The notes under the pieces were generated by a model, which was given only the letters and a program-made list of their open reading frames with translations, was not told where the DNA came from and ran no database searches. 64,000 bases of DNA from contig OY969927.1 in the NCBI GenBank assembly GCA_963704655.1, forward strand, positions 800,001 through 864,000. The letters are read 5' to 3'. Source of the stretch: an uncultured Candidatus Babeliaceae bacterium. GTDB taxonomy: Bacteria > Babelota > Babeliae > Babelales > Babelaceae. Each line of letters begins with the position of its first letter. Within the stretch, counting starts at the first letter, position 1. Below are positions 1 to 64,000 of the stretch, piece after piece. Made by a program: the position numbers and the translations under genes.

Positions 1-605
1 TCAAAAATACACAATGGCGCTCATTTGATTTAGTACAACAGGGCCAATGGAGCAGATATCTTGAAGTGTATCAAAATGTTGCTGCTGCCACAGCTGCTGC
101 AGGCGACCCAAGCCCACTTAATCTTGATGCTGGAACTTCTGGTATCAACGTATTTACCACGTGTGCACAAGTGAGCCCAAAATTTACTGCTAACACCAAC
201 ACTGGTTTTATTTATAACTACCGCGGCTTGCAATTTGAAGGCGGCTTTAACTTCTATGTTCGCCAAGCTGAAGAAATTTCTAAATGTTCATGGAACACTG
301 ATGTTGCTGTTAAAGACGTTGATGGAACTGGCCTTACCAATATTGCACGTACCATTAAAAACAACTTCATCGGCTCAGATATATCGTTAGCTAGCTATAA
401 CCCACTTAGCCTTGCAGACCTTGATTTAAACTCTGCGGCACATCCAACTATGCTATCACACACCGTATATGCTGCTGCTGGCTGGAGTTGGGATGATATC
501 TGTATACCAACATTTGTCGGTTTTGGCGGAACATATGAATTTACTACCGTTAATACGGCACTTGACCGCTGGTTACTCTTTGGTAAAATCGGCATTTCAT
601 TTTAA
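1..605 (+). CDS. Outer-membrane beta-barrel-like protein, 5' partial; paralog of 26747..28192
   Basis: The frame is open from base 3 (KNTQWRSFDLVQQGQWSRYLEV), matching RRSFDLCANGDWSRYLLV in the paralog. It ends in an OMP-type terminal strand WLLFGKIGISF. Confidence 0.7.
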   Translation, partial: KNTQWRSFDLVQQGQWSRYLEVYQNVAAATAAAGDPSPLNLDAGTSGINVFTTCAQVSPKFTANTNTGFIYNYRGLQFEGGFNFYVRQAEEISKCSWNTDVAVKDVDGTGLTNIARTIKNNFIGSDISLASYNPLSLADLDLNSAAHPTMLSHTVYAAAGWSWDDICIPTFVGFGGTYEFTTVNTALDRWLLFGKIGISF

Positions 606-627
606 AACCTGTTAGGGAAAAAATAGT

Positions 628-2379
628 ATGAAAAAATTATTATTAGCATTACTTCTTTTTACGCAATGTGCATATGCACAGAGATCACTTCCTGATGCAT
701 CAAAACGATTTCAGGATAGTTTGAGTTCTTTCTTGAAAAGCAGAAACGCGGCCAATGCCCAAAAAGTAGTCGCGGAATATGACAGCTCAGAAAATACCGA
801 CAAATATCGCCGCACCTTTGATTCTACTTTGCAAACAAATAAAGTCACCATTGCGCAACTTCGCTCACTAGCAGCGGCTCAAGCACCTGCACCAACCAAA
901 GCGCCAGCAGCGCCAACTCCTGCGGTAGTAACTCCAGCACCAAAAGTAACACCTGTAGCGCCAACTATAACAACACCATATGAAGCTCTTCCAAAAACTG
1001 TTCCTGCACCTGCACCAACTCCAGCAGCAGCTCCTGCTCAGGCGCCTACTTCAGCTGGCACACCGCCACCACCACCACCAGCACCAGCACCATATGTAGC
1101 AACAGCACCGAAAAAGACTGTTCTAACTATTGAAGACGAAAGGAATCTTTTTTCAAGAACAGGATCTGCTGTAAGTACTGCTAATAAAGTTTTATCGAAG
1201 CAAAATCCAACTTTAAAAGAAATTGATGATGCTGCAAATGCTCTTAAAATAGTAAAAGGTCAATTAACACTGGTAGAAGCACAAGATAAACAGACAAAAG
1301 ATAAGTTCCTTAAACAAATCGAAAACCAATTATTAAATCTTGAACAACAACAAAAAACACAGGCCTCAAAAGCTGCTCCTGCACAGGCTGAAACAGCAAC
1401 ACACGGCCCAATACAATATGAAGAAGAGGGACCTGAAGTTATAGGCACGCCATTAACAGACAGATTGAAAGTCTTGGGGGGCAATATCAGAGAAGCCGCA
1501 GAAAAAGCCGCTCCTCAACTTGTAGAAAAAGCTGACGCAGCTGCAGCAGTTGTGCAAAAGAAATTTGAGGAAGCAAGCAAAGCTGCTGCTGAAGCTCAAG
1601 CTTCAACAGTTAAATTTTTAGATGAAACGAAGAAAAACCTTTCTGCAGCTTCCCAACAAACAGCTATAAAATATGCTGAAGAAATAAAAAAAGCTGGCGA
1701 TGTTGTGCAACAAAAAACTTCAGAAGTTTTTGCTGAGGCTAAAAAAATTGGCGGAAACGTCCAACAAAAAGCTCAAGAAGCTTATAACGCTGGTATAAAA
1801 GCAGGCAAAGATCTTCTCCAGAAAGCTGACTTTGCAAAAGTTTCGGGCCTATCGAACTTAAACAGTGAAATTCGTGCTGCAGAAGCTAATTTAAGACAAA
1901 ATGAAGCCAAAGCTAGAGCATTACAAGCGGAAGCAATTAAAGCTTATGAAGAATACGTCAACGAAAAATATGCACTAGAAAAAGCGGTGATTGATGCTGC
2001 CAAAGAAAAATATGCTGAAGCTGAAAGCAAACGTACAGGCACAACCACAACAGCATTAGAAGGCGGCGTAACAATGATTATAGAAGACCCTTCACATCAT
2101 GGTAGATTCAATGCAAATGATGAAGCTGAATTGACAGCTGTATTTGCTGAGATGAAAGGTGCAGAAGAAATAGGAACTTCTTTTGCTGAAGAAGAGCGCC
2201 AACGCCAAGAAGGCTATAAGAAGTCTTTAGAGCAAGCCCGCGCTGCTGCACAAGCTGAGGCAGAAGAAGAACATAGAAAAGCAGCAGAATCCTCAAGTTC
2301 ATCAGAACACGAAGAAACTGCACCTGCACATGCACCAGATATTGCGGGACATGCATACGAAGCCTACGATCTATATTAA
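628..2379 (+). CDS. Secreted Pro/Ala-rich coiled-coil protein, candidate effector
   Basis: Signal peptide MKKLLLALLLFTQCAYA, a PPPPPP tract and an Ala/Lys/Glu helical region. The first ~130 aa are shared with 2484..3449. Confidence 0.8.
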   Translation: MKKLLLALLLFTQCAYAQRSLPDASKRFQDSLSSFLKSRNAANAQKVVAEYDSSENTDKYRRTFDSTLQTNKVTIAQLRSLAAAQAPAPTKAPAAPTPAVVTPAPKVTPVAPTITTPYEALPKTVPAPAPTPAAAPAQAPTSAGTPPPPPPAPAPYVATAPKKTVLTIEDERNLFSRTGSAVSTANKVLSKQNPTLKEIDDAANALKIVKGQLTLVEAQDKQTKDKFLKQIENQLLNLEQQQKTQASKAAPAQAETATHGPIQYEEEGPEVIGTPLTDRLKVLGGNIREAAEKAAPQLVEKADAAAAVVQKKFEEASKAAAEAQASTVKFLDETKKNLSAASQQTAIKYAEEIKKAGDVVQQKTSEVFAEAKKIGGNVQQKAQEAYNAGIKAGKDLLQKADFAKVSGLSNLNSEIRAAEANLRQNEAKARALQAEAIKAYEEYVNEKYALEKAVIDAAKEKYAEAESKRTGTTTTALEGGVTMIIEDPSHHGRFNANDEAELTAVFAEMKGAEEIGTSFAEEERQRQEGYKKSLEQARAAAQAEAEEEHRKAAESSSSSEHEETAPAHAPDIAGHAYEAYDLY

Positions 2380-2408
2380 AAGCTAAGCATAGTTTAGAAT
2401 AATTAACT

Positions 2409-2445
2409 AAATAGAGCATCTTCTTTTTAAGAAGGTGCTCTATTT
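2409..2445 (+). terminator. Intrinsic terminator-like hairpin
   Basis: aaatagagcatcttc...gaaggtgctctattt inverted repeat after the CDS. Confidence 0.65.
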
Positions 2446-2483
2446 ATAAGCAGCAATCATGTTAAAAAAAAGAAGAAGAAAAT

Positions 2484-3449
2484 ATGAAAAAAATAGTGAT
2501 ATTACTACTCTGTTTTACGCAAGTTGCATATGCATTAAGGTCGCTTCCTGATGCATCAAAACGATTCCAAGATAGTTTAAATGCTTTTATAGAAAACAAA
2601 AATGCAACAACTGCACAAAAAGTAGTTGCAGAATATGACAGCCCTGAAAATACTGACAAATATCGCCACACATTTGATTCTACACTGCAAGTAAATAAAA
2701 TTACCATTGCGCAACTTCGCTCACTTGCTGCAGTTCCAGCAGCTGCACCAACCAAAGCACCAGCTGTAGAAGCAGCACCAGTAAAATCACCGGTAGCGCC
2801 AACTATAACAACACCATATGAAGCTCTTCCAAAAACTGTTCCTGCACCTACACCAACTCCAGCACCAACGTTTGGTCGTGCTGGCATAGTCTCCCCAACA
2901 CTCAAGCCAACCATTGCACCAACATTAGCTACACGTGCATTAACTGCAACTGAAGTAAATGATTTATTTGCCGCAGCAAAAAGTGCTGTGGGTGATGCAA
3001 ACTCTATTGATCTAAACACCGCAACTGAACAAGTTCTTACTAAGGGCATTGAAACATTAAAGGCTGCCAAGGGAAAACTTACTCAAGTTAAAGAAAAAGC
3101 AACAGAAAGAGCTGCCATAGTTAAAGAAATCGATCAAGCGATAAAAAGACTTGCAACACAGAGACAAAAAATTAAACCAAAAGCAGCAACTCCGGAAGTA
3201 GAACTAGAATTGGCATCAACTTTTGAACGCGAACCAGATATAGTTTCCGCACATCAGGAATATCTAGCAGAGCAAGAAATGGCCAAAGCAGAAAAAAGAA
3301 ACGAAGCTGCAATAGCAGCAGCAACGGCGGCTGCAGCTGCACAACCAGAAAAACCTGCACAACAAGCAGAACCGGTGCAAGCTGCTGAACCAACAGAAAG
3401 AGAATTATTTAGCATGGGAATACATCCATCGATATCAGGAGCAAATTGA
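2484..3449 (+). CDS. Secreted Pro/Ala-rich protein, paralog of 628..2379
   Basis: Signal peptide; RSLPDASKRFQDSL...PTITTPYEALPKTVPAP is shared with the upstream gene. Confidence 0.8.
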   Translation: MKKIVILLLCFTQVAYALRSLPDASKRFQDSLNAFIENKNATTAQKVVAEYDSPENTDKYRHTFDSTLQVNKITIAQLRSLAAVPAAAPTKAPAVEAAPVKSPVAPTITTPYEALPKTVPAPTPTPAPTFGRAGIVSPTLKPTIAPTLATRALTATEVNDLFAAAKSAVGDANSIDLNTATEQVLTKGIETLKAAKGKLTQVKEKATERAAIVKEIDQAIKRLATQRQKIKPKAATPEVELELASTFEREPDIVSAHQEYLAEQEMAKAEKRNEAAIAAATAAAAAQPEKPAQQAEPVQAAEPTERELFSMGIHPSISGAN

Positions 3450-3450
3450 T

Positions 3451-4005
3451 ATGAAAAAACACTATTTTTTTATAGCGCTCTGCATAACAATAAGTTCTGA
3501 AAAGATTACGGCTAAAGTTTTTTCTGAAGCACTTACAGATTTTAGTAATGCAGAAAAAGATCTTTTGGAACTCTACCGACAAGCATCTCCAAATGATCGC
3601 CCCGCTTTTAAACGGCAAATGCTGCGTGCCGGCATTGCACCTGAACAAATTGACGCCGTAGAACCTTCAAAAGTTGCCGCCCCTGTTTCTGCTCCTACTG
3701 CTCCCCCAGCACCACCTGCACCAGCGCCTGCTGCATCAGCTACAAAACAAGAAGAACCAACGCAAGGAACAAATGCTGAACTTATTCAAGCACGCAAAAA
3801 CTTAAAACCGATACCTGCGCCGGCGCCAAAAGCTCCAAGCGCTACAGAAATCGCAGAAGCTGAACTTGTTAAGGCGCGCCAGAACTTAAGAAAAACAACA
3901 CCAAATGCACCAAAAGTATTTGCGCCGCTGCCTGGTAAACCTACAGAAAAAGAGCTTCAAGATGCGATTGCAGAAAGAGCCAGAAAAAGAGAGTTACAAC
4001 AATAA
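3451..4005 (+). CDS. Secreted Pro-rich protein with two WH2-like motifs, candidate actin effector
   Basis: Signal-like N-terminus, PPAPPAPAP, AELIQARKNLKPI and AELVKARQNLRKT. Confidence 0.65.
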   Translation: MKKHYFFIALCITISSEKITAKVFSEALTDFSNAEKDLLELYRQASPNDRPAFKRQMLRAGIAPEQIDAVEPSKVAAPVSAPTAPPAPPAPAPAASATKQEEPTQGTNAELIQARKNLKPIPAPAPKAPSATEIAEAELVKARQNLRKTTPNAPKVFAPLPGKPTEKELQDAIAERARKRELQQ

Positions 4006-4180
4006 AAATATTAAAAAAGGGGCTGTTTGGTGTAGATTCCGCACTATTTTTCAGCCCCCTTGCTTTTAAAAAAACATGAATATAAAAAAATTCAAACCCG
4101 TGAACTTGAAGATTTTTAATAACAATGCATAGTAGATATAATCAAGCTTACTTGGAATCTGCCAAGCATATAGGGAATCT

Positions 4181-5704
4181 ATGAAAAAAATTATTTCTAT
4201 TATATCTACAAGTATACTCGCAATTGGCATATCTGGCTGGTTTGTTTATAACTACTATCTGGCTCCACATTCTGAAGAGTGTCAGCTCCAAAAAAATATG
4301 GCGCCATTTACCCACACAAACTTCCCAAAACATATACCCTTTAAACAAAAAAATGGCTTTATCAATGACGCAAGTTGCCTTAACCAAACGCCTATCTATG
4401 GCATTATAGATATAAGAACAGAAGAAAATATACGTGATGCACTTGCATTTGCCAAAGAAAATAATCTCAAAGTTGCAGCGATCGGCGTGCGCCACAGCAT
4501 GGGCGGCCAAGCATTTTACAAAGATGCGCTAATTTTAGATATGAGCAACTTTAATGACATCAAGCTGAATTATAAAGACAAAACTATTGCGGTTCAAAGT
4601 GGAGCAACCTGGAGACAAATCCAAGAGTTTTTACATCCATACCATTTGTCTGTTAAGGCAATGCAATCGAGTAATATATTTTCAGTTGGTGGATCGATAT
4701 CGGTTAATGCTCATGGCATGGATCATCGAACAGGGTCAGTATCTTCGACCGTGCACTCGCTACGTATTATGCTTGCAGACGGTTCTATTAAAAAGATTAG
4801 CCCACAAGATAACAAAAAACTTTTCGATTTAGTCGTTGGCGGATACGGCCTTTTTGGCATAATTTTGGATGCACACATAGAGGTTACTGATAATGTCATG
4901 TATGAAGAAGTAAAATTCACTATACCATTGCTGCAGCTTCCTGAGACGATTGAAGAAGTTATCCATAACCCCGAAATAGAGATTTTTTATGCGCACCTTT
5001 CAACATCACCAGTCACCTTTCTTAAACAGGCATTAGTCTTTACGTATAAGCCGTATACAAAAACAGCAGTTGAAATTCCGCCGCTTCACTCACCAAGCTT
5101 TTCTGCATTCAAGCGCATGCTGCTTAACCTTTCTAAATCGTCATTTTTGGGCAAACTTACCAAATGGGTTTTGGAAAAATATTTTAACGACTGCGAAATT
5201 GTTGTTGAAGGGACAAAAGAATGCCTTATTTCGCGCAACGCCGTTATGTACGATTCTGTAGAATATCTAAAAAGTAACTTAAGCGGACAAACGGATATTC
5301 TGCATGAATATTTTATCCCCATTGAAAATCTTGTGCCATTTATAAAAGAGCTACGTACTATTTTGATAGACCAAAACGCAACGTTATTAAATTGCTCAAT
5401 TAGGTTGGTACATAAAGAGGATAACTTTTTAACCTACGCGACGCGACCATTAGTTGCGGTTGTCTTATACCTCAATCAGTCGATCTCAGATTATGGCAAC
5501 ATGAAAATGCTACGCCTTACACAATCAATTATTGATAGCGCCCTTGAACATGGTGGCACATTCTTTTTACCATACCAGCTTTACTTTACGCATGAGCAAC
5601 TTTTGCGATCTTACCCACAGTGGCCAGATTTTGTAAAACAAAAACAGCAGTATGACCCTGCCACGCTGTTTACGCAGCATTTGTATGAAAAATATAAAGA
5701 TTAA
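4181..5704 (+). CDS. FAD-binding oxidoreductase (VAO/PCMH family, DprE1/lactone oxidase-like)
   Basis: GVRHSMGGQ FAD motif, SVGGSISVNAHG, GGYGLFGII, C-terminal GGTFFLPY...DP; N-terminal TM helix. Confidence 0.88.
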   Translation: MKKIISIISTSILAIGISGWFVYNYYLAPHSEECQLQKNMAPFTHTNFPKHIPFKQKNGFINDASCLNQTPIYGIIDIRTEENIRDALAFAKENNLKVAAIGVRHSMGGQAFYKDALILDMSNFNDIKLNYKDKTIAVQSGATWRQIQEFLHPYHLSVKAMQSSNIFSVGGSISVNAHGMDHRTGSVSSTVHSLRIMLADGSIKKISPQDNKKLFDLVVGGYGLFGIILDAHIEVTDNVMYEEVKFTIPLLQLPETIEEVIHNPEIEIFYAHLSTSPVTFLKQALVFTYKPYTKTAVEIPPLHSPSFSAFKRMLLNLSKSSFLGKLTKWVLEKYFNDCEIVVEGTKECLISRNAVMYDSVEYLKSNLSGQTDILHEYFIPIENLVPFIKELRTILIDQNATLLNCSIRLVHKEDNFLTYATRPLVAVVLYLNQSISDYGNMKMLRLTQSIIDSALEHGGTFFLPYQLYFTHEQLLRSYPQWPDFVKQKQQYDPATLFTQHLYEKYKD

Positions 5705-6024
5705 GATTTTAAATAAACACCGTCACGCAAGATAGCCTCACGAAAAGTGCCACGGGCATCTGCCAAATCAACAAGATCGACTTTATGCGTCATAGTGAGT
5801 TGCTTAACAATATCTTGGGCTTCAACAAATAAATACGCTGGAATTTCTTTACCGCCATCAAGTGCAAGATCAATATCAGAACTTTCTCGATAATCTCCAC
5901 GAGCGCGTGAGCCGTAAAGTATAATTTTCGCACTGGGAACAATTGCTTGTATTATACCAAGTAATTTCTGAACATATTCAGGCTCAACGCCTCTAAAATA
6001 TTTTTCATAATCTTTAATGATCAT
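5701..6024 (-). CDS. Minimal nucleotidyltransferase (MNT) antitoxin
   Basis: LYGSRARGDYRESSDIDLA matches the GSxxRG...DxD motif; KVDLVD. Confidence 0.9.
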   Translation of the reverse strand: MIIKDYEKYFRGVEPEYVQKLLGIIQAIVPSAKIILYGSRARGDYRESSDIDLALDGGKEIPAYLFVEAQDIVKQLTMTHKVDLVDLADARGTFREAILRDGVYLKS

Positions 6025-6026
6025 AA

Positions 6027-6449
6027 TTACCTATCAGGTAAAAGTCTTTTTAAAATATTTAAGAATAGCATACTATATTCTGGAACGTCCTGTAAAATCT
6101 GTGCCGCACTTTCTTGCTCATAAATATGCGTCGCGCTATTACGATCTTTTATCGAGTCATTCAAAAGTTTCACCTCATCTTCTGAAACAAGTTTATGTTG
6201 CAAAGCAAAACTAAATACCGCTCGCGGGGTTCCAGGAACATCTTAAATACCCTGGTACTCTAAATAAAATTTTAAATATTTCCAAAATGTTTCATAGGAA
6301 AGTTCAAATGCCTTCACGGTTCCTGTAGCTATTGCTTCATATTCTACACTATGTTTTTCTTGACTAGAGCATAGCTTATAAAACTTTTGCACATTCTGCG
6401 CTGCAGAAACCGCATGTTGATACTTTTGTAATAATTTTTTATTTTCCAT
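6027..6449 (-). pseudogene. HEPN (HI0074-like) toxin gene interrupted by an in-frame TAA at 6243-6245
   Basis: KAFELSYETFWKYLK...QGI*DVPGTPRAVFSFA...KDRNSATHIYEQ...PDR*. The frame continues past the stop and holds the R-X4-H motif. Confidence 0.85.
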
Positions 6450-6460
6450 ACACGCTCTTT

Positions 6461-6496
6461 TAATAAAAGGGCCGAATAAATTCGGCCCTTTTATTA
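6461..6496 (-). terminator. Intrinsic terminator downstream of groEL
   Basis: taataaaagggccgaa-taaa-ttcggcccttttatta perfect hairpin. Confidence 0.8.
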
Positions 6497-6539
6497 TCTA
6501 ATTAATAACTAATTATTAATACATTACTGGCATGCCGCC

Positions 6540-6568
6540 GTCCGACTTCGCACAAGGCTTCGACGGAC
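6540..6568. repeat. REP-like GC-rich palindromic element
   Basis: gtccgacttcgcacaaggcttcgacggac with gtccg/cggac ends, in an AT-rich intergenic region. Confidence 0.5.
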
Positions 6569-6602
6569 TTGGTCAATCACATCTAAAATTACTTATGTAA
6601 TC

Positions 6603-8246
6603 CTAGTACATCCCGGGCATTCCGCCGCCGTGGCCGTGGCCCGCATGTGCGCCGCCTGTCTCTTTTTTCTCTTCAGGAATTTCAACAATCACTGATTCAG
6701 TAGTTAAAATTAATCCAGAAATAGACGCAGCATTTTGTAACGCTGTGCGCACTACTTTAGCCGGGTCAATAATTCCCGCCTGGATCATATCAACAAATTC
6801 ACCAGTTTTTGCATCAAAGCCATTATTACCCGATTCTTCACGAACACGGTTAACAATCACCGATGCTTCAAAGCCAGCATTTGAGCTGATAATACGTAAC
6901 GGCTCTTCAAGTGCACGAAGAACAATCTGCGCACCAAGTTGCTCGTCGCCTTCAAGCTTCAATTTTTTAACCGCATCTTGTGCACGGAGCAATGAAACAC
7001 CGCCACCTGGAACAATGCCTTCTTCAACAGCAGCACGTGTTGCATGTAAAGCATCTTCAATGCGATCTTTTTTCTCTTTCATTTCAGTTTCAGTTGCAGC
7101 ACCAACTTTGATAATTGCAACACCGCCTGCAAGTTTTGCAAGACGTTCTTGAAGTTTTTCTCTGTCATATTCAGAAGCAGTGTTTTCAATCTGTGACTTG
7201 ATCTGCATGACACGGCCCTTGAGGTCAGCCAATGCGCCAGCGCCTTCAATAATAGTAGTATCATCTTTAGTAATAACCACTTTTTTAGCGCGACCAAGAT
7301 CAGCAAGTGTAGTGGTTTCTAATTTTAAACCGATATCTTCTGAGATTAATTTGCCCGCAGTTAATACCGCAATGTCTTCAAGCATCGCTTTGCGACGATC
7401 GCCAAAACCAGGAGCTTTAACAGCAGCAACATTCAAGATGCCACGAAGTTTATTAACTACTAATGTTGCTAATGCTTCGCCTTCGATATCTTCAGCGATA
7501 ATACATAATGGACGGCCAGATTTTGCAACCATTTCAAGTATCGGCAAGAGCGCCTTCATGCTTGAAATTTTCTTTTCAACAATCAAAATTAATGGATCGT
7601 TCATAACGGTTTGCATCTTTTCTGCATCAGTTACAAAATAAGGGGACAAGTACCCGCGGTCAAATTGCATACCTTCAACAACGGTTAATTCGCTGTCCAT
7701 CCCTTTTGCTTCTTCAACAGTGATAACCCCATCACGGCCAACTTTGTCCATAGCTTGAGCAATTTGTTCACCAATAAAGGTGTCTGAATTAGCAGAAATA
7801 GTTGCTACTTGTTCGATCTCTTTTTTGCTATTAACTTTTTTAGAACGATTTTTGATATCTTCCACAACGGCAATTACCGCTTTATCGATACCACGTTTAA
7901 GTTCCATAGGGTTTGCGCCGGCAGTAACATACTTGTTGCCTTCGCGGAAAATCGCTTGCGCTAAAACCGTTGCTGTGGTTGTTCCGTCGCCAGCAACATC
8001 TGCTGTTCTACTTGCAACTTCACGCACCATTTGCGCGCCCATATTTTCAACAGGGTCACAAAGTTCAACCTCTTTTGCTACACTGACACCATCTTTGGTG
8101 ATCACTGGCGAACCGAATGATTTTTGGAAAGCGACATTGCGCCCTTTTGGCCCGAGTGTTACTTTTACTACATTAGCGAGTGTGTCTACACCGATGCCAA
8201 TTTTTTGGCGCGCTTCTACGCCAAATAATATTCTTTTTCCAGCCAT
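6603..8246 (-). CDS. groEL: Chaperonin GroEL
   Basis: [25 protein letters not shown] tail. Confidence 0.99.
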
Positions 8247-8291
8247 GCTGTATCCTAAATTTTATTATTATTTTTTTATTCTAAAAAAGTT

Positions 8292-8576
8292 TTATAAAAC
8301 GCCAAGAATATCATCTTCACGAACAATTAATAAATCTTTATCAACTTCTGTTCCTGCATACTTGCCAAAAAGAACTTTATCACCCTTTTTAACAGCAACA
8401 GGAATAACTTTACCATCATGTGCTATGCGGCCAGGGCCAACGGCGATAACTTCACCAACTTGGCTCTTTTCTTTTGCTGCATCAGGGATTATAATGCCAC
8501 CGGCACTTTTTTCTTCTGCAGACTCTAAACGTTTAATTACTACACGGTCAAAAAGTGGACGAAGAGTAGAATACAT
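8292..8576 (-). CDS. groES: Co-chaperonin GroES
   Basis: [23 protein letters not shown]; start placed at the ATG at 8576 behind an AAGGAG RBS. Confidence 0.97.
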
Positions 8577-8707
8577 AAATACTCCTTGAAGGTTACATTG
8601 TGATACTTCTATTAATTGTAAAACAGTATACTTCAACTATATTTTTTGACAATACTTTATACTAAGTGACTAAGATTTTTTAAAAAAACTGACTAAAGTT
8701 TAGCAAT

Positions 8708-8737
8708 AAAAAAGGGGCCCTAAATTGGGCCCCTTTA
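8708..8737 (-). terminator. Intrinsic terminator
   Basis: aaaggggccc-taaatt-gggccccttt hairpin, followed by a T-tract on the minus strand. Confidence 0.75.
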
Positions 8738-8756
8738 ATCTTTAAAAAAAATGTAA

Positions 8757-9473
8757 TTATTGTGCAGGAAGTATTCTAACATCGAAAGATTTTATAACCA
8801 TATTAATTGCACCATCTTTATCAATAAAAACTGGGTCCACGAAACTATTAAATTTTAGTGGCTTGAGTAGTCCACGAAACCCGCTACTAATTTTATAATA
8901 AAGTGGATCTGGTGCTAGAAAATTAATTGTTCTTTCTTCAGCCGGTTTCAAGGTATACTCTGCTATAGGCGCCCTTTCATCTTCCGATTTAAAAAAAGAA
9001 ACTTTGAGATCATCGCTACCGATTGGGTTTGCAAGTTTTACCACGCGTACGTTACGTGCTTGTTGCCCCGTGGTCCCTGTGTATCGTTTAATACGGTATT
9101 CTTGAAGACCAATCGAAAGTGTTCGATTGCTACCACTTGGTTGATAAAATTCGCTTGGGTCAGCTCCATATGGTTGTAAGTTCCAAGTGCCCATTCTACC
9201 ATAACCAACCTTTTTAAATTCAACTTTTTGGAAAGAACCATCTGGTTCTCTTTTTAAGGTTAAATTTAAATCCAAAGTACTTATGTTAGGATCCGTGAAT
9301 ATCTGGGTCCAATCCTGAACTACACTATCATTTTGACCCGTAATTCTATACGCGATTTCTGGATTACCAGGAAGCTCGTTAATTAATTTCTGTATAGTCA
9401 CCTCATCATATGCCTGCAATGATGCAGCTGTTGCTACTAGAGCCAACAGACCTAGTTTTACGATATTTTTCAT
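8757..9473 (-). CDS. Secreted hypothetical protein, paralog of 9627..10391
   Basis: Signal peptide MKNIVKLGLLALVATAASLQA; shares EFKKVGY, WNLQPY and YQPSG. Confidence 0.8.
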   Translation of the reverse strand: MKNIVKLGLLALVATAASLQAYDEVTIQKLINELPGNPEIAYRITGQNDSVVQDWTQIFTDPNISTLDLNLTLKREPDGSFQKVEFKKVGYGRMGTWNLQPYGADPSEFYQPSGSNRTLSIGLQEYRIKRYTGTTGQQARNVRVVKLANPIGSDDLKVSFFKSEDERAPIAEYTLKPAEERTINFLAPDPLYYKISSGFRGLLKPLKFNSFVDPVFIDKDGAINMVIKSFDVRILPAQ

Positions 9474-9626
9474 AAATACTCCTTTTTTATATATATTGTT
9501 ACAATAATGTAAAATACACTATCAATATGGCAAATTTTATTCATATCTGTCAATATTTTATGAAATTTACTATTAAGGGCCCCTTTTTTAAGGGACCCTT
9601 GATAGTGATAATTCTTAATTTTATTA

Positions 9627-10391
9627 TTATTGATTACCAACCTGTTGTCTATATTGTTCAGGTGTCATCACTCCAATTGCTGTACTATATTTACCACTTG
9701 GACTGAAAGTTAAATAAATTTTACCCTCAGCATCAATAAATGATTTATCTTGTTCGGCAGGAACACCTTTCCAATCCGTATCCTGGAAATGACCCAAACC
9801 TGATTTATAATAAAGTGGCGCGTCTACATCTAAATTAATTAGTTTTGTTTGACCTGCTGGCACTGAATATTTCGCTAAATCATTCACTCTATCATGAGAA
9901 AAAATAACATTAAATGAATCTTTTTGAGAGATATTTGTAACACGCACTACGCGATATTTTGAAACTGGCTTTACCGTAATCCCCAAAAATCTGGTTAAGC
10001 TATTTTCTTTAAAGCCTAATGATAAGGTTTGGTTATTACCACTTGGTTGATAAATTTGGCTTGGCTTAAAAATATCATATGGTTGCAAGTTCCAACCTTT
10101 TTTATCATAGCCAACCTTTTTAAATTCAATCTTTTCAAAACCGTCTGGCCTTTTATTTAACGTTATATTAACAATCCCATCTTCTTCTGAAAATCTTTGC
10201 CAATCCTGTAAAATATCTTCAGGTCTTGGATTATTTATATCAGCATTTGGCGCTAAAACACGATATGCGATTTCTGGGTGCCCAGGAATCTGGTTAACAA
10301 ATGTTAAAACCGTTACTTCATCATACACAGCCTGTAATGATACAGCTGTTGCTACTAGAGCCAACAGGCCTAGTTTTACGATATTTTTCAT
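9627..10391 (-). CDS. Secreted hypothetical protein, paralog of 8757..9473
   Basis: Near-identical leader and RBS; same shared motifs. Confidence 0.8.
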   Translation of the reverse strand: MKNIVKLGLLALVATAVSLQAVYDEVTVLTFVNQIPGHPEIAYRVLAPNADINNPRPEDILQDWQRFSEEDGIVNITLNKRPDGFEKIEFKKVGYDKKGWNLQPYDIFKPSQIYQPSGNNQTLSLGFKENSLTRFLGITVKPVSKYRVVRVTNISQKDSFNVIFSHDRVNDLAKYSVPAGQTKLINLDVDAPLYYKSGLGHFQDTDWKGVPAEQDKSFIDAEGKIYLTFSPSGKYSTAIGVMTPEQYRQQVGNQ

Positions 10392-10548
10392 AAATACTCC
10401 TTTTTTTTATATTTCACAATATCTCCATACTTCTAGCATCGCACAATTAATTTACATTTGTCAATAATTTATGAAATACTAAAAAGGGACCCCAATTAAC
10501 CTTTTAAAAGAGCATTTTCAGCTATTTTGACATCAAAATCAGGTTATT

Positions 10549-11202
10549 TTAGATAATTTTTGCAAATTGCTCTAATTTCTCTTCTGGTTTATTACCAAAA
10601 AACACTGAAGAACCAAGGGCAATATCCGTTACAGAGCCGGTTAAAACCTCTTGAATAGTTGCCAAATTAATGCCGCCGTCAACGCCAACGCCCATAGAAG
10701 TTTTATAGTGTTTTTGAAACTCTTCAAGCTCTTTAAGCTTAGTTACCGTGCCAGATAAAAAAGTTTGGCCAGAAAAGCCCGCTTGAACGGACATAATTAG
10801 AACATGATCAATATAGCCCATGAGTTCATGCAACACAGAAACAGAAGTCTGAGGCTGTAATGCGCAACTTGCCACCACATTACAATCTTGCAACCTTCTA
10901 AAGATACTTTTTAACTCTTCAACCGACGCAGATTCATAATGCACTGAAACAATATCATGCTCTTTAAAAACTAATTTATCCAAGTACTTATGCGGCTGAA
11001 AAACCATCAAGTGTGTCCACAATGGCAATGGTGTTGCTGAACGAATAGCATTAACGGTATCTACAGGAAAGGCTAAGTTCGGTACAAATTGGTTATCCAT
11101 AACATCAATATGAAAGCCGCCACAGGCATCACGCAGATGATGCAATGTTTTTTCCAATGTTAATGGATTACTTGCTATAAGTGATGGAAATAATCGTACC
11201 AT
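10549..11202 (-). CDS. rpe: Ribulose-phosphate 3-epimerase
   Basis: HIDVMDNQFVPN, HLMV, MSVQAGFSGQ, VDGGIN. Confidence 0.93.
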   Translation of the reverse strand: MVRLFPSLIASNPLTLEKTLHHLRDACGGFHIDVMDNQFVPNLAFPVDTVNAIRSATPLPLWTHLMVFQPHKYLDKLVFKEHDIVSVHYESASVEELKSIFRRLQDCNVVASCALQPQTSVSVLHELMGYIDHVLIMSVQAGFSGQTFLSGTVTKLKELEEFQKHYKTSMGVGVDGGINLATIQEVLTGSVTDIALGSSVFFGNKPEEKLEQFAKII

Positions 11203-11220
11203 AAAAGTCCCCTTTTTTAT

Positions 11221-11318
11221 GGCCAGCCCGCACCCAATTCGACGCAGTTTATCCTGAGCTTCGCCGAAGGGCTCAGGGCGAGCGGCCTATCCCGCCGTAG
11301 CTTTATGCAAAGGCGGAT
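11221..11318. repeat. Cluster of REP-like palindromes
   Basis: cctgagc-ttcgccgaagg-gctcagg (11253-11277) and ccgcc-gtagctttatgcaaa-ggcgg (11292-11316). Confidence 0.6.
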
Positions 11319-11360
11319 TTATCCCTACCATTAAGTATAGAAATTTAAATCCCTAAAAAA

Positions 11361-11386
11361 CAAGGGGCGGAAAATTCCGCCCCTTG
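11361..11386 (-). terminator. Intrinsic terminator
   Basis: caaggggcggaa-aa-ttccgccccttg hairpin. Confidence 0.75.
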
Positions 11387-11410
11387 AATGTAAGTTACTT
11401 ACTTAAGAAC

Positions 11411-14400
11411 TTAGCTTTGTGAAATCAACTCCTGAATTTGTTGTTGCAGAGTTGCTATTGTTTCATTTTGACTGGTGATCATACGTGTTAATACATCACA
11501 GCGTGCATTTAGAGTGTTGATTGACGCATGTTGTTTAATCAATGCATCAAGAGCAAGCACTTGCGCTGACAAGTAGTTAACCGAATCTACTTCACCAGCT
11601 TCATTGTATATAACCAACTCTGGACATGCCGCTTGTGTTTCTTCAGCGATCAAGCCATATGACATATTATTTGGAGAGTTCTTATAGTTAAACTCAACAG
11701 GACGTAAGTTGTAGACTTTATCGGTCAATGTTGGAGCTAGCGATTTGATGTTGTCTTTGTATTTTCTAGATGAACGAGCTATAACAAGCTGATTATTACT
11801 ATCAAACGAAGCCATATACCCTGTACCAGCATTTACCTCAGGCAAGTTAATGCAACCGAAGATAGTAGTATTTGATGTTTCACCAAGAACAGACGCTGGA
11901 TTACCAATAAAGTTAACTGCATCACCTGTGTACGTCTGTGTGTAGCCTAAGAAGATCGAGTTATTACCTTGGTGATTTTCACCTGCAAGAGCACCGATAT
12001 AGATATTACCCGAACTGCTCGTTAAGCTTGAACCAGCACCGTAACCCACAGCAGTATTATTAAAGCCGCTTGTTACAACAGCTAAGGCACCGTTACCATA
12101 AACAGTATTCATGCCGCCAGTTAAGTTGTTATTGTTACCTGCAAGAGTACCGATTATGGTGTTGCCGTTTGTTGGCGCTTCAATAAACGGTGTGCCAGGG
12201 TAACAGAATGGTGTACTATAACCACCAAAGTTAATCAAGCTATTGCCAGTTAAGGTAATGGTTGTTGCAACAAAACTGCCGGTAGCATCACGAGCTACAA
12301 CAGTGTTTGCATAGTCACAGGTGGATGTTGCGGTTACTAAACTAGAAATTGAAATCCAACTTGTTACACCAGTACCGTCAGTCGACAAGATCTCATTTGC
12401 TGTACCAGTATTATAGGGCAAGGTGAAAGTATATGGCGCTGATCCATTTGGAGCATCCATAGTAATTGGGCCACTGCCATCAAGTGGATTAAAGGTAACA
12501 GAGGTGAGCGTTATGTTTGTTGCATAGAAACTACCCAAGTTATTACGTAATACTAATGTGTTTGGCGTATCGTTTGGTGTTGCATTATAAACACCGTTAT
12601 AGGCAAACTCAAAGTTTTGATAGTCAATGCCAGAAATTAAACCGACGCTGGTTGTGCCAATTAAGTTACCTGCGTAGGGAACATTTAACTGGTTTGTATT
12701 ATTGCCGATCTCGTTCCACTGAACAAGTGTTCCATTTGCGGTGCTTGTTGTTAAAAATTGCACAGGTGCGGTTTGGCCATTAAGACTTTCAATGCCACCT
12801 GTTAATGTTGTTACCCATGACAATTGATTATTGCCATTGTAGAACAGTGACTGATTTGTCTGAGGAGCTGAAACCGGCCAGAGTAATGTATAGGTTGATG
12901 CTAATGATGCTGCGCCAAGAGATACTGTGTTATCGCTTGGACCTTGGAAGATCACATATCCAGTACTTGTAATATTAGTTGCTGCAAAACTTCCGGTGCC
13001 ATCACGTTCTACTATTGTTCCTGGGATATCAAGTGGTGTGGCATTATTAACGCCGTTATAAGCAAACTCAAAGTTTTGATAATCTTCACCGGTAATTAAA
13101 CCAACATGATTATTATCATTAGGTAAATTACCAGCATATGGAATATCTAATTGATGTACGCCTGTTACTGCGTTATCAGTCCAACCAAAGAATGTTCCAG
13201 CTGTGTAAGTAGTTAAGTATTGATTTACAACAGTTACGCTATTCAAGCTTTCAATTGCTGAACCAACAACAACTGTCTGCCATGTAAGATTACCGGTACC
13301 ATCATTAATAAGTGTCTGACTTGCGCCACCCTGTGTTTGTGGAAGTGTTACACCATATGTTGTCGCTGTTGCTGGGCCACTAATAGAAACAGTTCCACTG
13401 TTATCTTTGGCTTCAAACGCTACCGTTGTTACCGTTACAACCGTTGCTGCAAAGCTGCCTGTGTTATCACGCAATACTAAGGTGTTTGGGGTATCTGCTG
13501 ATGTTGCCGCATATACAGCGTTTGATGCATTTTCAAAGTTGAAATAATCGGTGCTTGATATTAAGCCAGCAAGTACACCATAGGTTGATGCTAGTGGAAT
13601 ATTAAGCGTATGCGTATTACCCAATGAATTAAATTCTGGTTGAATTCCAGCTTCACCATTTGCAAAGAACTGCACCGGTGTTGTTAATCCATTAAGACTT
13701 TCAATACCGCCTGTCAATGTTGTTACCCATGACAATTGATTATTGCCATTGTAGAACAGCGACTGATTTGTCTGAGGAGCCGAAACCGGCCAGAGTAATG
13801 TATAGGTTGATGCTAATGATGCTGCGCCAAGAGATACTGTGTTATCGCTTGGACCTTGGAAAATTACATATCCGGTGCTTGTAACATTAGTTGCTGCAAA
13901 GCTTCCCGTACTATCACGCAATACCAATGTACCTGGCACATCATTTGGTGTTGCCGCATATACAAAATTTGATGCATTTTCAAAGTTGTAATAATCTTCA
14001 CCGGTGATTAAACCAACATGGTTATTGTCATCAGGTAAGTTACCAGCATATGGGATATCTAATTGATGTACGCCTGTTGCTGCGTTATCAGTCCAACCAA
14101 AGAATGTTCCAGCTGTGTAAGTAGTTAAGTATTGATTTACAACAGTTACGCTATTCAAGCTTTCAATTGCTGAACCAACAACAACTGTCTGCCATGAAAG
14201 ATTACCGGTACCATCATTAATAAGTGTCTGACTTGCGCCACCCTGTGTTTGTGGAAGTGTTACACCATATGTTGTCGCTGTTGCTGGGCCACTAATAGCA
14301 ACATAACCGCTGTTATTTTGAGCTTCAAATCTTACACTTGTTACCGTTACATTAGTTGCTGCAAAGCTGCCTGTGTTATCACGCAATACTAACGTATTTG

Positions 14401-17392
14401 GAACATCTGCTGGTGTTGCCGCATATACAGCGTTTGATGCATTTTCAAAGTTGAAATAATCGGTGCTTGATATTAAGCCAGCAAGTACACCATAGGTTGA
14501 TGCTAGTGGAATATTAAGCGTATGCGTATTACCCAATGAATTAAATTCTGGTTGAATTCCAGCTTCACCATTTGCAAAGTACTGCACCGGTGTTGTTAAG
14601 CCATTAAGACTTTCAATACCGCCTGTCAATGTTGTTACCCATGACAATTGATTATTGCCATTGTAGAACAGTGACTGATTTGTCTGAGGAGCTGAAACCG
14701 GCCAGAGTAATGTATAAGTTGATGCTAATGATGCTGCGCCAAGAGATACTGTGTTATCGCTTGGACCTTGGAAAATTACATATCCGGTGCTTGTAACATT
14801 AGTTGCTGCAAAGCTTCCGGTGCCATCACGTTCTACTATTGTTCCTGGGATATCAAGTGGTGTTGCATTATAAACGCCGTTATATGCAAACTCAAAGTTT
14901 TGATAATCTTCACCGGTAATTAAACCAACATGATTATTATCATTAGGTAAGTTACCAGCATATGGGATATCTAATTGATGTACGCCTGTTGCTGCGTTAT
15001 CAGTCCAACCAAAGAATGTTCCAGCTGTGTAAGTAGTTAAGTATTGATTTACAACAGTTACGCTATTCAAGCTTTCAATTGCTGAACCAACAACAACTGT
15101 CTGCCATGAAAGATTACCGGCACCATCATTAATGAGTGTCTGACTTGCGCCACCCTGTTCATTTGGAAGAATTACACCATAGCTTGTCGTTTCTAAAGAA
15201 GCTGGACCAGTAATAGAAACATAACCACTGTTATTTTGAGCTTCAAATCTTACACTTGTTACCGTTACATTAGTTGCTGCAAAGCTGCCTGTGTTATCAC
15301 GCAATACTAACGTATTTGGAACATCTGCTGGTGTTGCCGCATATACAGCGTTTGATGCATTTTCAAAGTTGAAATAATCGGTGCTTGATATTAAGCCAGC
15401 AAGTACACCATAGGTTGATGCTAGTGGAATATTAAGCGTATGCGTATTACCCAATGAATTAAACTCTGGTTGAATTCCAGCTTCACCATTTGCAAAGTAC
15501 TGCACCGGTGTTGTTAAGCCATTAAGACTTTCAATACCGCCTGTCAATGTTGTTACCCATGACAATTGATTATTGCCATTGTAGAACAGTGACTGATTTG
15601 TCTGAGGAGCCGAAACCGGCCAGAGTAATGTATAAGTTGATGCTAATGATGCTGCGCCAAGAGATACTGTGTTATCGCTTGGACCTTGGAAAATTACATA
15701 TCCGGTGCTTGTAACATTAGTTGCTGCAAAGCTTCCCGTACTATCACGCAATACCAATGTACCTGGCACATCATTTGGTGTTGCCGCATATACAAAGTTT
15801 GATGCATTTTCAAAGTTTTGATAATCTTCACCGGTGATTAAACCAACATGGTTATTGTCATCAGGTAAATTACCAGCATATGGGATATCTAATTGATGTA
15901 CGCCTGTTGCTGCGTTGTCATTCCAACCAAAGAATGTTCCAGCTGTGTAAGTAGTTAAGTATTGATTTACAACAGTTACACTATTCAAGCTTTCAATTGC
16001 TGAACCAACAACAACTGTCTGCCATGAAAGATTACCGGTACCATCATTAATAAGTGTCTGACTTGCGCCACCCTGTGTTTGTGGAAGTGTTACACCATAT
16101 GTTGTCGCTGTTGCTGGGCCACTAATAGCAACATAACCGCTGTTATTTTGAGCTTCAAATCTTACACTTGTTACCGTTACATTAGTTGCTGCAAAGCTGC
16201 CTGTGTTATCACGCAATACTAAAGTATTTGGAACATCTGCTGATGTAGCTGTATACACAAGATTAATCGCCTGTGTTGAAGTTACCGTTGTAATCCAACC
16301 AAGTTGTCCCTGTGGATTTCCCACATCACCTAAAACTTGATATTGAGCAGAACTTGCACTTGTCGGTAAAATCAAATTAAATGGCAAACTTGAAGTTGTA
16401 CATGGTCCACGAAGTCCAACATAACTTGTATCATTATGGTTATAAAATTGAATCTCGTTGCAACTATCAAGAACCAGTGTTGATGTCATCACCAACGCGC
16501 CGGTCATGGTATCGCCAGAACGATTCACTTTATTAGAGAAATAGGTGTAATCATTATTACTAATTAAGCCAGAAGTAACGCCAGCAGTTGACGCTTGTGG
16601 AATATTAAGAACTTGAGTACCAGTAGGAATGGTGGTCCAATTCGGTGCTGTTCCTGCTTGAGCTGTTATTAAAAATTGAGCTGGTGCTGTTAATAAATTA
16701 ATACTCTGAATACCAGAAGTTGTTGCAATTGCTGAGGACCATTTCAAGTTACCAGCGCCATCTGTTACTAAGGCCTGATTTGGGGTGCCATCTGCTGGTG
16801 GCAAATTTAGAACATATGATGTTGTAACTGGGTTAGGTGCTTGAATAGATACACTGCCAGAATTAGTTGGATCTTCAAAAACAATAGCCGTTTGATTAGA
16901 CATGTTAATATCACCGGTCATGGTGCCGCCCGCTAGTGGAAGATAAACACCACTTGGGGTACCGCCACCGCCAGTAAAGCCTGGCGCAACAAGGGAACCA
17001 GTAATCAAAAGATTACGTAGATATTCATCTCTTGGGCGATAATTACGTGGATCTTCAACAACAGCTGTTGAAATAGGAAATGGCTGACCAATACGTGGCG
17101 CTTTTGAACGAAGCAGTTCAGAACGAATATGCTCTATGCTTTTTTGCACAGAAGCTAATTCTGAAGCTGATAACTCAGCCTTAATATCTTCAAAAAGTTC
17201 AACAAGTTGAATAATATCATGTTCTTGCACTATCAAAGCAGGATCAATTACCTGATCAATCAGAGCCTGATCGATATCTTTGATAAGTTGAACGTATGTA
17301 TTCAACTCTTGTGAGGTAACTGCTTGCAAAATAGAGGCATTAAATAGCCCAACAACAAGCATTACACTCAAATATGAAAACCACTGCTTCAT
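11411..17392 (-). CDS. Large secreted trimeric fibre/adhesin with tandem ~304-aa repeats and a C-terminal intramolecular chaperone (peptidase S74-like)
   Basis: Signal peptide; YLPLAGGTMTG and VNRSGDTMTG fibre motifs; SSRKYKDNI...LRPVEFNYK...YGLIAEE...VNY followed by a coiled coil. Confidence 0.85.
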   Translation of the reverse strand: MKQWFSYLSVMLVVGLFNASILQAVTSQELNTYVQLIKDIDQALIDQVIDPALIVQEHDIIQLVELFEDIKAELSASELASVQKSIEHIRSELLRSKAPRIGQPFPISTAVVEDPRNYRPRDEYLRNLLITGSLVAPGFTGGGGTPSGVYLPLAGGTMTGDINMSNQTAIVFEDPTNSGSVSIQAPNPVTTSYVLNLPPADGTPNQALVTDGAGNLKWSSAIATTSGIQSINLLTAPAQFLITAQAGTAPNWTTIPTGTQVLNIPQASTAGVTSGLISNNDYTYFSNKVNRSGDTMTGALVMTSTLVLDSCNEIQFYNHNDTSYVGLRGPCTTSSLPFNLILPTSASSAQYQVLGDVGNPQGQLGWITTVTSTQAINLVYTATSADVPNTLVLRDNTGSFAATNVTVTSVRFEAQNNSGYVAISGPATATTYGVTLPQTQGGASQTLINDGTGNLSWQTVVVGSAIESLNSVTVVNQYLTTYTAGTFFGWNDNAATGVHQLDIPYAGNLPDDNNHVGLITGEDYQNFENASNFVYAATPNDVPGTLVLRDSTGSFAATNVTSTGYVIFQGPSDNTVSLGAASLASTYTLLWPVSAPQTNQSLFYNGNNQLSWVTTLTGGIESLNGLTTPVQYFANGEAGIQPEFNSLGNTHTLNIPLASTYGVLAGLISSTDYFNFENASNAVYAATPADVPNTLVLRDNTGSFAATNVTVTSVRFEAQNNSGYVSITGPASLETTSYGVILPNEQGGASQTLINDGAGNLSWQTVVVGSAIESLNSVTVVNQYLTTYTAGTFFGWTDNAATGVHQLDIPYAGNLPNDNNHVGLITGEDYQNFEFAYNGVYNATPLDIPGTIVERDGTGSFAATNVTSTGYVIFQGPSDNTVSLGAASLASTYTLLWPVSAPQTNQSLFYNGNNQLSWVTTLTGGIESLNGLTTPVQYFANGEAGIQPEFNSLGNTHTLNIPLASTYGVLAGLISSTDYFNFENASNAVYAATPADVPNTLVLRDNTGSFAATNVTVTSVRFEAQNNSGYVAISGPATATTYGVTLPQTQGGASQTLINDGTGNLSWQTVVVGSAIESLNSVTVVNQYLTTYTAGTFFGWTDNAATGVHQLDIPYAGNLPDDNNHVGLITGEDYYNFENASNFVYAATPNDVPGTLVLRDSTGSFAATNVTSTGYVIFQGPSDNTVSLGAASLASTYTLLWPVSAPQTNQSLFYNGNNQLSWVTTLTGGIESLNGLTTPVQFFANGEAGIQPEFNSLGNTHTLNIPLASTYGVLAGLISSTDYFNFENASNAVYAATSADTPNTLVLRDNTGSFAATVVTVTTVAFEAKDNSGTVSISGPATATTYGVTLPQTQGGASQTLINDGTGNLTWQTVVVGSAIESLNSVTVVNQYLTTYTAGTFFGWTDNAVTGVHQLDIPYAGNLPNDNNHVGLITGEDYQNFEFAYNGVNNATPLDIPGTIVERDGTGSFAATNITSTGYVIFQGPSDNTVSLGAASLASTYTLLWPVSAPQTNQSLFYNGNNQLSWVTTLTGGIESLNGQTAPVQFLTTSTANGTLVQWNEIGNNTNQLNVPYAGNLIGTTSVGLISGIDYQNFEFAYNGVYNATPNDTPNTLVLRNNLGSFYATNITLTSVTFNPLDGSGPITMDAPNGSAPYTFTLPYNTGTANEILSTDGTGVTSWISISSLVTATSTCDYANTVVARDATGSFVATTITLTGNSLINFGGYSTPFCYPGTPFIEAPTNGNTIIGTLAGNNNNLTGGMNTVYGNGALAVVTSGFNNTAVGYGAGSSLTSSSGNIYIGALAGENHQGNNSIFLGYTQTYTGDAVNFIGNPASVLGETSNTTIFGCINLPEVNAGTGYMASFDSNNQLVIARSSRKYKDNIKSLAPTLTDKVYNLRPVEFNYKNSPNNMSYGLIAEETQAACPELVIYNEAGEVDSVNYLSAQVLALDALIKQHASINTLNARCDVLTRMITSQNETIATLQQQIQELISQS
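12780..16250 (-). repeat. Intragenic tandem repeat, about four near-identical units
   Basis: Marker ggaccttgga recurs at 12939, 13851, 14763 and 15681 (periods 912, 912, 918 bp). Confidence 0.92.
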
Positions 17393-17513
17393 ACCGTCTC
17401 TCCTGAAATTTTTTTGTAAAAAAATACTACGCTAAGAATGTAAATTAATTCTCATCGCCAGGTCAAGCAAACAATAAAAAATAACAAAAAGAAATTAGAA
17501 ACAAAAGGAATTA

Positions 17514-18467
17514 CTAGAACAGCAGACTAATATTAACCCACCAGGCAAAAATTTTAGTATCGAACATCTTTGATCTACTAATATTAAAACCTGTGCCTAT
17601 GCCACCCGGCTTTTTTAAGAGTAATGATTTTTTAAAAACATGAATAAAGTTTGCATAAAAACTATTTCTAGCAAAATTAGGTGATGTTATTTTTTCTGTT
17701 GGCAAAAGAGCCGCTTGGTTTGTAAAAAAAGTAGGGTTATACCCCACTTCAAAAATATTTACCTTATGACGATATTGCAAAATCATAAAAAGATCTGTTA
17801 AATTGCCAGGTTGAATTTTAGCGCCACAGGGTAAAATTGGGTACCACGTGCGATCAAAAAAATGAACACATCGTGCCTGCACTATGGCAGCTAGTGCCTG
17901 CTTAAGACTTCGAATAAAAGTGTATGAGATTTCCCCGCCAGCACCCAACCCAAAAAAACGCGTACCTACCAAGGTTTCGTATGTTTCCTGAGCAGTTACC
18001 TGATATTTTGTTGGAAAACCTCCAATGGCATAAAGAGACACTTGCCCTTTATCATCATAAAAAAAGAAATTTTTACCGGCAGTCAAAACAATATCATCAA
18101 ATCCCGTACGTGAATTTTTGAATGTTTGAGTTCCACAGGTATGATCCGTCTGATTTTCCAAACCGGTCGTAAGTTCTAACCACCAATCGTGTGGAGCTAA
18201 AAAACGAATGTTAAAAATTGGACCCGCAAGAAAAGTTTTTTCATATACATCTTGATGAGTTAAGGGCGCTACAATATGCCGTGAACGGTTATAGACTACT
18301 GGCAATGCAGTAAGTAACCAAAAACTCTCTTTACCCGGAAATATTTGTTCAAAAACATGCGTAGAAAATGCGCGCCTGATCTTCATGTTATATACTAGAG
18401 AAACCGCTTGTATCGAGCCGTAGCTGTGAATAAAAATTATTAAAAACAATCGGTTAATATTGCTCAT
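17514..18467 (-). CDS. Outer-membrane beta-barrel-like hypothetical protein
   Basis: Signal peptide from MSNINRLF; amphipathic strands; terminal WWVNISLLF; LVGTRFFGLGAG resembles LVGTKHGAFGVG of 26747..28192. Confidence 0.65.
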   Translation of the reverse strand: MSNINRLFLIIFIHSYGSIQAVSLVYNMKIRRAFSTHVFEQIFPGKESFWLLTALPVVYNRSRHIVAPLTHQDVYEKTFLAGPIFNIRFLAPHDWWLELTTGLENQTDHTCGTQTFKNSRTGFDDIVLTAGKNFFFYDDKGQVSLYAIGGFPTKYQVTAQETYETLVGTRFFGLGAGGEISYTFIRSLKQALAAIVQARCVHFFDRTWYPILPCGAKIQPGNLTDLFMILQYRHKVNIFEVGYNPTFFTNQAALLPTEKITSPNFARNSFYANFIHVFKKSLLLKKPGGIGTGFNISRSKMFDTKIFAWWVNISLLF

Positions 18468-18604
18468 GATGTTCTCACAATAGGCTTTTTTTCTTTGATA
18501 GTAGAAAATTCTTTCTTGAAAAATCAATACATTAGGTTACATTTGATCGTAGATTTACATCAAAAAAAAAAATTTAGTTATTCATAATTTTAATCAGGAG
18601 ACGC

Positions 18605-18982
18605 GTGGAAAGAACAGCTCTTATCAAAGAAAGTTTTAAAGCATTAGAAGCTCATGACTATGACGCTCTTTTAAGCTTTTTTGCCCCAGATGCCACCACA
18701 GACTGCGACATGTACGGTCATCTAAAGGCACCAGAGTTTTTAAAAATATTTTTAAAAGATTCAACGAATTCAAAAATCACTATTAAAAGCATTGATGATG
18801 ATCCGGTAGACAACCATAAAACTCACGTGCACTTTGAGTTAGATTGGACGTTACAAAATGGGCAAACTCTAACAAGTGATATTGTAAAAGTTTTAAGTTT
18901 TAACACTGATAACAAAATCAAGCATATAACTGCGACCTATAAACTTCTTGGGCTTAGCCAAGAAGCACCAGAAGCGGTATAG
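18605..18982 (+). CDS. SnoaL/NTF2-like protein
   Basis: FKALEAHDYDALLSFFAPDA and a C-terminal FNTDNKIKHI pattern; AGGAG RBS before the GTG start. Confidence 0.75.
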   Translation: MERTALIKESFKALEAHDYDALLSFFAPDATTDCDMYGHLKAPEFLKIFLKDSTNSKITIKSIDDDPVDNHKTHVHFELDWTLQNGQTLTSDIVKVLSFNTDNKIKHITATYKLLGLSQEAPEAV

Positions 18983-19164
18983 CCTCCTGAGAAAATTTTT
19001 TAAAAAATTTATTCTTATAAAAGTGTTGACTTTAAAAAAATATGGGAATAGAATCACTTTTAATTATAGACTTTTGAAATAATTTTTTATTAAATAATGC
19101 AAGATCTTAAAAATATCTCATTATACCCACAGATATGGGGCAGGTTAGTCAGCTGCCCCTATCT

Positions 19165-19938
19165 CTATGTGCGAATAGTTTTTTTAAAAACACAAATACC
19201 GCTTGCTTTATCATACGTAAAATCAAAATGAAGATGAGCTTTTGTATTTACCTCTTCAATGGCGGGCTTAAGCGCTACAAGTGCCTGTGAAGGAAAGGTC
19301 CGCTTGCCCAGCGTTAACACGTCACACAAACTATCAAGATATATAAACCAAATAGACTGGAACATAAAACTTTTAAGCAAAAGCTCATAAAGACGCATTG
19401 ATACGGGCCGAGCTAACTTTTTGTATGCATAGAAATTTATATAGTTATATAATCTTGTTTCTTTAAGTTGGTGTATATACAAGGCATTAAAAATAATAGA
19501 TATTTTTTTTGTTTTTTTATCAAATGTAACGCCGTCAAGAATGGTAAAGCATTTTTCTTTAAAGCCATCAACTTCAAAAAAAGATCCTCCGAAGTTAATC
19601 ACTACTGCTTGCCAACGCTTAAGTGCAAGCATGATGCGATCATATTTTGCTTTACTAAAATTTTTACTTTGAGAAAAAACATTTTTTGCTATCTCATAGC
19701 GTGTGATGGATATCTCACAAGAATTAAAATCTGATTCTTTTAATAGTTTATGAAGTAAATAATAAAGAACGAGCTTGTCAAAGCGAACAGGCAGCCCATG
19801 TGAACATTTTAGCTCATAAAAACCATATTCTTTTTGTATAATAAGCTCTTTCGGGTAATCTCTTTTAGAAACGATCCAATTTGGATTTTCTAAAAAATTT
19901 ATATCGTCCTTTACGAGCATACTATTATCAAATTCCAT
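19165..19938 (-). CDS. Replication initiator-like winged-helix protein (Rep_3/RepB-like)
   Basis: SITRYEIAK, LARPVSMRLYELL, LKPAIEEVN resemble plasmid initiators. Confidence 0.6.
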   Translation of the reverse strand: MEFDNSMLVKDDINFLENPNWIVSKRDYPKELIIQKEYGFYELKCSHGLPVRFDKLVLYYLLHKLLKESDFNSCEISITRYEIAKNVFSQSKNFSKAKYDRIMLALKRWQAVVINFGGSFFEVDGFKEKCFTILDGVTFDKKTKKISIIFNALYIHQLKETRLYNYINFYAYKKLARPVSMRLYELLLKSFMFQSIWFIYLDSLCDVLTLGKRTFPSQALVALKPAIEEVNTKAHLHFDFTYDKASGICVFKKTIRT

Positions 19939-20019
19939 TATATTCCCTCATTACCACTCTTGATCAATGCTAACCAAAACTCATAGTATTATACTATACC
20001 CTCAAAGAGACGTAATGCC

Positions 20020-20877
20020 ATGAAAAAATTATTTTTTATTCTTTTATATCCACTTGCTCTGTGTGCGCGAGAAGAGGATGGCGCCCATGTTTTACAAGGC
20101 AACTTAGCCTTGCCAACTTCACAAGAACCGGCACCACTTTTTTGCTTTGGTCAATCAGTTATAGATAAACATGATATTCAAGCGTTTGTGTATATTAATA
20201 GCCTTTTGGGCAAAAAGACAGATTTTACCCAGATTATCCCGAATATTTTATATGGAGTCACTGACGAACTTACCATAACTGCAGGCGCGCCTATAGCGGC
20301 AAAGTTTAGGTACCATAATTACCAATCTTCAGGAATAGGTGATCTTTTTATTCAAGCAGAGTACGCGTTCTATAATAAAGACCGCCAAGACTATGCAAAC
20401 CAAGCAACAGTTGTTGCGAGCATGACATTCCCAACAGGATCTTTTAAAAAACAGCCACCAACAGGTTTTGGCTCACCAACATTTTTTCTGGGTGCAACAG
20501 CAAACCACATGAGTATCAATTGGTATATTTTTGGGTGCTTTGGCGGATTTCTTACAACACCGCACCATAGCGAGCAACTTCCTAATACATTGTTATATCA
20601 ATGGGGAATCGGCAAAAATATTCACTATGTTTCAGAAAAAAGAATTATCACATTACTTGTTGAGTTTTTTGGAAGCTACACTCAAGAAAGTAGAATTCGG
20701 GGCCCACTTTACAAAAACTTTGATGATAACAATTTCTTTATAGGCCCGTCTTTGTGGATCGCAACAGAACGCTTTATCTTTAACCCAGGAATAGCTTTTT
20801 CTTTATATAGCAAAAAGAATGATCAAAAAAGGGGAAGTTTTTTATTTTCTCTAGAGACCGGCTGGAAATTTAATTAG
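20020..20877 (+). CDS. Outer-membrane beta-barrel (MetA-pathway/transporter-like)
   Basis: Signal peptide, SGIGDLFIQAEY, TFPTGS, terminal ETGWKFN. Confidence 0.7.
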   Translation: MKKLFFILLYPLALCAREEDGAHVLQGNLALPTSQEPAPLFCFGQSVIDKHDIQAFVYINSLLGKKTDFTQIIPNILYGVTDELTITAGAPIAAKFRYHNYQSSGIGDLFIQAEYAFYNKDRQDYANQATVVASMTFPTGSFKKQPPTGFGSPTFFLGATANHMSINWYIFGCFGGFLTTPHHSEQLPNTLLYQWGIGKNIHYVSEKRIITLLVEFFGSYTQESRIRGPLYKNFDDNNFFIGPSLWIATERFIFNPGIAFSLYSKKNDQKRGSFLFSLETGWKFN

Positions 20878-21037
20878 CAAAATTATAGAATCAATAACAT
20901 ATATAATCAATAAACTAAACAAATTAATTAACTAATTATACTAAAATTATTGAAGGTACAAATTATTTTATAATTTATAAAAAAATGTATACTTTATTAT
21001 AAATTAAAGCATTTTTTTATAAATTAAAGAAAAAATT

Positions 21038-23650
21038 ATGAAAACCTATATAATTCTATTAGCAACTTTTTTTACCATAACTACTCACAGTATAGACTTC
21101 ACGAATCAAAAGCAAGATGCCGCTACGTCTGAAAACGCTAAATTGCATTATGCGGCACTCCAAAATGATTTAGAGAGTTTAGCAGCTGAACTAGAAGCAG
21201 GCACACCAATTGATTTAAGAGGGGAGCATGATTTCACAGCCTTACATCTTGCTTCAAAGGCTGGCCATACGGAGGCAATAAAAAAACTTATAGCACATGG
21301 TGCAGATAAAAATGCTCGCAATAAAAATGGAAATACCCCTTTACATTCTGCAGCGTATAATCAACAAGTACCAGCTATAAACATCCTTGTTGAAAATGGA
21401 GCATCGCTAGAGGCCACTAACAATGATGGGGATACGCCACTACATTCAGCAGCATGGAAAAATCAGTCTGCAGCAATAGAAGCCCTTGCAAAACATAATG
21501 CGCCGTTGAATGCAAAAAACAACGAAGGGGATACCCCGTTACATCTTGCAGCATGGAACAATTCCACAGACGCGCTTACTGTTCTTGCTGAAAAAGGCGC
21601 TGACCTTAAGGCATTAAACAATGATATCAATACACCTTTAGAACTTGCACAACAAAAAAACAATACCGTAGCAATTGACAGCATATCTACTCTTTTATCA
21701 AAAAAACAGATGGGTGATTCAGACAACCATCTACATACGATTTATGCAAAGGCACAAAAACTTACCCAAAAAATTGAAGAGAAAGCCGAAAATTTAAAAG
21801 CCATTTTAACTGATTACCAAACAGAAGAAGTTGCCTGTTATGAAATTGAAAGATGCATACGAACCCTTAAAGGGCTAGAACAAAACGGCGCATACTTACA
21901 GAATAATAATAAAAAAATTACATCAACAGCTGTGATGTTGCCAAGCAATCTACCACTGTATTCTTTAGTGGTATTTGGACTTATACCGTCATTGCTAAGC
22001 CAACAAAACTACGTTAGACCAAATTCTCTTTTACAAGAATTAAATATTATTTCAAGAATTGCAGATGAGCTAGAATTAGAGACATTATTTCCAGATGTAA
22101 CAATATTAAACACGGATCATGCGGGATTTAAACCTTATATCAAAAATGCTGATTTAGTAATATTTACAGGAAATCCCTCAAATGCAGAAAACCATATCCG
22201 CGAAATGAAAGAAGGTTCTGTTCTTGCTTTAAATGGATCCGGGCATAACCCTGTTGTAGTAACAGAATCTGCAGATATCGAAAAAGCAGTTGAGGGCACG
22301 TTACTATTAAAAGGATTTAATGGTGGCCAAGATTGCGCGGGGCCAGACGCAATTTTAGTACATCACAATGTAGCTGAAGAATTTATAGAAAAGTTTGTTA
22401 AACGCTTTTCTTCATTAAAAACAGGCTCATTTAAAGACCCAAAAACTATCATAGGCGCAATTCATAGATTAAGTGAATTACAAAAATTTGCGCAAATATT
22501 TCATAGCAATAATAAAGATATCATCTCTGGAGGTATTATTGATTTTAAAAATAGCATAGTATCACCTACAACTATAGTCAGAGGAATTGAGCGCTACCCT
22601 AACTATAAAGAGATGTTCGGCCCTGTAGCCTTTATACACCCCTATAAAAAGGATGGGGATCTTTCATATTATTTTCAGGATGTAAGTGGTGAATACGGTG
22701 CACATCGTATGTATGTTACCTTATATGGTAAAAGCGACTACGTGCTATCAAAAGATGACTCTATTAACCCTAATTACTCAGATAACATTGGAATAGTATT
22801 ACAAGATCAAACAATTCATGACGTTGAGATTGGATATAAACCATATGGTGGTTATAGCTTAGGAGCATCTGCTATAATAAAAAAAACAGCTCAAGGGCTA
22901 CAAAAGGTTGCAATGCCCATTTTACTTCCTGAGATTATTTCTGAATACTTAATTAAAAATAAAGATTTACCTACCCAGGCAAAAGTTAAAAATGTTAATG
23001 AATCAAAGCCATCAGCATCCACAAAACGTGATAAAGAAATTGAGCCAGTAATAGAATTATTCAAAGAAATAGCTACTCAATCATTCAAAGACAATCTGAA
23101 ATTCGGCTTTATTTTTGGTAGTGCGGCAAAAGGGAAATTAAAAGTAAATGGCCCAGACAGAGACGATCTTGATACTTTTATTTGCCTTAATGAGGATGAC
23201 CCACAGGCCATACATAGTTATAAAATTCTATTGGCAAGTCTGCATAGAAAGTTTAATCTAAAACTAGATGATGCATTTCCTACAGAAATTATAACATTAA
23301 AAAGCCTAGAAGAAACATTAGATTCTCTTGATAAAATCACTATCGATATAGATAAAGTCGTTACAGGAAAAGAATTTGATGAGATATTTTGGACACACGC
23401 TTTAACAGATAAAAAGGTTGGGTTTGTTGGTGACGGCAAAAAAATGTCATCTTTGATTAAAAAAGGAACCCCTTATATTCATACATGGCGTAATCAGATT
23501 ATTGAGCAATTAGAAAAGAAAAATTCATTGCCTTCACACATTCAACAAAAATTTTCTGGTTTATCAAAAAATGATGCCATCAAAAAATTACAATCCCACA
23601 ACCCTCATTTGGTGGTACATTTAGGTTTACACTATGATGACAAACAATAA
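21038..23650 (+). CDS. Fusion: signal peptide, ankyrin repeats, aldehyde-dehydrogenase-like domain, nucleotidyltransferase-like domain
   Basis: GxTPLH repeats; FTGN, GSGHNPVVV, FNGGQDCAGP, EMFGPV, PYGGY; FIFGSAAKG...DDLDTF. Confidence 0.85.
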   Translation: MKTYIILLATFFTITTHSIDFTNQKQDAATSENAKLHYAALQNDLESLAAELEAGTPIDLRGEHDFTALHLASKAGHTEAIKKLIAHGADKNARNKNGNTPLHSAAYNQQVPAINILVENGASLEATNNDGDTPLHSAAWKNQSAAIEALAKHNAPLNAKNNEGDTPLHLAAWNNSTDALTVLAEKGADLKALNNDINTPLELAQQKNNTVAIDSISTLLSKKQMGDSDNHLHTIYAKAQKLTQKIEEKAENLKAILTDYQTEEVACYEIERCIRTLKGLEQNGAYLQNNNKKITSTAVMLPSNLPLYSLVVFGLIPSLLSQQNYVRPNSLLQELNIISRIADELELETLFPDVTILNTDHAGFKPYIKNADLVIFTGNPSNAENHIREMKEGSVLALNGSGHNPVVVTESADIEKAVEGTLLLKGFNGGQDCAGPDAILVHHNVAEEFIEKFVKRFSSLKTGSFKDPKTIIGAIHRLSELQKFAQIFHSNNKDIISGGIIDFKNSIVSPTTIVRGIERYPNYKEMFGPVAFIHPYKKDGDLSYYFQDVSGEYGAHRMYVTLYGKSDYVLSKDDSINPNYSDNIGIVLQDQTIHDVEIGYKPYGGYSLGASAIIKKTAQGLQKVAMPILLPEIISEYLIKNKDLPTQAKVKNVNESKPSASTKRDKEIEPVIELFKEIATQSFKDNLKFGFIFGSAAKGKLKVNGPDRDDLDTFICLNEDDPQAIHSYKILLASLHRKFNLKLDDAFPTEIITLKSLEETLDSLDKITIDIDKVVTGKEFDEIFWTHALTDKKVGFVGDGKKMSSLIKKGTPYIHTWRNQIIEQLEKKNSLPSHIQQKFSGLSKNDAIKKLQSHNPHLVVHLGLHYDDKQ

Positions 23651-24182
23651 TATAAAAAACATCACTCTTTCCGACAATACAGTTCTTACAATATCAAAAG
23701 CATCTATTGAAGATGCTTCTGATATTGTGAATTTTCTTAATGAAGTTGCTGGTGAAACGGATTTTTTAACATTCGGTTTTAATGATTTTTTTATCACACC
23801 AACTGAAGAAAAAAAAATAATCAAAAGTTGTTTAGAGAAAAATATATCACTCATGTTGGTAGGGAAACTAGATAATAACATTATTTCGCAACTATTTTTG
23901 CAACGTTCAGATAAAGCGCGATTGTGGCATTTTGGAGAAATAAACATAACGGTGAGCAAAGAACATTGGGGCAAATCAATAGGCCGACACATGTTAGCAG
24001 CTGCAATTGAATGGGCGCTAAATAACAATATTAGCAAACTGCAACTTCAAGTCCGCACAGATAATACACGTGCAATATCTTTATATCAAAAGTTAGGTTT
24101 TGTTATAGAAGGCAAAATTACTCGTTCTATCAAAATAAATAGTATCTACTTTAATGACTATATAATGGGTTTACAGCTTTAG
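23634..24182 (+). CDS. GNAT family N-acetyltransferase
   Basis: HWGKSIGRHML, LQVRTDNTRAISLYQKLGFVIEG. Confidence 0.9.
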   Translation: MMTNNNIKNITLSDNTVLTISKASIEDASDIVNFLNEVAGETDFLTFGFNDFFITPTEEKKIIKSCLEKNISLMLVGKLDNNIISQLFLQRSDKARLWHFGEINITVSKEHWGKSIGRHMLAAAIEWALNNNISKLQLQVRTDNTRAISLYQKLGFVIEGKITRSIKINSIYFNDYIMGLQL

Positions 24183-24196
24183 CTTAGACTAAACTT

Positions 24197-24904
24197 TTAT
24201 GAAACTAACCAATTAGTTTGCAACCATGAAAGGCGTTCGTGCGCTATATAATCCTGATTTCCTAACACAGCATCTTTAAGCCACGTAAAAGAACCTAAGC
24301 CTGTAACTCCACCAACGCCTGCAAGAACTGCAGCTGTACAAAAAAATTGCGCTGGATCAACAAATGGCAATTCCCAACAGCGACGTATATATCCAACACA
24401 TTCTTCTGCCTCAATCGTAGGGCACCAAAATCGTGGATAACGAATGTCGCAGATTTTGCATGTAGAGCCATGAAAAATATCTACTCTAAACCCTTCAGCT
24501 TCTAAAACTTGTTTTGCTTGCATAAAATTTTTTCTTTCATTTAAAAGGAGACTAAAAAGAAAAAATGCAACACTACTAGCAGCGACAGAATAAAGTGAGT
24601 ATTTTAAGGCATCTTGACGAGTTACCCTTTTTTTAGCTAACTCAGTGATTTCTTTTGCAAGAAATTCACATAGTTGATTATCAAAATCCTGAATTAAAAG
24701 ACCCTCTTGCGCAACACGCGTACGGGCATGATTTACAGCGTTCAGCAAAGCATCTTGGGCATGAGCATCATTAAGATCCCTATCACGGGCAATATGTATA
24801 AGCTCTTCCTGAAGACTATCTAAAATTACCGATAAATTTGTAGAATGAACCGGTAAATAAATTAAGCTAAAAAAAATCGCATACCAAAATAATTTAAATT
24901 TCAT
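24197..24904 (-). CDS. Hypothetical membrane protein (signal peptide and two TM helices)
   Basis: Likely start MKFKLFWY; two hydrophobic segments. Confidence 0.6.
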   Translation of the reverse strand: MKFKLFWYAIFFSLIYLPVHSTNLSVILDSLQEELIHIARDRDLNDAHAQDALLNAVNHARTRVAQEGLLIQDFDNQLCEFLAKEITELAKKRVTRQDALKYSLYSVAASSVAFFLFSLLLNERKNFMQAKQVLEAEGFRVDIFHGSTCKICDIRYPRFWCPTIEAEECVGYIRRCWELPFVDPAQFFCTAAVLAGVGGVTGLGSFTWLKDAVLGNQDYIAHERLSWLQTNWLVS

Positions 24905-25100
24905 AAATAACTCGCAATAGTTCACTTTATATTTTTTAAATATACAGTAACAGATAAATAAGCTCAATGCATTTGTCAATTCACTTAAAAACCAATAGCG
25001 CATCATTGCCGTATCCTTGACTTATCAAACTATATACATGTATACAAACAATTAAGCTCGTTATTATTTTTTCAATAACAAAAAAATATGGAATAACACT

Positions 25101-26684
25101 ATGGTCTCTATAAAATATTTTTTTCTCGCCGCACTTAATAAAATTGTTGTTCTAAGTGCACTTATAGCATTTATGAAAATACCTGTGTTGGGTATGTACA
25201 GTTGTACCTATACCTGTACCACAAACCCATTAGCAGAAATCTATCCTAATCAAAATATGTGCGTATTACTTGATATGATACCGCCAGCATTAAAGGGGTT
25301 ATCCTACGCTATGTATCCCAACTGCGATATCTATAATACAAACCGCTTTGGGTTTAATAAACGGTTTAACTTTTTTCCAGAAGCTATTATAGTGCCCACA
25401 ACAGAAAACGAATTAATTTATACATTCACAACACTTGTTGCAAATGATTTGCCATTTTCTGTACGTTCGGGCGGCCACTGCTATGGCCCAGGGTCATTAT
25501 CAAATAACTATATTATTGATTTACGCAACTTTAATAGCATCATTACAAATACGCAAACCAGCCAAGTATATCTTGGTGCCGGCTGCAAATTAGGCAATGT
25601 TATTACCGCTTTAGGTAATATCAATTACGCTATTCCAACGGGAACATGTCCATCAGTTGGTGTAACTGGTTTATCACTTGGCGGTGGAATAGGCTACCTA
25701 GCGCGCCAATATGGTTTAACCTGTGACTCAATTGTAAATATCCGTCTTCTTACTGCCCAGGGTGATATTATAGTAGTTGATGCACAAAGTGACCCTGATT
25801 TATTTTGGGCATTATGCGGAGCGGGAGCAAACTCGTTTGGCATAGTTTTAGGATTTACCTTTAACATGTACTATATACCTGAAGTAAGTCTTGTTTCTTT
25901 GCGATGGGATTGGGACCCTGCACTTGCAGCACAAATTTTTAATGCATGGCAAGCATGGATAGCAACATTACCAGAATCTATAACATCTGAGTGTGCTCTT
26001 ACCTATAGAAACGGAAACTCACGGATCACAATCAATGCATTAAAAGTAGGATCAGAGCCATTAACAGAGTGGCAAAGTGTTTTCAGCCAATTTAATCCTA
26101 TGGTTGAGATTAACTACCAAGGCAACTATTTAAACGCTGCAAATAAAATCTCTTCAACGCCAACGCCACCTTTTTCAAAAGTAAAAACTAAATTTCTCTT
26201 TGAACCATTACCACAAGCCGGTCTTCAAGTACTAACCAATTTCTTCAGTCAATTACAACAGAACCCCTGCAATATCCGTGTAAACTTTATCTTTGGAGCA
26301 GCCTTGGGCGGGGCAATTTCACAACCTAATCCAAATAGTTCATATTTCCCACGTAATGCCTTTGCATATCTTTTTGAATTCGCCTATTGGTTCTATGAAA
26401 ATCAATCAGTTCAAACAATAAATTTACTCCGTCAAATTTATCTTGACCTTGAACCGTATACCTCACCATACAGCTATTCAAATTTAGTTGATTATGAACT
26501 TGGAGCAAGTTACTTAAATGCCTATTATGGAAGCAACGTTAACAGACTTATTCAAGTTAAAAATATATACGATCCAACCAATATCTTCACCTGGAAACAA
26601 GGCATACCGCTTACCTATATTCCACAATCAAATCTTAACCAAGTAATTCAACAAAAATATTGTCCGAGGTTTATTCCAATTTAA
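25101..26684 (+). CDS. FAD-linked oxidase, berberine-bridge-enzyme-like
   Basis: VRSGGHCY, PTGTCPSVGVTGLSLGGG, C-terminal YYGSNVNRLIQVKNIYDPTNIF. Confidence 0.9.
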   Translation: MVSIKYFFLAALNKIVVLSALIAFMKIPVLGMYSCTYTCTTNPLAEIYPNQNMCVLLDMIPPALKGLSYAMYPNCDIYNTNRFGFNKRFNFFPEAIIVPTTENELIYTFTTLVANDLPFSVRSGGHCYGPGSLSNNYIIDLRNFNSIITNTQTSQVYLGAGCKLGNVITALGNINYAIPTGTCPSVGVTGLSLGGGIGYLARQYGLTCDSIVNIRLLTAQGDIIVVDAQSDPDLFWALCGAGANSFGIVLGFTFNMYYIPEVSLVSLRWDWDPALAAQIFNAWQAWIATLPESITSECALTYRNGNSRITINALKVGSEPLTEWQSVFSQFNPMVEINYQGNYLNAANKISSTPTPPFSKVKTKFLFEPLPQAGLQVLTNFFSQLQQNPCNIRVNFIFGAALGGAISQPNPNSSYFPRNAFAYLFEFAYWFYENQSVQTINLLRQIYLDLEPYTSPYSYSNLVDYELGASYLNAYYGSNVNRLIQVKNIYDPTNIFTWKQGIPLTYIPQSNLNQVIQQKYCPRFIPI

Positions 26685-26689
26685 GTAAC

Positions 26690-26726
26690 AAAAAAAAGAT
26701 CGCTCCAGTTGGAGCGATCTTTTTTT
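26690..26726. terminator. Bidirectional intrinsic terminator
   Basis: aaaaaaagatcgctcca-gt-tggagcgatctttttt between convergent genes. Confidence 0.85.
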
Positions 26727-26746
26727 ATATAATTACTCTATAAATC

Positions 26747-28192
26747 TTAATAACTCAAGCCAAGTTTACCCCAAACAGACCATTGGGATAACGTATTACA
26801 ATCGGCAAACTCATAACCGCCGCCAAAGCCGATAAGAAATGGACAACAGACATCATTGTCATTATAAGAGACGGCGCCATAAATGCCATTAACGAGTGCT
26901 TGTGGCTGTGCGCCAGATGAAAAATTTAATAGCGTCGAAGGAGTAAACACCGCATCGCTGGGAGCAATGTTTGGGCCAATCGCAGATTCAGTGATATTTG
27001 CCATGCTCGCAGAAACTGGGTTGCTACTCACTGCACCAGCGATATCATATATTCCTGTATTTGGTGGAAATTGGTTATTACCACATATTTTATCGCAAGC
27101 GCGCCACCAAAGGTTATACCCAGCTTCTATATTCCATTGGCACACTTCATAATGCAATGCAAACCATAACTCGATCTGAGAACGTGGAGTTACCGTTACA
27201 GGAAACGTTGCCGTGTTAATGCCGGGCATTGAAAGACTCGTAGTATCACCATTCACCACCAATAAATAACGGGACCAATCGCCATTGGCACATAGATCAA
27301 ATGACCGTCTTTCACATCCAGAAAAAAGATAACGATATTTAGTATCAAGCATAAAGTTAAACTGCGAATAAGTATTTTTATAAAGTTTAAAATCGGCATT
27401 AATACCTACGCCAAATGCGCCATGCTTAGTACCTACCAATGGCTCAAAGATATATTTGGAAATTGGGCGATTACCCGTTGGTATAGAGCCAACAAGATAC
27501 AACCCGATATGACTTTGGTCATCACAAAAAAACCAATTGTCGCCTAATTTAAGTTGAATATCATCAACGCCGGTCTGTTTTAATGGGCAGGTACTAAATA
27601 ACCCTGCCGTCCATGCTGGGTTATTTAGTGCTTGTATACCGGTTGTAATCCCCGACACCGTTCCATATGCCATGTCACCTGTTAATGCTTCACAAACATT
27701 TAAACTATGCTTTGCTTGAAATGCTGCAAAAGATACAGACAACCAGATATTTCTCAAGAGCCAATGTGCATCTGGCAGCCAACGCGACATATCAAACCGC
27801 GCATAAAAATAACCACCAGTTGCCTTACGCACTGGTGCAATTGAAAGCATTGAACTAAAAAAAAGTCCCGGTGCAGCTGCAAGATTAAGCCATAAAGAAC
27901 CTACATTACCAGAGCCGTCCTCTTGAATATTTAAGTTACACGCATTTTGTGGCAAAAAATAACGGGCCATTGCGCTCGTATTATCTGATTGCGTATAAAA
28001 GGGTGTCACATAAAAAGAAAATCCTGTGCGATCATCATTCTCATGATGATAAATATGATAGTTATCTAACGCAAGTTCATACGTGGCATTATGAGTAATA
28101 GATCGTGGGATAAGAATAGAATGGCTCTGCGCGTAACTCGTACAAAAAAAGATGCTGGGTACTGCAAAAATTCCTGCATAAAAATGTTTCAT
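26747..28192 (-). CDS. Outer-membrane beta-barrel-like protein, paralog of 1..605
   Basis: Signal peptide from MKHFYAG; terminal WSVWGKLGLSY. Confidence 0.72.
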   Translation of the reverse strand: MKHFYAGIFAVPSIFFCTSYAQSHSILIPRSITHNATYELALDNYHIYHHENDDRTGFSFYVTPFYTQSDNTSAMARYFLPQNACNLNIQEDGSGNVGSLWLNLAAAPGLFFSSMLSIAPVRKATGGYFYARFDMSRWLPDAHWLLRNIWLSVSFAAFQAKHSLNVCEALTGDMAYGTVSGITTGIQALNNPAWTAGLFSTCPLKQTGVDDIQLKLGDNWFFCDDQSHIGLYLVGSIPTGNRPISKYIFEPLVGTKHGAFGVGINADFKLYKNTYSQFNFMLDTKYRYLFSGCERRSFDLCANGDWSRYLLVVNGDTTSLSMPGINTATFPVTVTPRSQIELWFALHYEVCQWNIEAGYNLWWRACDKICGNNQFPPNTGIYDIAGAVSSNPVSASMANITESAIGPNIAPSDAVFTPSTLLNFSSGAQPQALVNGIYGAVSYNDNDVCCPFLIGFGGGYEFADCNTLSQWSVWGKLGLSY

Positions 28193-28297
28193 AATTTTTT
28201 TTCCCTTTGAAAAAACATATACATTCTTAGTGCAACGTAGCATAAGCAACAAAAAAATCACAAGAACCATCAATTAGAATTTGATAAATCTGGGCAT

Positions 28298-28328
28298 AAA
28301 AAAAGGGGGCAGAATTTTGCCCCCTTTT
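28298..28328 (-). terminator. Intrinsic terminator
   Basis: aaaagggggca-gaattt-tgccccctttt. Confidence 0.7.
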
Positions 28329-28353
28329 AATTACTTATTATATATTTTGAGAA

Positions 28354-28701
28354 TTACTCACTCTCTTGCTCGTCGCTACATTCTTCTGAAGTAGTAATTA
28401 CACCCGCAAATGCTGCAAGATTTTCTGCACCAATTAACGCTTGTAACGCATCTATAGAAGCTTGGTCAACAGGATCTCCAGAAGTATCGGCTTTTATACC
28501 ATTAATAACCTCATTGAGAGCTGCATCAGCTGCTGCCGGGGTTGAATCAATACTACCATTAATAATGTCGCGCAAACATGCTTGATCATTTTCTTCAAGT
28601 TTTCCTTCAAGATAATTATTAAACCAATCTTGTGGTGCAATAGCTTGTAATGCTGACGCTGATAAAACAGCAGCAGCAATTATTAATACATTATTTTTCA
28701 T
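28354..28701 (-). CDS. Small acidic secreted protein
   Basis: Signal peptide ending SALQA; Asp/Glu-rich. Confidence 0.75.
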   Translation of the reverse strand: MKNNVLIIAAAVLSASALQAIAPQDWFNNYLEGKLEENDQACLRDIINGSIDSTPAAADAALNEVINGIKADTSGDPVDQASIDALQALIGAENLAAFAGVITTSEECSDEQESE

Positions 28702-28734
28702 ATTATTTTCCTTTTTTTACTTTAAATTAGTTAA

Positions 28735-29046
28735 TTATTTAGCAGGTTTGACTACAGGTTTTGATGGTATTGCAGCACCAGATCGAGCTCCACGCCATTC
28801 TCCTTGACCTTTTTTGCCGCGCCATCCCTGTTTTCCGCCTTTTTCTTGTGGTGCGTTAGCTCTATGATAACTACGTAATCCACGTCCTTGACGTTTGCCG
28901 CCTTTATAACCACGACCTTCACGTGATTGCTCGCCTTGACGAGATTCACCACGTTTACCGCCGCGACCATCTGCCATTAAACTATATTCAGTTGACAATG
29001 CAAGGCCTAAACCAAGCGCCAACAGAAGAATTCTCTTATATTCCAT
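28735..29046 (-). CDS. Small very basic RG/GK-rich secreted protein
   Basis: Signal peptide followed by RGGKRG-type low-complexity sequence; GGGAG RBS. Confidence 0.7.
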   Translation of the reverse strand: MEYKRILLLALGLGLALSTEYSLMADGRGGKRGESRQGEQSREGRGYKGGKRQGRGLRSYHRANAPQEKGGKQGWRGKKGQGEWRGARSGAAIPSKPVVKPAK

Positions 29047-29176
29047 AAAAAACTCCCTATTTTTTGGTTATTTTACACTATATTTATATATATAAGCGTA
29101 CAACTTTTTGACCAAAAAAAGCAAGATATTGAGGTTTTTAGCCTCAATATCTTGAAAAAACAGGAGATTATTAACG

Positions 29177-31057
29177 TTAAAAAAGAAATACAAAACCAAG
29201 TTTTAAGGTATTTGCGACAAAGTTTTTTCGAATTTCTGCATCGTAGCGGCCAAATGTGGTAAATCCATGAGCGCATTGCACATCAAGACTGGCTCCCACA
29301 ATCCCGCGATTTCCAATGGCATATTTAGCATTCACAGCAAAACAACCATCTAGGTCCTGAAGTCTGGCCATAATAACACGGTTATCCAATGCAACATCAC
29401 ATGCCCATGCCGCATGAATATTTGGCACCAAACAAACACGTGGCAGTTCAAAAGAACCCATGAATTCAGCGCCCACATACGCACGAAGCGTACCGGCCTT
29501 AAATTCACCAACTACTAAATCTAAACTGTCTGCGCCATACTCTTGAAAAGGCTTTTGCGTATTTGCAAAATAAGAAACCCGTGCCAACGGGATAAAAGAC
29601 CAATTGTTATGTTCAAGATCAAAACCAACTTGCACACGTGCTTCAAGATCGTTACCTTTTTGATTACTGTGTGCACAACGATAGAGTCCAGAAAAACTGT
29701 CAATCGCATTAAACACTATAGAGCGCCGCGCTGAACCCCAACGCCAGCCACCGCTGAGTACGCCATCAATAAAAAAACATGATGGAGCATAATGCATGTA
29801 AGCACCAAGCTTAAGATCCCCATCGAGTGCGCTGCCACCACCATTGTCCCACTTAATGGAATCATACAAACCACCTACAGCGGCACCAACTGTCAGATTA
29901 TTACAAGGTTGCCAATCAGCAGCACATACGATACCGCCAGTGCTATAATCAAAACCTGAAAGACAATGTTGTTTTTTATTCTCACCACATTCGCCTATGC
30001 CATAAATCCAAAGGCGCGGCCAAAGGCGCGGCGCACCACTGCAGCCTCCGCAACAAGAATCGTCACCGCAGCAACAGGTATACATATGCTGTTCCAACAA
30101 TGCATTACTAAAAAGAAGCCCACTGCGCATGGCAACAAACAAAAGGGCCTCGTATCTATCGGGGCTCATGCTACGCAAAGCTTGACGGAAATAACAGGTA
30201 TATAAATCTTGATTTGTATTAACTGCGGGGTTGTTCCAATTCAGATAATCAAGATCGGTATACACTGTGTATAAATCGCTATACGTTACAGGAATAAATT
30301 GGTCCAAGTAGTTAGCAACCTGCTGCGCATTTCCACTGCCTGCCATCGGTTCATAAAGCAATGCCTGCACACCTATAGGTTGATCGTGATAACGGTTGCC
30401 CAAGGCATAAATATAATCGGGAAAATAATCTGTACCATTAAAATCTGCAATTACGCGAACCTGCTCTGCGCCTCCAAATCCCCAATAAAAGCCAGGCGGT
30501 GGCGTTCCTGTCCAAATAGGCCCAGCAATTCCTGTCCATAGCCCATATTTTGGACCTAATTGTTGGTCAGTAGTCGGTGAAATAGGAATATCAACGCTCA
30601 CAATAGTATCTGGAACAGTGGGCAAAGCAAAACGGTCCCGAAGCTGTGCAGCGGTTAGTCCACGCACATCCTGAGAATACATCATCCATGCGCCATTCTT
30701 GGTACTGCCTGCGGCAGCAGTATATACACGCACAAGATGCACCATATTTGGGTTTATTTGAGTAATCTGGGTACCATTGTCAAATGGGTCTGTCACTCCA
30801 GGAATCTCATTTGTGTCCCATTGAGCACAGATATAATTTACACCCGCAACTGGAGTAGGTGCCGGGGGAAGTACAGGAGGCGGTGTGCCATTTGCGGTCC
30901 ATAATCTGGCTAAATAACCAGGGGGCTGCACTAAATCTTGCCACGGCTCGGCCAATACCTGAGTAGAAAACAGCAACCCACCAATTGCAATGAGCACTAC
31001 AGCAACAGGAAAAAATACTGCTGCTATAAGAAGTCTCATGTTTTTGAAATTCGTCAT
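29177..31057 (-). CDS. Autotransporter with a short toxin-like (TNT/ART-like) passenger
   Basis: Signal peptide; barrel motifs GFDYSTGGIV, FQEYGADSLDL and terminal LKLGFVFLF; passenger VRVY..GAW..RFALP..GIAGP..GGAEQ. Confidence 0.8.
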   Translation of the reverse strand: MTNFKNMRLLIAAVFFPVAVVLIAIGGLLFSTQVLAEPWQDLVQPPGYLARLWTANGTPPPVLPPAPTPVAGVNYICAQWDTNEIPGVTDPFDNGTQITQINPNMVHLVRVYTAAAGSTKNGAWMMYSQDVRGLTAAQLRDRFALPTVPDTIVSVDIPISPTTDQQLGPKYGLWTGIAGPIWTGTPPPGFYWGFGGAEQVRVIADFNGTDYFPDYIYALGNRYHDQPIGVQALLYEPMAGSGNAQQVANYLDQFIPVTYSDLYTVYTDLDYLNWNNPAVNTNQDLYTCYFRQALRSMSPDRYEALLFVAMRSGLLFSNALLEQHMYTCCCGDDSCCGGCSGAPRLWPRLWIYGIGECGENKKQHCLSGFDYSTGGIVCAADWQPCNNLTVGAAVGGLYDSIKWDNGGGSALDGDLKLGAYMHYAPSCFFIDGVLSGGWRWGSARRSIVFNAIDSFSGLYRCAHSNQKGNDLEARVQVGFDLEHNNWSFIPLARVSYFANTQKPFQEYGADSLDLVVGEFKAGTLRAYVGAEFMGSFELPRVCLVPNIHAAWACDVALDNRVIMARLQDLDGCFAVNAKYAIGNRGIVGASLDVQCAHGFTTFGRYDAEIRKNFVANTLKLGFVFLF

Positions 31058-31449
31058 CGTGCATTCAAATTAGGGATTTTTTGTGCAAGCAAGTTATTGT
31101 ACGCCTTTATTAAAGCGCGTCTATCGGCTCGAAGATCCGCAGCTGACGCTTCAAGGTCTTTTGACTTAGATTTTGCTTTTCCGCAAGATGCGATACAGTC
31201 TTGCACATCGGCAATTAACTGGTCATGCCTTTTTTCCATAGCATCAATCTGGTCACAAAAGTCGCCACAAAATGTCGCTAAATCTTGTTTTGCGTCTTTG
31301 CTCAAAGATTTGAGTGAGTTCCTCATTTCTTGAAACGCCCTTTTGCTGCTTGTAAGTTCGGTTTGAATCTCTTGTAGCCCAGCTGCACTTATCGATAAGC
31401 ACAACATGGCAACGTTCATTACTAGAAAATAATATACTGAAATTTTCAT
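31054..31449 (-). CDS. Secreted coiled-coil protein, coupled to the autotransporter
   Basis: Signal peptide; ATGA overlap with 29177..31057. Confidence 0.7.
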   Translation of the reverse strand: MKISVYYFLVMNVAMLCLSISAAGLQEIQTELTSSKRAFQEMRNSLKSLSKDAKQDLATFCGDFCDQIDAMEKRHDQLIADVQDCIASCGKAKSKSKDLEASAADLRADRRALIKAYNNLLAQKIPNLNAR

Positions 31450-31562
31450 GAATTTTTCTCCCGCTTGAGCTCAATTGCTCAATGTTAATTTATACTGGTT
31501 TTATAAAACCTTAAAAGTATATCTCTTGTCAAGATTGTTATTAAAAGTAGTTATAAATTAAG

Positions 31563-32822
31563 CTAACTATTACTTGAACAATATTTAGTAAATATAGCCC
31601 GGACTATGGGACTTGCATCACACCCAATATTTACCTGAAAATCGTTAACGGTACCATCACCAAAATTGGGAACCAACGCGTACAAGCTCCCCTTTAAAAT
31701 AGGTGAAAATGCAACACCGTCAGAATTTACGCCTGTTGCAAATGGTGAACCAGGAATTTCTACAAAAGTACCGGAATTCGGGTCAACCTGATAAACATTC
31801 ACAGAACCTGTGGCGGATTTTGGCGATACTGGGATATACACTTTTACCGTATCGCCATAAAAGTTAGAAACCGCAGCAAGTAACGTGCCATAAACAAATG
31901 GTGAGTACGCAACTGTATTTGGTGAAGAACCCGCATCAACTGGAGATTGCGGAATTTCACTAAAATACCCAGTATCTTGATCAACTAAGTATATAGAGAC
32001 GGTGTTATCACCACTGTTGGTAACAGCAGCATAAAGTTTTCCTGAAAATTCGGGGGAAAATGATAAGCCGATAGGCGATATTCCCGTAGAAAAAGGGGCA
32101 GCAACTTGAGTAAATACGCCACTTGTTTGATCTACAGAATATACTGAAACGGTATTATCGTTCTGGTTAGTAACCGCTGCAAACATATTTCCTGATACAA
32201 CTGGCGAAAATACAATAGTATACGGCCCACTGCCGGCAGAAAATGGATTCCCTGCAACGGTCGTAAACACGCCAGTATTTGGATCAACCGTATAGACCCA
32301 AATTGTTCCATCGCCGTTATTTGCAACAGCGGCACACAACACACCAGAAGTTAGTAGTGTAAACGCAACACTATACGGCGTAACTCCTGTGGAAAATGGT
32401 TGCCCAGTAACAGTAGAAAATGCGCCCGTTAAAGTATCAACCATAAAAACACTCAACGTACTATCGTTTGCATTTGGCACCGCTGCAAAAACATTTCCTG
32501 AAACCTCTGGAGAATAGGCTAACCATGCCGGTCCTGAACCAGCACCAGAACCTGATGAAAATGGCGAGCCAGGAACCGACAAAAGCGTGCCATTTGATGT
32601 ATCAACTTGATATACAGAAACTGTTCCATCACTATAATTTGGTACTCCGGCAAAAAGATTCCCCGAAACAACGGGTGAGTAAGCAACCCACGCTGGCCCG
32701 GCGCCTGCTTGATATGGCGATTCACTCAACTGTTCAAATGTACCAACTACACACTCGGCAAAAAGCGCACTTTGCTGATTAATAAGAATTAGAAGTATAT
32801 GATAAAATTTTGAAAATTTCAT
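31563..32822 (-). CDS. Secreted beta-propeller (lactonase-like) repeat protein
   Basis: About seven repeats of GSPF..G.GP..VAYSP...FAAV.N...TVSVY.VD..TG. Confidence 0.85.
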   Translation of the reverse strand: MKFSKFYHILLILINQQSALFAECVVGTFEQLSESPYQAGAGPAWVAYSPVVSGNLFAGVPNYSDGTVSVYQVDTSNGTLLSVPGSPFSSGSGAGSGPAWLAYSPEVSGNVFAAVPNANDSTLSVFMVDTLTGAFSTVTGQPFSTGVTPYSVAFTLLTSGVLCAAVANNGDGTIWVYTVDPNTGVFTTVAGNPFSAGSGPYTIVFSPVVSGNMFAAVTNQNDNTVSVYSVDQTSGVFTQVAAPFSTGISPIGLSFSPEFSGKLYAAVTNSGDNTVSIYLVDQDTGYFSEIPQSPVDAGSSPNTVAYSPFVYGTLLAAVSNFYGDTVKVYIPVSPKSATGSVNVYQVDPNSGTFVEIPGSPFATGVNSDGVAFSPILKGSLYALVPNFGDGTVNDFQVNIGCDASPIVRAIFTKYCSSNS

Positions 32823-32838
32823 AAAACCTACAAATAAC

Positions 32839-34230
32839 TCAACAATTTTGCGTAACGGTTACTGCAACGGAGTCTGTTGTCGTGCCATTGCTATAATTTC
32901 CTACAATGTAATAGGTATAAGTAACATTTGGATTTCTATTATGATCTAAAAATACAAATGGTTCTGCCGCAACAGTGCCTGCTAAATTAGTTAACCCAGC
33001 ATCACGATAAATTGAATAACTCACGGGCAATGTGTTTCCAGAAACCGTCCACGTTAATTTATTAACAAAATCTGTTTGAGTCAGAAACCTATTTGCTATT
33101 TGGCATCCCTGCGCAACAATTTGAACTGATTCTAGCGCTATAACATTCACGACATTAGATGTGTAATTCGTAACATACGCATATTCACCATCAGGCGAAA
33201 TTGCAATTGCATCAGGAGATTGTCCAACCACTATTGTTAGAGGGAGTAACGTATTAGTTGCGATGTCGATAATGTTAACGGTGCCCTGCCCAGCCACCAA
33301 ACTACTAAAGTATGTGGTAGTGTAAAGAGTATTATAATTAGTTGCGTATGCATAACGTCCATCGGGCGTAATAGCAATACCGGCAGGCTGTATTCCAAGA
33401 TCAATAGTTGCTGCAATAGTATTATTTTCAAGATCAACAGCGCTTACTGTTGTGCCGTAAGGAAAGAAATTATTGCTGCCAAAGTTTGTCACGTAGGCGT
33501 ATTGACCGTTTGGTGTAATTGCAATTGCAAAAGGACCTGAAAAACCTAAAATGGTTGTTGTAACCAGATTGCTGGTGGTATCTACAACATCAACAGTGCC
33601 CTGGCCGGGGTTGCCACTGGTATAATTAGCAACATAAAGATGTTTCCCATCAGGTGCCATAGCCAACACCGCAGGAGCAAGATCTGTGACAATAGGCGCA
33701 CCGATAATCATGTTCGTATTCAAATCTACAACACGTATTGTTGTGCCGTTACCACTAAGAACACCTTCAGGACCGCCATAATTATTGACATATGCAGTGT
33801 TTCCATCAGGAGTTATAACAAAACCTGATGGGCCATCAAACCCAGTAATTAAACCGGTAACTGAATTAGAAAGTAAATCAATAATAGAGACCGTTGTGTA
33901 ATTACTGTTGGTTACATATGCTTTTGTTCCAGCAGCATTTATAGTTACCGTATAAGGCTGATTAAAAGTGGTACTTGTAATAGTTTGTTCAAGGGTATTA
34001 TTCATGAGATTTAATACACTCACACTGTCTGAGCCAGGAATTCCATAATTATTATTGTTTGCAACATAGGCAAAACGATTATCAGGTGTAATGGCAAGAC
34101 CAGCCGGAGTGACTCCCACATTAATAGTTGCAACAACCTCATTAGGTGTCATAGAATGCAACAATACTGTTGCTCCACATGACAAAAAACAAACTAAGTA
34201 ACGTAACAATTTTATCATGAGTATCTCCAA
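32839..34230 (-). CDS. YncE/YVTN beta-propeller protein with a C-terminal FnIII-like domain
   Basis: Repeated IAITPDG..AYVTN motifs; C-terminal LTW...YSIYRD...FLDHNR...YTYYIV. Confidence 0.88.
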   Translation of the reverse strand: MEILMIKLLRYLVCFLSCGATVLLHSMTPNEVVATINVGVTPAGLAITPDNRFAYVANNNNYGIPGSDSVSVLNLMNNTLEQTITSTTFNQPYTVTINAAGTKAYVTNSNYTTVSIIDLLSNSVTGLITGFDGPSGFVITPDGNTAYVNNYGGPEGVLSGNGTTIRVVDLNTNMIIGAPIVTDLAPAVLAMAPDGKHLYVANYTSGNPGQGTVDVVDTTSNLVTTTILGFSGPFAIAITPNGQYAYVTNFGSNNFFPYGTTVSAVDLENNTIAATIDLGIQPAGIAITPDGRYAYATNYNTLYTTTYFSSLVAGQGTVNIIDIATNTLLPLTIVVGQSPDAIAISPDGEYAYVTNYTSNVVNVIALESVQIVAQGCQIANRFLTQTDFVNKLTWTVSGNTLPVSYSIYRDAGLTNLAGTVAAEPFVFLDHNRNPNVTYTYYIVGNYSNGTTTDSVAVTVTQNC

Positions 34231-34417
34231 AAAATTTACTAAGCTAAGATTTTGCTTAGTAAACTCTAGAAAGTCTTAACAATGTATGTCAATAAATAAT
34301 TTTAAAATCAAGATGAAAAGCTAAATCCCCTTCGGGCAATATCTTGTTTTTCTAAGAACGACGGTTCTATTTTAATCAGTAGATTGTTTAATTTTTTTTT
34401 TAATCAGGAGAACAAGT

Positions 34418-35086
34418 ATGTTCAAGAAATTATTATTAACATTACTATTTGTAGCCACGGCTAAAACGAACTGCATGGCAGATCAAAGCGAAGAAGCAGA
34501 ATCAAAAAGCCGTAAATGCAAAACATTCCAAAATTTAAATGTATGTAAGAATCTTAACGTTGGCGGAACAGTAACGGCCAATAACTTTATGACTTCATCT
34601 GGCCAACTATTTGGTGGTATTCGCAATTATGCTGTGTTAACTAACCAGGCAGAAGTAATTTCAGGCGATAACATTCTTTGGGCCGAAACACCTGCAAGCA
34701 ACTTGTCTTCAGGTATCAGTTTTAACGCAACCACAGGTTCTATAACTCTTCCAACATCAGGACTTTTCCTTGTACAATACACAGTAAGATTTACAAGAAC
34801 CCCATATGATGGCACTTCTATTGCAACAGCACAATTACAGCAAACAGTTGCAGGAACACCTACGAATATAACCCAGCCAGCTATTACTACCTATCTTGGA
34901 ATAGACGGCATAACTTTCACTGTCCCACAATCCAATGCTTTAGTGACAGGCTACGCTCTTGTGAGTGTAACATCATCAGCAAACAATACCCTTAATTTAG
35001 TAGCTACATTTGATGACAATGCCACCCTTCCTGCAACTACAGGCACAGACGCAAATGCGGAAATGGTAATATTGCAACTTAACTAA
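34418..35086 (+). CDS. Secreted protein with a BclA-C/C1q-like beta-sandwich domain, copy 1
   Basis: Signal peptide; TGSITLPTSGLFLVQYTV; terminal NAEMVILQLN. Confidence 0.7.
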   Translation: MFKKLLLTLLFVATAKTNCMADQSEEAESKSRKCKTFQNLNVCKNLNVGGTVTANNFMTSSGQLFGGIRNYAVLTNQAEVISGDNILWAETPASNLSSGISFNATTGSITLPTSGLFLVQYTVRFTRTPYDGTSIATAQLQQTVAGTPTNITQPAITTYLGIDGITFTVPQSNALVTGYALVSVTSSANNTLNLVATFDDNATLPATTGTDANAEMVILQLN

Positions 35087-35133
35087 AAAAAAATGTAGAT
35101 TGTTTAATTCTTTTTTTAATCAGGAGAACAAGT

Positions 35134-35802
35134 ATGTTCAAGAAATTATTATTAACATTACTATTTGTAGCCACGGCTAAAGCGAACTGCATGGCAGATC
35201 AAAGCGAAGAAGCAGAATCAAAAAGCCGTAAATGCAAAACATTCCAAAATTTAAATGTATGTAAGAATCTTAACGTTGGCGGAACAGTAACGGCCAATAA
35301 CTTTATGACTTCATCTGGCCAACTATTTGGTGGTATTCGCAATTATGCTGTGTTAACTAACCAGGCAGAAGTAATTTCAGGCGATAACATTCTTTGGGCC
35401 GAAACACCTACAAGCAACTTGTCTTCAGGTATCAGTTTTAATGCAACCACAGGTTCTATAACTCTTCCAACATCAGGACTTTTCCTTGTACAATACACAG
35501 TAAGATTTACAAGAACCCCATATGATGGCACTTCTATTGCAACAGCACAATTACAGCAAACAGTTGCAGGAACACCTACGAATATAACCCAGCCAGCTAT
35601 TACTACCTATCTTGGGATAGACGGCACAACTGGCGATATCCCGCAATCTAATGCTTTAGCAACAGGCTACGCTCTTGTGAGCGTAACATCATCAACAAAC
35701 AATACTCTTAATTTAGTAGCTACATTTGATGATAATGCAACGCTTCCTGCAACTACAGGCACAGATGCAAATGCGCAAATAGTAATATTACAACTTAACT
35801 AA
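35134..35802 (+). CDS. Secreted protein with a BclA-C/C1q-like beta-sandwich domain, copy 2
   Basis: Near-identical tandem duplicate of copy 1, including the RBS region. Confidence 0.7.
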   Translation: MFKKLLLTLLFVATAKANCMADQSEEAESKSRKCKTFQNLNVCKNLNVGGTVTANNFMTSSGQLFGGIRNYAVLTNQAEVISGDNILWAETPTSNLSSGISFNATTGSITLPTSGLFLVQYTVRFTRTPYDGTSIATAQLQQTVAGTPTNITQPAITTYLGIDGTTGDIPQSNALATGYALVSVTSSTNNTLNLVATFDDNATLPATTGTDANAQIVILQLN

Positions 35803-35897
35803 AAAAAACTTAGATCTTAAACTATAAGGGCCCTGTATTTTTATGCAGGGCTTTTTTTATTTGACAATAAAAACAAATAAGAGCAAAATTCCTAATT

Positions 35898-36611
35898 ATG
35901 GAAAGAATGACCTTACGACAACAACAATTTTTTGCCGCTCTGCCCGATTCTTGGAAAAAGCCTTTAGAAGATGTTTGTAAAAGAACAGAAATTGATGCGC
36001 TCCTACAATTTTTACAAGAGCGTGAATCTGCTGGTGCAAAAATTTATCCTGCAAAACAGAATATATTTGCTGCATTAAAAGCAACGCCATTTAATGATGT
36101 AAGTGTAGTAATTGTTGGACAAGATCCCTATCACGGCCCGGGCCAGGCACATGGATTAAGCTTTAGTGTTCCGCCAGGCGTTCCACAACCGCCCTCTTTG
36201 CGCAATATCTTTAAAGAGCTGCATAAAGATATCGGCATGCCTATTCCGGCACATGGCACTTTAACCGGCTGGGCACAACAAGGCGTGTTATTGCTTAATG
36301 CAATTTTAACCGTTGAAGATGGCAAACCGGCAAGTCATGCAAAACATGGCTGGGAAATTTTTACTGACGCTGTTATTGAACAGCTTATTAAACGCAAACA
36401 CCCGCTTGTTTTAATGCTCTGGGGCGCATACGCTCAGAAAAAAGTTGAACATTTGCATATGCACATCGACCCTTCACGCCATTTAATCTTAAAAGCGGCA
36501 CACCCATCACCACTTTCAGTAACCAAATTTTTAGGCTGCCGCCACTTTTCACAAGCTAATGCCTTTTTAAAAAAGCATAACGAGCCAGAAATTAATTGGG
36601 CAGATTTGTAG
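35898..36611 (+). CDS. ung: Uracil-DNA glycosylase family 1
   Basis: GQDPYH, GLSFSV, HPSPLS. Confidence 0.97.
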   Translation: MERMTLRQQQFFAALPDSWKKPLEDVCKRTEIDALLQFLQERESAGAKIYPAKQNIFAALKATPFNDVSVVIVGQDPYHGPGQAHGLSFSVPPGVPQPPSLRNIFKELHKDIGMPIPAHGTLTGWAQQGVLLLNAILTVEDGKPASHAKHGWEIFTDAVIEQLIKRKHPLVLMLWGAYAQKKVEHLHMHIDPSRHLILKAAHPSPLSVTKFLGCRHFSQANAFLKKHNEPEINWADL

Positions 36612-36616
36612 TTACC

Positions 36617-37513
36617 TTAATAACTATATCGCCCTTTTTTTGCAGCTTTTTCTTCCGCTAAGATATCACCTATTAACCCATACGCATCGTCATATGACAG
36701 CCCCTGCCACCGTATCCCGCGTTTATTCAGGATATCTATCTGAGCACCTGAAATCGGTCTAACAGGAGTAGGTTGTGCTTGTTGCACCGGCGCTAAAGCT
36801 GGAAAGTGCGCTATTAAATGTGCCTTTTGCGTTGCATCAAACCGATATCCACCACCAAACATATTTGAAAGTAATGTTTTAAAATAAGCATTTTTTTCAT
36901 AGAGCTTTGGCATCAAATTTCTCTTCCAAGCATCCAATTGATTTTTTGATGTATCAGCCAATTCGTGAATATATGCCTTAAAAATATCTTCCTGCATACT
37001 TAAAAAATTATTCTTATATTTTTCTGCAATCTCTTTTGATTTAATCCTTACTATATTTTCATTATTTACACTTGTCCGCGCATGACCTAAAGCACTTGCT
37101 GTTAGATTCGCTGAACCTGTCCATACATCTTCATCATCAATAATAATAAATTTATTATGCATTTTATTTTCATCGCCGTATGGTGATACAATCGGAACAA
37201 TGCCTGCGCTTAAAAATCTTTCCAATAAATTATCGCTATTAGATGTTTTACTATCATAGATAACTTGAACATCAACACCGCGAGCTTTTAAAAGTATAAG
37301 TTCATTAATAACTGGTTGGCTCGTTAACCAATATGAAGCAACAATAACTTTTTCTTTTGCTGTGTCAAACGATCGCAGCAATTCTCTTTGAAAAAGATTT
37401 GTATCATCGGGTATAAAATATACATTAACATCTGCAGGTACAGCGTTGAGTAACCCAAAAACCAACAAACAGAAAAATAGTACATTGTGTCTTAAAAAAT
37501 ATTTATTAGCCAT
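36617..37513 (-). CDS. Secreted phospholipase D/Nuc-like protein with a single HKD motif
   Basis: MHNKFIIIDDEDVWTGSANLT...NNEN; signal peptide. Confidence 0.88.
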   Translation of the reverse strand: MANKYFLRHNVLFFCLLVFGLLNAVPADVNVYFIPDDTNLFQRELLRSFDTAKEKVIVASYWLTSQPVINELILLKARGVDVQVIYDSKTSNSDNLLERFLSAGIVPIVSPYGDENKMHNKFIIIDDEDVWTGSANLTASALGHARTSVNNENIVRIKSKEIAEKYKNNFLSMQEDIFKAYIHELADTSKNQLDAWKRNLMPKLYEKNAYFKTLLSNMFGGGYRFDATQKAHLIAHFPALAPVQQAQPTPVRPISGAQIDILNKRGIRWQGLSYDDAYGLIGDILAEEKAAKKGRYSY

Positions 37514-37553
37514 AAAGCGCCTTTCTTTATTTATTATGAGATAAAAATCACTA

Positions 37554-39413
37554 TCAACTAAATGCAGCTGCCTGCCTAATTGGCCTTAAAAGACGATGAT
37601 AAACATAGGGCTCCCCATCTTTTTCACCAAAGGTATATTCTGCTCTGCAGTTCTGTTCTGCGCCTGTGGTAAGATTTTTGCGAGTAACTTCAGCAATAAG
37701 TTCATCTTCCGCCTCTGAAGAACCATCTTTCATAAAAGGAACAAGCTCCCCCACATATTGAATAACATAATCAAGCATCTGGGCAAAAGTATGATGCTCT
37801 ATGGTACTTTTTGCCAATTTCATCGCTTTTTTACCTTGTCCCTGCCTTTTTAAAATACGTTCATGATAACGAAGGCCCTTAATTTCTGCATAATTACGAT
37901 TAAGATCCGCTTTTGCCTTAACAATAAGCTCTTCATCTTGCTGCGGGTCCTCGATAACAAATATTTTATTTATTGGATCAATTTTACTCACAGAGCTACC
38001 ATCATCTACTTTGAAATTGTTGTTCCATTCTTTTGTGGTAATAGCAAATGGATCTTGCTCAGGCACTTTTGCAAATTGGCTAGAAGATTCGCCTTGCGTA
38101 ACTAGCGCAGGCTCTTCAAGAGTGGCCTTTTCTTTGCCTTTTTTTGATTTAGTTTTTTTCTTTTCTTCTTCTTGCAATAATTGCTGTTCTGCCCGCTCGG
38201 CTTTAATCTTTTTTATTGCTGGAAATAACTCATCCGTATCTAAATATATATCATCAAACTTATTCTTAGACTCTTCTATGAGCTTGAAACCTTCATTTTC
38301 ATTTTTATTTACACCAATACCAAAAAGGCGCATGTACCCGCGCGTTAAAATTACAGATCTTTGCGTGTTGTCAGTATCATTATAAATTTTTTTGAAATAC
38401 TCTTGTGCTTTTGCCTCATCTTTTTCAACACCAAACCCATAATGATATGCTATGGCTAGTTGCAATAGACCAATCGGCAGAATATCTATTTTGTTTGCTT
38501 CCGCTTGTTCAAGTATACGGATACCCTCTTGTTGTTCACCTTGTGTAATAAGTATCGTGCTATATAAAAATGCTGCTAAGTAATCTATTTTTGCCAGCTC
38601 TTTAAGCGATCCTTTTGCAGCTTGAGTATCGCCAACTATTTTTTTAGTCCATATTAGGCGCGCAATATGCGCCTTACCGCGTGCGCTATTTGCTTTCTCA
38701 AAATATTCACGGGCCTTAACTATGTTCGGTTTATGATCATTAAAGCCTTTTTCAGCCAAAAGGCCCAATCCAATGCATGCCAATTCGTAATTGTGAAAGG
38801 ATCGAATATGCTTTTCTGCAGGTAAATTTATAACCCTTAAAAACAAATCATGCGCTTTTTGTAAATCTTGTGGTATAACTTCATTTCCTTTGAAAAACTC
38901 AACAGCTAAATTGTAAATCCCCAGGGGATTATTTTTTGATGCCAATTTTTGATAATACTCAACAGCTGTTTTAACATCTTTTGGACCACCCTTCCCTTCA
39001 TTTAAAAGCTTGGCTAAATTGCTCATCGCATCATCTTCATAAGCAGTATGCATATCAATTGCTACTAGATAGTATTTTCTAGCCCTTCTATAATCTTTAT
39101 TTTCTTGATATTCAAATCCTAGATTATAGTTTTGTTCTAGAAATCCATGCGCTACAGCTTCAGACATATATCTTAATTTCTTATCTTTATCATTTTCTTT
39201 TATAGCCAAATCAGCCAAACGATTATAAGCATCAGGAATCCGATCACGCACCTGAAGAAGCATTCTTTCCGCTTCTGGCAAACTGTTATTACCCGCTATT
39301 AACATAGTCGCAAAATTATATATATATTCAGGATTGGCATCTGGGCCCGGATATCTAAAAAGTGCTGTGATTGAAGTAAAAGATAAAACTAGCAATACGA
39401 TTAAATAGTTCAT
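37554..39413 (-). CDS. Secreted SEL1-repeat protein with a conserved C-terminal domain; paralog of 55247..57163
   Basis: GKGGPKD..A..YY and GFGVEKD..KA SEL1 repeats; Lys-rich linker; terminal VYHRLLRP. Confidence 0.85.
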   Translation of the reverse strand: MNYLIVLLVLSFTSITALFRYPGPDANPEYIYNFATMLIAGNNSLPEAERMLLQVRDRIPDAYNRLADLAIKENDKDKKLRYMSEAVAHGFLEQNYNLGFEYQENKDYRRARKYYLVAIDMHTAYEDDAMSNLAKLLNEGKGGPKDVKTAVEYYQKLASKNNPLGIYNLAVEFFKGNEVIPQDLQKAHDLFLRVINLPAEKHIRSFHNYELACIGLGLLAEKGFNDHKPNIVKAREYFEKANSARGKAHIARLIWTKKIVGDTQAAKGSLKELAKIDYLAAFLYSTILITQGEQQEGIRILEQAEANKIDILPIGLLQLAIAYHYGFGVEKDEAKAQEYFKKIYNDTDNTQRSVILTRGYMRLFGIGVNKNENEGFKLIEESKNKFDDIYLDTDELFPAIKKIKAERAEQQLLQEEEKKKTKSKKGKEKATLEEPALVTQGESSSQFAKVPEQDPFAITTKEWNNNFKVDDGSSVSKIDPINKIFVIEDPQQDEELIVKAKADLNRNYAEIKGLRYHERILKRQGQGKKAMKLAKSTIEHHTFAQMLDYVIQYVGELVPFMKDGSSEAEDELIAEVTRKNLTTGAEQNCRAEYTFGEKDGEPYVYHRLLRPIRQAAAFS

Positions 39414-39728
39414 ATATTATCCCTAAACAATAAATGCAGAGTTTTTATATCTTTCCTATTTAATCATTTAAATGCATTTACAGTCTATAAACGATGAAAT
39501 TATCATGAGAAGCCCTTATAAAAACCCTTGAACAGCTGCAGGCTCTTGGCAAAGATCAACTTTAAGCCTTTTTACGCCATTTATTTTTTATTCAATTTAT
39601 TATATAATAAGCCATATATGTGCCCAGCCTTCGCTTATCCACGCCATCGGGCTTGGTAAGTTATGCCCGGCACAGCCATAGCTTCCAGCTGGATCATCCA
39701 GCTTAAAACAGATATCCTTGATAACAAT

Positions 39729-39805
39729 GTGCCCATAGCTCAGCTGGATAGAGCAACGGATTTCTAATCCGTAGGTCGTAGGTTCGAATCCTACTGGGCA
39801 CACCA
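39729..39805 (+). tRNA. tRNA-Arg (anticodon TCT)
   Basis: GTGCCCA/TGGGCAC acceptor stem, D-arm AGCTCAGCTGGATAGAGC, anticodon arm ACGGA-TTTCTAA-TCCGT, GGTTCGAATCC, encoded CCA. Confidence 0.97.
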
Positions 39806-41260
39806 ATTTCCAGTTTTTGCAGTTTCCATCACCACCCCAAATACGGGTTTAAGCTCCACGTCGATCTTTCCATCATTATAAGAACAGTTGGATGTTAAGA
39901 GCTCAATTATTCTTCTTTTAGCTGCAGCATTTCCATTTTTAAACAGCTCAGCCGCATTTTTCGCAAGTTCGATGATAAAGCGTGCATTTTCAAGATATTG
40001 TGTATCTGCCTTTTGAACAGCCAATAATTTTGTTAGCAGTTCTTCTTTTTCTGCCGACCATTTTTGAGAATTGGTCTTCCAGAATTCTTCACTGATTTTG
40101 CCATCGAGCTTATCTAAATAGACCTGATCGATTCTATTTTGTAATAAGCGTATCTGTTTTTCAAGCTGGGCAACCAAGCTATTATGGTATTCAATTTTGT
40201 CTTTTAAACTTTCACGAATTCCCTGTAAAATTATCTCTTGGTTTTCACTGGATACGTATAGGTTATCAACTATTATCGTAAATTGTTCTTCGATAGCTTC
40301 CTGTCGTATATATTCTTTCTTGCAGTTTCCTTTTGAAGTCGTGCAATAGTAATAAATATACTTATCCTTTTTAAGATCAGCTGTGAGCATACAGCCACAT
40401 TTGCTGCATTTTATAAGATTGGTGTAGGGAAATATCCCTTTCTTTGACTTGCTTTTACGTGGATTAAGAAGAACTTCCTGAACGCGTTGAAAGAGCTCCT
40501 TGCTCACCAATGGTTCATGGGAAGCATTTTCATATTTTTTGCCATTCCAGTAAAAAACACCCGTATAGAATTCATTTTTAAGGATAGTTTCAACTTTGCT
40601 GGTGTAGAAGTTTTTGCCATTACGATAAACCATCCCATCAGCTAACATCTTCTTGCGCAAAGACAGAAGAGAGTATGATCCAGTAGCATACAGTTCAAAC
40701 ATTTTCTTAACATATGGTGCTGTCTGTGGATCTACTAAGATGACCTTTTTGTCGCCTTTAAAGGTGTTAATATAACCATAAGGAGCTGTTGAAGGGTATG
40801 TTCCTTGAGCTGCTTTTTCAGTCATGCCTTTTTTAACTTCTTCTGATAGATTATCAATGTGATTTTTAGCCATAAGTGCTTTGATTCCAAAAATGAATTT
40901 CTCATTAGAACGTGCTTCTTTGCTAAGTATTACGTTCTCTTTAACAAGATGAATCCTTATATCACAGTCTTGTACGAGACGTTCCAGTAAGGCGTAATCG
41001 AACATGTTTCGTAAAAGTCGATCTGTTTTTTCTACTAAAAGATGCTTAACTGATCTGTTTTCATCAAAGAAAGCGAGCATTTTATTAAATTCTGTACGCC
41101 CAGCCTTTTTTGCAGTTTCTGCGTTAGCAAATTCTTTTACAATCGTATAATTGTTTTTAGCGGCATATTCATGTAGAACTTTAAGCTGCGCAGGGATCGA
41201 GAAACCTTCGACTTCTTGGTCTTTTGATGAAACTCGGGCGTAGATGACGGCTTTATTCAT
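39791..41260 (-). CDS. Large serine recombinase (integrase)
   Basis: YARVSS catalytic motif, DRLLR, recombinase domain APYGY, zinc ribbon CSKCG...YYYC...C. Confidence 0.95.
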   Translation of the reverse strand: MNKAVIYARVSSKDQEVEGFSIPAQLKVLHEYAAKNNYTIVKEFANAETAKKAGRTEFNKMLAFFDENRSVKHLLVEKTDRLLRNMFDYALLERLVQDCDIRIHLVKENVILSKEARSNEKFIFGIKALMAKNHIDNLSEEVKKGMTEKAAQGTYPSTAPYGYINTFKGDKKVILVDPQTAPYVKKMFELYATGSYSLLSLRKKMLADGMVYRNGKNFYTSKVETILKNEFYTGVFYWNGKKYENASHEPLVSKELFQRVQEVLLNPRKSKSKKGIFPYTNLIKCSKCGCMLTADLKKDKYIYYYCTTSKGNCKKEYIRQEAIEEQFTIIVDNLYVSSENQEIILQGIRESLKDKIEYHNSLVAQLEKQIRLLQNRIDQVYLDKLDGKISEEFWKTNSQKWSAEKEELLTKLLAVQKADTQYLENARFIIELAKNAAELFKNGNAAAKRRIIELLTSNCSYNDGKIDVELKPVFGVVMETAKTGNWCAQ

Positions 41261-41288
41261 GATGCCTTTTCCGGATGCGTGTGAAATT

Positions 41289-41714
41289 TTATTTTTGTTT
41301 TGTTTTCATCCAAATAGCTACAATAGCACCTAACGCCAAAAATGTTAGCCCAAGTAAATCATTATTCGTGCTTTGCCTTTGGATTTGAGCTTGCTCTAGA
41401 TGTATTTGTTGCCGATAAGCCCTTTCTTCTTGCTGAAGTCGTTCTTGGTGAGCGATCTCTTCCTGCCGCAATCGTTCTTGGCGGGCAATTTCTTCTTGTT
41501 GCAGCTGCTGTTGATAGGCTATTTCTTGCAATTTTTGTTGGTGCATTAATTCTAATAGTTCGCGTTGTGCGGCCATTTCTCTTTGATGAGCTTGTTCAGC
41601 AGTCTTTTGGCGAGCAAGAGCCTCGAGAGCCTCGCCAATCCCTTTGCCTAGTGCGCTGCCAAAACGCGCTCCCGTACTTTCTGTCGGAGTAAATCCATTA
41701 GAAAAATTTGTCAT
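41289..41714 (-). CDS. Gln/Glu-rich coiled-coil protein with a C-terminal TM helix
   Basis: QEEIARQERL repeats; hydrophobic tail. Confidence 0.65.
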   Translation of the reverse strand: MTNFSNGFTPTESTGARFGSALGKGIGEALEALARQKTAEQAHQREMAAQRELLELMHQQKLQEIAYQQQLQQEEIARQERLRQEEIAHQERLQQEERAYRQQIHLEQAQIQRQSTNNDLLGLTFLALGAIVAIWMKTKQK

Positions 41715-41737
41715 TATATTTCTTTATATTATTTTAA

Positions 41738-41932
41738 TTAGCTTCTTGAATAAGAATTGACGTATTTATACCCATTACTTGGCTTAAAATAACCTTTGGT
41801 ACTTTTAGTTTTAATCCTGCCTGTAGATTTGCTAACTTTTCCAAAGCCATCATACATAGCCTTCTTTGAAAGTAATTGAGTGGTTGAAATAAGGCATATA
41901 ATAGCGAATATTTTTACAAAATAGTGTTTCAT
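41738..41932 (-). CDS. Small basic secreted hypothetical protein
   Basis: Signal-like N-terminus; KGYFKPSNGYKYVNSYSRS. Confidence 0.55.
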   Translation of the reverse strand: MKHYFVKIFAIICLISTTQLLSKKAMYDGFGKVSKSTGRIKTKSTKGYFKPSNGYKYVNSYSRS

Positions 41933-41962
41933 TTGGGTTTTTTCGATTATTGACAGATATTG

Positions 41963-42145
41963 TTATTCTTTTGATTCGACTTCTTTTTCATACAACAGAC
42001 GAATGCCTTCGCAAATAATTGTAGATCGGTCCGTTTTATTGCGATCACGTAGGCGCTTAATGAAGATCTCATCTAAGAGGTGTTCATCGGTTAACGACAT
42101 ATAAACGGTAGTTTTTGCCTTTTTTGGAACTTCCGATTCTTGCAT
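41963..42145 (-). CDS. Ribbon-helix-helix-like regulator
   Basis: KTTVYMS strand followed by two helices (DRSTIICEGIRLL); AAGGA RBS. Confidence 0.65.
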   Translation of the reverse strand: MQESEVPKKAKTTVYMSLTDEHLLDEIFIKRLRDRNKTDRSTIICEGIRLLYEKEVESKE

Positions 42146-42328
42146 ATTTTTCCTTAAATAATGAATTTTCTCTTATCTATAATGGCTCAATTAGAGAAAG
42201 ACGTCAAGTAATTAAACAAGTTAAATGCAAAAACTACTTTACATTATGTCATTTTTTGATAATTTTATAATAAGAAATAAATAATATAGCTTAATTAACA
42301 AAATCCAAAGATTATTGGGGAGGATATT

Positions 42329-44812
42329 TTGTCTACTATTGAAATTGGGATTGATTTAGGAACCACAAATTCCTCTATCGCGGTCATTCAACAAAATGCG
42401 GTACAGGGCATTAAAAATGCTTCAGGGGAAGAAAGTACCCCTTCTGTCATCTACGCTGATAAAAATGGAAACATTGTTGTCGGGTCGAGAGCGAAGAGAA
42501 TTATGAATAATTCCAAAGAAAACCTGCAAAATAGCAAGGCCGAAATCAAGCGTTTGATGGGTACAGCAGAGACTATTTTTTTCCCCAACTTGAATAAAAA
42601 AATGCTTCCCGAAGAAATTTCGGCAGAAATTCTGAAAGTACTTATAAATGATGCTAAGAGGAAGTACCCAGGGCTGCTTTTAGATGCGGCTGTGATTACG
42701 GTCCCTGCTTATTTTTCTACTGTGCAATCTGAGGCGACGAAAAGAGCTGGAGTTTTAGCGGGTTTGAGGCAAGTAGTTCTTCTTCAGGAACCAATTGCCG
42801 CAGCAATCGCATATGGTTTTCTTAATCAGAAGAACGAAAATTGGCTTGTATATGACCTAGGTGGCGGTACTTTTGATGTTGCTCTCGTAGCATTGCGTGA
42901 TGGATTTCTTACAGTTCTTGCCCATGCGGGAGATAATTTTCTCGGTGGTAAAGACTTCGACGCTGCGATCATACAAAATTTAATTCTTCCATCTCTTTCT
43001 ACCAAAGGTATCGTTTTAGATCCGTCAACTCACTCAGAAATCTTTAGTTACTTGAAAGAACTTGCTGAATTAGCAAAAATTGAACTTACCACGTGCGAAA
43101 GGACAACTATCGATATCGATGTCCAAGTAAATCAAGCCCAGGTCGAGCATTCTATTGAAATAACAAGGACAGATCTGCTGGAAAGCTGCAAACATTTGCT
43201 TGAAAAAACGGTCGACCTTTGCAAGAAGACAATCAGTGACGCCAATGTGGATCCAGCAACAGTTCAAAGAATTGTTCTTGTCGGTGGGCCGACACAAATG
43301 CCAATCTTACAAACTTTTTTGAAAAATTCCTTGCGAATCAATGTAGATGGAGGTTTAGATCCTCTACTAGTGGTTGCAAAAGGTGCTGCTATGTTCGGCA
43401 ATCAAACAGTAATCACTACCCCTGAAGGACAAGGGGATATCGACATATCAAACGTTTCCTGCCAGCTCGAAGTAAATTACAATCCAGTAACATCCGATGA
43501 TGAACAAATTGTCACAGGCAAGGTTTTGCGCATCACTGGTGCATCTCAGCCATATTCAGTTCAGTTTGCAAGCTCTGATGACTCCTTTGCGTCTGAAGAG
43601 ATTCTTATTAAAAATGGCAAATTTATACTGACGCTTCCTACAGGCAAAAAAGGTACATCATATTGGATTTATGTTAAAGACAATGATGGTCAGCTGATTA
43701 CTTCAGCTCCTGAAAGCATTCAAATTAATAGAGGCATTTCTATCATGGGAGCCCCCCTTCCTTATTCAATTGGCGTATCCGTGATTTCTCTTTCTTCCCA
43801 CAAAGGTTATGCTGATCCGACCGAGACAATAGAATTCTTTTTTTCTAAAAATAGCATTTTGCCCCTTAAAGAAAAAAAACGCTTTTATACTCTTGCCGAT
43901 TTAAGAGCAGGATCCTCCGAAAATGCTCTCCCTATTTGCATTTATGAAGGCGAATCTCTTATCACAAATCGAAATACTTTAGTCTGCCATTTGGCAATCA
44001 CAGGAAAAGCAATTTCTAAAGATTTGAAAAGAGGCACCCCGGTCGACATCACAATTGAAGTTAATGAATCAAGAGAGTTGAGTGTGATGGCCTATCTTCC
44101 GGATTCTGATATTACCCTTAATGCAAGAGAAACTTTGTATTTTGATGCTGCTAAAATTGACGAGGTAAAGAAGGATTTTACAGAGCAGGTAACACGCTCA
44201 GAATCCATAGCTGCATCTGCAGGGCCAATAAATGAAACCAATGGCATCAAGAATATGATTAAAGATATTCAATCTACTATCGATGACTCAGGATCAGACT
44301 CAGATCAGCAAAGAAAGGCAGAAAAACAAGTAAAAGACTTGATGATGGCCCTTGATCGAATTGAGGCGAAAACAAAATTTAATAGCAATGTTGCTACTTT
44401 CTGGCAAGAATGCCAGGAGCTCACTGATTATCTGGAAGATTGTAATCCGCCTGATAAACGCACCGAATACGAAGCCACATATAATACTCTTCGTAAAGAA
44501 GGATTAATGGCTATATCTAAAGAAGATGCGATATTATTAGAGCATATTGTTCAAAAATTGAGTCGACTTAATTTCAGATGTGTGTATAACGATGTTCGTT
44601 ATCTGACCTCATGGATTAAAGATTTAATAAAACAGGTGCAGGAAAAGGCCCATCTCCATCCTACTCTTCCAGACTTAATCAACAGAGCCAAAGATGCCCT
44701 AGCTAAATTAAATGTAAAAGAGATGCAGGAGCTTATTCATGCGCTTGATCCATTTACGGAGGAAGAAGGAAAGCATCAGGTTCGATTTGTGAAGTCGGGA
44801 ATTACGTTATGA
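42329..44812 (+). CDS. Divergent, extended Hsp70-family protein (not the housekeeping DnaK)
   Basis: IGIDLGTTNS, AVITVPAYF, EPIAAA, DLGGGTFD, LGGKDFD, LVGGPT; ~110-aa insert before an SBD-like region; TTG start with GGGGAGG RBS. Confidence 0.9.
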   Translation: MSTIEIGIDLGTTNSSIAVIQQNAVQGIKNASGEESTPSVIYADKNGNIVVGSRAKRIMNNSKENLQNSKAEIKRLMGTAETIFFPNLNKKMLPEEISAEILKVLINDAKRKYPGLLLDAAVITVPAYFSTVQSEATKRAGVLAGLRQVVLLQEPIAAAIAYGFLNQKNENWLVYDLGGGTFDVALVALRDGFLTVLAHAGDNFLGGKDFDAAIIQNLILPSLSTKGIVLDPSTHSEIFSYLKELAELAKIELTTCERTTIDIDVQVNQAQVEHSIEITRTDLLESCKHLLEKTVDLCKKTISDANVDPATVQRIVLVGGPTQMPILQTFLKNSLRINVDGGLDPLLVVAKGAAMFGNQTVITTPEGQGDIDISNVSCQLEVNYNPVTSDDEQIVTGKVLRITGASQPYSVQFASSDDSFASEEILIKNGKFILTLPTGKKGTSYWIYVKDNDGQLITSAPESIQINRGISIMGAPLPYSIGVSVISLSSHKGYADPTETIEFFFSKNSILPLKEKKRFYTLADLRAGSSENALPICIYEGESLITNRNTLVCHLAITGKAISKDLKRGTPVDITIEVNESRELSVMAYLPDSDITLNARETLYFDAAKIDEVKKDFTEQVTRSESIAASAGPINETNGIKNMIKDIQSTIDDSGSDSDQQRKAEKQVKDLMMALDRIEAKTKFNSNVATFWQECQELTDYLEDCNPPDKRTEYEATYNTLRKEGLMAISKEDAILLEHIVQKLSRLNFRCVYNDVRYLTSWIKDLIKQVQEKAHLHPTLPDLINRAKDALAKLNVKEMQELIHALDPFTEEEGKHQVRFVKSGITL

Positions 44813-46626
44813 ACATCCAGCTACCGCAGGTTTTGATTAGAAATTCATTCAATATACTAGGCCTTTCTTCTTCTGCTACTTTAAAGGAAATTAGAAAAAG
44901 AACTCAGCAACTTTTACAACTTGCAAAAATTGAAGAGATGCAAAAGTTTGATGCTGATATCGGGCATGTCTGTGAATTTCGAAATGAGAACGAAGTTCGG
45001 CTTGCAATGGAAAGAACATCGAGCGTCAAGGAACGCCTACGGGAAACCTTTTTTTGGTTCGATGACCATAATATAGAAAATCAGAAAGCCATTGCCCTTA
45101 TTTCGCAAGAGAATTATCGTGAAGCTATAGCTATCCTCGAAAAAACGAATGCTGCAAGCATGGATTGGTTAGAGCATAAGAACTTAGCCCTGGCTTTGAT
45201 TTTCCAAGCCTTTGCTTCCTCGGATCTTAGTAGTTTTAGTCACTCATTAGAGTTATGGAAACGAATCGTAGAGTCTGAAGTTTTTTGGAAGTTCTATGAA
45301 AAAAATTATATGCTTCATGATGAGTTTGGAACGTCTACATTCTTATTTCAGGAATTTAGAAGCTCAATTTACGAATCTTTATCCGCAATGACAGTTTCTT
45401 TCTATCATCAAACTAAAAATCCTGAAGCCATAGGCATTTATTTTTCTGAATTCGGTCAAATAGAAAAATCTATAGACTGTGAGGTTATTCAGCCAATCGT
45501 GACTAAGATTAAAAAAGAAATAGAAGACTTAGAAAAAATAGCTTCAGAATCGAGCAGCGATGCGAGCTTGATAAAGCAGGCTCTAGAAAAAATTCATAAA
45601 TACTTTGTGAAACTGGATCAATTTAAACTCTTCGAATATTCGCCATTAACTATCCTAAAAAATGACTCTGCTGAAAAATTACGATCTATTTCTATTGATA
45701 TCTATAATCAGAGTGAGAATGCTGAGTTAGCCTCATTGTTCCTTGATCAAAGTGCAGAGCTTGCTATTTCTGATGTAATTGTAAGAAAGATTGAGTCTGA
45801 CAAAAAAGTGATAAAAAACAATGAATTATGGGAGGCAATTTCTACCAGGTTCAATCGAATAAAAGAATTAATCGCAGAGAAAAAAATCGAAGAAGCTAAA
45901 AGTGTTTATTACGATTTGGACAATGAACTGGCTAGGCAAAATAACGGGTCATCTAAAGATACTAGAATCGTTCTGCTTATTCGCCTTTGCTATCAATTGA
46001 TGGGGAAGGGACATGAACTTTTCAATAAAAAAAAGTTTGGTATCAAGATTCTTGCGATTGGCGCTTTTTTAAATCGGCAAAATCATAAAGATGCGATACA
46101 TATTTTTGAGTATGTAATTGAAATATTGATGAATAAAATCTCTATATTAAGTTTTATAGATATTTACAATGACAGATCTTATCTCTTAAAAGAAATAGAA
46201 AATATATCAAACTCTCTAGAAAATTGTGAACTTTCTGATTTAATAAATGAACATGAACCGTACTTAAAATCACTAGAAATGTTTGCCGATGGGCAAGAGA
46301 ATGAGGATACGCAAGCTGTAATACATGTGCTAGGTTTTGCCATATACTTTAGCATTTTGTATCGCAGGATTCGTGGTATTATGCAAAGAAAAATGTGGCA
46401 ATGGGTAGCTTGTGGAACGGTAATTGCCTTCTATTTCTTAGTAATTATGAATAATGACAAGTGCGAATCAAAAATTGAGAAAGCTTTAACCTACGAAGAA
46501 AAAAGTATTATTGAATATTTGCAGGAAAATAGCCCGGAAGTACTTAAGAATATTAGAAGGGAGGGTTATTCTGATAAACAGATAGCCCAATATGCTTTAG
46601 ACCAAATAGCGAATGAGAAAAAATGA
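44809..46626 (+). CDS. Helical protein with an N-terminal J-domain-like segment and a C-terminal TM helix
   Basis: NSFNILGLSSSATLKEIRKR resembles J helices I-II but has no HPD; WQWVACGTVIAFYFLVIM TM segment. Confidence 0.7.
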   Translation: MNIQLPQVLIRNSFNILGLSSSATLKEIRKRTQQLLQLAKIEEMQKFDADIGHVCEFRNENEVRLAMERTSSVKERLRETFFWFDDHNIENQKAIALISQENYREAIAILEKTNAASMDWLEHKNLALALIFQAFASSDLSSFSHSLELWKRIVESEVFWKFYEKNYMLHDEFGTSTFLFQEFRSSIYESLSAMTVSFYHQTKNPEAIGIYFSEFGQIEKSIDCEVIQPIVTKIKKEIEDLEKIASESSSDASLIKQALEKIHKYFVKLDQFKLFEYSPLTILKNDSAEKLRSISIDIYNQSENAELASLFLDQSAELAISDVIVRKIESDKKVIKNNELWEAISTRFNRIKELIAEKKIEEAKSVYYDLDNELARQNNGSSKDTRIVLLIRLCYQLMGKGHELFNKKKFGIKILAIGAFLNRQNHKDAIHIFEYVIEILMNKISILSFIDIYNDRSYLLKEIENISNSLENCELSDLINEHEPYLKSLEMFADGQENEDTQAVIHVLGFAIYFSILYRRIRGIMQRKMWQWVACGTVIAFYFLVIMNNDKCESKIEKALTYEEKSIIEYLQENSPEVLKNIRREGYSDKQIAQYALDQIANEKK

Positions 46627-47696
46627 TAAAATTTGCCAAACCATCATTTCCGCCTGGATGGATTTTGCCTGACGGAGCGAAGATTTTAAAAAGAATCGAT
46701 AAGCAAGAATTTGCTGAAGTGTTTGAGCTGAATACCGGAGAGTATCTTTATTTATTTCATGAAGAAAAAATTGCAAAAAAACTCAAAAGCCGCGGAATTT
46801 CACATGAAATCTATTTTATTAGCGGTGCAAAAGCTATTGGGAAAAAATATTCTGACCATAAAGATGGTGATCTTCCAGAAAGGTTGAAAAATATTATCCA
46901 AAGAAGAGGGCTAGATGCTATTGCAGGTATGACTGCACTTAAGAACACTTTAGTTAGAGATGTTATTCAGCCGTTTCTAAACTGGGAGGCATATGAAAAA
47001 TATGGCGTTACCCCATCTAATGGTATTCTTTTATTCGGCCCTCCTGGTTGCGGTAAAACATTTATAGCAAAAAAACTTGCAGAGGCAATGAAAGCTGAGC
47101 TTATTGAATTGAGCGAGGGAACCGTTGGTAGCCCTTATATTCATGCAACCTCCACAAACATTGTGCAGGCGTTTCAAAAAGCTGCGATGGTAGCTCCATC
47201 TGTACTCTTTGTAGATGAAATTTCAGGATTAATGCCAAGAAGAGATGGACTATCTTCACAAGAGCAATACAGAGAAGCAGAAATCAGCGAATTTTTGATG
47301 CAGATGGAAAGCAGTGTAAAGAATAAAGTCCTAGTAGTTGCAGCAACTAATTTCCCAGAGAAAATCGATCCGGCAATTTTACGTTCTGGGCGAATGGATA
47401 AAAGAATCTTTATCTCACCCCCTGATGCAGAAGCAAGATGCGAATTATTGCACCTGTTTTTAGAAGAAAGACCCATTGATAAAGAAATCGACTTTGAAGA
47501 ACTTGCCAGGATCACAGAAGGGCTAATTTCTTCTGACCTAAAATTAATAGCTAACAATGCTGCCCTGAAGGCGCTACATAAGAATGCATTAATTTCTATG
47601 GAGTTATTAGCAGAAGAAGCTTCACAGTTTAAGCCATCCTTAACTCAAACTGAACTAAATCGATATCGTGAATTCGAAGGCTACAATAGAGGTTAA
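46623..47696 (+). CDS. AAA+ ATPase (classic CDC48/FtsH clade, single module)
   Basis: GPPGCGKT, LFVDE, ATNFPEKIDPAILRSGRMD second region of homology. Confidence 0.93.
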   Translation: MIKFAKPSFPPGWILPDGAKILKRIDKQEFAEVFELNTGEYLYLFHEEKIAKKLKSRGISHEIYFISGAKAIGKKYSDHKDGDLPERLKNIIQRRGLDAIAGMTALKNTLVRDVIQPFLNWEAYEKYGVTPSNGILLFGPPGCGKTFIAKKLAEAMKAELIELSEGTVGSPYIHATSTNIVQAFQKAAMVAPSVLFVDEISGLMPRRDGLSSQEQYREAEISEFLMQMESSVKNKVLVVAATNFPEKIDPAILRSGRMDKRIFISPPDAEARCELLHLFLEERPIDKEIDFEELARITEGLISSDLKLIANNAALKALHKNALISMELLAEEASQFKPSLTQTELNRYREFEGYNRG

Positions 47697-48045
47697 AATC
47701 TTTTTTATTAATAATAACGACGGAGTGCTTCTGCGCATGTTGAAATTTAATGATAACTTTAATTCAGAGGCATTTTAATTCAGACAAAAGTGATAAAGCA
47801 TCTAAAAATCGTTTAAATATACAGCCCAATATTAAGTTAAAATAAATATCTTTTTCGTTATTAAGGCAAAGAACTTAATTATGATAATTTTGTAAATGCT
47901 TTAATACGTTGGTATTTCGTTATTGATATATTGCATAAATCCATCTATACGCGGAGATCTCTTCCTTTTTGGGATTTTGCTTGCATTTCTTTTTAACGAC
48001 AAGATAAGGTAAAAAAATAAATAGAACTTATACACGAGAAGAATA

Positions 48046-48144
48046 ATGGATTATGAAACTCTTCAATCGCTTGCTACCTTTACGTTTTTTTTATCAGTTT
48101 ATAATTGGTTTAAAATATGTAAGTGCAAATGTGAGCGAAAATAA
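48046..48144 (+). CDS. Putative 32-aa hydrophobic/basic peptide (not in the ORF track)
   Basis: MDYETLQSLATFTFFLSVYNWFKICKCKCERK with a purine-rich RBS. Confidence 0.35.
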   Translation: MDYETLQSLATFTFFLSVYNWFKICKCKCERK

Positions 48145-48156
48145 AGAGGTATCAAA

Positions 48157-48378
48157 ATGATGGGCGCTGTTTTAGAAATTCTATCAATGATAGTATTTTT
48201 TTCTGTATTCCCATTAACTTTTTATTTAATTTTCTATGTGGTTACTAAGATTGGAAAAAATAAGATAGTAACAGATGAAAAGACCAACCAACACAATCAA
48301 TTGGTTAACCTGCTTCAAACGATTATCTGGCTCCTAATTGTTTGCATAGTGCTTTTAATTACTCGATGGCACTATTAG
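48157..48378 (+). CDS. Small two-TM membrane protein
   Basis: GAGGT RBS; two hydrophobic helices. Confidence 0.6.
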   Translation: MMGAVLEILSMIVFFSVFPLTFYLIFYVVTKIGKNKIVTDEKTNQHNQLVNLLQTIIWLLIVCIVLLITRWHY

Positions 48379-48414
48379 ATTTTTCTTTACTCAATCTCGC
48401 TGTATGGCACTTCA

Positions 48415-48816
48415 TCACATATATTTTGGGATTTCTACAACAACAACTTTGGTTTCCCCTTTATTTTCTGATTTATCCCTTAAGTTCATCAACCACTTAC
48501 GATATTTGGGGTCATACAAAGGCATTGTATGCAGAACTATCTGCTTATCTAACACCCCTTCTTGAGCAAGGCGTTCACGTCTTGAGCCTATTAATGTTAA
48601 GGCTATATCGTAAGCTTTGGCAAAGTATTCTGAGTTAGCTGGCAAATCATGAAAGATTTTTGGTGACATCATAATGCTAATTGGGAATTCATCTAAGGTA
48701 AGCGCATCTGGGTTCTTCGCCCATTCGGCAAACTCATCTGCCAATTTTTGATACTCTTCTTCACTTGTAGGTGCTGTACGAAATTTGAGCAATTTATTTT
48801 TTTTAGAAGCTGCCAT
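48415..48816 (-). CDS. Phage-type protein, possible terminase small subunit
   Basis: Helical ~130 aa with AYDIALTLIGSRRE; overlaps the HGGxSTG gene; AGGAG RBS. Confidence 0.45.
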   Translation of the reverse strand: MAASKKNKLLKFRTAPTSEEEYQKLADEFAEWAKNPDALTLDEFPISIMMSPKIFHDLPANSEYFAKAYDIALTLIGSRRERLAQEGVLDKQIVLHTMPLYDPKYRKWLMNLRDKSENKGETKVVVVEIPKYM

Positions 48817-49069
48817 ATGATATCTCCTGGCTATAGATTAAATCTTTTAGTGTTCTGTGGCTTTTTCGTATCTCGCTAATTAAGCTACGGTTATGTGTCC
48901 GTTCCGCCTTTGCAACTTTGGTTTTATGGCCATGCTTTTTGGGTATCGCTCCCCCATGGTAATAGCATCTGCCATTTTTCATAGCTGCTTGACGGCACGA
49001 TAAACCGAAATTACTTCTTGCTTTAGCACCGCATCTTGGAAGCGATTTAAAATTCATCTTGAAGCGCAT
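48803..49069 (-). CDS. HGGxSTG-domain (Zn-finger) protein
   Basis: RCGAKARS...CRQAAMKNGRCYYHGG. Confidence 0.8.
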   Translation of the reverse strand: MRFKMNFKSLPRCGAKARSNFGLSCRQAAMKNGRCYYHGGAIPKKHGHKTKVAKAERTHNRSLISEIRKSHRTLKDLIYSQEISYGSF

Positions 49070-49152
49070 AAAATATCTTTCGTAACTGTTTTATATGAAA
49101 ACGACGAGAATTTTTTCTCGTCGTTATAAAGCTATTTTAGAATGTATAAAAA

Positions 49153-49500
49153 TTATTCTCCCAACAAACCGTGATCTTTGAGCTCTTTAATAGCATCAGG
49201 AGAGTCTTGCAAAAGCGTTTGAATTAATTGCGGTTTTCTCATTTGCATCATTGTCGCCATCATAGGATTTTTAAGATACTGGCTATAATCATATAATGCC
49301 AATTCAACTGCATTGCTAACGCCTAAAGCTTCCTTTTGTTGCCCAGCCAAGTTTTTAACAATGTCTGTTTTTTCAATAAAATGGTCAAAGCCAGCTTGTT
49401 GTAATCGAGCTGTTAAGACCTTAGCTTCTGGTAAAGTTATCAAAACTGCTTGAAGCGAAGCTCCAGTAACTAGTAAACTTAAAAACAAAAGTTTTTTCAT
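49153..49500 (-). CDS. Secreted hypothetical protein
   Basis: Start at MKKLLFLSLLVTGASLQA behind an AAGGA RBS. Confidence 0.7.
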   Translation of the reverse strand: MKKLLFLSLLVTGASLQAVLITLPEAKVLTARLQQAGFDHFIEKTDIVKNLAGQQKEALGVSNAVELALYDYSQYLKNPMMATMMQMRKPQLIQTLLQDSPDAIKELKDHGLLGE

Positions 49501-49591
49501 AATATTCCTTTGTAGATTGGTTTGTTTTAATTTAAGACTTTCTAAAGAAATTATAGAATGAATACCAAAAAATATCAAAGAAGCGCATGGG

Positions 49592-50044
49592 CTATTCTCC
49601 ATTTTTAGATTTGCCCCCTACTTGAACCATCGCATTAAGCACAGCGTTGCCCTCAGAATGCACGTTGTAGTTAACGTTAATAGTTTGACTCTTGCCACGG
49701 TACTGTTGAAGTGTATTAAGAGCCTGGTGGCTAAGTCTTATCATCATCATTCCCTGCCCTATAATGTTGTAATTATCTTCTTCAATAATGGACATGGCCT
49801 TTAAGTGAAGCGCGACATATTGTGCAGCAAGTATAGACTCAACAGTATCTTTGGGATTAATACCTCGTATTAAGGCAATAACCGCATCAACATCCTTTGC
49901 TGAAGGATCATAAATAGACGGGCCATAGATCATGAGCATTGCACGATTTACAAGCAGCCTTGCCGCATCTTGATTATCGCAGTTTATAGCTTCAACAAGA
50001 AGTGAAATTTGACTTGGCAACGATATTTTTTTTGTTTTCGCCAT
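49592..50044 (-). CDS. Satellite/prophage hypothetical protein of the type found beside HGGxSTG genes
   Basis: INPKDTVESILAAQYVALH...LQQYRGKSQTINVN.NVHSEGNAV. Confidence 0.65.
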   Translation of the reverse strand: MAKTKKISLPSQISLLVEAINCDNQDAARLLVNRAMLMIYGPSIYDPSAKDVDAVIALIRGINPKDTVESILAAQYVALHLKAMSIIEEDNYNIIGQGMMMIRLSHQALNTLQQYRGKSQTINVNYNVHSEGNAVLNAMVQVGGKSKNGE

Positions 50045-50055
50045 GGATATTCCTC

Positions 50056-50290
50056 GGTTGAAAGGTTGAACGACTTCATTATCATGTTCAAATTATAATT
50101 CTAGCTCTAGGTCGATGGATTGCTGTCGATAAAAGGCTTGGTTGAAGGGTTGATAAATCTTATTACTCATTTTAAGTATCGATCTTGATCAACCCTTCAG
50201 TTTTAATTATTCATTATTAAATAAATATAGCCTATAGGATGTTTTTTAGGTTGAAACTACATTTCAACTTTTTTCAACAACTTCAACTAT
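50056..50290. repeat. GTTGAA/TTCAAC iteron-like cluster, putative element origin
   Basis: GGTTGAA at 50056, 50064, 50140 and 50249; GGTTGAT at 50148; TTCAAC at 50263, 50273 and 50282; AT-rich core. Confidence 0.55.
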
Positions 50291-51949
50291 TACAGGTTTA
50301 TAGATCCAATCCTTTCGGTGCTCTTTTTTTTCAAAAGTTACTCTACCACTGTCGATTAAAGTTTGAAAAATATACTCATATTCTTTAGAACCACCCTTCA
50401 ACTTTTTTGAGGTAATAATTTGCGCCCACGTAACAGGTCTTTTTGAAGCAGCAGCCCATTTGCAAAGAGCTTCATGCATTATACGGCACTTCCGTTCATG
50501 CTCAGACTCTCCCAATTCTCCCTCAAAAAGCTGAATTGTGGACTGTATAGCGCGATGCAAGATCGCAAAAGCAGCCCAGAGGGCTTCCTCGCTTATATCT
50601 TTTGTAGTCGGATCTATAAAAAGCTGTATGATCATTGCTAACTTTAAAAGATACGGACTCCATCTTTTTAAGTATGGGTCTAAGATTTCTCGACTTCGGT
50701 CGCTATAAGCTTTTGGCATATCATTGATTTTTTTATGCATCGCTTCAAATACTGCTTTTGCAGAGCCTGCAAGAGGATTGAAGACGTAATTGTCACTTAT
50801 CGCATCTAAAACATCCATTATTTCTGCTTCAATTTCATGATCCGTTTTTTCTGTGTGGGCAGGCAAAGCAGGTGGAACTTCTTCTTGATGAGGTGGCGTA
50901 AAAATCAAAAAGCGGGCGAAAAATCCACTAGGGATATCCGTTATTTTAAGGTTATCTTGAATCCAAGGTAAAGTAGAAACGCCACATATGGAAAAGCAAG
51001 GGCGTTCTAATATACAATCGCCCTGTGTTTTGGTTTTATATCTATAAGATGGTGGAACATCATAAAGTTCGGTGAATATAGCTTTTAAATCATTATTATG
51101 GTTTTTATCAAAATTTTGTAACCATGCTCCAAATTCACTGGCAAGAATAACTCCTTGATGCCCTTGGCTTAGATGTTCGAGTAGGGCCTCTGCTGTCATT
51201 TTATTAGGCAAAATGACGTCTTGTCTTGAAATCGCAAGTATATCTTCCTCGATCATTTTTTTTTCTTTTGGATCTATTGTTATGCGGAGTGATGCATGTA
51301 ACTTTTTGATCTGATCAGTTATGATTTTATTTTTTACCCAAGCAAGGTTGGCCCCTTTATTAAGTGCCGTGCTCTTAAATTGTCCGCTTTTTGTGATGGA
51401 TAGTATCCATAAGTTAGGAAAAAGAGTTTGAAAATATGGGTATGAAACACGCTTTCCTAAAATAGCAGAGATTGTAGCCATCACAGACATTGTTATCATT
51501 ATTGGGTGCGCATTTGTTGTTTCGCAAATAGAGAGTATATAAGTACTGAGTGGAGGCGGTAGAAGCGATGGAGTAAAACCTTCGCAAGGATCGTCTTTTT
51601 TTTGACCAACCACAGACAATTTCTCGAGCTCTAAAGGTAGAAGATCATTCAAGCCGGCTTTGTCACAGAGTGAGTTAAATTCGGCTTGTTCATTTTCATT
51701 TAGCGGATGCGAATCATAAGTATACTCAGCGCCATCGCCCCAGTACATACATGTTAAGGATTCTTGATTATTTCTTAACGTAACTGATGCCATATACATA
51801 GCTGGTTTATTATAAGGTTGGGCTATATATTCGTAAGTATTACCATCTGGTGTGATCGGTCCATCTATGGCCAGATCATGTTCAGCCATATGTTGTCGAC
51901 ATTCTTCAAATAAATTACGTTTTTTTATGATATAATTAAGATTATTCAT
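50264..51949 (-). CDS. DUF3987/YfjI-like replication protein (helicase-like)
   Basis: NLWILSITKSGQFKST, TAEALL..L, SEFGAWL, GFFARFL. Confidence 0.8.
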   Translation of the reverse strand: MNNLNYIIKKRNLFEECRQHMAEHDLAIDGPITPDGNTYEYIAQPYNKPAMYMASVTLRNNQESLTCMYWGDGAEYTYDSHPLNENEQAEFNSLCDKAGLNDLLPLELEKLSVVGQKKDDPCEGFTPSLLPPPLSTYILSICETTNAHPIMITMSVMATISAILGKRVSYPYFQTLFPNLWILSITKSGQFKSTALNKGANLAWVKNKIITDQIKKLHASLRITIDPKEKKMIEEDILAISRQDVILPNKMTAEALLEHLSQGHQGVILASEFGAWLQNFDKNHNNDLKAIFTELYDVPPSYRYKTKTQGDCILERPCFSICGVSTLPWIQDNLKITDIPSGFFARFLIFTPPHQEEVPPALPAHTEKTDHEIEAEIMDVLDAISDNYVFNPLAGSAKAVFEAMHKKINDMPKAYSDRSREILDPYLKRWSPYLLKLAMIIQLFIDPTTKDISEEALWAAFAILHRAIQSTIQLFEGELGESEHERKCRIMHEALCKWAAASKRPVTWAQIITSKKLKGGSKEYEYIFQTLIDSGRVTFEKKEHRKDWIYKPVIVEVVEKS

Positions 51950-52011
51950 TAAAATCTCTTTTCGATTGAGGCCATCTTGGCATATGGTGGCCTTATTTTG
52001 TTATGGATATG

Positions 52012-52278
52012 TCAATTTCTAACAATTTCTTCAAACTTTGAAACCACCTCCCTCTCTATATGTTCCGCTACTTCTTTATTAATTGGGTAAAAAACATTGA
52101 GTCCTCCAGTGTGGTACTTTCTGGTCGGGTAAGTTAATCGGTATCCGCCACGAGGGCGAGTGAAGATACCTATCGCACTCATATAAAAACAGTCATTTAA
52201 AATGAAGCTTGCGAATCCTACTAAGCCATTTTGGGGTTTAACAGGTGTGATCCGGATATTGTTGATTTGATATTGCAT
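52012..52278 (-). CDS. SpoVG-like nucleic-acid-binding protein
   Basis: NIRITPV...GLVGFASFILND.FY...YRLTYPTRK...VFYPINKE. Confidence 0.75.
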   Translation of the reverse strand: MQYQINNIRITPVKPQNGLVGFASFILNDCFYMSAIGIFTRPRGGYRLTYPTRKYHTGGLNVFYPINKEVAEHIEREVVSKFEEIVRN

Positions 52279-52426
52279 ACGTTTTTCCTTTATTTACTTT
52301 TTGTTTTTGATCAAGTTCCATTAATGCTATAAACAGATCTGCAAGTTGCTTGCGCTCATCTGCTGATATCGGCTGTGTTCCTCGTGGAGGAATATGAATT
52401 TGCATTTTTAAGGATTTTTTAATCAT
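52238..52426 (-). CDS. Small hypothetical protein
   Basis: Short helical ORF overlapping the SpoVG-like gene, in the same operon. Confidence 0.45.
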   Translation of the reverse strand: MIKKSLKMQIHIPPRGTQPISADERKQLADLFIALMELDQKQKVNKGKTYAISNQQYPDHTC

Positions 52427-52580
52427 GGGGCTATTGTAACCCCATATGTTAGGCCTAAATTAGGTCTAACTAGACTTAATCCACAAAGCGTTGAATCGTG
52501 CGTGTGTGAAGGTATTTAAAGAAATTGTAATGATGGCTATAGCTAAGAAAACTTTAATTTTAGCCCAAAAAGTATCGAAT

Positions 52581-53756
52581 TTAAGGAAGATATATGGGAT
52601 TAATACGAACAAAAGACATATCAAAATCAAGAAAATCTTTTAAACCGCATTCTGCGAATAGTTTCTGATTTATGTGCACACAAGCATCGTACATTGCCTG
52701 CATACCATCATCTTCAGGAGCTGTTCCGACAATATCTTCATACAAATTTTTAAAATAGCGAGGCAGATTTCTGTTGTTATATTTTCCTGAGAGATCTTCG
52801 AGTATTTTTCCAGGGTATCCATAAGCAGATCTGGGGTTTTTATTAGATTTTTTTTTATCCATTAATGCGAAGTTACGAAATTTTGCTATTTTCCCTTGAC
52901 ATGAGAAATATCTCTTTTTAGGACAATAACTCCAATCTGTGATTTTAGTTTGCGGAATAGACATGGCGTGAATCAGCCTTTTTTGAGCATAAAGATGTAA
53001 CTGCTGCATATACATTTTAAAATAGCGTGGATTAAATCCTTGCTCGGGGAATTGAGTATCTTTTGTTGGGCCTATGGCCCGATTAAGAGCATTGTTGCGA
53101 ACGGTCAAGGTAAGGTCATAAATAGGGTGTTGCTTATGCGCAATGGCTTTTCGCTCTTTATGCTGTTTTTGATCGTAAATCCAGAGAAAGTCTGTGAGGT
53201 TATCAAGAACCCACCATTCACGCGTTAGTTTTATACGATTAAAATGGTTATTTTCCTCAGACAACTCATCTGTATTGATATCAAATGTTATAGGTTGCTG
53301 AAGATTAGCCTCGTCGATCCTAGCATGTTGCCGTATAAAAGGACGATGATCTACTCTTGTGTCTCGTAACAAGAACTTAAAAATATTTATTAATATCGTT
53401 AGTTGCATGAAAAAAGCTACAACAGAAAGATCTTGTTTGATCCAAGGCAGCGAATTAATAATATTTGGATCATTTATATTTTTTTCCTTGATGTAAGCTT
53501 GCAGACTCTTACAGATTGACGAAGTTTTTCTAAATAACTTTTTCAGCAGAGAATTGAGTGGAGCAAAATCACCATGTCTGCTATTCCATATCTCGTTGGC
53601 TATTGGAACGAGTACTGGATCGGTTATGAATAATTGAGTAAACCTAGCAATTTTTGGGGCTGAAATTTCGATACTGTCGACATCCATGTATTCGCAAAGT
53701 ACGCCTAATTCCTCTAGAAGTATCTTTTCTGGGTTCATATTATTCTTGATATACAA
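52581..53756 (-). CDS. Hypothetical protein with a possible C-terminal winged helix (element regulator)
   Basis: C-terminal AMYDACVHINQKL...LKDFL...VRINP. Confidence 0.6.
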   Translation of the reverse strand: MYIKNNMNPEKILLEELGVLCEYMDVDSIEISAPKIARFTQLFITDPVLVPIANEIWNSRHGDFAPLNSLLKKLFRKTSSICKSLQAYIKEKNINDPNIINSLPWIKQDLSVVAFFMQLTILINIFKFLLRDTRVDHRPFIRQHARIDEANLQQPITFDINTDELSEENNHFNRIKLTREWWVLDNLTDFLWIYDQKQHKERKAIAHKQHPIYDLTLTVRNNALNRAIGPTKDTQFPEQGFNPRYFKMYMQQLHLYAQKRLIHAMSIPQTKITDWSYCPKKRYFSCQGKIAKFRNFALMDKKKSNKNPRSAYGYPGKILEDLSGKYNNRNLPRYFKNLYEDIVGTAPEDDGMQAMYDACVHINQKLFAECGLKDFLDFDMSFVRINPIYLP

Positions 53757-53960
53757 CTTTTATGGTTTTACATTTTTAATTTCAACAAAAAGGATACAGT
53801 ATATTTTGATCTAACACATAATTTATTTGCAGAAAATCATCAGGTTTTGCCGTTAGCAGCAATTATTTTTTTAAGCTATTGCTGGTAGGAACAGACGAAT
53901 GGCGTAGATTATGCTATTTTCTATAAAAGAGTTGGTGAAATATTCCGATAGGGCACACCA

Positions 53961-54080
53961 TCCTGCGCCTATTCCAGCCGTCGCTGCCATGCAGCTGTGG
54001 CGGACAGGCCAGGCCAATTCACAGCCGAAGTGTGACAAAGCCTTGGCAGAGACGTATTGGCAAGCTACGCCAGACATGGT
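53961..54080. repeat. GC-rich REP-like cluster just outside the right attachment site
   Basis: GC-rich hairpin-prone tract; aagctacgccagaca resembles aagttatgcccggcaca at ~39660. Confidence 0.4.
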
Positions 54081-54180
54081 AATCTTAAAATAAACTCAAT
54101 TTTGTTGTTTTTAAGATAAAGCGCTCAGCGCACCATGCAGCTTATCTTCAGAAACAACTTTCATTAAATCGGTAAAAACT

Positions 54181-55137
54181 ATGAATATCCATAAAAAGGC
54201 TATAATATTTTTTTCTTTTATAATCTATCTCGGTACAGCTTCAAGGCTTTTATCTTATAATGAAGATTCTTGCTATGCATTACATCGCTTGGTTGACCGA
54301 CTTGAAGACACTCCAGAATCCGTCAAAATTCTGCGGCCAATTGTTCATAATTTTATAAAGCAAATAGATGGCGATCCAAATATCATGCTTTATACCGGTC
54401 ATGGCAGTAAGTTTTATTTAGGTGGGGCTCTTATGCAGGCCATCAAAAAAAACAAGATCCATTTGGCTTATCTTCTTGCAGAGTGTCAACCAGACTATGA
54501 CGTACGTGGCAATAATGATGATGGCTGCGAATTGAACATACTGCATTTTTGTGCTAAATATTTGCCCAATTCAGATCAATCAGTGGCATTGATTAATCAT
54601 ATAATGACTCACAGCAACTTAAAAGTTATGATGGAGTTGCTTACAGATAGTAAGCGATGGCAAAGAGCAGAGATTATACTTCCAGTTGATCTTGCAGAAA
54701 AATACCATAATGATAAAATTGCAGCGTACTTTAGAAAAGGAAAAACTATGCTGTTCGGTTATACTATTATATATGTTCAAAATGTCGAAGAAACCCTTCA
54801 ATTTTATCAAAAAGCTTTTTCTTGTAAAATAAAATTTTTCGCTGAAAGTAAACTTTATGGCGAGCTTGAAACAGGCACAACCATTTTGGCATTTTGTGAT
54901 GAATCATTCTGTATGAAAAATGGGTTGGAGTTTACCAAAAATAGATCAAACACAACTTGCGCAGGCTTTGAAATCGGGTTCATGGCCGATGATGTTCATG
55001 CAGCATATAAACTTGCTATTGCACAAGGTGCACAACCATTAAAAGAGCCTGCTCAAAAGCCGTGGGGACAGATTGTAGCATATATTAAAGACCTTAATGG
55101 TATTATTATCGAAATCTGCAATCCGATAAATTATTAA
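54181..55137 (+). CDS. Signal peptide and degenerate ankyrin-like region fused to a VOC/glyoxalase domain
   Basis: GALMQAI, NILHFCA, LPVDLA; then YTIIYVQNV...KPWGQIVAYIKDLNGIIIEI. Confidence 0.75.
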   Translation: MNIHKKAIIFFSFIIYLGTASRLLSYNEDSCYALHRLVDRLEDTPESVKILRPIVHNFIKQIDGDPNIMLYTGHGSKFYLGGALMQAIKKNKIHLAYLLAECQPDYDVRGNNDDGCELNILHFCAKYLPNSDQSVALINHIMTHSNLKVMMELLTDSKRWQRAEIILPVDLAEKYHNDKIAAYFRKGKTMLFGYTIIYVQNVEETLQFYQKAFSCKIKFFAESKLYGELETGTTILAFCDESFCMKNGLEFTKNRSNTTCAGFEIGFMADDVHAAYKLAIAQGAQPLKEPAQKPWGQIVAYIKDLNGIIIEICNPINY

Positions 55138-55246
55138 AAGTTTTTCAAAAATTGCCTATAAAAATTTTTTTTTCACATATTCTAGCACATTTGCTATTAT
55201 TGACTATTATACATTCGCCCATATAAGCTTTAATTAAAATACAATA

Positions 55247-57163
55247 ATGGACACACACGTAAGGGGATTGGGAATGGTTAATAACGCCTTTAAATTATTA
55301 ATACCGTTGGTATTATCAGTATTTGCTCCACATGTATGCTGCTCTGAAAATAGGGGTCCAGAATCAGAATATGATTATGCGGTATGGATTTTAAATGGGC
55401 TTTCAACAAACCCAGAAGCATCTCAGGAAATGATAAGTAGAGTAGAAAATACATTTTTGCGGACAAGAGATAAATATTCTGACGCGCGCAGAATGTTAAT
55501 AAAAGTTGCAAGCTTACAAAATGATCCAGATAAACAGATTCGATATGCTCAAGATTCTGTAGAACACGGAAACCCTGGCGATAACTTGTATATCGCTAGA
55601 GCTTATGAGAAAAAAAAGAATTATAAAAAAACCCAAGAATACCTTGAAAAAACTATCGCATCCGGGAGCACCTATATAAACACAGCTCGCGTCGAGTTAG
55701 CTGTATTGCTGTTTCAAGGAAAGGGTGGGCCAAAGGATATTTATCGTGCACAAAAATATCTCCAAGATGCAGCCAATGATAATTCTCTTCAAGGTAAATT
55801 TAATTTAGCAATGAGCTATGTTAATGGCCCTAAGGAGCTACCTAAAGATCCTGAAACCGCCTACAAAATCTTGTCTGAGGTAATAAAAATCCCAATTCAA
55901 AATATTGAAAAATCTGAAATGGAATATTATTTTGAGGCATATGCACAGCTAGGATTGATTATTGAAAAGGGGTTTAAAGGTTACAAACCGGATCCAGCAA
56001 GAGCATATAGCTATTTTAAAAAATTGCAGGAATTAGGTAACGGAATGGGCACAGTTCATTGTGCGCGCTTAATCATTTCAAAAAAGGTTCCCGGAGATAT
56101 CAATAGCGCAAAAGCTGATCTTAAAAAGCTTGCTGATGATGGCATGCCTTTTGCAAAATTCATATACAGCTCAATACTCATTTCTGAAGGGCAGCAAGAT
56201 GAGGGTATCCGCTTGCTGGATGATTCGTATACAAGAAATCAACAAATTTTACCTGTGGGAATGCTTCAGCTTGCAATAGCCTATCACTATGGCATTGGCG
56301 TAGAAAAAGATGAGCAAAAAACGCTGGAATTACTTGAAAAAATAAATAATGACCCTGATGATAGATGGCGATCTTTATTTCTTGCACGAGCCTATATGCG
56401 CTTTTTGGGCTTAGGGGTAAAAAAGGATATTAAAAAAGTTAATGAACTCTTAGAAAAAGCAAATGAAAAATCTGATGACGTATATTTAGATACGTATCAG
56501 TTATTTCCTTCATTAAAAAGTTTAATAGAGGAACAAGCGCAAAAATTGCTTAAAGAAGAAGAGCTCGAAAAAAGCAAGAAAAAGGGCAAGAAAAAAGCGG
56601 TCATTGAGCAAGAGGAGCCTATTTTGGCAGGTGAATCTTCGACAGCTTCAACTTCTGGGCAAGAAGCTCAAGAGAGTTTTATAACTATTGCCGAATGGAA
56701 GAAGATATTCAAGGCCTCAGATGACGGAAGCTTTGTAAGCGCCATAGACCCGGTTCTAAAAATGATTACTATTCAAGACCCTCAACGTCATGAAGAGCTT
56801 ATAGTATATGCTGCAGAAAATAGATTCCGGGATCTCTCTGAAATTGAATATTTAAAAATTGCCACATGGGCCTTAATAAGGCAGGGAATAAAAAAACCGA
56901 AAAAAATCGAACATGCACCTACTGCAAGTCAAGAATATAACCATTCATTTGCAGATATGCTTGACTACGCTATTCAATACGCTGGCCAGTTAGTACCCTG
57001 GGTAAAAGCGGGCTCTGCTGACCCAGAAGACCAGCTGACGGTTGATGTTATCCGCAAAAATACCAAAACGGGCAAAGAATTATCATGCAGAGCAGAATAT
57101 ACCTTTGGCCAAAATGGCGTGTATCACCGACTTTTACGGCCGTTAAAAGAGAGAAATCAATAA
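55247..57163 (+). CDS. Secreted SEL1-repeat protein, paralog of 37554..39413
   Basis: GKGGPKD, GMLQLAIAYHYGIGVEKD, CRAEYTFG..GVYHRLLRP. Confidence 0.85.
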   Translation: MDTHVRGLGMVNNAFKLLIPLVLSVFAPHVCCSENRGPESEYDYAVWILNGLSTNPEASQEMISRVENTFLRTRDKYSDARRMLIKVASLQNDPDKQIRYAQDSVEHGNPGDNLYIARAYEKKKNYKKTQEYLEKTIASGSTYINTARVELAVLLFQGKGGPKDIYRAQKYLQDAANDNSLQGKFNLAMSYVNGPKELPKDPETAYKILSEVIKIPIQNIEKSEMEYYFEAYAQLGLIIEKGFKGYKPDPARAYSYFKKLQELGNGMGTVHCARLIISKKVPGDINSAKADLKKLADDGMPFAKFIYSSILISEGQQDEGIRLLDDSYTRNQQILPVGMLQLAIAYHYGIGVEKDEQKTLELLEKINNDPDDRWRSLFLARAYMRFLGLGVKKDIKKVNELLEKANEKSDDVYLDTYQLFPSLKSLIEEQAQKLLKEEELEKSKKKGKKKAVIEQEEPILAGESSTASTSGQEAQESFITIAEWKKIFKASDDGSFVSAIDPVLKMITIQDPQRHEELIVYAAENRFRDLSEIEYLKIATWALIRQGIKKPKKIEHAPTASQEYNHSFADMLDYAIQYAGQLVPWVKAGSADPEDQLTVDVIRKNTKTGKELSCRAEYTFGQNGVYHRLLRPLKERNQ

Positions 57164-57441
57164 ATTAAGCACAGTTTGTTGTTACAAGGAATATGTTTTA
57201 TGTATTTTATAGTTATTTTTTTTCAGTTATTGCTATTTGTTTATCATCAAATAACAACGTTAGTAGATTTGTATATACAGAATGTTATTCTCGTACCATC
57301 AAAGTTTTGCCTCCCATCAAAGACAACCCTATCCCAGATCTTAATCATTGTATCTTGCACACAATAGCACTAATTACTACAATTTTAACGTTGTATTACG
57401 TATTTAATTTTTAAAATAAAGACATATATTCAGATAAGGCA

Positions 57442-57472
57442 CGCCCGTCATTTCACACAGAAATGACGGGCG
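57442..57472. terminator. Strong hairpin between convergent genes
   Basis: cgcccgtcatttc-acaca-gaaatgacgggcg, 13-bp stem. Confidence 0.65.
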
Positions 57473-57491
57473 GCAAATCTTATATTTATTT

Positions 57492-59135
57492 TTAAACCGG
57501 TACAATATCAGTAATAGATTTTGCAATTTCAGAACGGGAGCTTGAAAGAAATTCATAAAATTCTTTCCCCTCAAATTCCTTAAGTGCTTGTTCTATTTTA
57601 TACAAACGGCGCCAAAGATCGTCTATTTTACCTGTTTCTTTAGACATCTCTCTGTTGTGAACGGCGTCTAAGGCTTCTGAAAGTTTAAGTAATTCAAATG
57701 CATTATTTTGCGCCTTTTCAACATCCTCTAAGGTGATATTTTTATTATCAAAAATAGTTAAAATATTATTAATTTTTGATTTTCTTTGCTCAAAAGTGGT
57801 AGATATATTTTCTCCTTTTGAAATCTTTAAACCGTCATGTAATCTATCTGCACGATCTCTTAATTTTTTAAAATCCGGCGTAGCAGGCTTACTTCCAGGA
57901 CTAAAGATTGAAAAGGGGTTGAACGACCAAGTAGTTTTTTCTGATTGTTGAATATCCTGCAAAACCTTCAAGGCTTTTTCAATTCGGCCAACTGCTATTA
58001 ATGACATATAAAGTTTTTCAACTTCAGTAATTTTAGCTTGAGGGTTATTTAAAAGTCCTAATGATGGTTCAATTTCATATAAAATTAGTTGAAGCGCTTC
58101 ACCCAGCCCTTTTTCTTGATAGCGCCCATTACTATAATTTTTAATAGCTTCTAAACCATCATAAAGCTTACCTAGTTGGTCTTCCAACTTGGAAAGACTT
58201 TCAGTATTCTTAAGATGTTCCCTAAAAGGATGCGACATACGGTTGGCAAAAGCTCTGTTGCTATCAATGTTTCTGGAAATTTTTAAAGCTTTTTCTGCAG
58301 TAGCATGTGCTGTTTTTATTTTTTCCATTGTAGCAACTGTAGGATTTTCAAAGTAAGAGCCGACCGTTTTGAGCTGATTTACGTATTCATCAAGCTTTTG
58401 TTCTTGTTCTATTATAATTTTATTTATGTCACCAATTTTCTCAGACGGTGAACGATAACTTTTTTGCCTACTATATAAAGCTGACCACGCTCCTTTGACA
58501 GATTCGCTTAATGGAGAAGCTTCACCTTTTAATGCATCAAGCCCTTCAACTATAGTACGTAATTTCCACATCTGCTCTTCTGCTTGTTTTATTTCTTCAA
58601 GCGTTGCGCTTTTATTGTTTAATACAGCATTAGCCTTATTGATTTTTGCTTGAATATTAAAGTTCTCCTCAGATAAATTCCCAGTCGTTGAACCTTTACC
58701 CATTCCAGCCTTAGCTTCATTTGCTTTTTGATAGCTTGTAGATGACCCTTGTTTCGATGAATCCCCGGCCTTAGTCCAAGCACCCATACTTTCTTGGGTA
58801 AAGGGCGCCTCTTGATTAATCATTTCTAGTAATGGGCTTTTTGGATCACGAGAAATAATGAATTTTTTAGTTTCTTCAAGCGTTTGCCAGTCCTTTTGCC
58901 TCATCGCATTTCTTGCCCGATCAAGAATTTTTTGGTCCATTTCACTAAGTTCTTTCTTGGCCCCAGGCATAGTTGAAGCATATCGTAGCTGACCCATCGG
59001 CCTATTCCAAAAATTGCTCACCCGAGTTCTTCCCAATACATAGGCACGCCTCCAAATATTAGAAGCTTGAGCAGCCGAAAGCTCAGGAATAACCATAAGC
59101 ATTAACAACAACGTAACGTATAAAGACTTTTGCAT
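57492..59135 (-). CDS. Secreted helical-repeat protein with a mitochondrial-presequence-like segment
   Basis: Signal peptide, then an Arg-rich acid-free stretch ending LRYAST; internal repeat LNNKSATLEEIKQA / FDNKNITLEDVEKA. Confidence 0.75.
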   Translation of the reverse strand: MQKSLYVTLLLMLMVIPELSAAQASNIWRRAYVLGRTRVSNFWNRPMGQLRYASTMPGAKKELSEMDQKILDRARNAMRQKDWQTLEETKKFIISRDPKSPLLEMINQEAPFTQESMGAWTKAGDSSKQGSSTSYQKANEAKAGMGKGSTTGNLSEENFNIQAKINKANAVLNNKSATLEEIKQAEEQMWKLRTIVEGLDALKGEASPLSESVKGAWSALYSRQKSYRSPSEKIGDINKIIIEQEQKLDEYVNQLKTVGSYFENPTVATMEKIKTAHATAEKALKISRNIDSNRAFANRMSHPFREHLKNTESLSKLEDQLGKLYDGLEAIKNYSNGRYQEKGLGEALQLILYEIEPSLGLLNNPQAKITEVEKLYMSLIAVGRIEKALKVLQDIQQSEKTTWSFNPFSIFSPGSKPATPDFKKLRDRADRLHDGLKISKGENISTTFEQRKSKINNILTIFDNKNITLEDVEKAQNNAFELLKLSEALDAVHNREMSKETGKIDDLWRRLYKIEQALKEFEGKEFYEFLSSSRSEIAKSITDIVPV

Positions 59136-59292
59136 ATTCCGCCCCTCATTTAGCCGGTATAGAAAAAATTAATTCTTAATAAGATTTTATTAACCATGAG
59201 CATGGAAAGTCAATAATGCTTTATAAACTCAAATTCAAATTATTATGTTATTATTTTGTAAAACAGAAAGAACACAAAGTTAAAGTGCCTGT

Positions 59293-60033
59293 ATGAAAAA
59301 AGCAATAGTATATTTATTAATGTTTATTTTTTCACATTGTTATTCAATTGAGATGGAAGAACATATGATTTCTAAATCTATCTATCTAACCATTGATGAT
59401 GCGCCATCACAACACACGCTTGCAAAAGTAGATTATCTGCAAAAAAATAATATCCCTGCCATTTTTTATTGCCGCGGGAATGCTATTGAGCAGTACCAAG
59501 ACAGTGTTGTTGAAATAATTAAAGCCGGTTTTTTGGTGGGTAATCATTCTTATTCACATCCATTTTTTTCAAAAACCCCAAATGAAATATTTTTTGATGA
59601 AATTCTCAAAACTGAAAAACTTATCGATGAATGTTACTGCTTGGCTGGAATAATAAGGCCCTGCAAGGTTATCCGTCTGCCATTTGGGGACCGCGGGGCA
59701 GGCCAACACTGCCGAGCGCCGGTTACTCCCGAAGAAAAGATTAAATATGATGCATTGCAGGCATTTTTAAAAGAACAAGGTTTTGAACGAATTGATTTCA
59801 TTGGTTTTAAAGATGATCTTGCTATAGATAGCCCTTGGTCCTTAGATACGCAGGATTATAAGTCCATGTTTATACACGATGTGCAAAGATATCAGCAAAA
59901 TTTTGAAAAATTATTTTTTGAATCTGAAAGACCGGTAGAGATACTTTTGCTGCATGACTTTGAAAACAACCACTCACTATTTGAATCAACCATGCACTTT
60001 TTAGCACAGCACAACGTAACGTTTATGCCTTAA
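59293..60033 (+). CDS. Polysaccharide deacetylase (CE4/NodB)
   Basis: LTIDDAP, GNHSYSHP, RLPFG, ILLLHD. Confidence 0.9.
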   Translation: MKKAIVYLLMFIFSHCYSIEMEEHMISKSIYLTIDDAPSQHTLAKVDYLQKNNIPAIFYCRGNAIEQYQDSVVEIIKAGFLVGNHSYSHPFFSKTPNEIFFDEILKTEKLIDECYCLAGIIRPCKVIRLPFGDRGAGQHCRAPVTPEEKIKYDALQAFLKEQGFERIDFIGFKDDLAIDSPWSLDTQDYKSMFIHDVQRYQQNFEKLFFESERPVEILLLHDFENNHSLFESTMHFLAQHNVTFMP

Positions 60034-60052
60034 CCGCACCATGCATGTCAAA

Positions 60053-60391
60053 CTATAATTTAGAAATTGGCGATAAAAATTTTAGACCAATAATCCCACA
60101 TAAAATCAAAATAAAGCACAGAATTCGTAGGGGACTAGCCTCTTCACCAAGAAAAATAATCCCATAAGCAGCTGTTCCAATTGCCCCTATACCCACCCAA
60201 ACCGCGTATGCAGTACCAATAGGCAAAGTCTTCGTTGCAAGCGAAAGCAAATACATACTAAGGGCAATAAATATTAATGAAAATAAACTTGGACCAAGTC
60301 GAGTAAAACCATGTGTTTTTGGCATTGCTGCTGCATAGACTACTTCTGCTATTCCAGCAATTATAAGATACATCCAAGCCAACTGTTTCAT
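60053..60391 (-). CDS. SMR family transporter (SugE/Gdx-like)
   Basis: [26 protein letters not shown]; four TM helices. Confidence 0.9.
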
Positions 60392-60533
60392 TTTTTAATC
60401 TCTTTTGTTGTTTTAATTAAATAACTTCTATAATCAGATAAAAATAATAGTATTTACTTTTCAATATTGATAGCTTTATGCTTATATGTTGTGTAACGCA
60501 CAGTAATTTTTGAAGTAAATAATAGGTTTTTTT

Positions 60534-60992
60534 ATGTCATATACCATTGTAACATTACCCGCGATAAAAGTAGTTGGCATGGCCAATAAAACAACAAATA
60601 ATAACCACCAAAGTGCTGTTGATATACCTCAGTTTTGGAACACCTATTTCACAGAAAAAATTGAAACATCTATTCATCATAAAAAAGAACCGCTGCAAAG
60701 AATATGCATGTATACTGATTATGACCCACAAGGATATACGGTAATTATTGGTGCATGCGTATCTGCCCTAGAAGATGTCCCGGAATCATGCGTAGCTCGT
60801 GAAATACCTGCAGGTAAATATGCAGTATTTGCGATTAATGGCCCTTTAGAGATAGCGGTACTCAAAGCTTGGCAACATGTTTGGTCAATTGCAGATCTTC
60901 CACGTGCATTTACTCATGATTTTGAACTTTATGAATATAAAGACAATGGTGATAATCTGCTCTCTGCAAAGATTTATGTGTCACTTGTTTAG
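60534..60992 (+). CDS. GyrI-like small-molecule-binding protein
   Basis: IPQFW, IPAGKYAVF, AWQHVW, RAFTHDFELY. Confidence 0.88.
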   Translation: MSYTIVTLPAIKVVGMANKTTNNNHQSAVDIPQFWNTYFTEKIETSIHHKKEPLQRICMYTDYDPQGYTVIIGACVSALEDVPESCVAREIPAGKYAVFAINGPLEIAVLKAWQHVWSIADLPRAFTHDFELYEYKDNGDNLLSAKIYVSLV

Positions 60993-61016
60993 TTACAAAG
61001 CGATTTCACAGCGCAC

Positions 61017-61379
61017 CTAAAGCACGCCTCTTTTTATTTCGCCTAAAATTTGCTTTGCTTCAGATTTATCATGATAATGGGTAGCAACTGTTTGAGCATC
61101 ATTTTTTAACGCAGCGCGGACCAATGCTTGAGCATCCCCGACCACCAGCCCACGCTCCAATAAAGCTTTACCAGCTTTCATGCGGCCATTACAAGCAACG
61201 GTTTTTGCTGCCGCTCTATCTACATTACGCTCAACGTCTTTATTTGCATTAATATATTTTTCTAGATAAACACGGTCAGCATCTTGGCCCACAAAATTTT
61301 GACTTACAATATCAGTGTTTACTGCGTGTAAAGATGATATAAAAAGCAGTGATAAAAAGATATTATTTACGTAGTTCAT
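61017..61379 (-). CDS. Secreted hypothetical protein
   Basis: Signal peptide ending SSLHA; GGGGG RBS. Confidence 0.65.
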   Translation of the reverse strand: MNYVNNIFLSLLFISSLHAVNTDIVSQNFVGQDADRVYLEKYINANKDVERNVDRAAAKTVACNGRMKAGKALLERGLVVGDAQALVRAALKNDAQTVATHYHDKSEAKQILGEIKRGVL

Positions 61380-61568
61380 AATAAACCCCCAAAGTTACTA
61401 AAAAAACTTAATATAGTAATGATAGTAACAATATCAATTTATATTCTGCAATATAAAAATCACTCTTTATTACAGATCTCTTTTATATAAGCTATAAAAG
61501 CATCAACATCTTGCTCGCGGGAATCAAAAGCATTAAATTTATTGGCTAGCATTTACAACGGCTACAGA

Positions 61569-61898
61569 TTAAGTCTCTTGTCCAGCTCTGATAAGTGCTA
61601 AATGAGTAGCTATAAAGTGCGCATTCTCTTCAGTGCCTGCATACTGATATGCCCCTGCACCTTTATCTTTATTATGAATATAAAAATGATCCTCATAATC
61701 TATTTTTAATACCATGATAGGAACACCTCGATATGCCCGATAACGAATATCTAGGCCCACAAGCTCATTTGTGTAACTTAAATTTTTAGCTTGGGCAACA
61801 GTTAATTCATCCGGTATTTCAAATCTTTTTGATAAGCATGGCCCGGATACTATAGAGCTAGAAGATAAAATCGTTAAAAAAAATAATATTTTTTTCAT
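61569..61898 (-). CDS. Secreted hypothetical protein, distant paralog of 61962..62513
   Basis: Signal peptide; GPCLSKRFEIPDELT. Confidence 0.65.
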   Translation of the reverse strand: MKKILFFLTILSSSSIVSGPCLSKRFEIPDELTVAQAKNLSYTNELVGLDIRYRAYRGVPIMVLKIDYEDHFYIHNKDKGAGAYQYAGTEENAHFIATHLALIRAGQET

Positions 61899-61961
61899 AA
61901 AATCTTTCTTAATTAAACTAAATTTATAGGTACATATATGGGTTACGTTACCCTAAGCAAC

Positions 61962-62513
61962 TTAATCTCGCTCGTTTAGCGTGCGCAATAAATTAGCAGC
62001 CATAGCCTTATCACCTAAGAACTTAAATATTTGATTCTCTTGAGCGATGTAGTAGCCGCTTTTCATATTATTACGTTCACAAAGCAGAACTTTCACGCCT
62101 TCTATCTCCTCCTCCACAATGGTAGGTGCAATAGAATATAATTCTGCAGCACTAATTTCATCCGGAAAAGATGGCTTCTTTTTTAATTGCTCGCAAAACC
62201 TTTGCTGAACACATGGCCAATCGCCAATAATTTTATATTTCTCCCAAGCTGGATCGTTTTTATCTGAAACATACAAATAATAAGCGCTTCCACTAATAGT
62301 AGAGGTACCCAATTGTTTTTGATTTTGTAAATGAACCAATATCACTCCCAATTTTTCTGCCTCTTCTGGGGCTCTCACGGTAGATATATATCGATTAGTG
62401 GCTATTTCATGCCGAGTTAATAATTCTGGGAGAGTCGCTTTGCGGCTTAAGTTGCCACCAGCTTGTAACTGCAAAGCAAGAAATGCTACGCCGAGATACA
62501 ATAATTTTTTCAT
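61962..62513 (-). CDS. Secreted hypothetical protein with two internal repeats
   Basis: Signal peptide; GGNLSRKATLPELLT and KPSFPDEISAAE. Confidence 0.7.
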   Translation of the reverse strand: MKKLLYLGVAFLALQLQAGGNLSRKATLPELLTRHEIATNRYISTVRAPEEAEKLGVILVHLQNQKQLGTSTISGSAYYLYVSDKNDPAWEKYKIIGDWPCVQQRFCEQLKKKPSFPDEISAAELYSIAPTIVEEEIEGVKVLLCERNNMKSGYYIAQENQIFKFLGDKAMAANLLRTLNERD

Positions 62514-62525
62514 AAAATCCCTTAA

Positions 62526-64000
62526 TTAAATTAAATTTATAGGTACATAGATTAAGCTGAATTCTTTTGCATATCCAGAAAGTTCTTTTATGATCTCTTG
62601 CGAAATATCAGCAGTTTCGGCGATTTTTTTATACAATTCAGGGTAACTTAGTTTAATGTACCCAACAAATTGCTGACTAAATTCACGAACCTGGGCAACT
62701 TTTATAGCATCCAAAAAGTTATATTTTAATAAGAATAACATAAGCACTTGGTCAACAAATAACATGGTTGCATGTTCATGCTGTTTTAGAAGCTCAACAA
62801 TGCGCGCACCGCGTGCAAGGCGTTCTTGCGAAACCGCATCAAGTTCAGAACCAAACTGCGAGAAGGCCAAAAGCTCATGATACTGTGCAAGTTCAATCTT
62901 TAAGGCACTTACCATCTTTTTCATAGCCCGAGTTTGGGCCGCACCACCAACACGCGAAACAGAAAGCTCAACATTAATCGCCGGACGCACACCACTATTA
63001 AAAAGTTTTGTATCTAAAAAGATCTGTCCGTCGGTGATCGAAATAAGATTTGTCGGAATATAGGCAGTAATATCATCACTTTGCACTTCTGCAATAGGTA
63101 ACGCCGTAATAGAACCGCCCGACTTAAATTTACCGGCACGTTCTAATAAACGGGAATGCAAATAAAAGACATCACCAGGATACGCTTCTCGGCCTGGCGA
63201 GCGACGCATTAACAGTGACATTTCACGGTAGGCAATTGCATGGTTACTTAAATCGTCATAAATAATTAATACATCTTTACCCTGATCTTTAAAATACTCT
63301 GCAATTGCACAACCAACATACGGTGCAAGGTATTTATCTAACGCAGGCTCACTGGCATCTGCACTAATAATCACGGTATATTCAAGCGCGCCGTACATAC
63401 GCAATGTATGAGCAAATCGTGCAAGGTTTGCTTGGCGCTGGCCAATAGATACAAAGATACAAATAACGTCTTTACCTTTTTGGTGCAATATCGTATCAAG
63501 AACAATAGACGTTTTTCCAGTGGACCGGTTACCAATAATAAGCTCGCGCTGCCCTTTACCAATGGGAATTAACGCATCAATAGCCAAAATACCCGTTTCG
63601 AGAGACTGATGTATTGGTGTTCGTTCTATAATGCCCGGTATTGCGATTTCAATCGGGCGATATTCACTTATTTGCAAATCACCAAGTCCATCGATGGGTA
63701 TTCCGATCGCACTCATGATGCGGCCAAGTAACCCATTTCCAGTAGGTGCTTTAAATACGGTGCCCGTTCGTTTAACAATTTCAAGTTCAGCCACAGCGAT
63801 ATGTGCATAAAGCAAAAAAATGGTAACAGAATCGTCATCAAGGTCGAATATGATCCCCTTGTTTCCACCTTCAAACTCAACAAGCTCACCATACACTGCC
63901 TTGCTTAAACCATAGGCGGTACAAGAAGCATCACCCACTTGAACCACTTTACCAATTTCAGCAAACTCTACATTCTCGTTTTTTGCAAAAGATTGTTCAA
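62526..64000 (-). CDS. atpA: F1F0 ATP synthase subunit alpha, 5' partial
   Basis: GKGQRELIIG, RRSPGREAYPGDVFYLHSRLLERA, YIPTNLISITDGQI. Confidence 0.97.
   Translation of the reverse strand, partial: EQSFAKNENVEFAEIGKVVQVGDASCTAYGLSKAVYGELVEFEGGNKGIIFDLDDDSVTIFLLYAHIAVAELEIVKRTGTVFKAPTGNGLLGRIMSAIGIPIDGLGDLQISEYRPIEIAIPGIIERTPIHQSLETGILAIDALIPIGKGQRELIIGNRSTGKTSIVLDTILHQKGKDVICIFVSIGQRQANLARFAHTLRMYGALEYTVIISADASEPALDKYLAPYVGCAIAEYFKDQGKDVLIIYDDLSNHAIAYREMSLLMRRSPGREAYPGDVFYLHSRLLERAGKFKSGGSITALPIAEVQSDDITAYIPTNLISITDGQIFLDTKLFNSGVRPAINVELSVSRVGGAAQTRAMKKMVSALKIELAQYHELLAFSQFGSELDAVSQERLARGARIVELLKQHEHATMLFVDQVLMLFLLKYNFLDAIKVAQVREFSQQFVGYIKLSYPELYKKIAETADISQEIIKELSGYAKEFSLIYVPINLI

Follow-up and report, generated by a model that had tools for sequence, protein, structure and literature searches.

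The placement of an attachment site within the integrase gene is a principle already known from the tyrosine integrase of Myxococcus phage Mx8. There attP lies within the gene for IntP, and integration gives this gene a different, recombinant 3' end, so that the enzyme is altered in behaviour but not inactivated (PMC6070905); a second paper likewise states that attP is spanned by the integrases of Mx8 and SSV (PMC4383910). In the SSV-type archaeal integrases, the recombination site also falls within the integrase ORF, and integration splits the gene in two (PMC7253208). A further system is the integration-dependent immunity of mycobacteriophage BPs and its relatives. In these phages, whose integrase belongs to the tyrosine recombinases, the gene crossing attP encodes the repressor, which loses a C-terminal extension, an ssrA-like degradation tag, upon integration.

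For serine integrases, we found no report in the literature of a C-terminal swap across attP. To our knowledge, attP lies outside the integrase ORF in all characterised large serine integrases, and none of these enzymes targets a tRNA gene. Their att sites are short, the crossover comprises 2 bp, and excision requires a directionality factor. The Islander paper of 2014 states that serine-family integrases are not known to target tRNA genes, and names tyrosine integrases as the sole family that does so (PMC4383910).

A serine integrase gene that ends in its target tRNA

The window analysed here, a stretch of 64,000 nucleotides from an uncultured Candidatus Babeliaceae bacterium, contains an element of 14.15 kb (39806-53950) that is inserted at the 3' end of a tRNA-Arg(TCT) gene and flanked by two copies of a 10-bp core. 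Its ends comprise the following features:

39729-39805, plus strand: tRNA-Arg (anticodon TCT), the integration target, with its 3' end rebuilt by the element (ARAGORN; Rfam tRNA, 76.2 bits)
39791-41260, minus strand: chromosomal form of the large serine integrase, 489 aa, ending in ...TGNWCAQ (Pfam Resolvase 2.7e-24, Recombinase 1.4e-19, Zn_ribbon_recom 1.4e-08)
39796-39805, plus strand: attL copy of the core, consisting of the 3' strand of the acceptor stem, the discriminator base and CCA; its minus strand encodes the integrase residues W-C-A
39806-39830, minus strand: putative P arm of attP within the last integrase codons (...K-T-G-N), placed by the usual att-site size and att alignments
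53871-53950, minus strand: tail-coding segment of 26 codons plus TAA, forming the integrase C-terminus in the attP (excised) form only (end joining; profile match, E 2.3e-5)
53927-53950, minus strand: putative P' arm of attP, identical with the first 8 tail codons (att alignments of five element pairs; few nucleotide differences; conserved synonymous sites)
53951-53960, plus strand: attR copy of the core, which represents the original 3' end of the tRNA, now displaced (repeat search)
53961-54077, no strand assigned: G+C-rich host flank (no Rfam match)

The integrase has the architecture of the phiC31, Bxb1, A118, TP901-1 and SPbeta enzymes, with a catalytic domain, a recombinase domain and a zinc ribbon carrying a long coiled-coil insert. 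Only serine-recombinase domains and no tyrosine recombinase fold were found by Pfam, in agreement with the family assignment of the original prediction. The Resolvase domain spans residues 4-154, and in an alignment of 60 homologues the residues R9, V10, S11 and S12 are invariant; the serine of the R-V-S motif is presumably the catalytic nucleophile. Equally invariant in this alignment are the four cysteines (C285, C288, C306, C313) of the zinc ribbon, which is preceded by the Recombinase domain. The sequence matches the structures of the TP901-1 and A118 integrases (E 1e-8 to 1e-6), and its identity to proteins in the phage and plasmid collections does not exceed 30.7 and 34.3%, respectively. 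The coiled-coil motif in the zinc ribbon was modelled by AlphaFold2 not on the protein of the window but on P0004, a natural tail-bearing homologue with 73% identity, as two helices (338-385 and 391-442; pLDDT 81-93).

The tRNA gene and the 3' end of the integrase gene overlap on opposite strands. The CCA of the tRNA, read on the other strand, forms the integrase Trp codon. The TAG stop (39791-39793) lies opposite the 3' strand of the T-stem; this stop and the position of the att core inside the ORF agree with the original prediction. When the element ends were joined by script, the frame remained open into 53950-53871 and gave a protein of 514 aa with a 26-residue tail that ends in alanine before a TAA stop (53871-53873). 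The claim of two state-dependent C-termini, obtained by reading across both copies of the core, was thereby reproduced. Since the integrase gene spans the recombination site, a tail of about 26 residues is present only when the element is excised.

In its layout, this locus thus resembles that of Mx8 IntP, as the attP core lies inside the integrase ORF and the C-terminus changes on integration, but the two enzymes belong to different protein families. Moreover, unlike in Mx8, only the approximately 26 residues past the folded domains are predicted to be swapped, and the core represents the very 3' end of a tRNA. The SSV integrases share the site within the ORF, but the integrase of the window keeps its three Pfam domains whole and changes in the tail alone. 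With the BPs phages, the locus has in common that attP lies in a gene and that integration removes a C-terminal extension, and the mycobacteriophage precedent invoked by the original prediction holds in this respect. It differs in that the integrase itself and no repressor crosses attP, and that proteolysis is suggested here only by the hydrophobic, Ala-terminal ending.

Element ends and relatives

A search of the 64-kb window for the core GGGCACACCA yielded exactly two perfect matches, one at 39796-39805 and the other at 53951-53960, and both lie on the plus strand. The Islander-type signature is present, with an intact tRNA at one end, a displaced 3' fragment as direct repeat at the other, and an integrase adjoining the tRNA; in contrast to these islands, the integrase is of the serine family. 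At 10 bp the displaced fragment is short, and comparison of the surroundings of both copies revealed no identity beyond it. By our own estimate, a second exact copy on the same strand has a chance of about 0.06 per window. Matches with at most one mismatch number four in the window against 1.48 expected, a count reached by 6 of 100 shuffles, and no composition step was found at the element ends. Taken by themselves, these observations would agree with a fortuitous repeat at 53951-53960, and with an element that ends elsewhere or is a fixed remnant.

Such an explanation is nevertheless extremely improbable, because a profile built from nine public tail proteins matches the attR of the window at the same site, on the same strand and in the same frame (E 2.3e-5 among 42,883 ORFs). 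The same profile matches the related locus L001 (E 1.2e-9, 42,883 ORFs), where the layout is identical: an 11-bp repeat at the same tRNA delimits an element of 10,680 bp, whose opposite end carries a homologous tail. Outside the core, the sequence is partly common to the window and the flank of L001, and inside the core the tail is shared as well. Core and tail are likewise present in L005, L015 and L018; as these loci were found with an ORF-based profile, the openness of their tails is partly built in. In addition, the interval between the repeats of the window is filled with genes that have homologues beside related integrases. That the 10-bp repeat is more than a chance match, and the predicted right end with it, is therefore confirmed at the sequence level, mainly by evidence independent of the repeat. 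The tail frame is part of a minus-strand ORF (53871-54077) that runs across attR, but this ORF lacks conservation among relatives.

The remaining genes of the element, which encodes no virion proteins (39806-53950), are:

41963-42145, minus strand: ORF of 60 aa directly upstream of the integrase, conserved in related elements (tblastn, 59-88% identity in L001, L004, L006 and L008)
42329-47696, plus strand: cargo cassette with an Hsp70-like protein (827 aa), a 605-aa ORF and an AAA+ ATPase (357 aa) (Pfam)
48415-50044, minus strand: ORFs of 133, 88, 149 and 150 aa that belong to the backbone of the element family (homologues in L010, 70-94% identity, and in L001, L017 and L020)
50264-51949, minus strand: DUF3987 primase/helicase-like protein (Pfam DUF3987 4.8e-23; PHROG DNA primase 7.6e-23)
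52012-52278, minus strand: SpoVG-like protein conserved in the element family (Pfam SpoVG 2.2e-10; homologues in 8 loci)
52581-53756, minus strand: ORF of 391 aa with no assigned family, which is the next gene downstream of the tail when the element is circular (weak homologue in L015)

The DUF3987 protein likely provides a replication function for the excised element. The 60-aa ORF, which had no Pfam or PHROG match, is a candidate regulator or directionality factor. Parts of the cargo cassette are common to the window and L005, and within it PADLOC reported an IetA-like match (2.9e-33) for the AAA+ ATPase only.

Of 80 related loci, 67 have a tRNA gene on the opposite strand where the integrase gene ends, with Arg, Ala, Glu, Asn, His, Gln, Pro, Ser and Asp tRNAs represented, and in one further locus (L069) the integrase adjoins a tmRNA gene. 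Most of the 120 close homologues (101) are of the integrated type: 50 stop within four residues of the Trp and 51 continue into peptides resembling tRNA antisense, so that integrated isoforms carry between 0 and approximately 25 such residues. Of the remaining homologues, six are truncated and 13 have tails of another kind. The tail motif is present in 11 of the latter, and two more tail-bearing proteins bring the number of public tail-bearing proteins to 13. Judging from these sequences, an attP-crossing integrase is a trait of a large serine integrase family that targets tRNA and tmRNA 3' ends. Neither this family trait nor the Mx8 precedent was part of the original prediction.

According to contig-size classes counted by hand, contigs longer than 25 kb carry none of the 11 tail-bearing proteins, but 37 of the 101 integrated-type proteins (hypergeometric P 0.009). 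The confinement of the tail-bearing proteins to contigs of at most 25 kb argues that the excised form exists. Alternatively, these proteins could stem from tandem insertions or assembly joins instead of circles, so that the long isoform would rarely be made; an array at one tRNA gives the identical junction, and short contigs are typical of repeated DNA and also harbor 64 of the 101 integrated-type proteins. We regard this as quite improbable given the difference in contig size, the primase/helicase-like gene carried by the elements, and the maintenance of the tail frame.

Constraint on the tail and its possible role

The sequences that can be compared comprise 18 tails, namely the 13 public proteins and five attR sites with DNA, including that of the window. 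All of them are open for 18-33 codons, which answers in the affirmative the question whether relatives keep an open homologous attP tail. In the proximal tail, 5-8 of 24 nt differ between pairs, and the synonymous sites are conserved (L015-L018: pS 0.13 versus pN 0.40). A GGA-N-T-like motif is common to the proximal tail and the tRNA side in five element pairs, and its distance to the core in the P' arm is the same as in the tRNA T-stem. The first approximately 8 tail codons thus appear to be constrained mainly as DNA, forming a P' arm that imitates the T-stem side of attB, and this role in attP would explain why the first 8 tail residues are the best conserved. The P arm was positioned from the att alignments and from the usual length of serine-integrase att sites, given as 40-50 bp in a recent preprint (bioRxiv 10.1101/2025.05.02.651858). 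Cores of 6-11 bp are common to the five element pairs and confine the crossover to the CCA/acceptor region.

The distal tail differs at 29-34 of 51 nt and is not conserved as DNA. Its amino-acid score was nevertheless reached by only 44, 171, 175 and 126 of 5000 random mutants, which speaks for a constraint as protein. pN/pS of the tail ranges from 0.56 to 1.34 at saturated divergence, which suggests purifying selection that is weak at best. With a profile of the distal part only, the tails of the window, L001, L005, L015 and L018 were not among the best 10 matches listed; the likeness of the window to its relatives therefore resides mostly in the core and the proximal 8-14 residues. On the other side, the tail frame contains no internal stop in the five DNA tails compared to 1-4 stops in the other frames, and 11 of the 18 tails have a length of 24-26 residues. 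In an alignment fitted to similarity, a hydrophobic residue occupies columns 19, 24 and 25 wherever a tail has a residue at that position and never occupies column 22, and most tails are hydrophobic over their last 10 residues. Terminal alanine is found in 10 of the 18 tails versus 19 of 267 long ORFs (7%), and in all six tails of the clade of the window, where the other residues differ. The eight remaining tails have endings that include ILLI, ACGC, TYGY, SNAI, LSHL, AYAT, SAST and YQGL, and on the integrase tree the Ala label changes four times, a weak clustering equalled by 27 of 500 shuffles. The distal 16-18 codons hence seem to be free as DNA, yet kept open at nearly fixed length and with a short amphipathic pattern.

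In our preferred interpretation, to which we assign a probability of roughly 0.7, the attP crossover falls in the last integrase codons, so that the gene has two products, and the proximal part of the tail serves as the P' arm. The crossover would take place in the codons for W-C-A, the complement of the CCA, the discriminator base and the acceptor stem. The excised circle, presumably replicated by the primase/helicase-like protein, would produce the 514-aa integrase with its 26-residue tail, and the integrated copy the 489-aa form, with a single residue of tRNA antisense before the stop. The tail-bearing isoform would thus be the enzyme that must integrate, and the tail-less isoform the one present when excision is needed.

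What the distal tail contributes is a separate matter. By analogy to the BPs phages, its hydrophobic and, in the clade of the window, Ala-terminal end might be an exposed C-terminal instability signal that renders the episomal integrase short-lived, a proposal of the original prediction that we follow tentatively and at less than even odds. The AlphaFold2 model of P0004 (mean pLDDT 81) falls to 66, 53 and 46 in its last three blocks and shows two short helices in the tail, which fits an exposed, flexible end. No ssrA tag and no Clp or Lon genes of the host are encoded within the 64-kb window. The wider concept of an integrase with a built-in state sensor, whose amphipathic, Ala-terminal tail makes it short-lived or restricts it to integration and whose chromosomal form is stable and ready for excision, is speculative and rather doubtful. 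If true, directionality or dosage would be controlled without a separate regulator, and a state sensor would exist in a recombinase family that is prized for genome engineering and was not previously described as tRNA-targeting.

The tail could instead be a by-product, with proximal residues conserved only as P' arm DNA and a distal part that is tolerated, functionless read-through. The synonymous conservation of the proximal motif and its mirroring of the tRNA side of attB are in line with this, as are the pN/pS values, the absence of the window from the best 10 matches listed for the distal profile, the low confidence of the modelled tail, and the variable stretch of tRNA antisense tolerated by integrated isoforms. 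We nevertheless consider it unlikely, because all 18 tails are open when a run of 16 codons would be open with a probability of about 0.38 at the stop frequency of the element, their lengths cluster, terminal alanine exceeds its frequency in long ORFs, and a hydrophobic and basic column pattern survives where the DNA is saturated. Still another role would be in recombination itself, where a short amphipathic helix could favor attP x attB synapsis, or block a directionality factor or the coiled-coil lock, such that only the tail-less isoform excises. By sequence logic the isoforms match the reactions, tail with integration and no tail with excision, and the tail pattern is conserved and helix-like. 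A C-terminal swap of the same kind alters integrase specificity in Mx8 (PMC6070905), and the interface of phiC31 integrase with its directionality factor includes an acidic patch supplied by the extreme C-terminus of the integrase (bioRxiv 10.1101/2025.05.02.651858). This possibility appears slim, however, as the tails diverge fast, the 60-aa ORF at 41963-42145 is no more than a candidate directionality factor, and AlphaFold2 did not dock the tail confidently on the body of the protein (pLDDT 46-66).

The integrase gene, its tRNA target and the ends of the element

The integrase overlapping the tRNA gene contains Resolvase, Recombinase and Zn_ribbon_recom domains, and the 489-residue protein is thus a large serine integrase. 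Its gene and the attachment sites are arranged as follows:

39729-39805, + strand: tRNA-Arg(TCT), the sole tRNA gene of the window (ARAGORN, Rfam)
41260 to 39791, minus strand: integrase ORF, whose final 15 bases overlap the tRNA
39806-53950: element
53951-53960, same strand as the tRNA: single further exact copy in the window of the final 10 bases of the tRNA
53950-53871, read in the integrase frame: additional C-terminal codons acquired in attP, the site of the excised element

The TAG stop codon of the integrase is the complement of the 3' strand of the tRNA T-stem. Identity between the two repeat copies is confined to the 10 bp and ends at both edges. When both element ends were joined in silico, the integrase frame remained open through 53950-53871, yielding a protein of 514 residues with a 26-residue tail. 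Repeat search and scripted joining thus agree fully with the original prediction, according to which the att core lies within the integrase ORF and joining to attP appends this tail. As read from the sequence, the excised element encodes a tail-bearing integrase and the integrated element a tail-less one, whose end is whatever the tRNA antisense provides. Consequently, the tailed form is on hand when integration between attP and attB, the empty chromosomal site, must occur, and the tail-less form when excision is needed.

Taken alone, the 10-bp repeat is weak evidence for the right end. Three independent lines of evidence add to it. For the first, a profile of the tail sequences of nine integrase homologues from public databases, none of them from the window, was compared with every stop-to-stop ORF (42,883 in total) in the window and in 80 related loci (genomic regions around integrase homologues). 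It matched the window segment beside 53960 in the correct strand and frame (E 2.3e-5), with no other window ORF near this score, and also matched locus L001 (E 1.2e-9). In L001, which stems from another genome and encodes a 73% identical integrase, the end of the same tRNA recurs as an 11-bp repeat 10,680 bp upstream, and a homologous tail is coded directly behind it. Moreover, several genes of the 39806-53950 interval have homologues adjoining related integrases in other loci, and the first ~40 bases outside the window core are partly common to the outer flank of L001. Profile match, L001 layout and these shared genes and flank uphold 53951-53960 as the right end proposed earlier.

A direct-repeat search of the 80 loci yielded one convincing case, the 11 bp of L001. 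Repeats of 9-10 bp in 21 other loci were taken as chance, being off the exact tRNA end or followed by unrelated peptides; one of them is a 10-bp repeat in L013, which reads into an apparently unrelated long ORF. A position-weight matrix of the 27 nt of the tail nearest to the core found no attR in loci besides the four already known. Most elements are probably longer than the 10 kb of flank examined per locus.

Serine integrases at tRNA ends

An integrase ORF that crosses attP, so that its C-terminus is rewritten on integration, is an established principle in IntP of phage Mx8 (PMC6070905), and SSV-type integrases have also been noted as crossing attP (PMC4383910, PMC7253208). These enzymes are tyrosine recombinases, however, whereas the window encodes a serine integrase; the layout works alike in Mx8, but the window protein lies outside the Mx8 IntP family. 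In 2014 the Islander paper stated that no serine-family integrase was known to use a tRNA gene as its target (PMC4383910), and our search of open-access main texts retrieved no serine integrase described as crossing its own attP or as targeting tRNA 3' ends. No close relative was found among 50,697 phage records (best identity 30.7%) or 72,556 plasmid records (best identity 34.3%).

The 120 closest public proteins, the window's own included, are 58-77% identical to the window integrase. With the alignment cut at the Trp486 column, the C-terminal ends sort into separate classes.

C-terminal classes of the 120 closest integrase homologues
Stop at most 4 residues from the Trp: 50/120
Read-through into a peptide of the kind that translated tRNA antisense gives (a simple pattern assignment, with confirmation at the DNA level only for homologues with locus DNA): 51/120
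Truncated ahead of the Trp: 6/120
Other, longer endings: 13/120, of which 11 with the motif of the window's predicted tail

A profile made from the 11 tailed proteins was used for another round of searching and gave a near-identical set with two additional tail-bearing members. The last 50 residues of P0004, a public tail-bearing homologue with 73% identity, retrieved the query itself as sole match among three candidates in a homologue search.

An opposite-strand tRNA gene is present at the 3' end of the integrase in 67 of the best 80 loci, with target tRNAs of nine amino-acid specificities and host labels including Dependentiae, Proteobacteria, Acidobacteriota, Melainabacteria and others. In locus L069 (11446-11848, labeled Gastranaerophilales) the place of the tRNA gene at the integrase 3' end is taken by a tmRNA gene, so that the family also targets ssrA; ARAGORN detected just this one tmRNA among the loci and none within the window. 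The Trp codon TGG lies exactly on the tRNA CCA in all five elements whose loci include both ends; given their shared cores of 6-11 bp, the crossover lies within the CCA/acceptor region. Past the Trp, the residues differ by target tRNA, and the tail behind them is kept. The family appears to answer the long-standing statement that tRNA genes are targeted only by tyrosine integrases.

None of 11 tail-bearing proteins is encoded on a contig >25 kb, vs 37 of 101 integrated-type proteins (hand count; hypergeometric P 0.009). This bias fits excised, probably replicating circles; alternatively, the tailed proteins could stem from tandem arrays.

The endings of the antisense class, found in 51 of the 120 annotated integrases, comprise 9-28 residues resembling translated tRNA antisense. 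They are a systematic database feature of this integrase family and could mislead domain and motif analyses. The family thereby accounts for a common annotation artefact, tRNA antisense translated as the end of an integrase. Three distant relatives (L026, L063 and L071; 43-45% identity) have no tRNA detected downstream and carry short tails of 11-14 residues past the Trp; that of L026 holds an R-T-F-S stretch resembling the motif nearest to the core. These endings may represent attP-type junctions with an early-closing tail.

Conservation and possible role of the tail

Five tails were compared at the DNA level (window, L001, L005, L015 and L018). In the proximal part, defined as the first eight codons after the core, pairwise differences amount to only 5-8 of 24 nucleotides, distant relatives included, and synonymous sites are conserved like non-synonymous ones (L015-L018: pS 0.13, pN 0.40). 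This part also contains a GGA-N-T-like motif at a distance from the core equal to that in the T-stem on the tRNA side. Serine-integrase att sites span 40-50 bp (bioRxiv 10.1101/2025.05.02.651858). We read the proximal tail DNA as the putative P' arm of attP, the half on the tail side, and its conserved residues would then largely be the shadow of a DNA site.

In the distal part, the 16-18 codons beyond, 29-34 of 51 nucleotides differ, and there is accordingly no conservation of the DNA. Out of 5000 random mutants with an equal number of changes, only 44, 171, 175 and 126 reached its amino-acid similarity, and about half of these random mutants gained a stop. The tail frame is free of internal stops in all five DNA tails, vs one to four stops in each of the other two frames, although this openness is partly built in for the three of five attR sites found via the ORF-based profile. 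Relatives thus keep the open attP tail that the original prediction led one to expect. All 18 known tails have lengths of 18-33 residues, 11 of them 24-26. In an alignment fitted to similarity, three columns hold only hydrophobic residues wherever a tail reaches them, and another holds no hydrophobic residue in any tail and is K or Q for the most part (12 of 16 tails). Judged from these sequence patterns, the distal tail is probably maintained at the protein level. The C-terminus that depends on the state of the element is real, widespread and maintained.

The most likely role of the distal tail, at a rough probability of 0.35, would be that of an exposed C-terminal instability signal limiting the episomal integrase, by analogy to the BPs phages, whose repressor loses a C-terminal extension on integration. 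An AlphaFold2 model of the natural tail-bearing homologue P0004 (55-sequence alignment) has a confident body with a mean pLDDT of 81, including a long coiled coil at 338-442, and pLDDT values of 66, 53 and 46 in the last three 10-residue blocks, with two short helices; these low values predict an exposed and flexible tail, undocked from the enzyme. Alanine is the terminal residue in 10 of 18 tails vs 19 of 267 long ORFs from the window and the Dependentiae-type loci (binomial 1.8e-8, computed on 16 tails and uncorrected for relatedness). On the integrase-body tree, terminal Ala is common to all six tails of the clade that contains the window, with different residues ahead of it; for the tree as a whole, the Ala label requires four changes and is only weakly clustered (27 of 500 shuffles were as low). 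Eight of the 18 tails end in other residues. A degron or switch function, as originally proposed from the sequence, may be regarded as a reasonable hypothesis.

The main functional rival is that the tail directly affects synapsis or the way the enzyme responds to a directionality factor. In Mx8 an analogous C-terminal swap alters integrase specificity (PMC6070905), and in phiC31 the extreme C-terminus contacts the directionality factor (bioRxiv 10.1101/2025.05.02.651858); we consider this role unlikely. That the tail is an inert by-product is slightly less unlikely. Several observations speak against strong constraint on the tail, namely the eight tails without terminal Ala, the partly built-in openness of three attR sites, and pN/pS values of 0.56-1.34, which saturated divergence makes uninformative. 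In addition, the top ten matches of a distal-only profile included none of the five tails compared as DNA. Its best match was a 20-residue ORF in locus L004 (5100-5159, E 0.0014), which has neither core nor proximal motif adjoining and could be left over from an earlier element.

Serine integrases are prized for being simple and strictly directional, and to our knowledge the timing and dosing of these enzymes by natural elements are poorly known. Here, gene layout alone yields two isoforms, one per integrated or excised state, and this layout is kept across a large family in Dependentiae and many other phyla. If the tail alters stability or directionality, integrase tools would gain a compact and portable means of control, and the Mx8/BPs principle would have evolved a second time, independently. 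Even with an inert tail, the family is a source of many natural integrase/att pairs directed at conserved tRNA ends.

Gene content of the element and its surroundings

Domain annotation of the interval 39806-53950 identified no second recombinase and no virion genes. Inward from the integrase, the gene order is:

three small ORFs
42329-47696, + strand (opposite to the integrase): three-gene cargo cassette encoding an Hsp70-like protein (827 aa), an unknown protein (605 aa) and an AAA+ ATPase (357 aa)
four small backbone ORFs
DUF3987 primase/helicase-like protein
SpoVG-like protein
391-aa protein of unknown family, last toward attR

The AAA+ ATPase is IetA-like according to PADLOC (2.9e-33), which named this protein alone within the cassette, and also TRIP13-like (9e-15). 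Parts of the cassette occur in L005 with 73-79% identity, and it may represent a defence or chaperone-type system borne by the element.

Directly upstream of the integrase lies a 60-aa ORF (41963-42145, minus strand) without family match. Homologues with 59-88% identity occupy the same position in four loci (L001 9437-9607, L004 9501-9668, L006 9788-9976 and L008 9718-9885), making this ORF a candidate directionality factor or regulator. A 141-aa ORF (41289-41714, minus strand) without family or locus match adjoins the integrase start and is overlapped on the other strand by a 116-aa ORF (41342-41692); the DNA of 41289-41714 looks repetitive by eye.

To the right of attR, the host flank 53961-54077 is G+C-rich inside a region of 36% G+C. 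It had no Rfam match at gathering or E-value thresholds, and its fold is unremarkable (z -1.2). A 68-aa ORF (53871-54077, minus strand) spans attR in the tail frame; its upstream part is conserved neither in L001 nor in L005.

Genes outside the repeats look chromosomal, with GroEL, ribulose-phosphate epimerase, an ATP synthase subunit and Sel1-repeat proteins on each side of the island (37554-39413, minus strand, 619 aa; 55247-57163, + strand, 638 aa). Named integrase homologues are from Candidatus Dependentiae/Babeliales, and most likely the host is thus an uncultured representative of this phylum; Legionella, at first suggested by the Sel1 repeats and 37% G+C, was dropped in view of these homologues. 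Elsewhere, the window encodes a 1993-aa protein with a C-terminal Peptidase_S74 domain (11411-17392), an ankyrin and aldehyde-dehydrogenase fusion (21038-23650) and an autotransporter (29177-31057); such a gene repertoire is characteristic of an intracellular bacterium.

Follow-up and report, generated by a model that had tools for sequence, protein, structure and literature searches.

A predicted signal peptide with an adjoining conserved, acid-free segment rich in arginine in an orphan protein of an uncultured Babeliaceae bacterium, and its candidate relation to host mitochondria

Introduction

The Dependentiae (TM6) are widespread obligate parasites of protists. To our knowledge, nothing has been described, apart from Sec itself, that would direct the proteins of their predicted secretome to a destination. 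The window analysed here, a stretch of 64,000 nucleotides from an uncultured Candidatus Babeliaceae bacterium (assembly GCA_963704655.1, contig OY969927.1, positions 800,001 to 864,000 of the forward strand), contains an open reading frame (ORF) whose product starts with a signal-peptide-like segment and continues directly with a stretch rich in arginine. A previous sequence-only reading took these two parts for a bipartite leader, in which a bacterial signal peptide is followed by a mimic of a mitochondrial presequence, and proposed an effector which is exported by Sec and then imported into host mitochondria. The locus raises the question whether the second part is a real element of the protein, whether it acts as a signal, and which destination it would serve.

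The gene and its product

The features of the gene and of the encoded protein are compiled in Table 1.

Table 1. Features of the target gene and protein. Positions are those of the window.
Feature	Position	Strand	Basis or remark
Target ORF, 547 aa and stop codon	57492..59135	minus	ORF list, ATG start
Shine-Dalgarno-like GAGGGG	59142..59147	minus	6 nt upstream of ATG
Residues 1-24, putative Sec/SPase I-type signal peptide	59064..59135	minus	heuristic scan
Residues 25-55, Arg-rich acid-free leader	58971..59063	minus	composition, homologue alignment
Residues 51-55, boundary motif R-[YF]-x-S-T	58971..58985	minus	Met56 and Lys/Glu-rich body next
Residues 56-110, small N-terminal helical domain	58806..58970	minus	helices 65-79, 83-96, 101-109
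Residues 111-155, disordered linker that varies in length	58671..58805	minus	pLDDT 25-36
Residues 156-547, all-helical body with four degenerate repeats	57495..58670	minus	DSSP on AlphaFold model

The Shine-Dalgarno-like sequence and an N-terminus that is kept in the homologues support Met1 as the start. Internal starts at Met47 or Met56 were rejected, because the codons upstream of them are conserved in the homologues and the Shine-Dalgarno-like site lies before Met1. The segment 58971..59135, which had been assigned to the bipartite leader, indeed corresponds to codons 1-55 of this ORF and covers first the signal peptide and then the Arg-rich leader.

As judged by sequence searches the protein is an orphan that is confined to one genus of the intracellular Dependentiae. 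Its family comprises five proteins at E<=0.001 among 1.84 billion representatives, the query included, and is present in three of 261 Dependentiae genomes, every one of which belongs to genus g1. No Pfam family was detected above cut-off, the sequence search of the PDB returned no match at E<=1, and nothing usable came from the ESM Atlas. The resemblance of residues 160-188 to FIVAR (PF07554) is sub-threshold (15.2 bits vs a gathering cut-off of 29.2, E=0.035), and membership in that family was therefore rejected. In a search of sequencing runs no RNA run is listed and DNA metagenomes appear with small shares only, which is uninformative on expression.

In the AlphaFold model residues 1-62, with pLDDT values below 50, lie outside the predicted fold. 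The helices within residues 56-110 reach pLDDT values of 70-84; this domain shows the highest conservation within the family, with most of the invariant columns located in residues 63-106. The homologues are distinguished by insertions and deletions in the linker. The repeats of the helical body are about 80-100 aa long and were recognised by local alignment against shuffled sequences, in which segments A (151-235) and D (422-547) match with z=12.5, B and D with z=5.4, and A and C with z=4.1. A Foldseek comparison of the model with the PDB gave no match at E<=0.001, just generic helical repeats.

The arginine-rich segment

Residues 25-55 contain six Arg (19.4%) and neither Lys, Asp nor Glu, and have a pI of 12.0, while the composition of residues 56-547 is Lys 11.0%, Glu 10.2%, Arg 4.3% and Asp 4.5%. 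These counts bear out what had been read from the letters, namely six Arg without an acidic residue behind the signal peptide and a Lys/Glu-rich remainder. Calculated from the amino-acid frequencies of the genome, the chance of a 31-aa stretch without Asp or Glu and with at least six Arg is about 5e-5 per window of that length. Besides Arg, the leader of the target is rich in Trp.

Each of the four homologues, at 30-52% identity, retains the basic stretch. Three of the four are acid-free, and the fragment P0005 has a Glu at the third residue of the stretch. Two arginines, R30 and R51, are invariant across the alignment. At the boundary to the folded part, position 52 is aromatic in four of five aligned sequences and Ser or Thr occupies positions 54-55 in most of them.

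Signal peptide and export machinery

Residues 1-24, which contain one Lys and one Glu, show every sequence feature by which a cleavable Sec signal peptide is predicted. The n-region bears Lys3, the hydrophobic core of 13 residues matches the median of 12 found genome-wide for signal-peptide-like N-termini, the c-region holds Pro and Glu, and Ala is found at -3 and -1 before residue 25. The same layout is kept in the homologues P0003, P0004 and P0006, and P0005 is a fragment lacking the signal peptide. All signal-peptide calls in this study come from our own heuristic, which is permissive and flags 498 of the 991 ORFs of at least 150 aa.

The genome encodes a signal peptidase I (TIGR02227, 106.5 bits, above cut-off) and two secretins. 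No match to TatC (PF00902) was obtained in this 96%-complete genome. A Tat signal was rejected, as TatC was not found and the Arg pair of the target comes behind both the hydrophobic core and the predicted cleavage site.

One property of the leader counts against its export. In E. coli the Sec system prefers a neutral or negative early mature region, and a net positive one disfavours export. The early mature region of the target is the opposite of what is preferred there, with four Arg within the first 18 residues, although the first basic residue comes only at +5 from the predicted cleavage.

Proteins with the same leader in the genome

A scan of the genome for further proteins of this kind had been proposed earlier, and it turned out to be productive. 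ORFs of at least 150 aa from the same genome were searched for an acid-free 30-aa window with at least four Arg behind a heuristic signal peptide, and internal control positions were drawn from the same signal-peptide-flagged proteins. Such windows occur behind 7 of 498 signal peptides vs 2 of 2218 internal controls (Fisher p=1.7e-4), and behind 14 of 498 vs 11 of 2218 if up to one acidic residue is permitted (p=2.5e-5); both tests overstate independence, because the members, many of them neighbours or similar to each other, make up no more than about five groups, and three of these are sets of adjacent genes. At least five Arg are found in 6 of 498 windows behind signal peptides vs none of 2218 internal ones. 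The N-termini of proteins without signal peptide have the four-Arg window in 4 of 493 cases. About nine proteins share the two-part leader, and two of them are J-domain proteins.

The small number of member groups and the permissive heuristic would be compatible with a composition that has no function, in which case the target would carry a chance Arg-rich linker and the class in the genome would be due to paralogy and a selection artefact. We consider this explanation highly improbable. It is at odds with the retention of the basic stretch and its invariant arginines among the diverged homologues and with the windows of at least five Arg. A control genome of another genus (G006) showed no leader enrichment by the same procedure; its GC content is 27%, so that Arg is rarer there.

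The nine leaders are 31-64 aa long and have 5-8 Arg and 0-1 acidic residue. Pooled (401 aa), they contain 15.2% Ala, 12.5% Arg, 11.0% Thr, 9.5% Ser, 3.0% Lys, 1.5% Glu and no Asp; Arg, Ala, Thr, Ser, Pro and Gln are enriched, while Leu (6.2% vs 10.1%), Ile and Phe are depleted. Six of the nine end in R-x-[FYL]-[ST], a motif of low information that was defined after inspection of the data; this count and the Arg enrichment are partly circular, because the class was chosen on Arg content and the ends of the leaders were set at the motif. Met is common at the junctions, both at +1 relative to signal-peptide cleavage and just past the leader boundary.

A composition of this type is typical of disordered basic regions, and presequences are Leu-rich, so that the pooled leaders look more like the former. 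The leader could accordingly be an uncleaved, basic and disordered tether to anionic surfaces without organelle specificity, which would hold the helical-repeat body at the bacterial envelope, at vesicles or at any host membrane. The low AlphaFold confidence for the N-terminus would suit such a tether, and so would the faint similarity of the repeats to a surface-protein domain, FIVAR, below the cut-off as it is. However, Lys is what one would expect in a generic electrostatic tether encoded by an AT-rich genome, and Lys is depleted in the leaders compared with the genome-wide 6.5% and the 9.8% in the remainder of the nine proteins, although the genome overall favours Lys over Arg. The boundary motif, the invariant arginines and the J-domain cargo would also be left unexplained. 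We regard the tether as rather unlikely.

In the two J-domain proteins, L003 and L004, the leader is followed directly by the J-domain (PF00226, E=6e-12 and 5e-10). In a comparison with the PDB the nearest neighbours of these domains are the J-domains of generic DNAJB/Hsp40 proteins (best E=3.8e-7), and no particular closeness to mitochondrial ones was seen. Several members of the class possess a second, weakly hydrophobic segment rich in Gly and Ala.

An alternative is that the proteins are not exported at all, in an arrangement like that of DjlA, a membrane-anchored J-protein of E. coli. The hydrophobic segment would then be an uncleaved reverse signal-anchor with its N-terminus outside, the Arg stretch its cytoplasmic positive-inside flank, and the J-domain members would serve the bacterium's own DnaK. 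This would account for the many Arg C-terminal to the hydrophobic segment and for J-domain cargo without host delivery, and the Gly/Ala-rich segments could be accommodated too. But the hydrophobic cores of the nine members have just 10-13 residues, equal to the signal-peptide median of the genome. The N-flank is more positive than the 15-residue C-flank in all nine (N-minus-C difference +1 to +5; in the target +2 vs +1). Next to the core stands either an acidic residue or a small-x-small site, and the first basic residue comes no earlier than +5 to +9 from the predicted cleavage. With cores too short and flank charges opposite to what it demands, the reverse signal-anchor was rejected and is in our view very unlikely.

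Distribution within the Dependentiae

Diverged homologues within the genus, whether related to the J-domain proteins or to the L008 family, bear such leaders as well, which again speaks against a functionless composition. In some paralogues, and in a J-domain protein of a different genus, the signal peptide stands alone. From its conservation, its unstructured position, its enrichment in the genome and its distribution in the genus we conclude that the leader is a real, modular and lineage-specific N-terminal element. It is also somewhat more likely than not that this element is a portable signal which acts after Sec export.

No report of presequence-like leaders in Dependentiae was found in the literature, supplementary secretome tables lying outside the search. 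The earlier reading had pointed to Chromulinavorax, a TM6 parasite that remodels the mitochondrion of its host. The source genome (1,298,077 bp, 38.0% GC) is from another organism of a different family; for Chromulinavorax destructans 1,174,272 bp and 33.7% GC are given in Deeg et al. 2019. According to the same paper, signal peptides are found on 44% of the C. destructans proteins, and close association with mitochondria is unique to this species among the isolates, so that the proposed biological link does not transfer directly to the organism studied here. The word "targeting" does not occur in Deeg et al. 2019.

Mitochondria as candidate destination

Presequence mimicry, with host mitochondria as the destination, is the best single reading of the leader, and a tentative one. 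It is suggested by the composition, the large excess of Arg over Lys, the length and the boundary motif. The cargo of two members, a J-domain, which requires an Hsp70 partner, was also counted in its favour. Mitochondrial presequences are net positive, rich in Arg, almost devoid of Asp and Glu and about 15-60 aa long, all of which applies to the 31-aa leader of the target. Mitochondrial processing sites have Arg at -2 or -3, a pattern which the boundary motif of the target and that of six of the nine leaders may fit, low in information and defined post hoc as the motif is.

The amphipathic helix that belongs to a presequence was not recovered in the target leader, whose maximum hydrophobic moment of 0.439 does not exceed that of composition-preserving shuffles (0.41+-0.12, p=0.38-0.40). 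Among the leaders of the homologues two of four are amphipathic at p<0.05 (p=0.018, 0.005, 0.10 and 0.21), and among the nine leaders of the genome two of nine, with a mean z of 1.1. What stands of the proposed bipartite leader is hence the predicted signal peptide with a conserved Arg-rich acid-free segment outside the fold, while an amphipathicity above that of shuffled sequences does not. Moreover, presequences usually drift faster than the mature part of a protein. Judged by eye from the homologue alignment, conservation of the target leader is roughly equal to that of the mature protein, which was counted against mimicry. The mostly non-significant amphipathicity would be equally at home in the disordered tether considered above.

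Weak amphipathic periodicity poses no problem either if the leader is a lineage-specific signal for host translocation, or a cleavable propeptide, that has nothing to do with mitochondria. Its second step could be the crossing of the outer membrane, entry into vesicles, or passage through the membrane of the host vacuole as cell-penetrating peptides achieve it, to which the Trp/Arg-rich leader of the target would be suited. In function such a signal would be similar to the RxLR and PEXEL motifs of oomycete and Plasmodium effectors. The modular position between signal peptide and unrelated cargo agrees with such a signal. So does the location of the Arg boundary motif 28-59 aa behind the predicted cleavage site, and its density 15-45 aa behind signal peptides, which is about twice the overall value (0.0018 vs 0.00088 per residue), though for a motif of low information that was chosen post hoc. 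On the other side, Dependentiae are not known to possess a protease or other machinery that would carry out this second step, and none of the present results separates this explanation from the mitochondrial one. We give it a rather small chance.

If the mitochondrial reading is correct, the precursor would be exported by Sec and SPase I would cut the signal peptide, so that the basic leader becomes the new N-terminus. The protein would then leave the bacterium, for which the secretins or outer-membrane vesicles are candidate routes; we know of no established route from the periplasm across the outer membrane or the host vacuole to the host cytosol. Host TOM/TIM23 would finally accept the leader as a matrix-targeting presequence, with processing at the Arg-containing boundary. 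Cleavage of the boundary by a secreted MPP-like peptidase of the bacterium itself was also considered and rejected, as a signal peptide is missing from the sole M16 peptidase, a protein of 875 aa with the HxxEH motif.

A wider, and more doubtful, proposal is that one genus of Dependentiae evolved a portable presequence module, or captured it from its hosts, and placed it between the Sec signal peptide and diverse cargo, which would result in a Sec-dependent set of mitochondrial effectors and in a bacterial equivalent of the two-part leaders known from complex plastids. The Met residues at the junctions would in that case be old start codons left by stepwise grafting. The cargo may comprise J-domain co-chaperones, proteins with weakly hydrophobic Gly/Ala-rich segments suited to sorting into the inner membrane, and helical-repeat proteins like the target.

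A modular second leader would be the first sequence handle by which the secreted proteins of Dependentiae could be sorted according to destination. If this destination is mitochondrial, Sec and the host import machinery alone would place J-domain and membrane proteins in the energy organelle of the host. If the mitochondrial hypothesis fails, the leader is still a conserved lineage-specific feature in need of an explanation.

Comparison with known systems

Effectors that enter host mitochondria by an Arg-rich, presequence-like N-terminal signal are known, for example Map and EspF of EPEC and Ats-1 of Anaplasma. These reach the host by type III or type IV secretion, and their signal lies at the true N-terminus, whereas in the target a Sec signal peptide would have to be removed first. 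Mitochondrial J-domain co-chaperones have a presequence that is directly followed by the J-domain. This is the order seen in L003 and L004; the 547-aa target itself lacks a J-domain.

In the bipartite leaders of complex-plastid proteins, the RxLR leaders of oomycetes and the PEXEL leaders of Plasmodium, a few tens of residues separate the signal peptide from the second element. As in the proteins described here, it is a modular element on unrelated cargo that is read after the first membrane has been crossed. Those systems are eukaryotic and use the ER translocon, whereas here the first step would be taken by the bacterial Sec translocon.

A close bacterial parallel in arrangement may be Las5315 (CLIBASIA_05315) of Candidatus Liberibacter asiaticus, described in PMC4933711 as a Sec-dependent effector with a signal peptide and a predicted organelle-targeting peptide in succession; solely the form without signal peptide localises around the organelle. 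Las5315 and the target have no sequence relationship. For Las5315, a single protein of a plant pathogen, ChloroP predicts the second signal to be a chloroplast transit peptide, in contrast to a putative presequence-like signal in about nine proteins of a protist-associated member of the Dependentiae. What both cases may have in common is an obligate intracellular bacterium, a lifestyle that for our organism is taken from the Dependentiae literature, and a Sec signal peptide placed directly before a predicted or, in our case, candidate organelle-targeting peptide.

Target gene and neighbourhood

The source genome, G000, is that of a member of the Dependentiae (TM6) and consists of one contig of 1,298,077 bp with a GC content of 38.0%. 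The window spans G000:C1:800001-864000. The target begins with a signal peptide (residues 1-24) that has Lys in its n-region, a hydrophobic core of 13 residues and small residues at positions -3 and -1 of its c-region. The leader behind it (residues 25-55) has six Arg, no Lys, Asp or Glu, and a pI of 12, while residues 56-547 contain 11.0% Lys, 10.2% Glu, 4.5% Asp and 4.3% Arg. The sequence-only reading, which had described a signal peptide followed by six Arg without Asp/Glu and a Lys/Glu-rich remainder, was exact in this respect.

The neighbourhood of the target holds many candidate effectors (see table). The recombinase and DUF3987 genes may belong to an integrated mobile element. Peptidase_S74 is an endosialidase intramolecular chaperone known from tail-fibre-like proteins.

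Table. Features of the window and of contig C1 of G000
Feature	Coordinates	Strand	Remarks
Target ORF	window 57492-59135	minus	547 aa
Leader region of the sequence-only reading	window 58971-59135	minus	codons 1-55 of target ORF
Shine-Dalgarno-like hexamer GAGGGG	6 nt upstream of target ATG	minus	
Large serine recombinase and DUF3987 protein	window 39791-41260 and 50264-51949		upstream of target region; recombinase with Resolvase, Recombinase and Zn_ribbon_recom domains
Three-gene block	window 42329-47696	plus	827 aa (N-terminal Hsp70/MreB-like ATPase domain), 605-aa orphan, 357-aa AAA ATPase
1993-aa protein	window 11411-17392		C-terminal Peptidase_S74, E=7.6e-9
Two Sel1-repeat proteins	window 37554-39413 and 55247-57163		flanking the region
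Three small orphans	window 61017-62513		signal-peptide-like N-termini; just downstream of target's neighbours
L003, L004	G000:C1:692702-695790		adjacent; signal peptide, Arg-rich leader, DnaJ domain
M16 peptidase (pitrilysin/MPP-type)	G000:C1:1048113-1050740		875 aa, sole copy, HxxEH motif, without signal peptide
Gly/Ala-rich segment	G000:C1:187705-188469		
Gly/Ala-rich segment; +1 Met	G000:C1:217418-219412		
Gly/Ala-rich segment; +1 Met	G000:C1:1145804-1147474		
+1 Met	G000:C1:188707-189231		

Target family and fold

No Pfam family reached the cut-off on the target (top: Cnn_1N, E=0.014; FIVAR, E=0.035). At E<=0.001, a word-indexed search of 5.8 billion proteins (8000 candidates scored) gave two matches and an exhaustive search of 1.84 billion representatives gave five family proteins, the target itself included in both cases. 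The family occurs in three of 261 Dependentiae genomes, namely G000 and two of its five congeners, and in none of the 255 beyond this genus.

In three of the four homologues (P0003, P0004, P0006) a signal peptide precedes about 25-40 aa of basic, entirely acid-free sequence. P0005, from a 2.8-kb contig, has a comparable stretch at its N-terminus without a signal peptide and may be truncated. R30 and R51 are invariant throughout the family, the motif R-[YF]-x-S-T closes the basic stretch in most members, and the acidic, Lys-rich body begins a few residues on. Visual inspection puts conservation of the leader roughly on a par with that of the remaining protein. That the leader has no function at all is highly improbable.

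In the AlphaFold2 model, which is based on the 5-sequence alignment (mean pLDDT 68.3), residues 1-62 have a pLDDT below 50, residues 63-110 form a small helical domain, and a disordered linker (111-155) leads to an all-helical body. Four degenerate repeats are found in this body (z against shuffles 12.5 for A/D, 5.4 for B/D, 4.1 for A/C). Neither the model (Foldseek, E<=0.001) nor the sequence (E<=1) had a match in the PDB, and the ESM Atlas search gave no usable match.

A class of similar leaders

The genome scan proposed in the sequence-only reading identified further G000 proteins with a bipartite leader. Together with the target they form a class of nine: the adjacent J-domain pair L003/L004, the adjacent orphans L005-L007, the adjacent similar orphans L009/L010, and L008; by adjacency and visible similarity these are about five groups. 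The relaxed-scan matches at G000 positions 655641, 887385, 929256, 1006433 and 429478, which looked different (Ser/Pro-rich) or were uninspected, were kept out.

The scan covered 1371 ORFs kept after ORF calling. Signal peptides were called by a simple, permissive heuristic flagging 498 of the 991 ORFs of at least 150 aa, a share deemed comparable to the 44% published for Chromulinavorax destructans (PMC6561590). Acid-free 30-aa windows with at least four Arg lie behind 7/498 signal peptides and in 2/2218 internal controls (p=1.7e-4), and also at 4/493 N-termini without signal peptide; the Fisher tests given here overstate independence because the nine members make only about five groups. If up to one acidic residue and two Lys are allowed, the counts are 14/498 and 11/2218 for at least four Arg (p=2.5e-5), and 6/498 and 0/2218 for at least five (p=3.7e-5).

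The pooled leaders (401 aa) contain 15.2% Ala, 12.5% Arg, 11.0% Thr, 9.5% Ser, 7.0% Gln, 6.7% Pro, 1.5% Glu and no Asp, with Leu at 6.2% (background 10.1%) and Lys at 3.0% (background 6.5%); the Arg enrichment follows from how the leaders were selected, whereas the Lys depletion does not. In all nine members the first basic residue lies at +5 to +9 from the predicted cleavage site. Six leaders end in R-x-[FYL]-[ST], of which the target has a shifted form, and in G000 this motif is about twice as dense 15-45 aa behind signal peptides (0.0018 per residue) as overall (0.00088), motif and leader ends having been set after inspection of the data. The hydrophobic N-terminus might instead be a reverse anchor that keeps the protein unexported. 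However, the cores are short (10-13 residues) and in 9/9 the N-flank exceeds the 15 residues past the core in positive charge, so the class behaves as cleavable signal peptides and such an anchor is very unlikely.

In L005, L008, L009 and L010 a Gly/Ala-rich, weakly hydrophobic segment and then Tyr residues follow the leader. On informal view, a segment of this kind (about 15-20 aa, two or three Tyr) is present at three G000 loci (see table) and in L090, a congener's L008-family protein. Met occupies position +1 of the predicted cleavage site in 40/498 G000 proteins (8.0%), against 1.2-2.4% at +2 to +6 and 2.1% overall, including four of the nine leader proteins; several same-genus homologues share it. 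The target and the J-domain proteins also have a Met just after the leader boundary. These Met residues could reflect old start codons from N-terminal grafting, alternative starts or a signal peptidase preference.

Modularity and lineage

The congener G005 encodes two adjacent J-domain proteins with signal peptide and Arg-rich leader (about 31% identity to L003). Within the L008 family the leader is present in G003 (L087, L090) and G005 (L092), while the G001 proteins (L088, L091) have the signal peptide without it. In L023, a J-domain protein of another genus (G014), the J-domain follows the signal peptide immediately. L005 and L009 had no match among the five congeners. The identical pipeline revealed no leader enrichment in G006, a control from another genus of the same family (1,118,422 bp, GC 27.4%; 1/365 behind signal peptides versus 3/1881 internal, and 2/365 versus 8/1881). 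The leader of the target and its class is a real, conserved, modular and lineage-specific N-terminal element. It is probably a portable signal that comes into play once Sec has exported the protein.

Is the leader a mitochondrial presequence?

Import into host mitochondria, as proposed in the sequence-only reading, would agree with the length of the leader, its Arg-rich, acid-free composition favouring Arg over Lys, the Arg-containing boundary ahead of a folded domain, and the weakly hydrophobic segments resembling sorting signals. G000 encodes SPase I and two secretins; TatC was not found in it. The J-domain cargo, in need of an Hsp70 partner, also fits. L003 and L004 carry DnaJ domains (PF00226, E=6e-12 and 5e-10; six J-domain matches in G000) that begin directly past the leader boundary. 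Since a J-domain requires an Hsp70 partner and the periplasm offers none, this suggests that the exported domains act on host Hsp70.

Amphipathicity argues against import: the maximal hydrophobic moment of the target leader (0.439, 18 aa) equals that of shuffles (0.41+-0.12, p=0.38-0.40), and of the nine leaders only L008 (p=0.004) and L003 (p=0.026) fall below 0.05 (mean z 1.1). For the homologue leaders p was 0.018, 0.005, 0.10 and 0.21. The leaders are moreover poor in Leu and rich in Pro and Gln, the L003/L004 J-domains are nearest to generic DNAJB/Hsp40 domains, and no path is known by which a periplasmic protein would reach the cytosol of the host. For the target, a distinct, conserved, Arg-rich, acid-free segment behind a Sec-type signal peptide is supported; presequence-like amphipathicity is not. 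We regard mitochondrial import as a tentative proposal, though the most probable of the readings. A different host-translocation signal or a propeptide is rather unlikely, and a non-specific basic tether is likewise doubtful. Cutting of the boundary by the bacterium's own M16 peptidase was set aside, as this enzyme has no signal peptide.

Comparison with known systems

The mitochondrial association in the literature concerns C. destructans (1,174,272 bp, GC 33.7%; PMC6561590), whose genus was named in the sequence-only reading and which is a separate organism of another family than the source bacterium; this weighs against the import reading. Among known designs, the second closest is that of effectors delivered by type III or type IV secretion and bearing a mitochondrial targeting sequence. 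The closest, a published precedent that counts in favour of import, is the Sec-dependent Liberibacter effector, described with a signal peptide and an organelle-targeting transit peptide in succession (PMC4933711), organelle targeting being in the present case a proposal from sequence.
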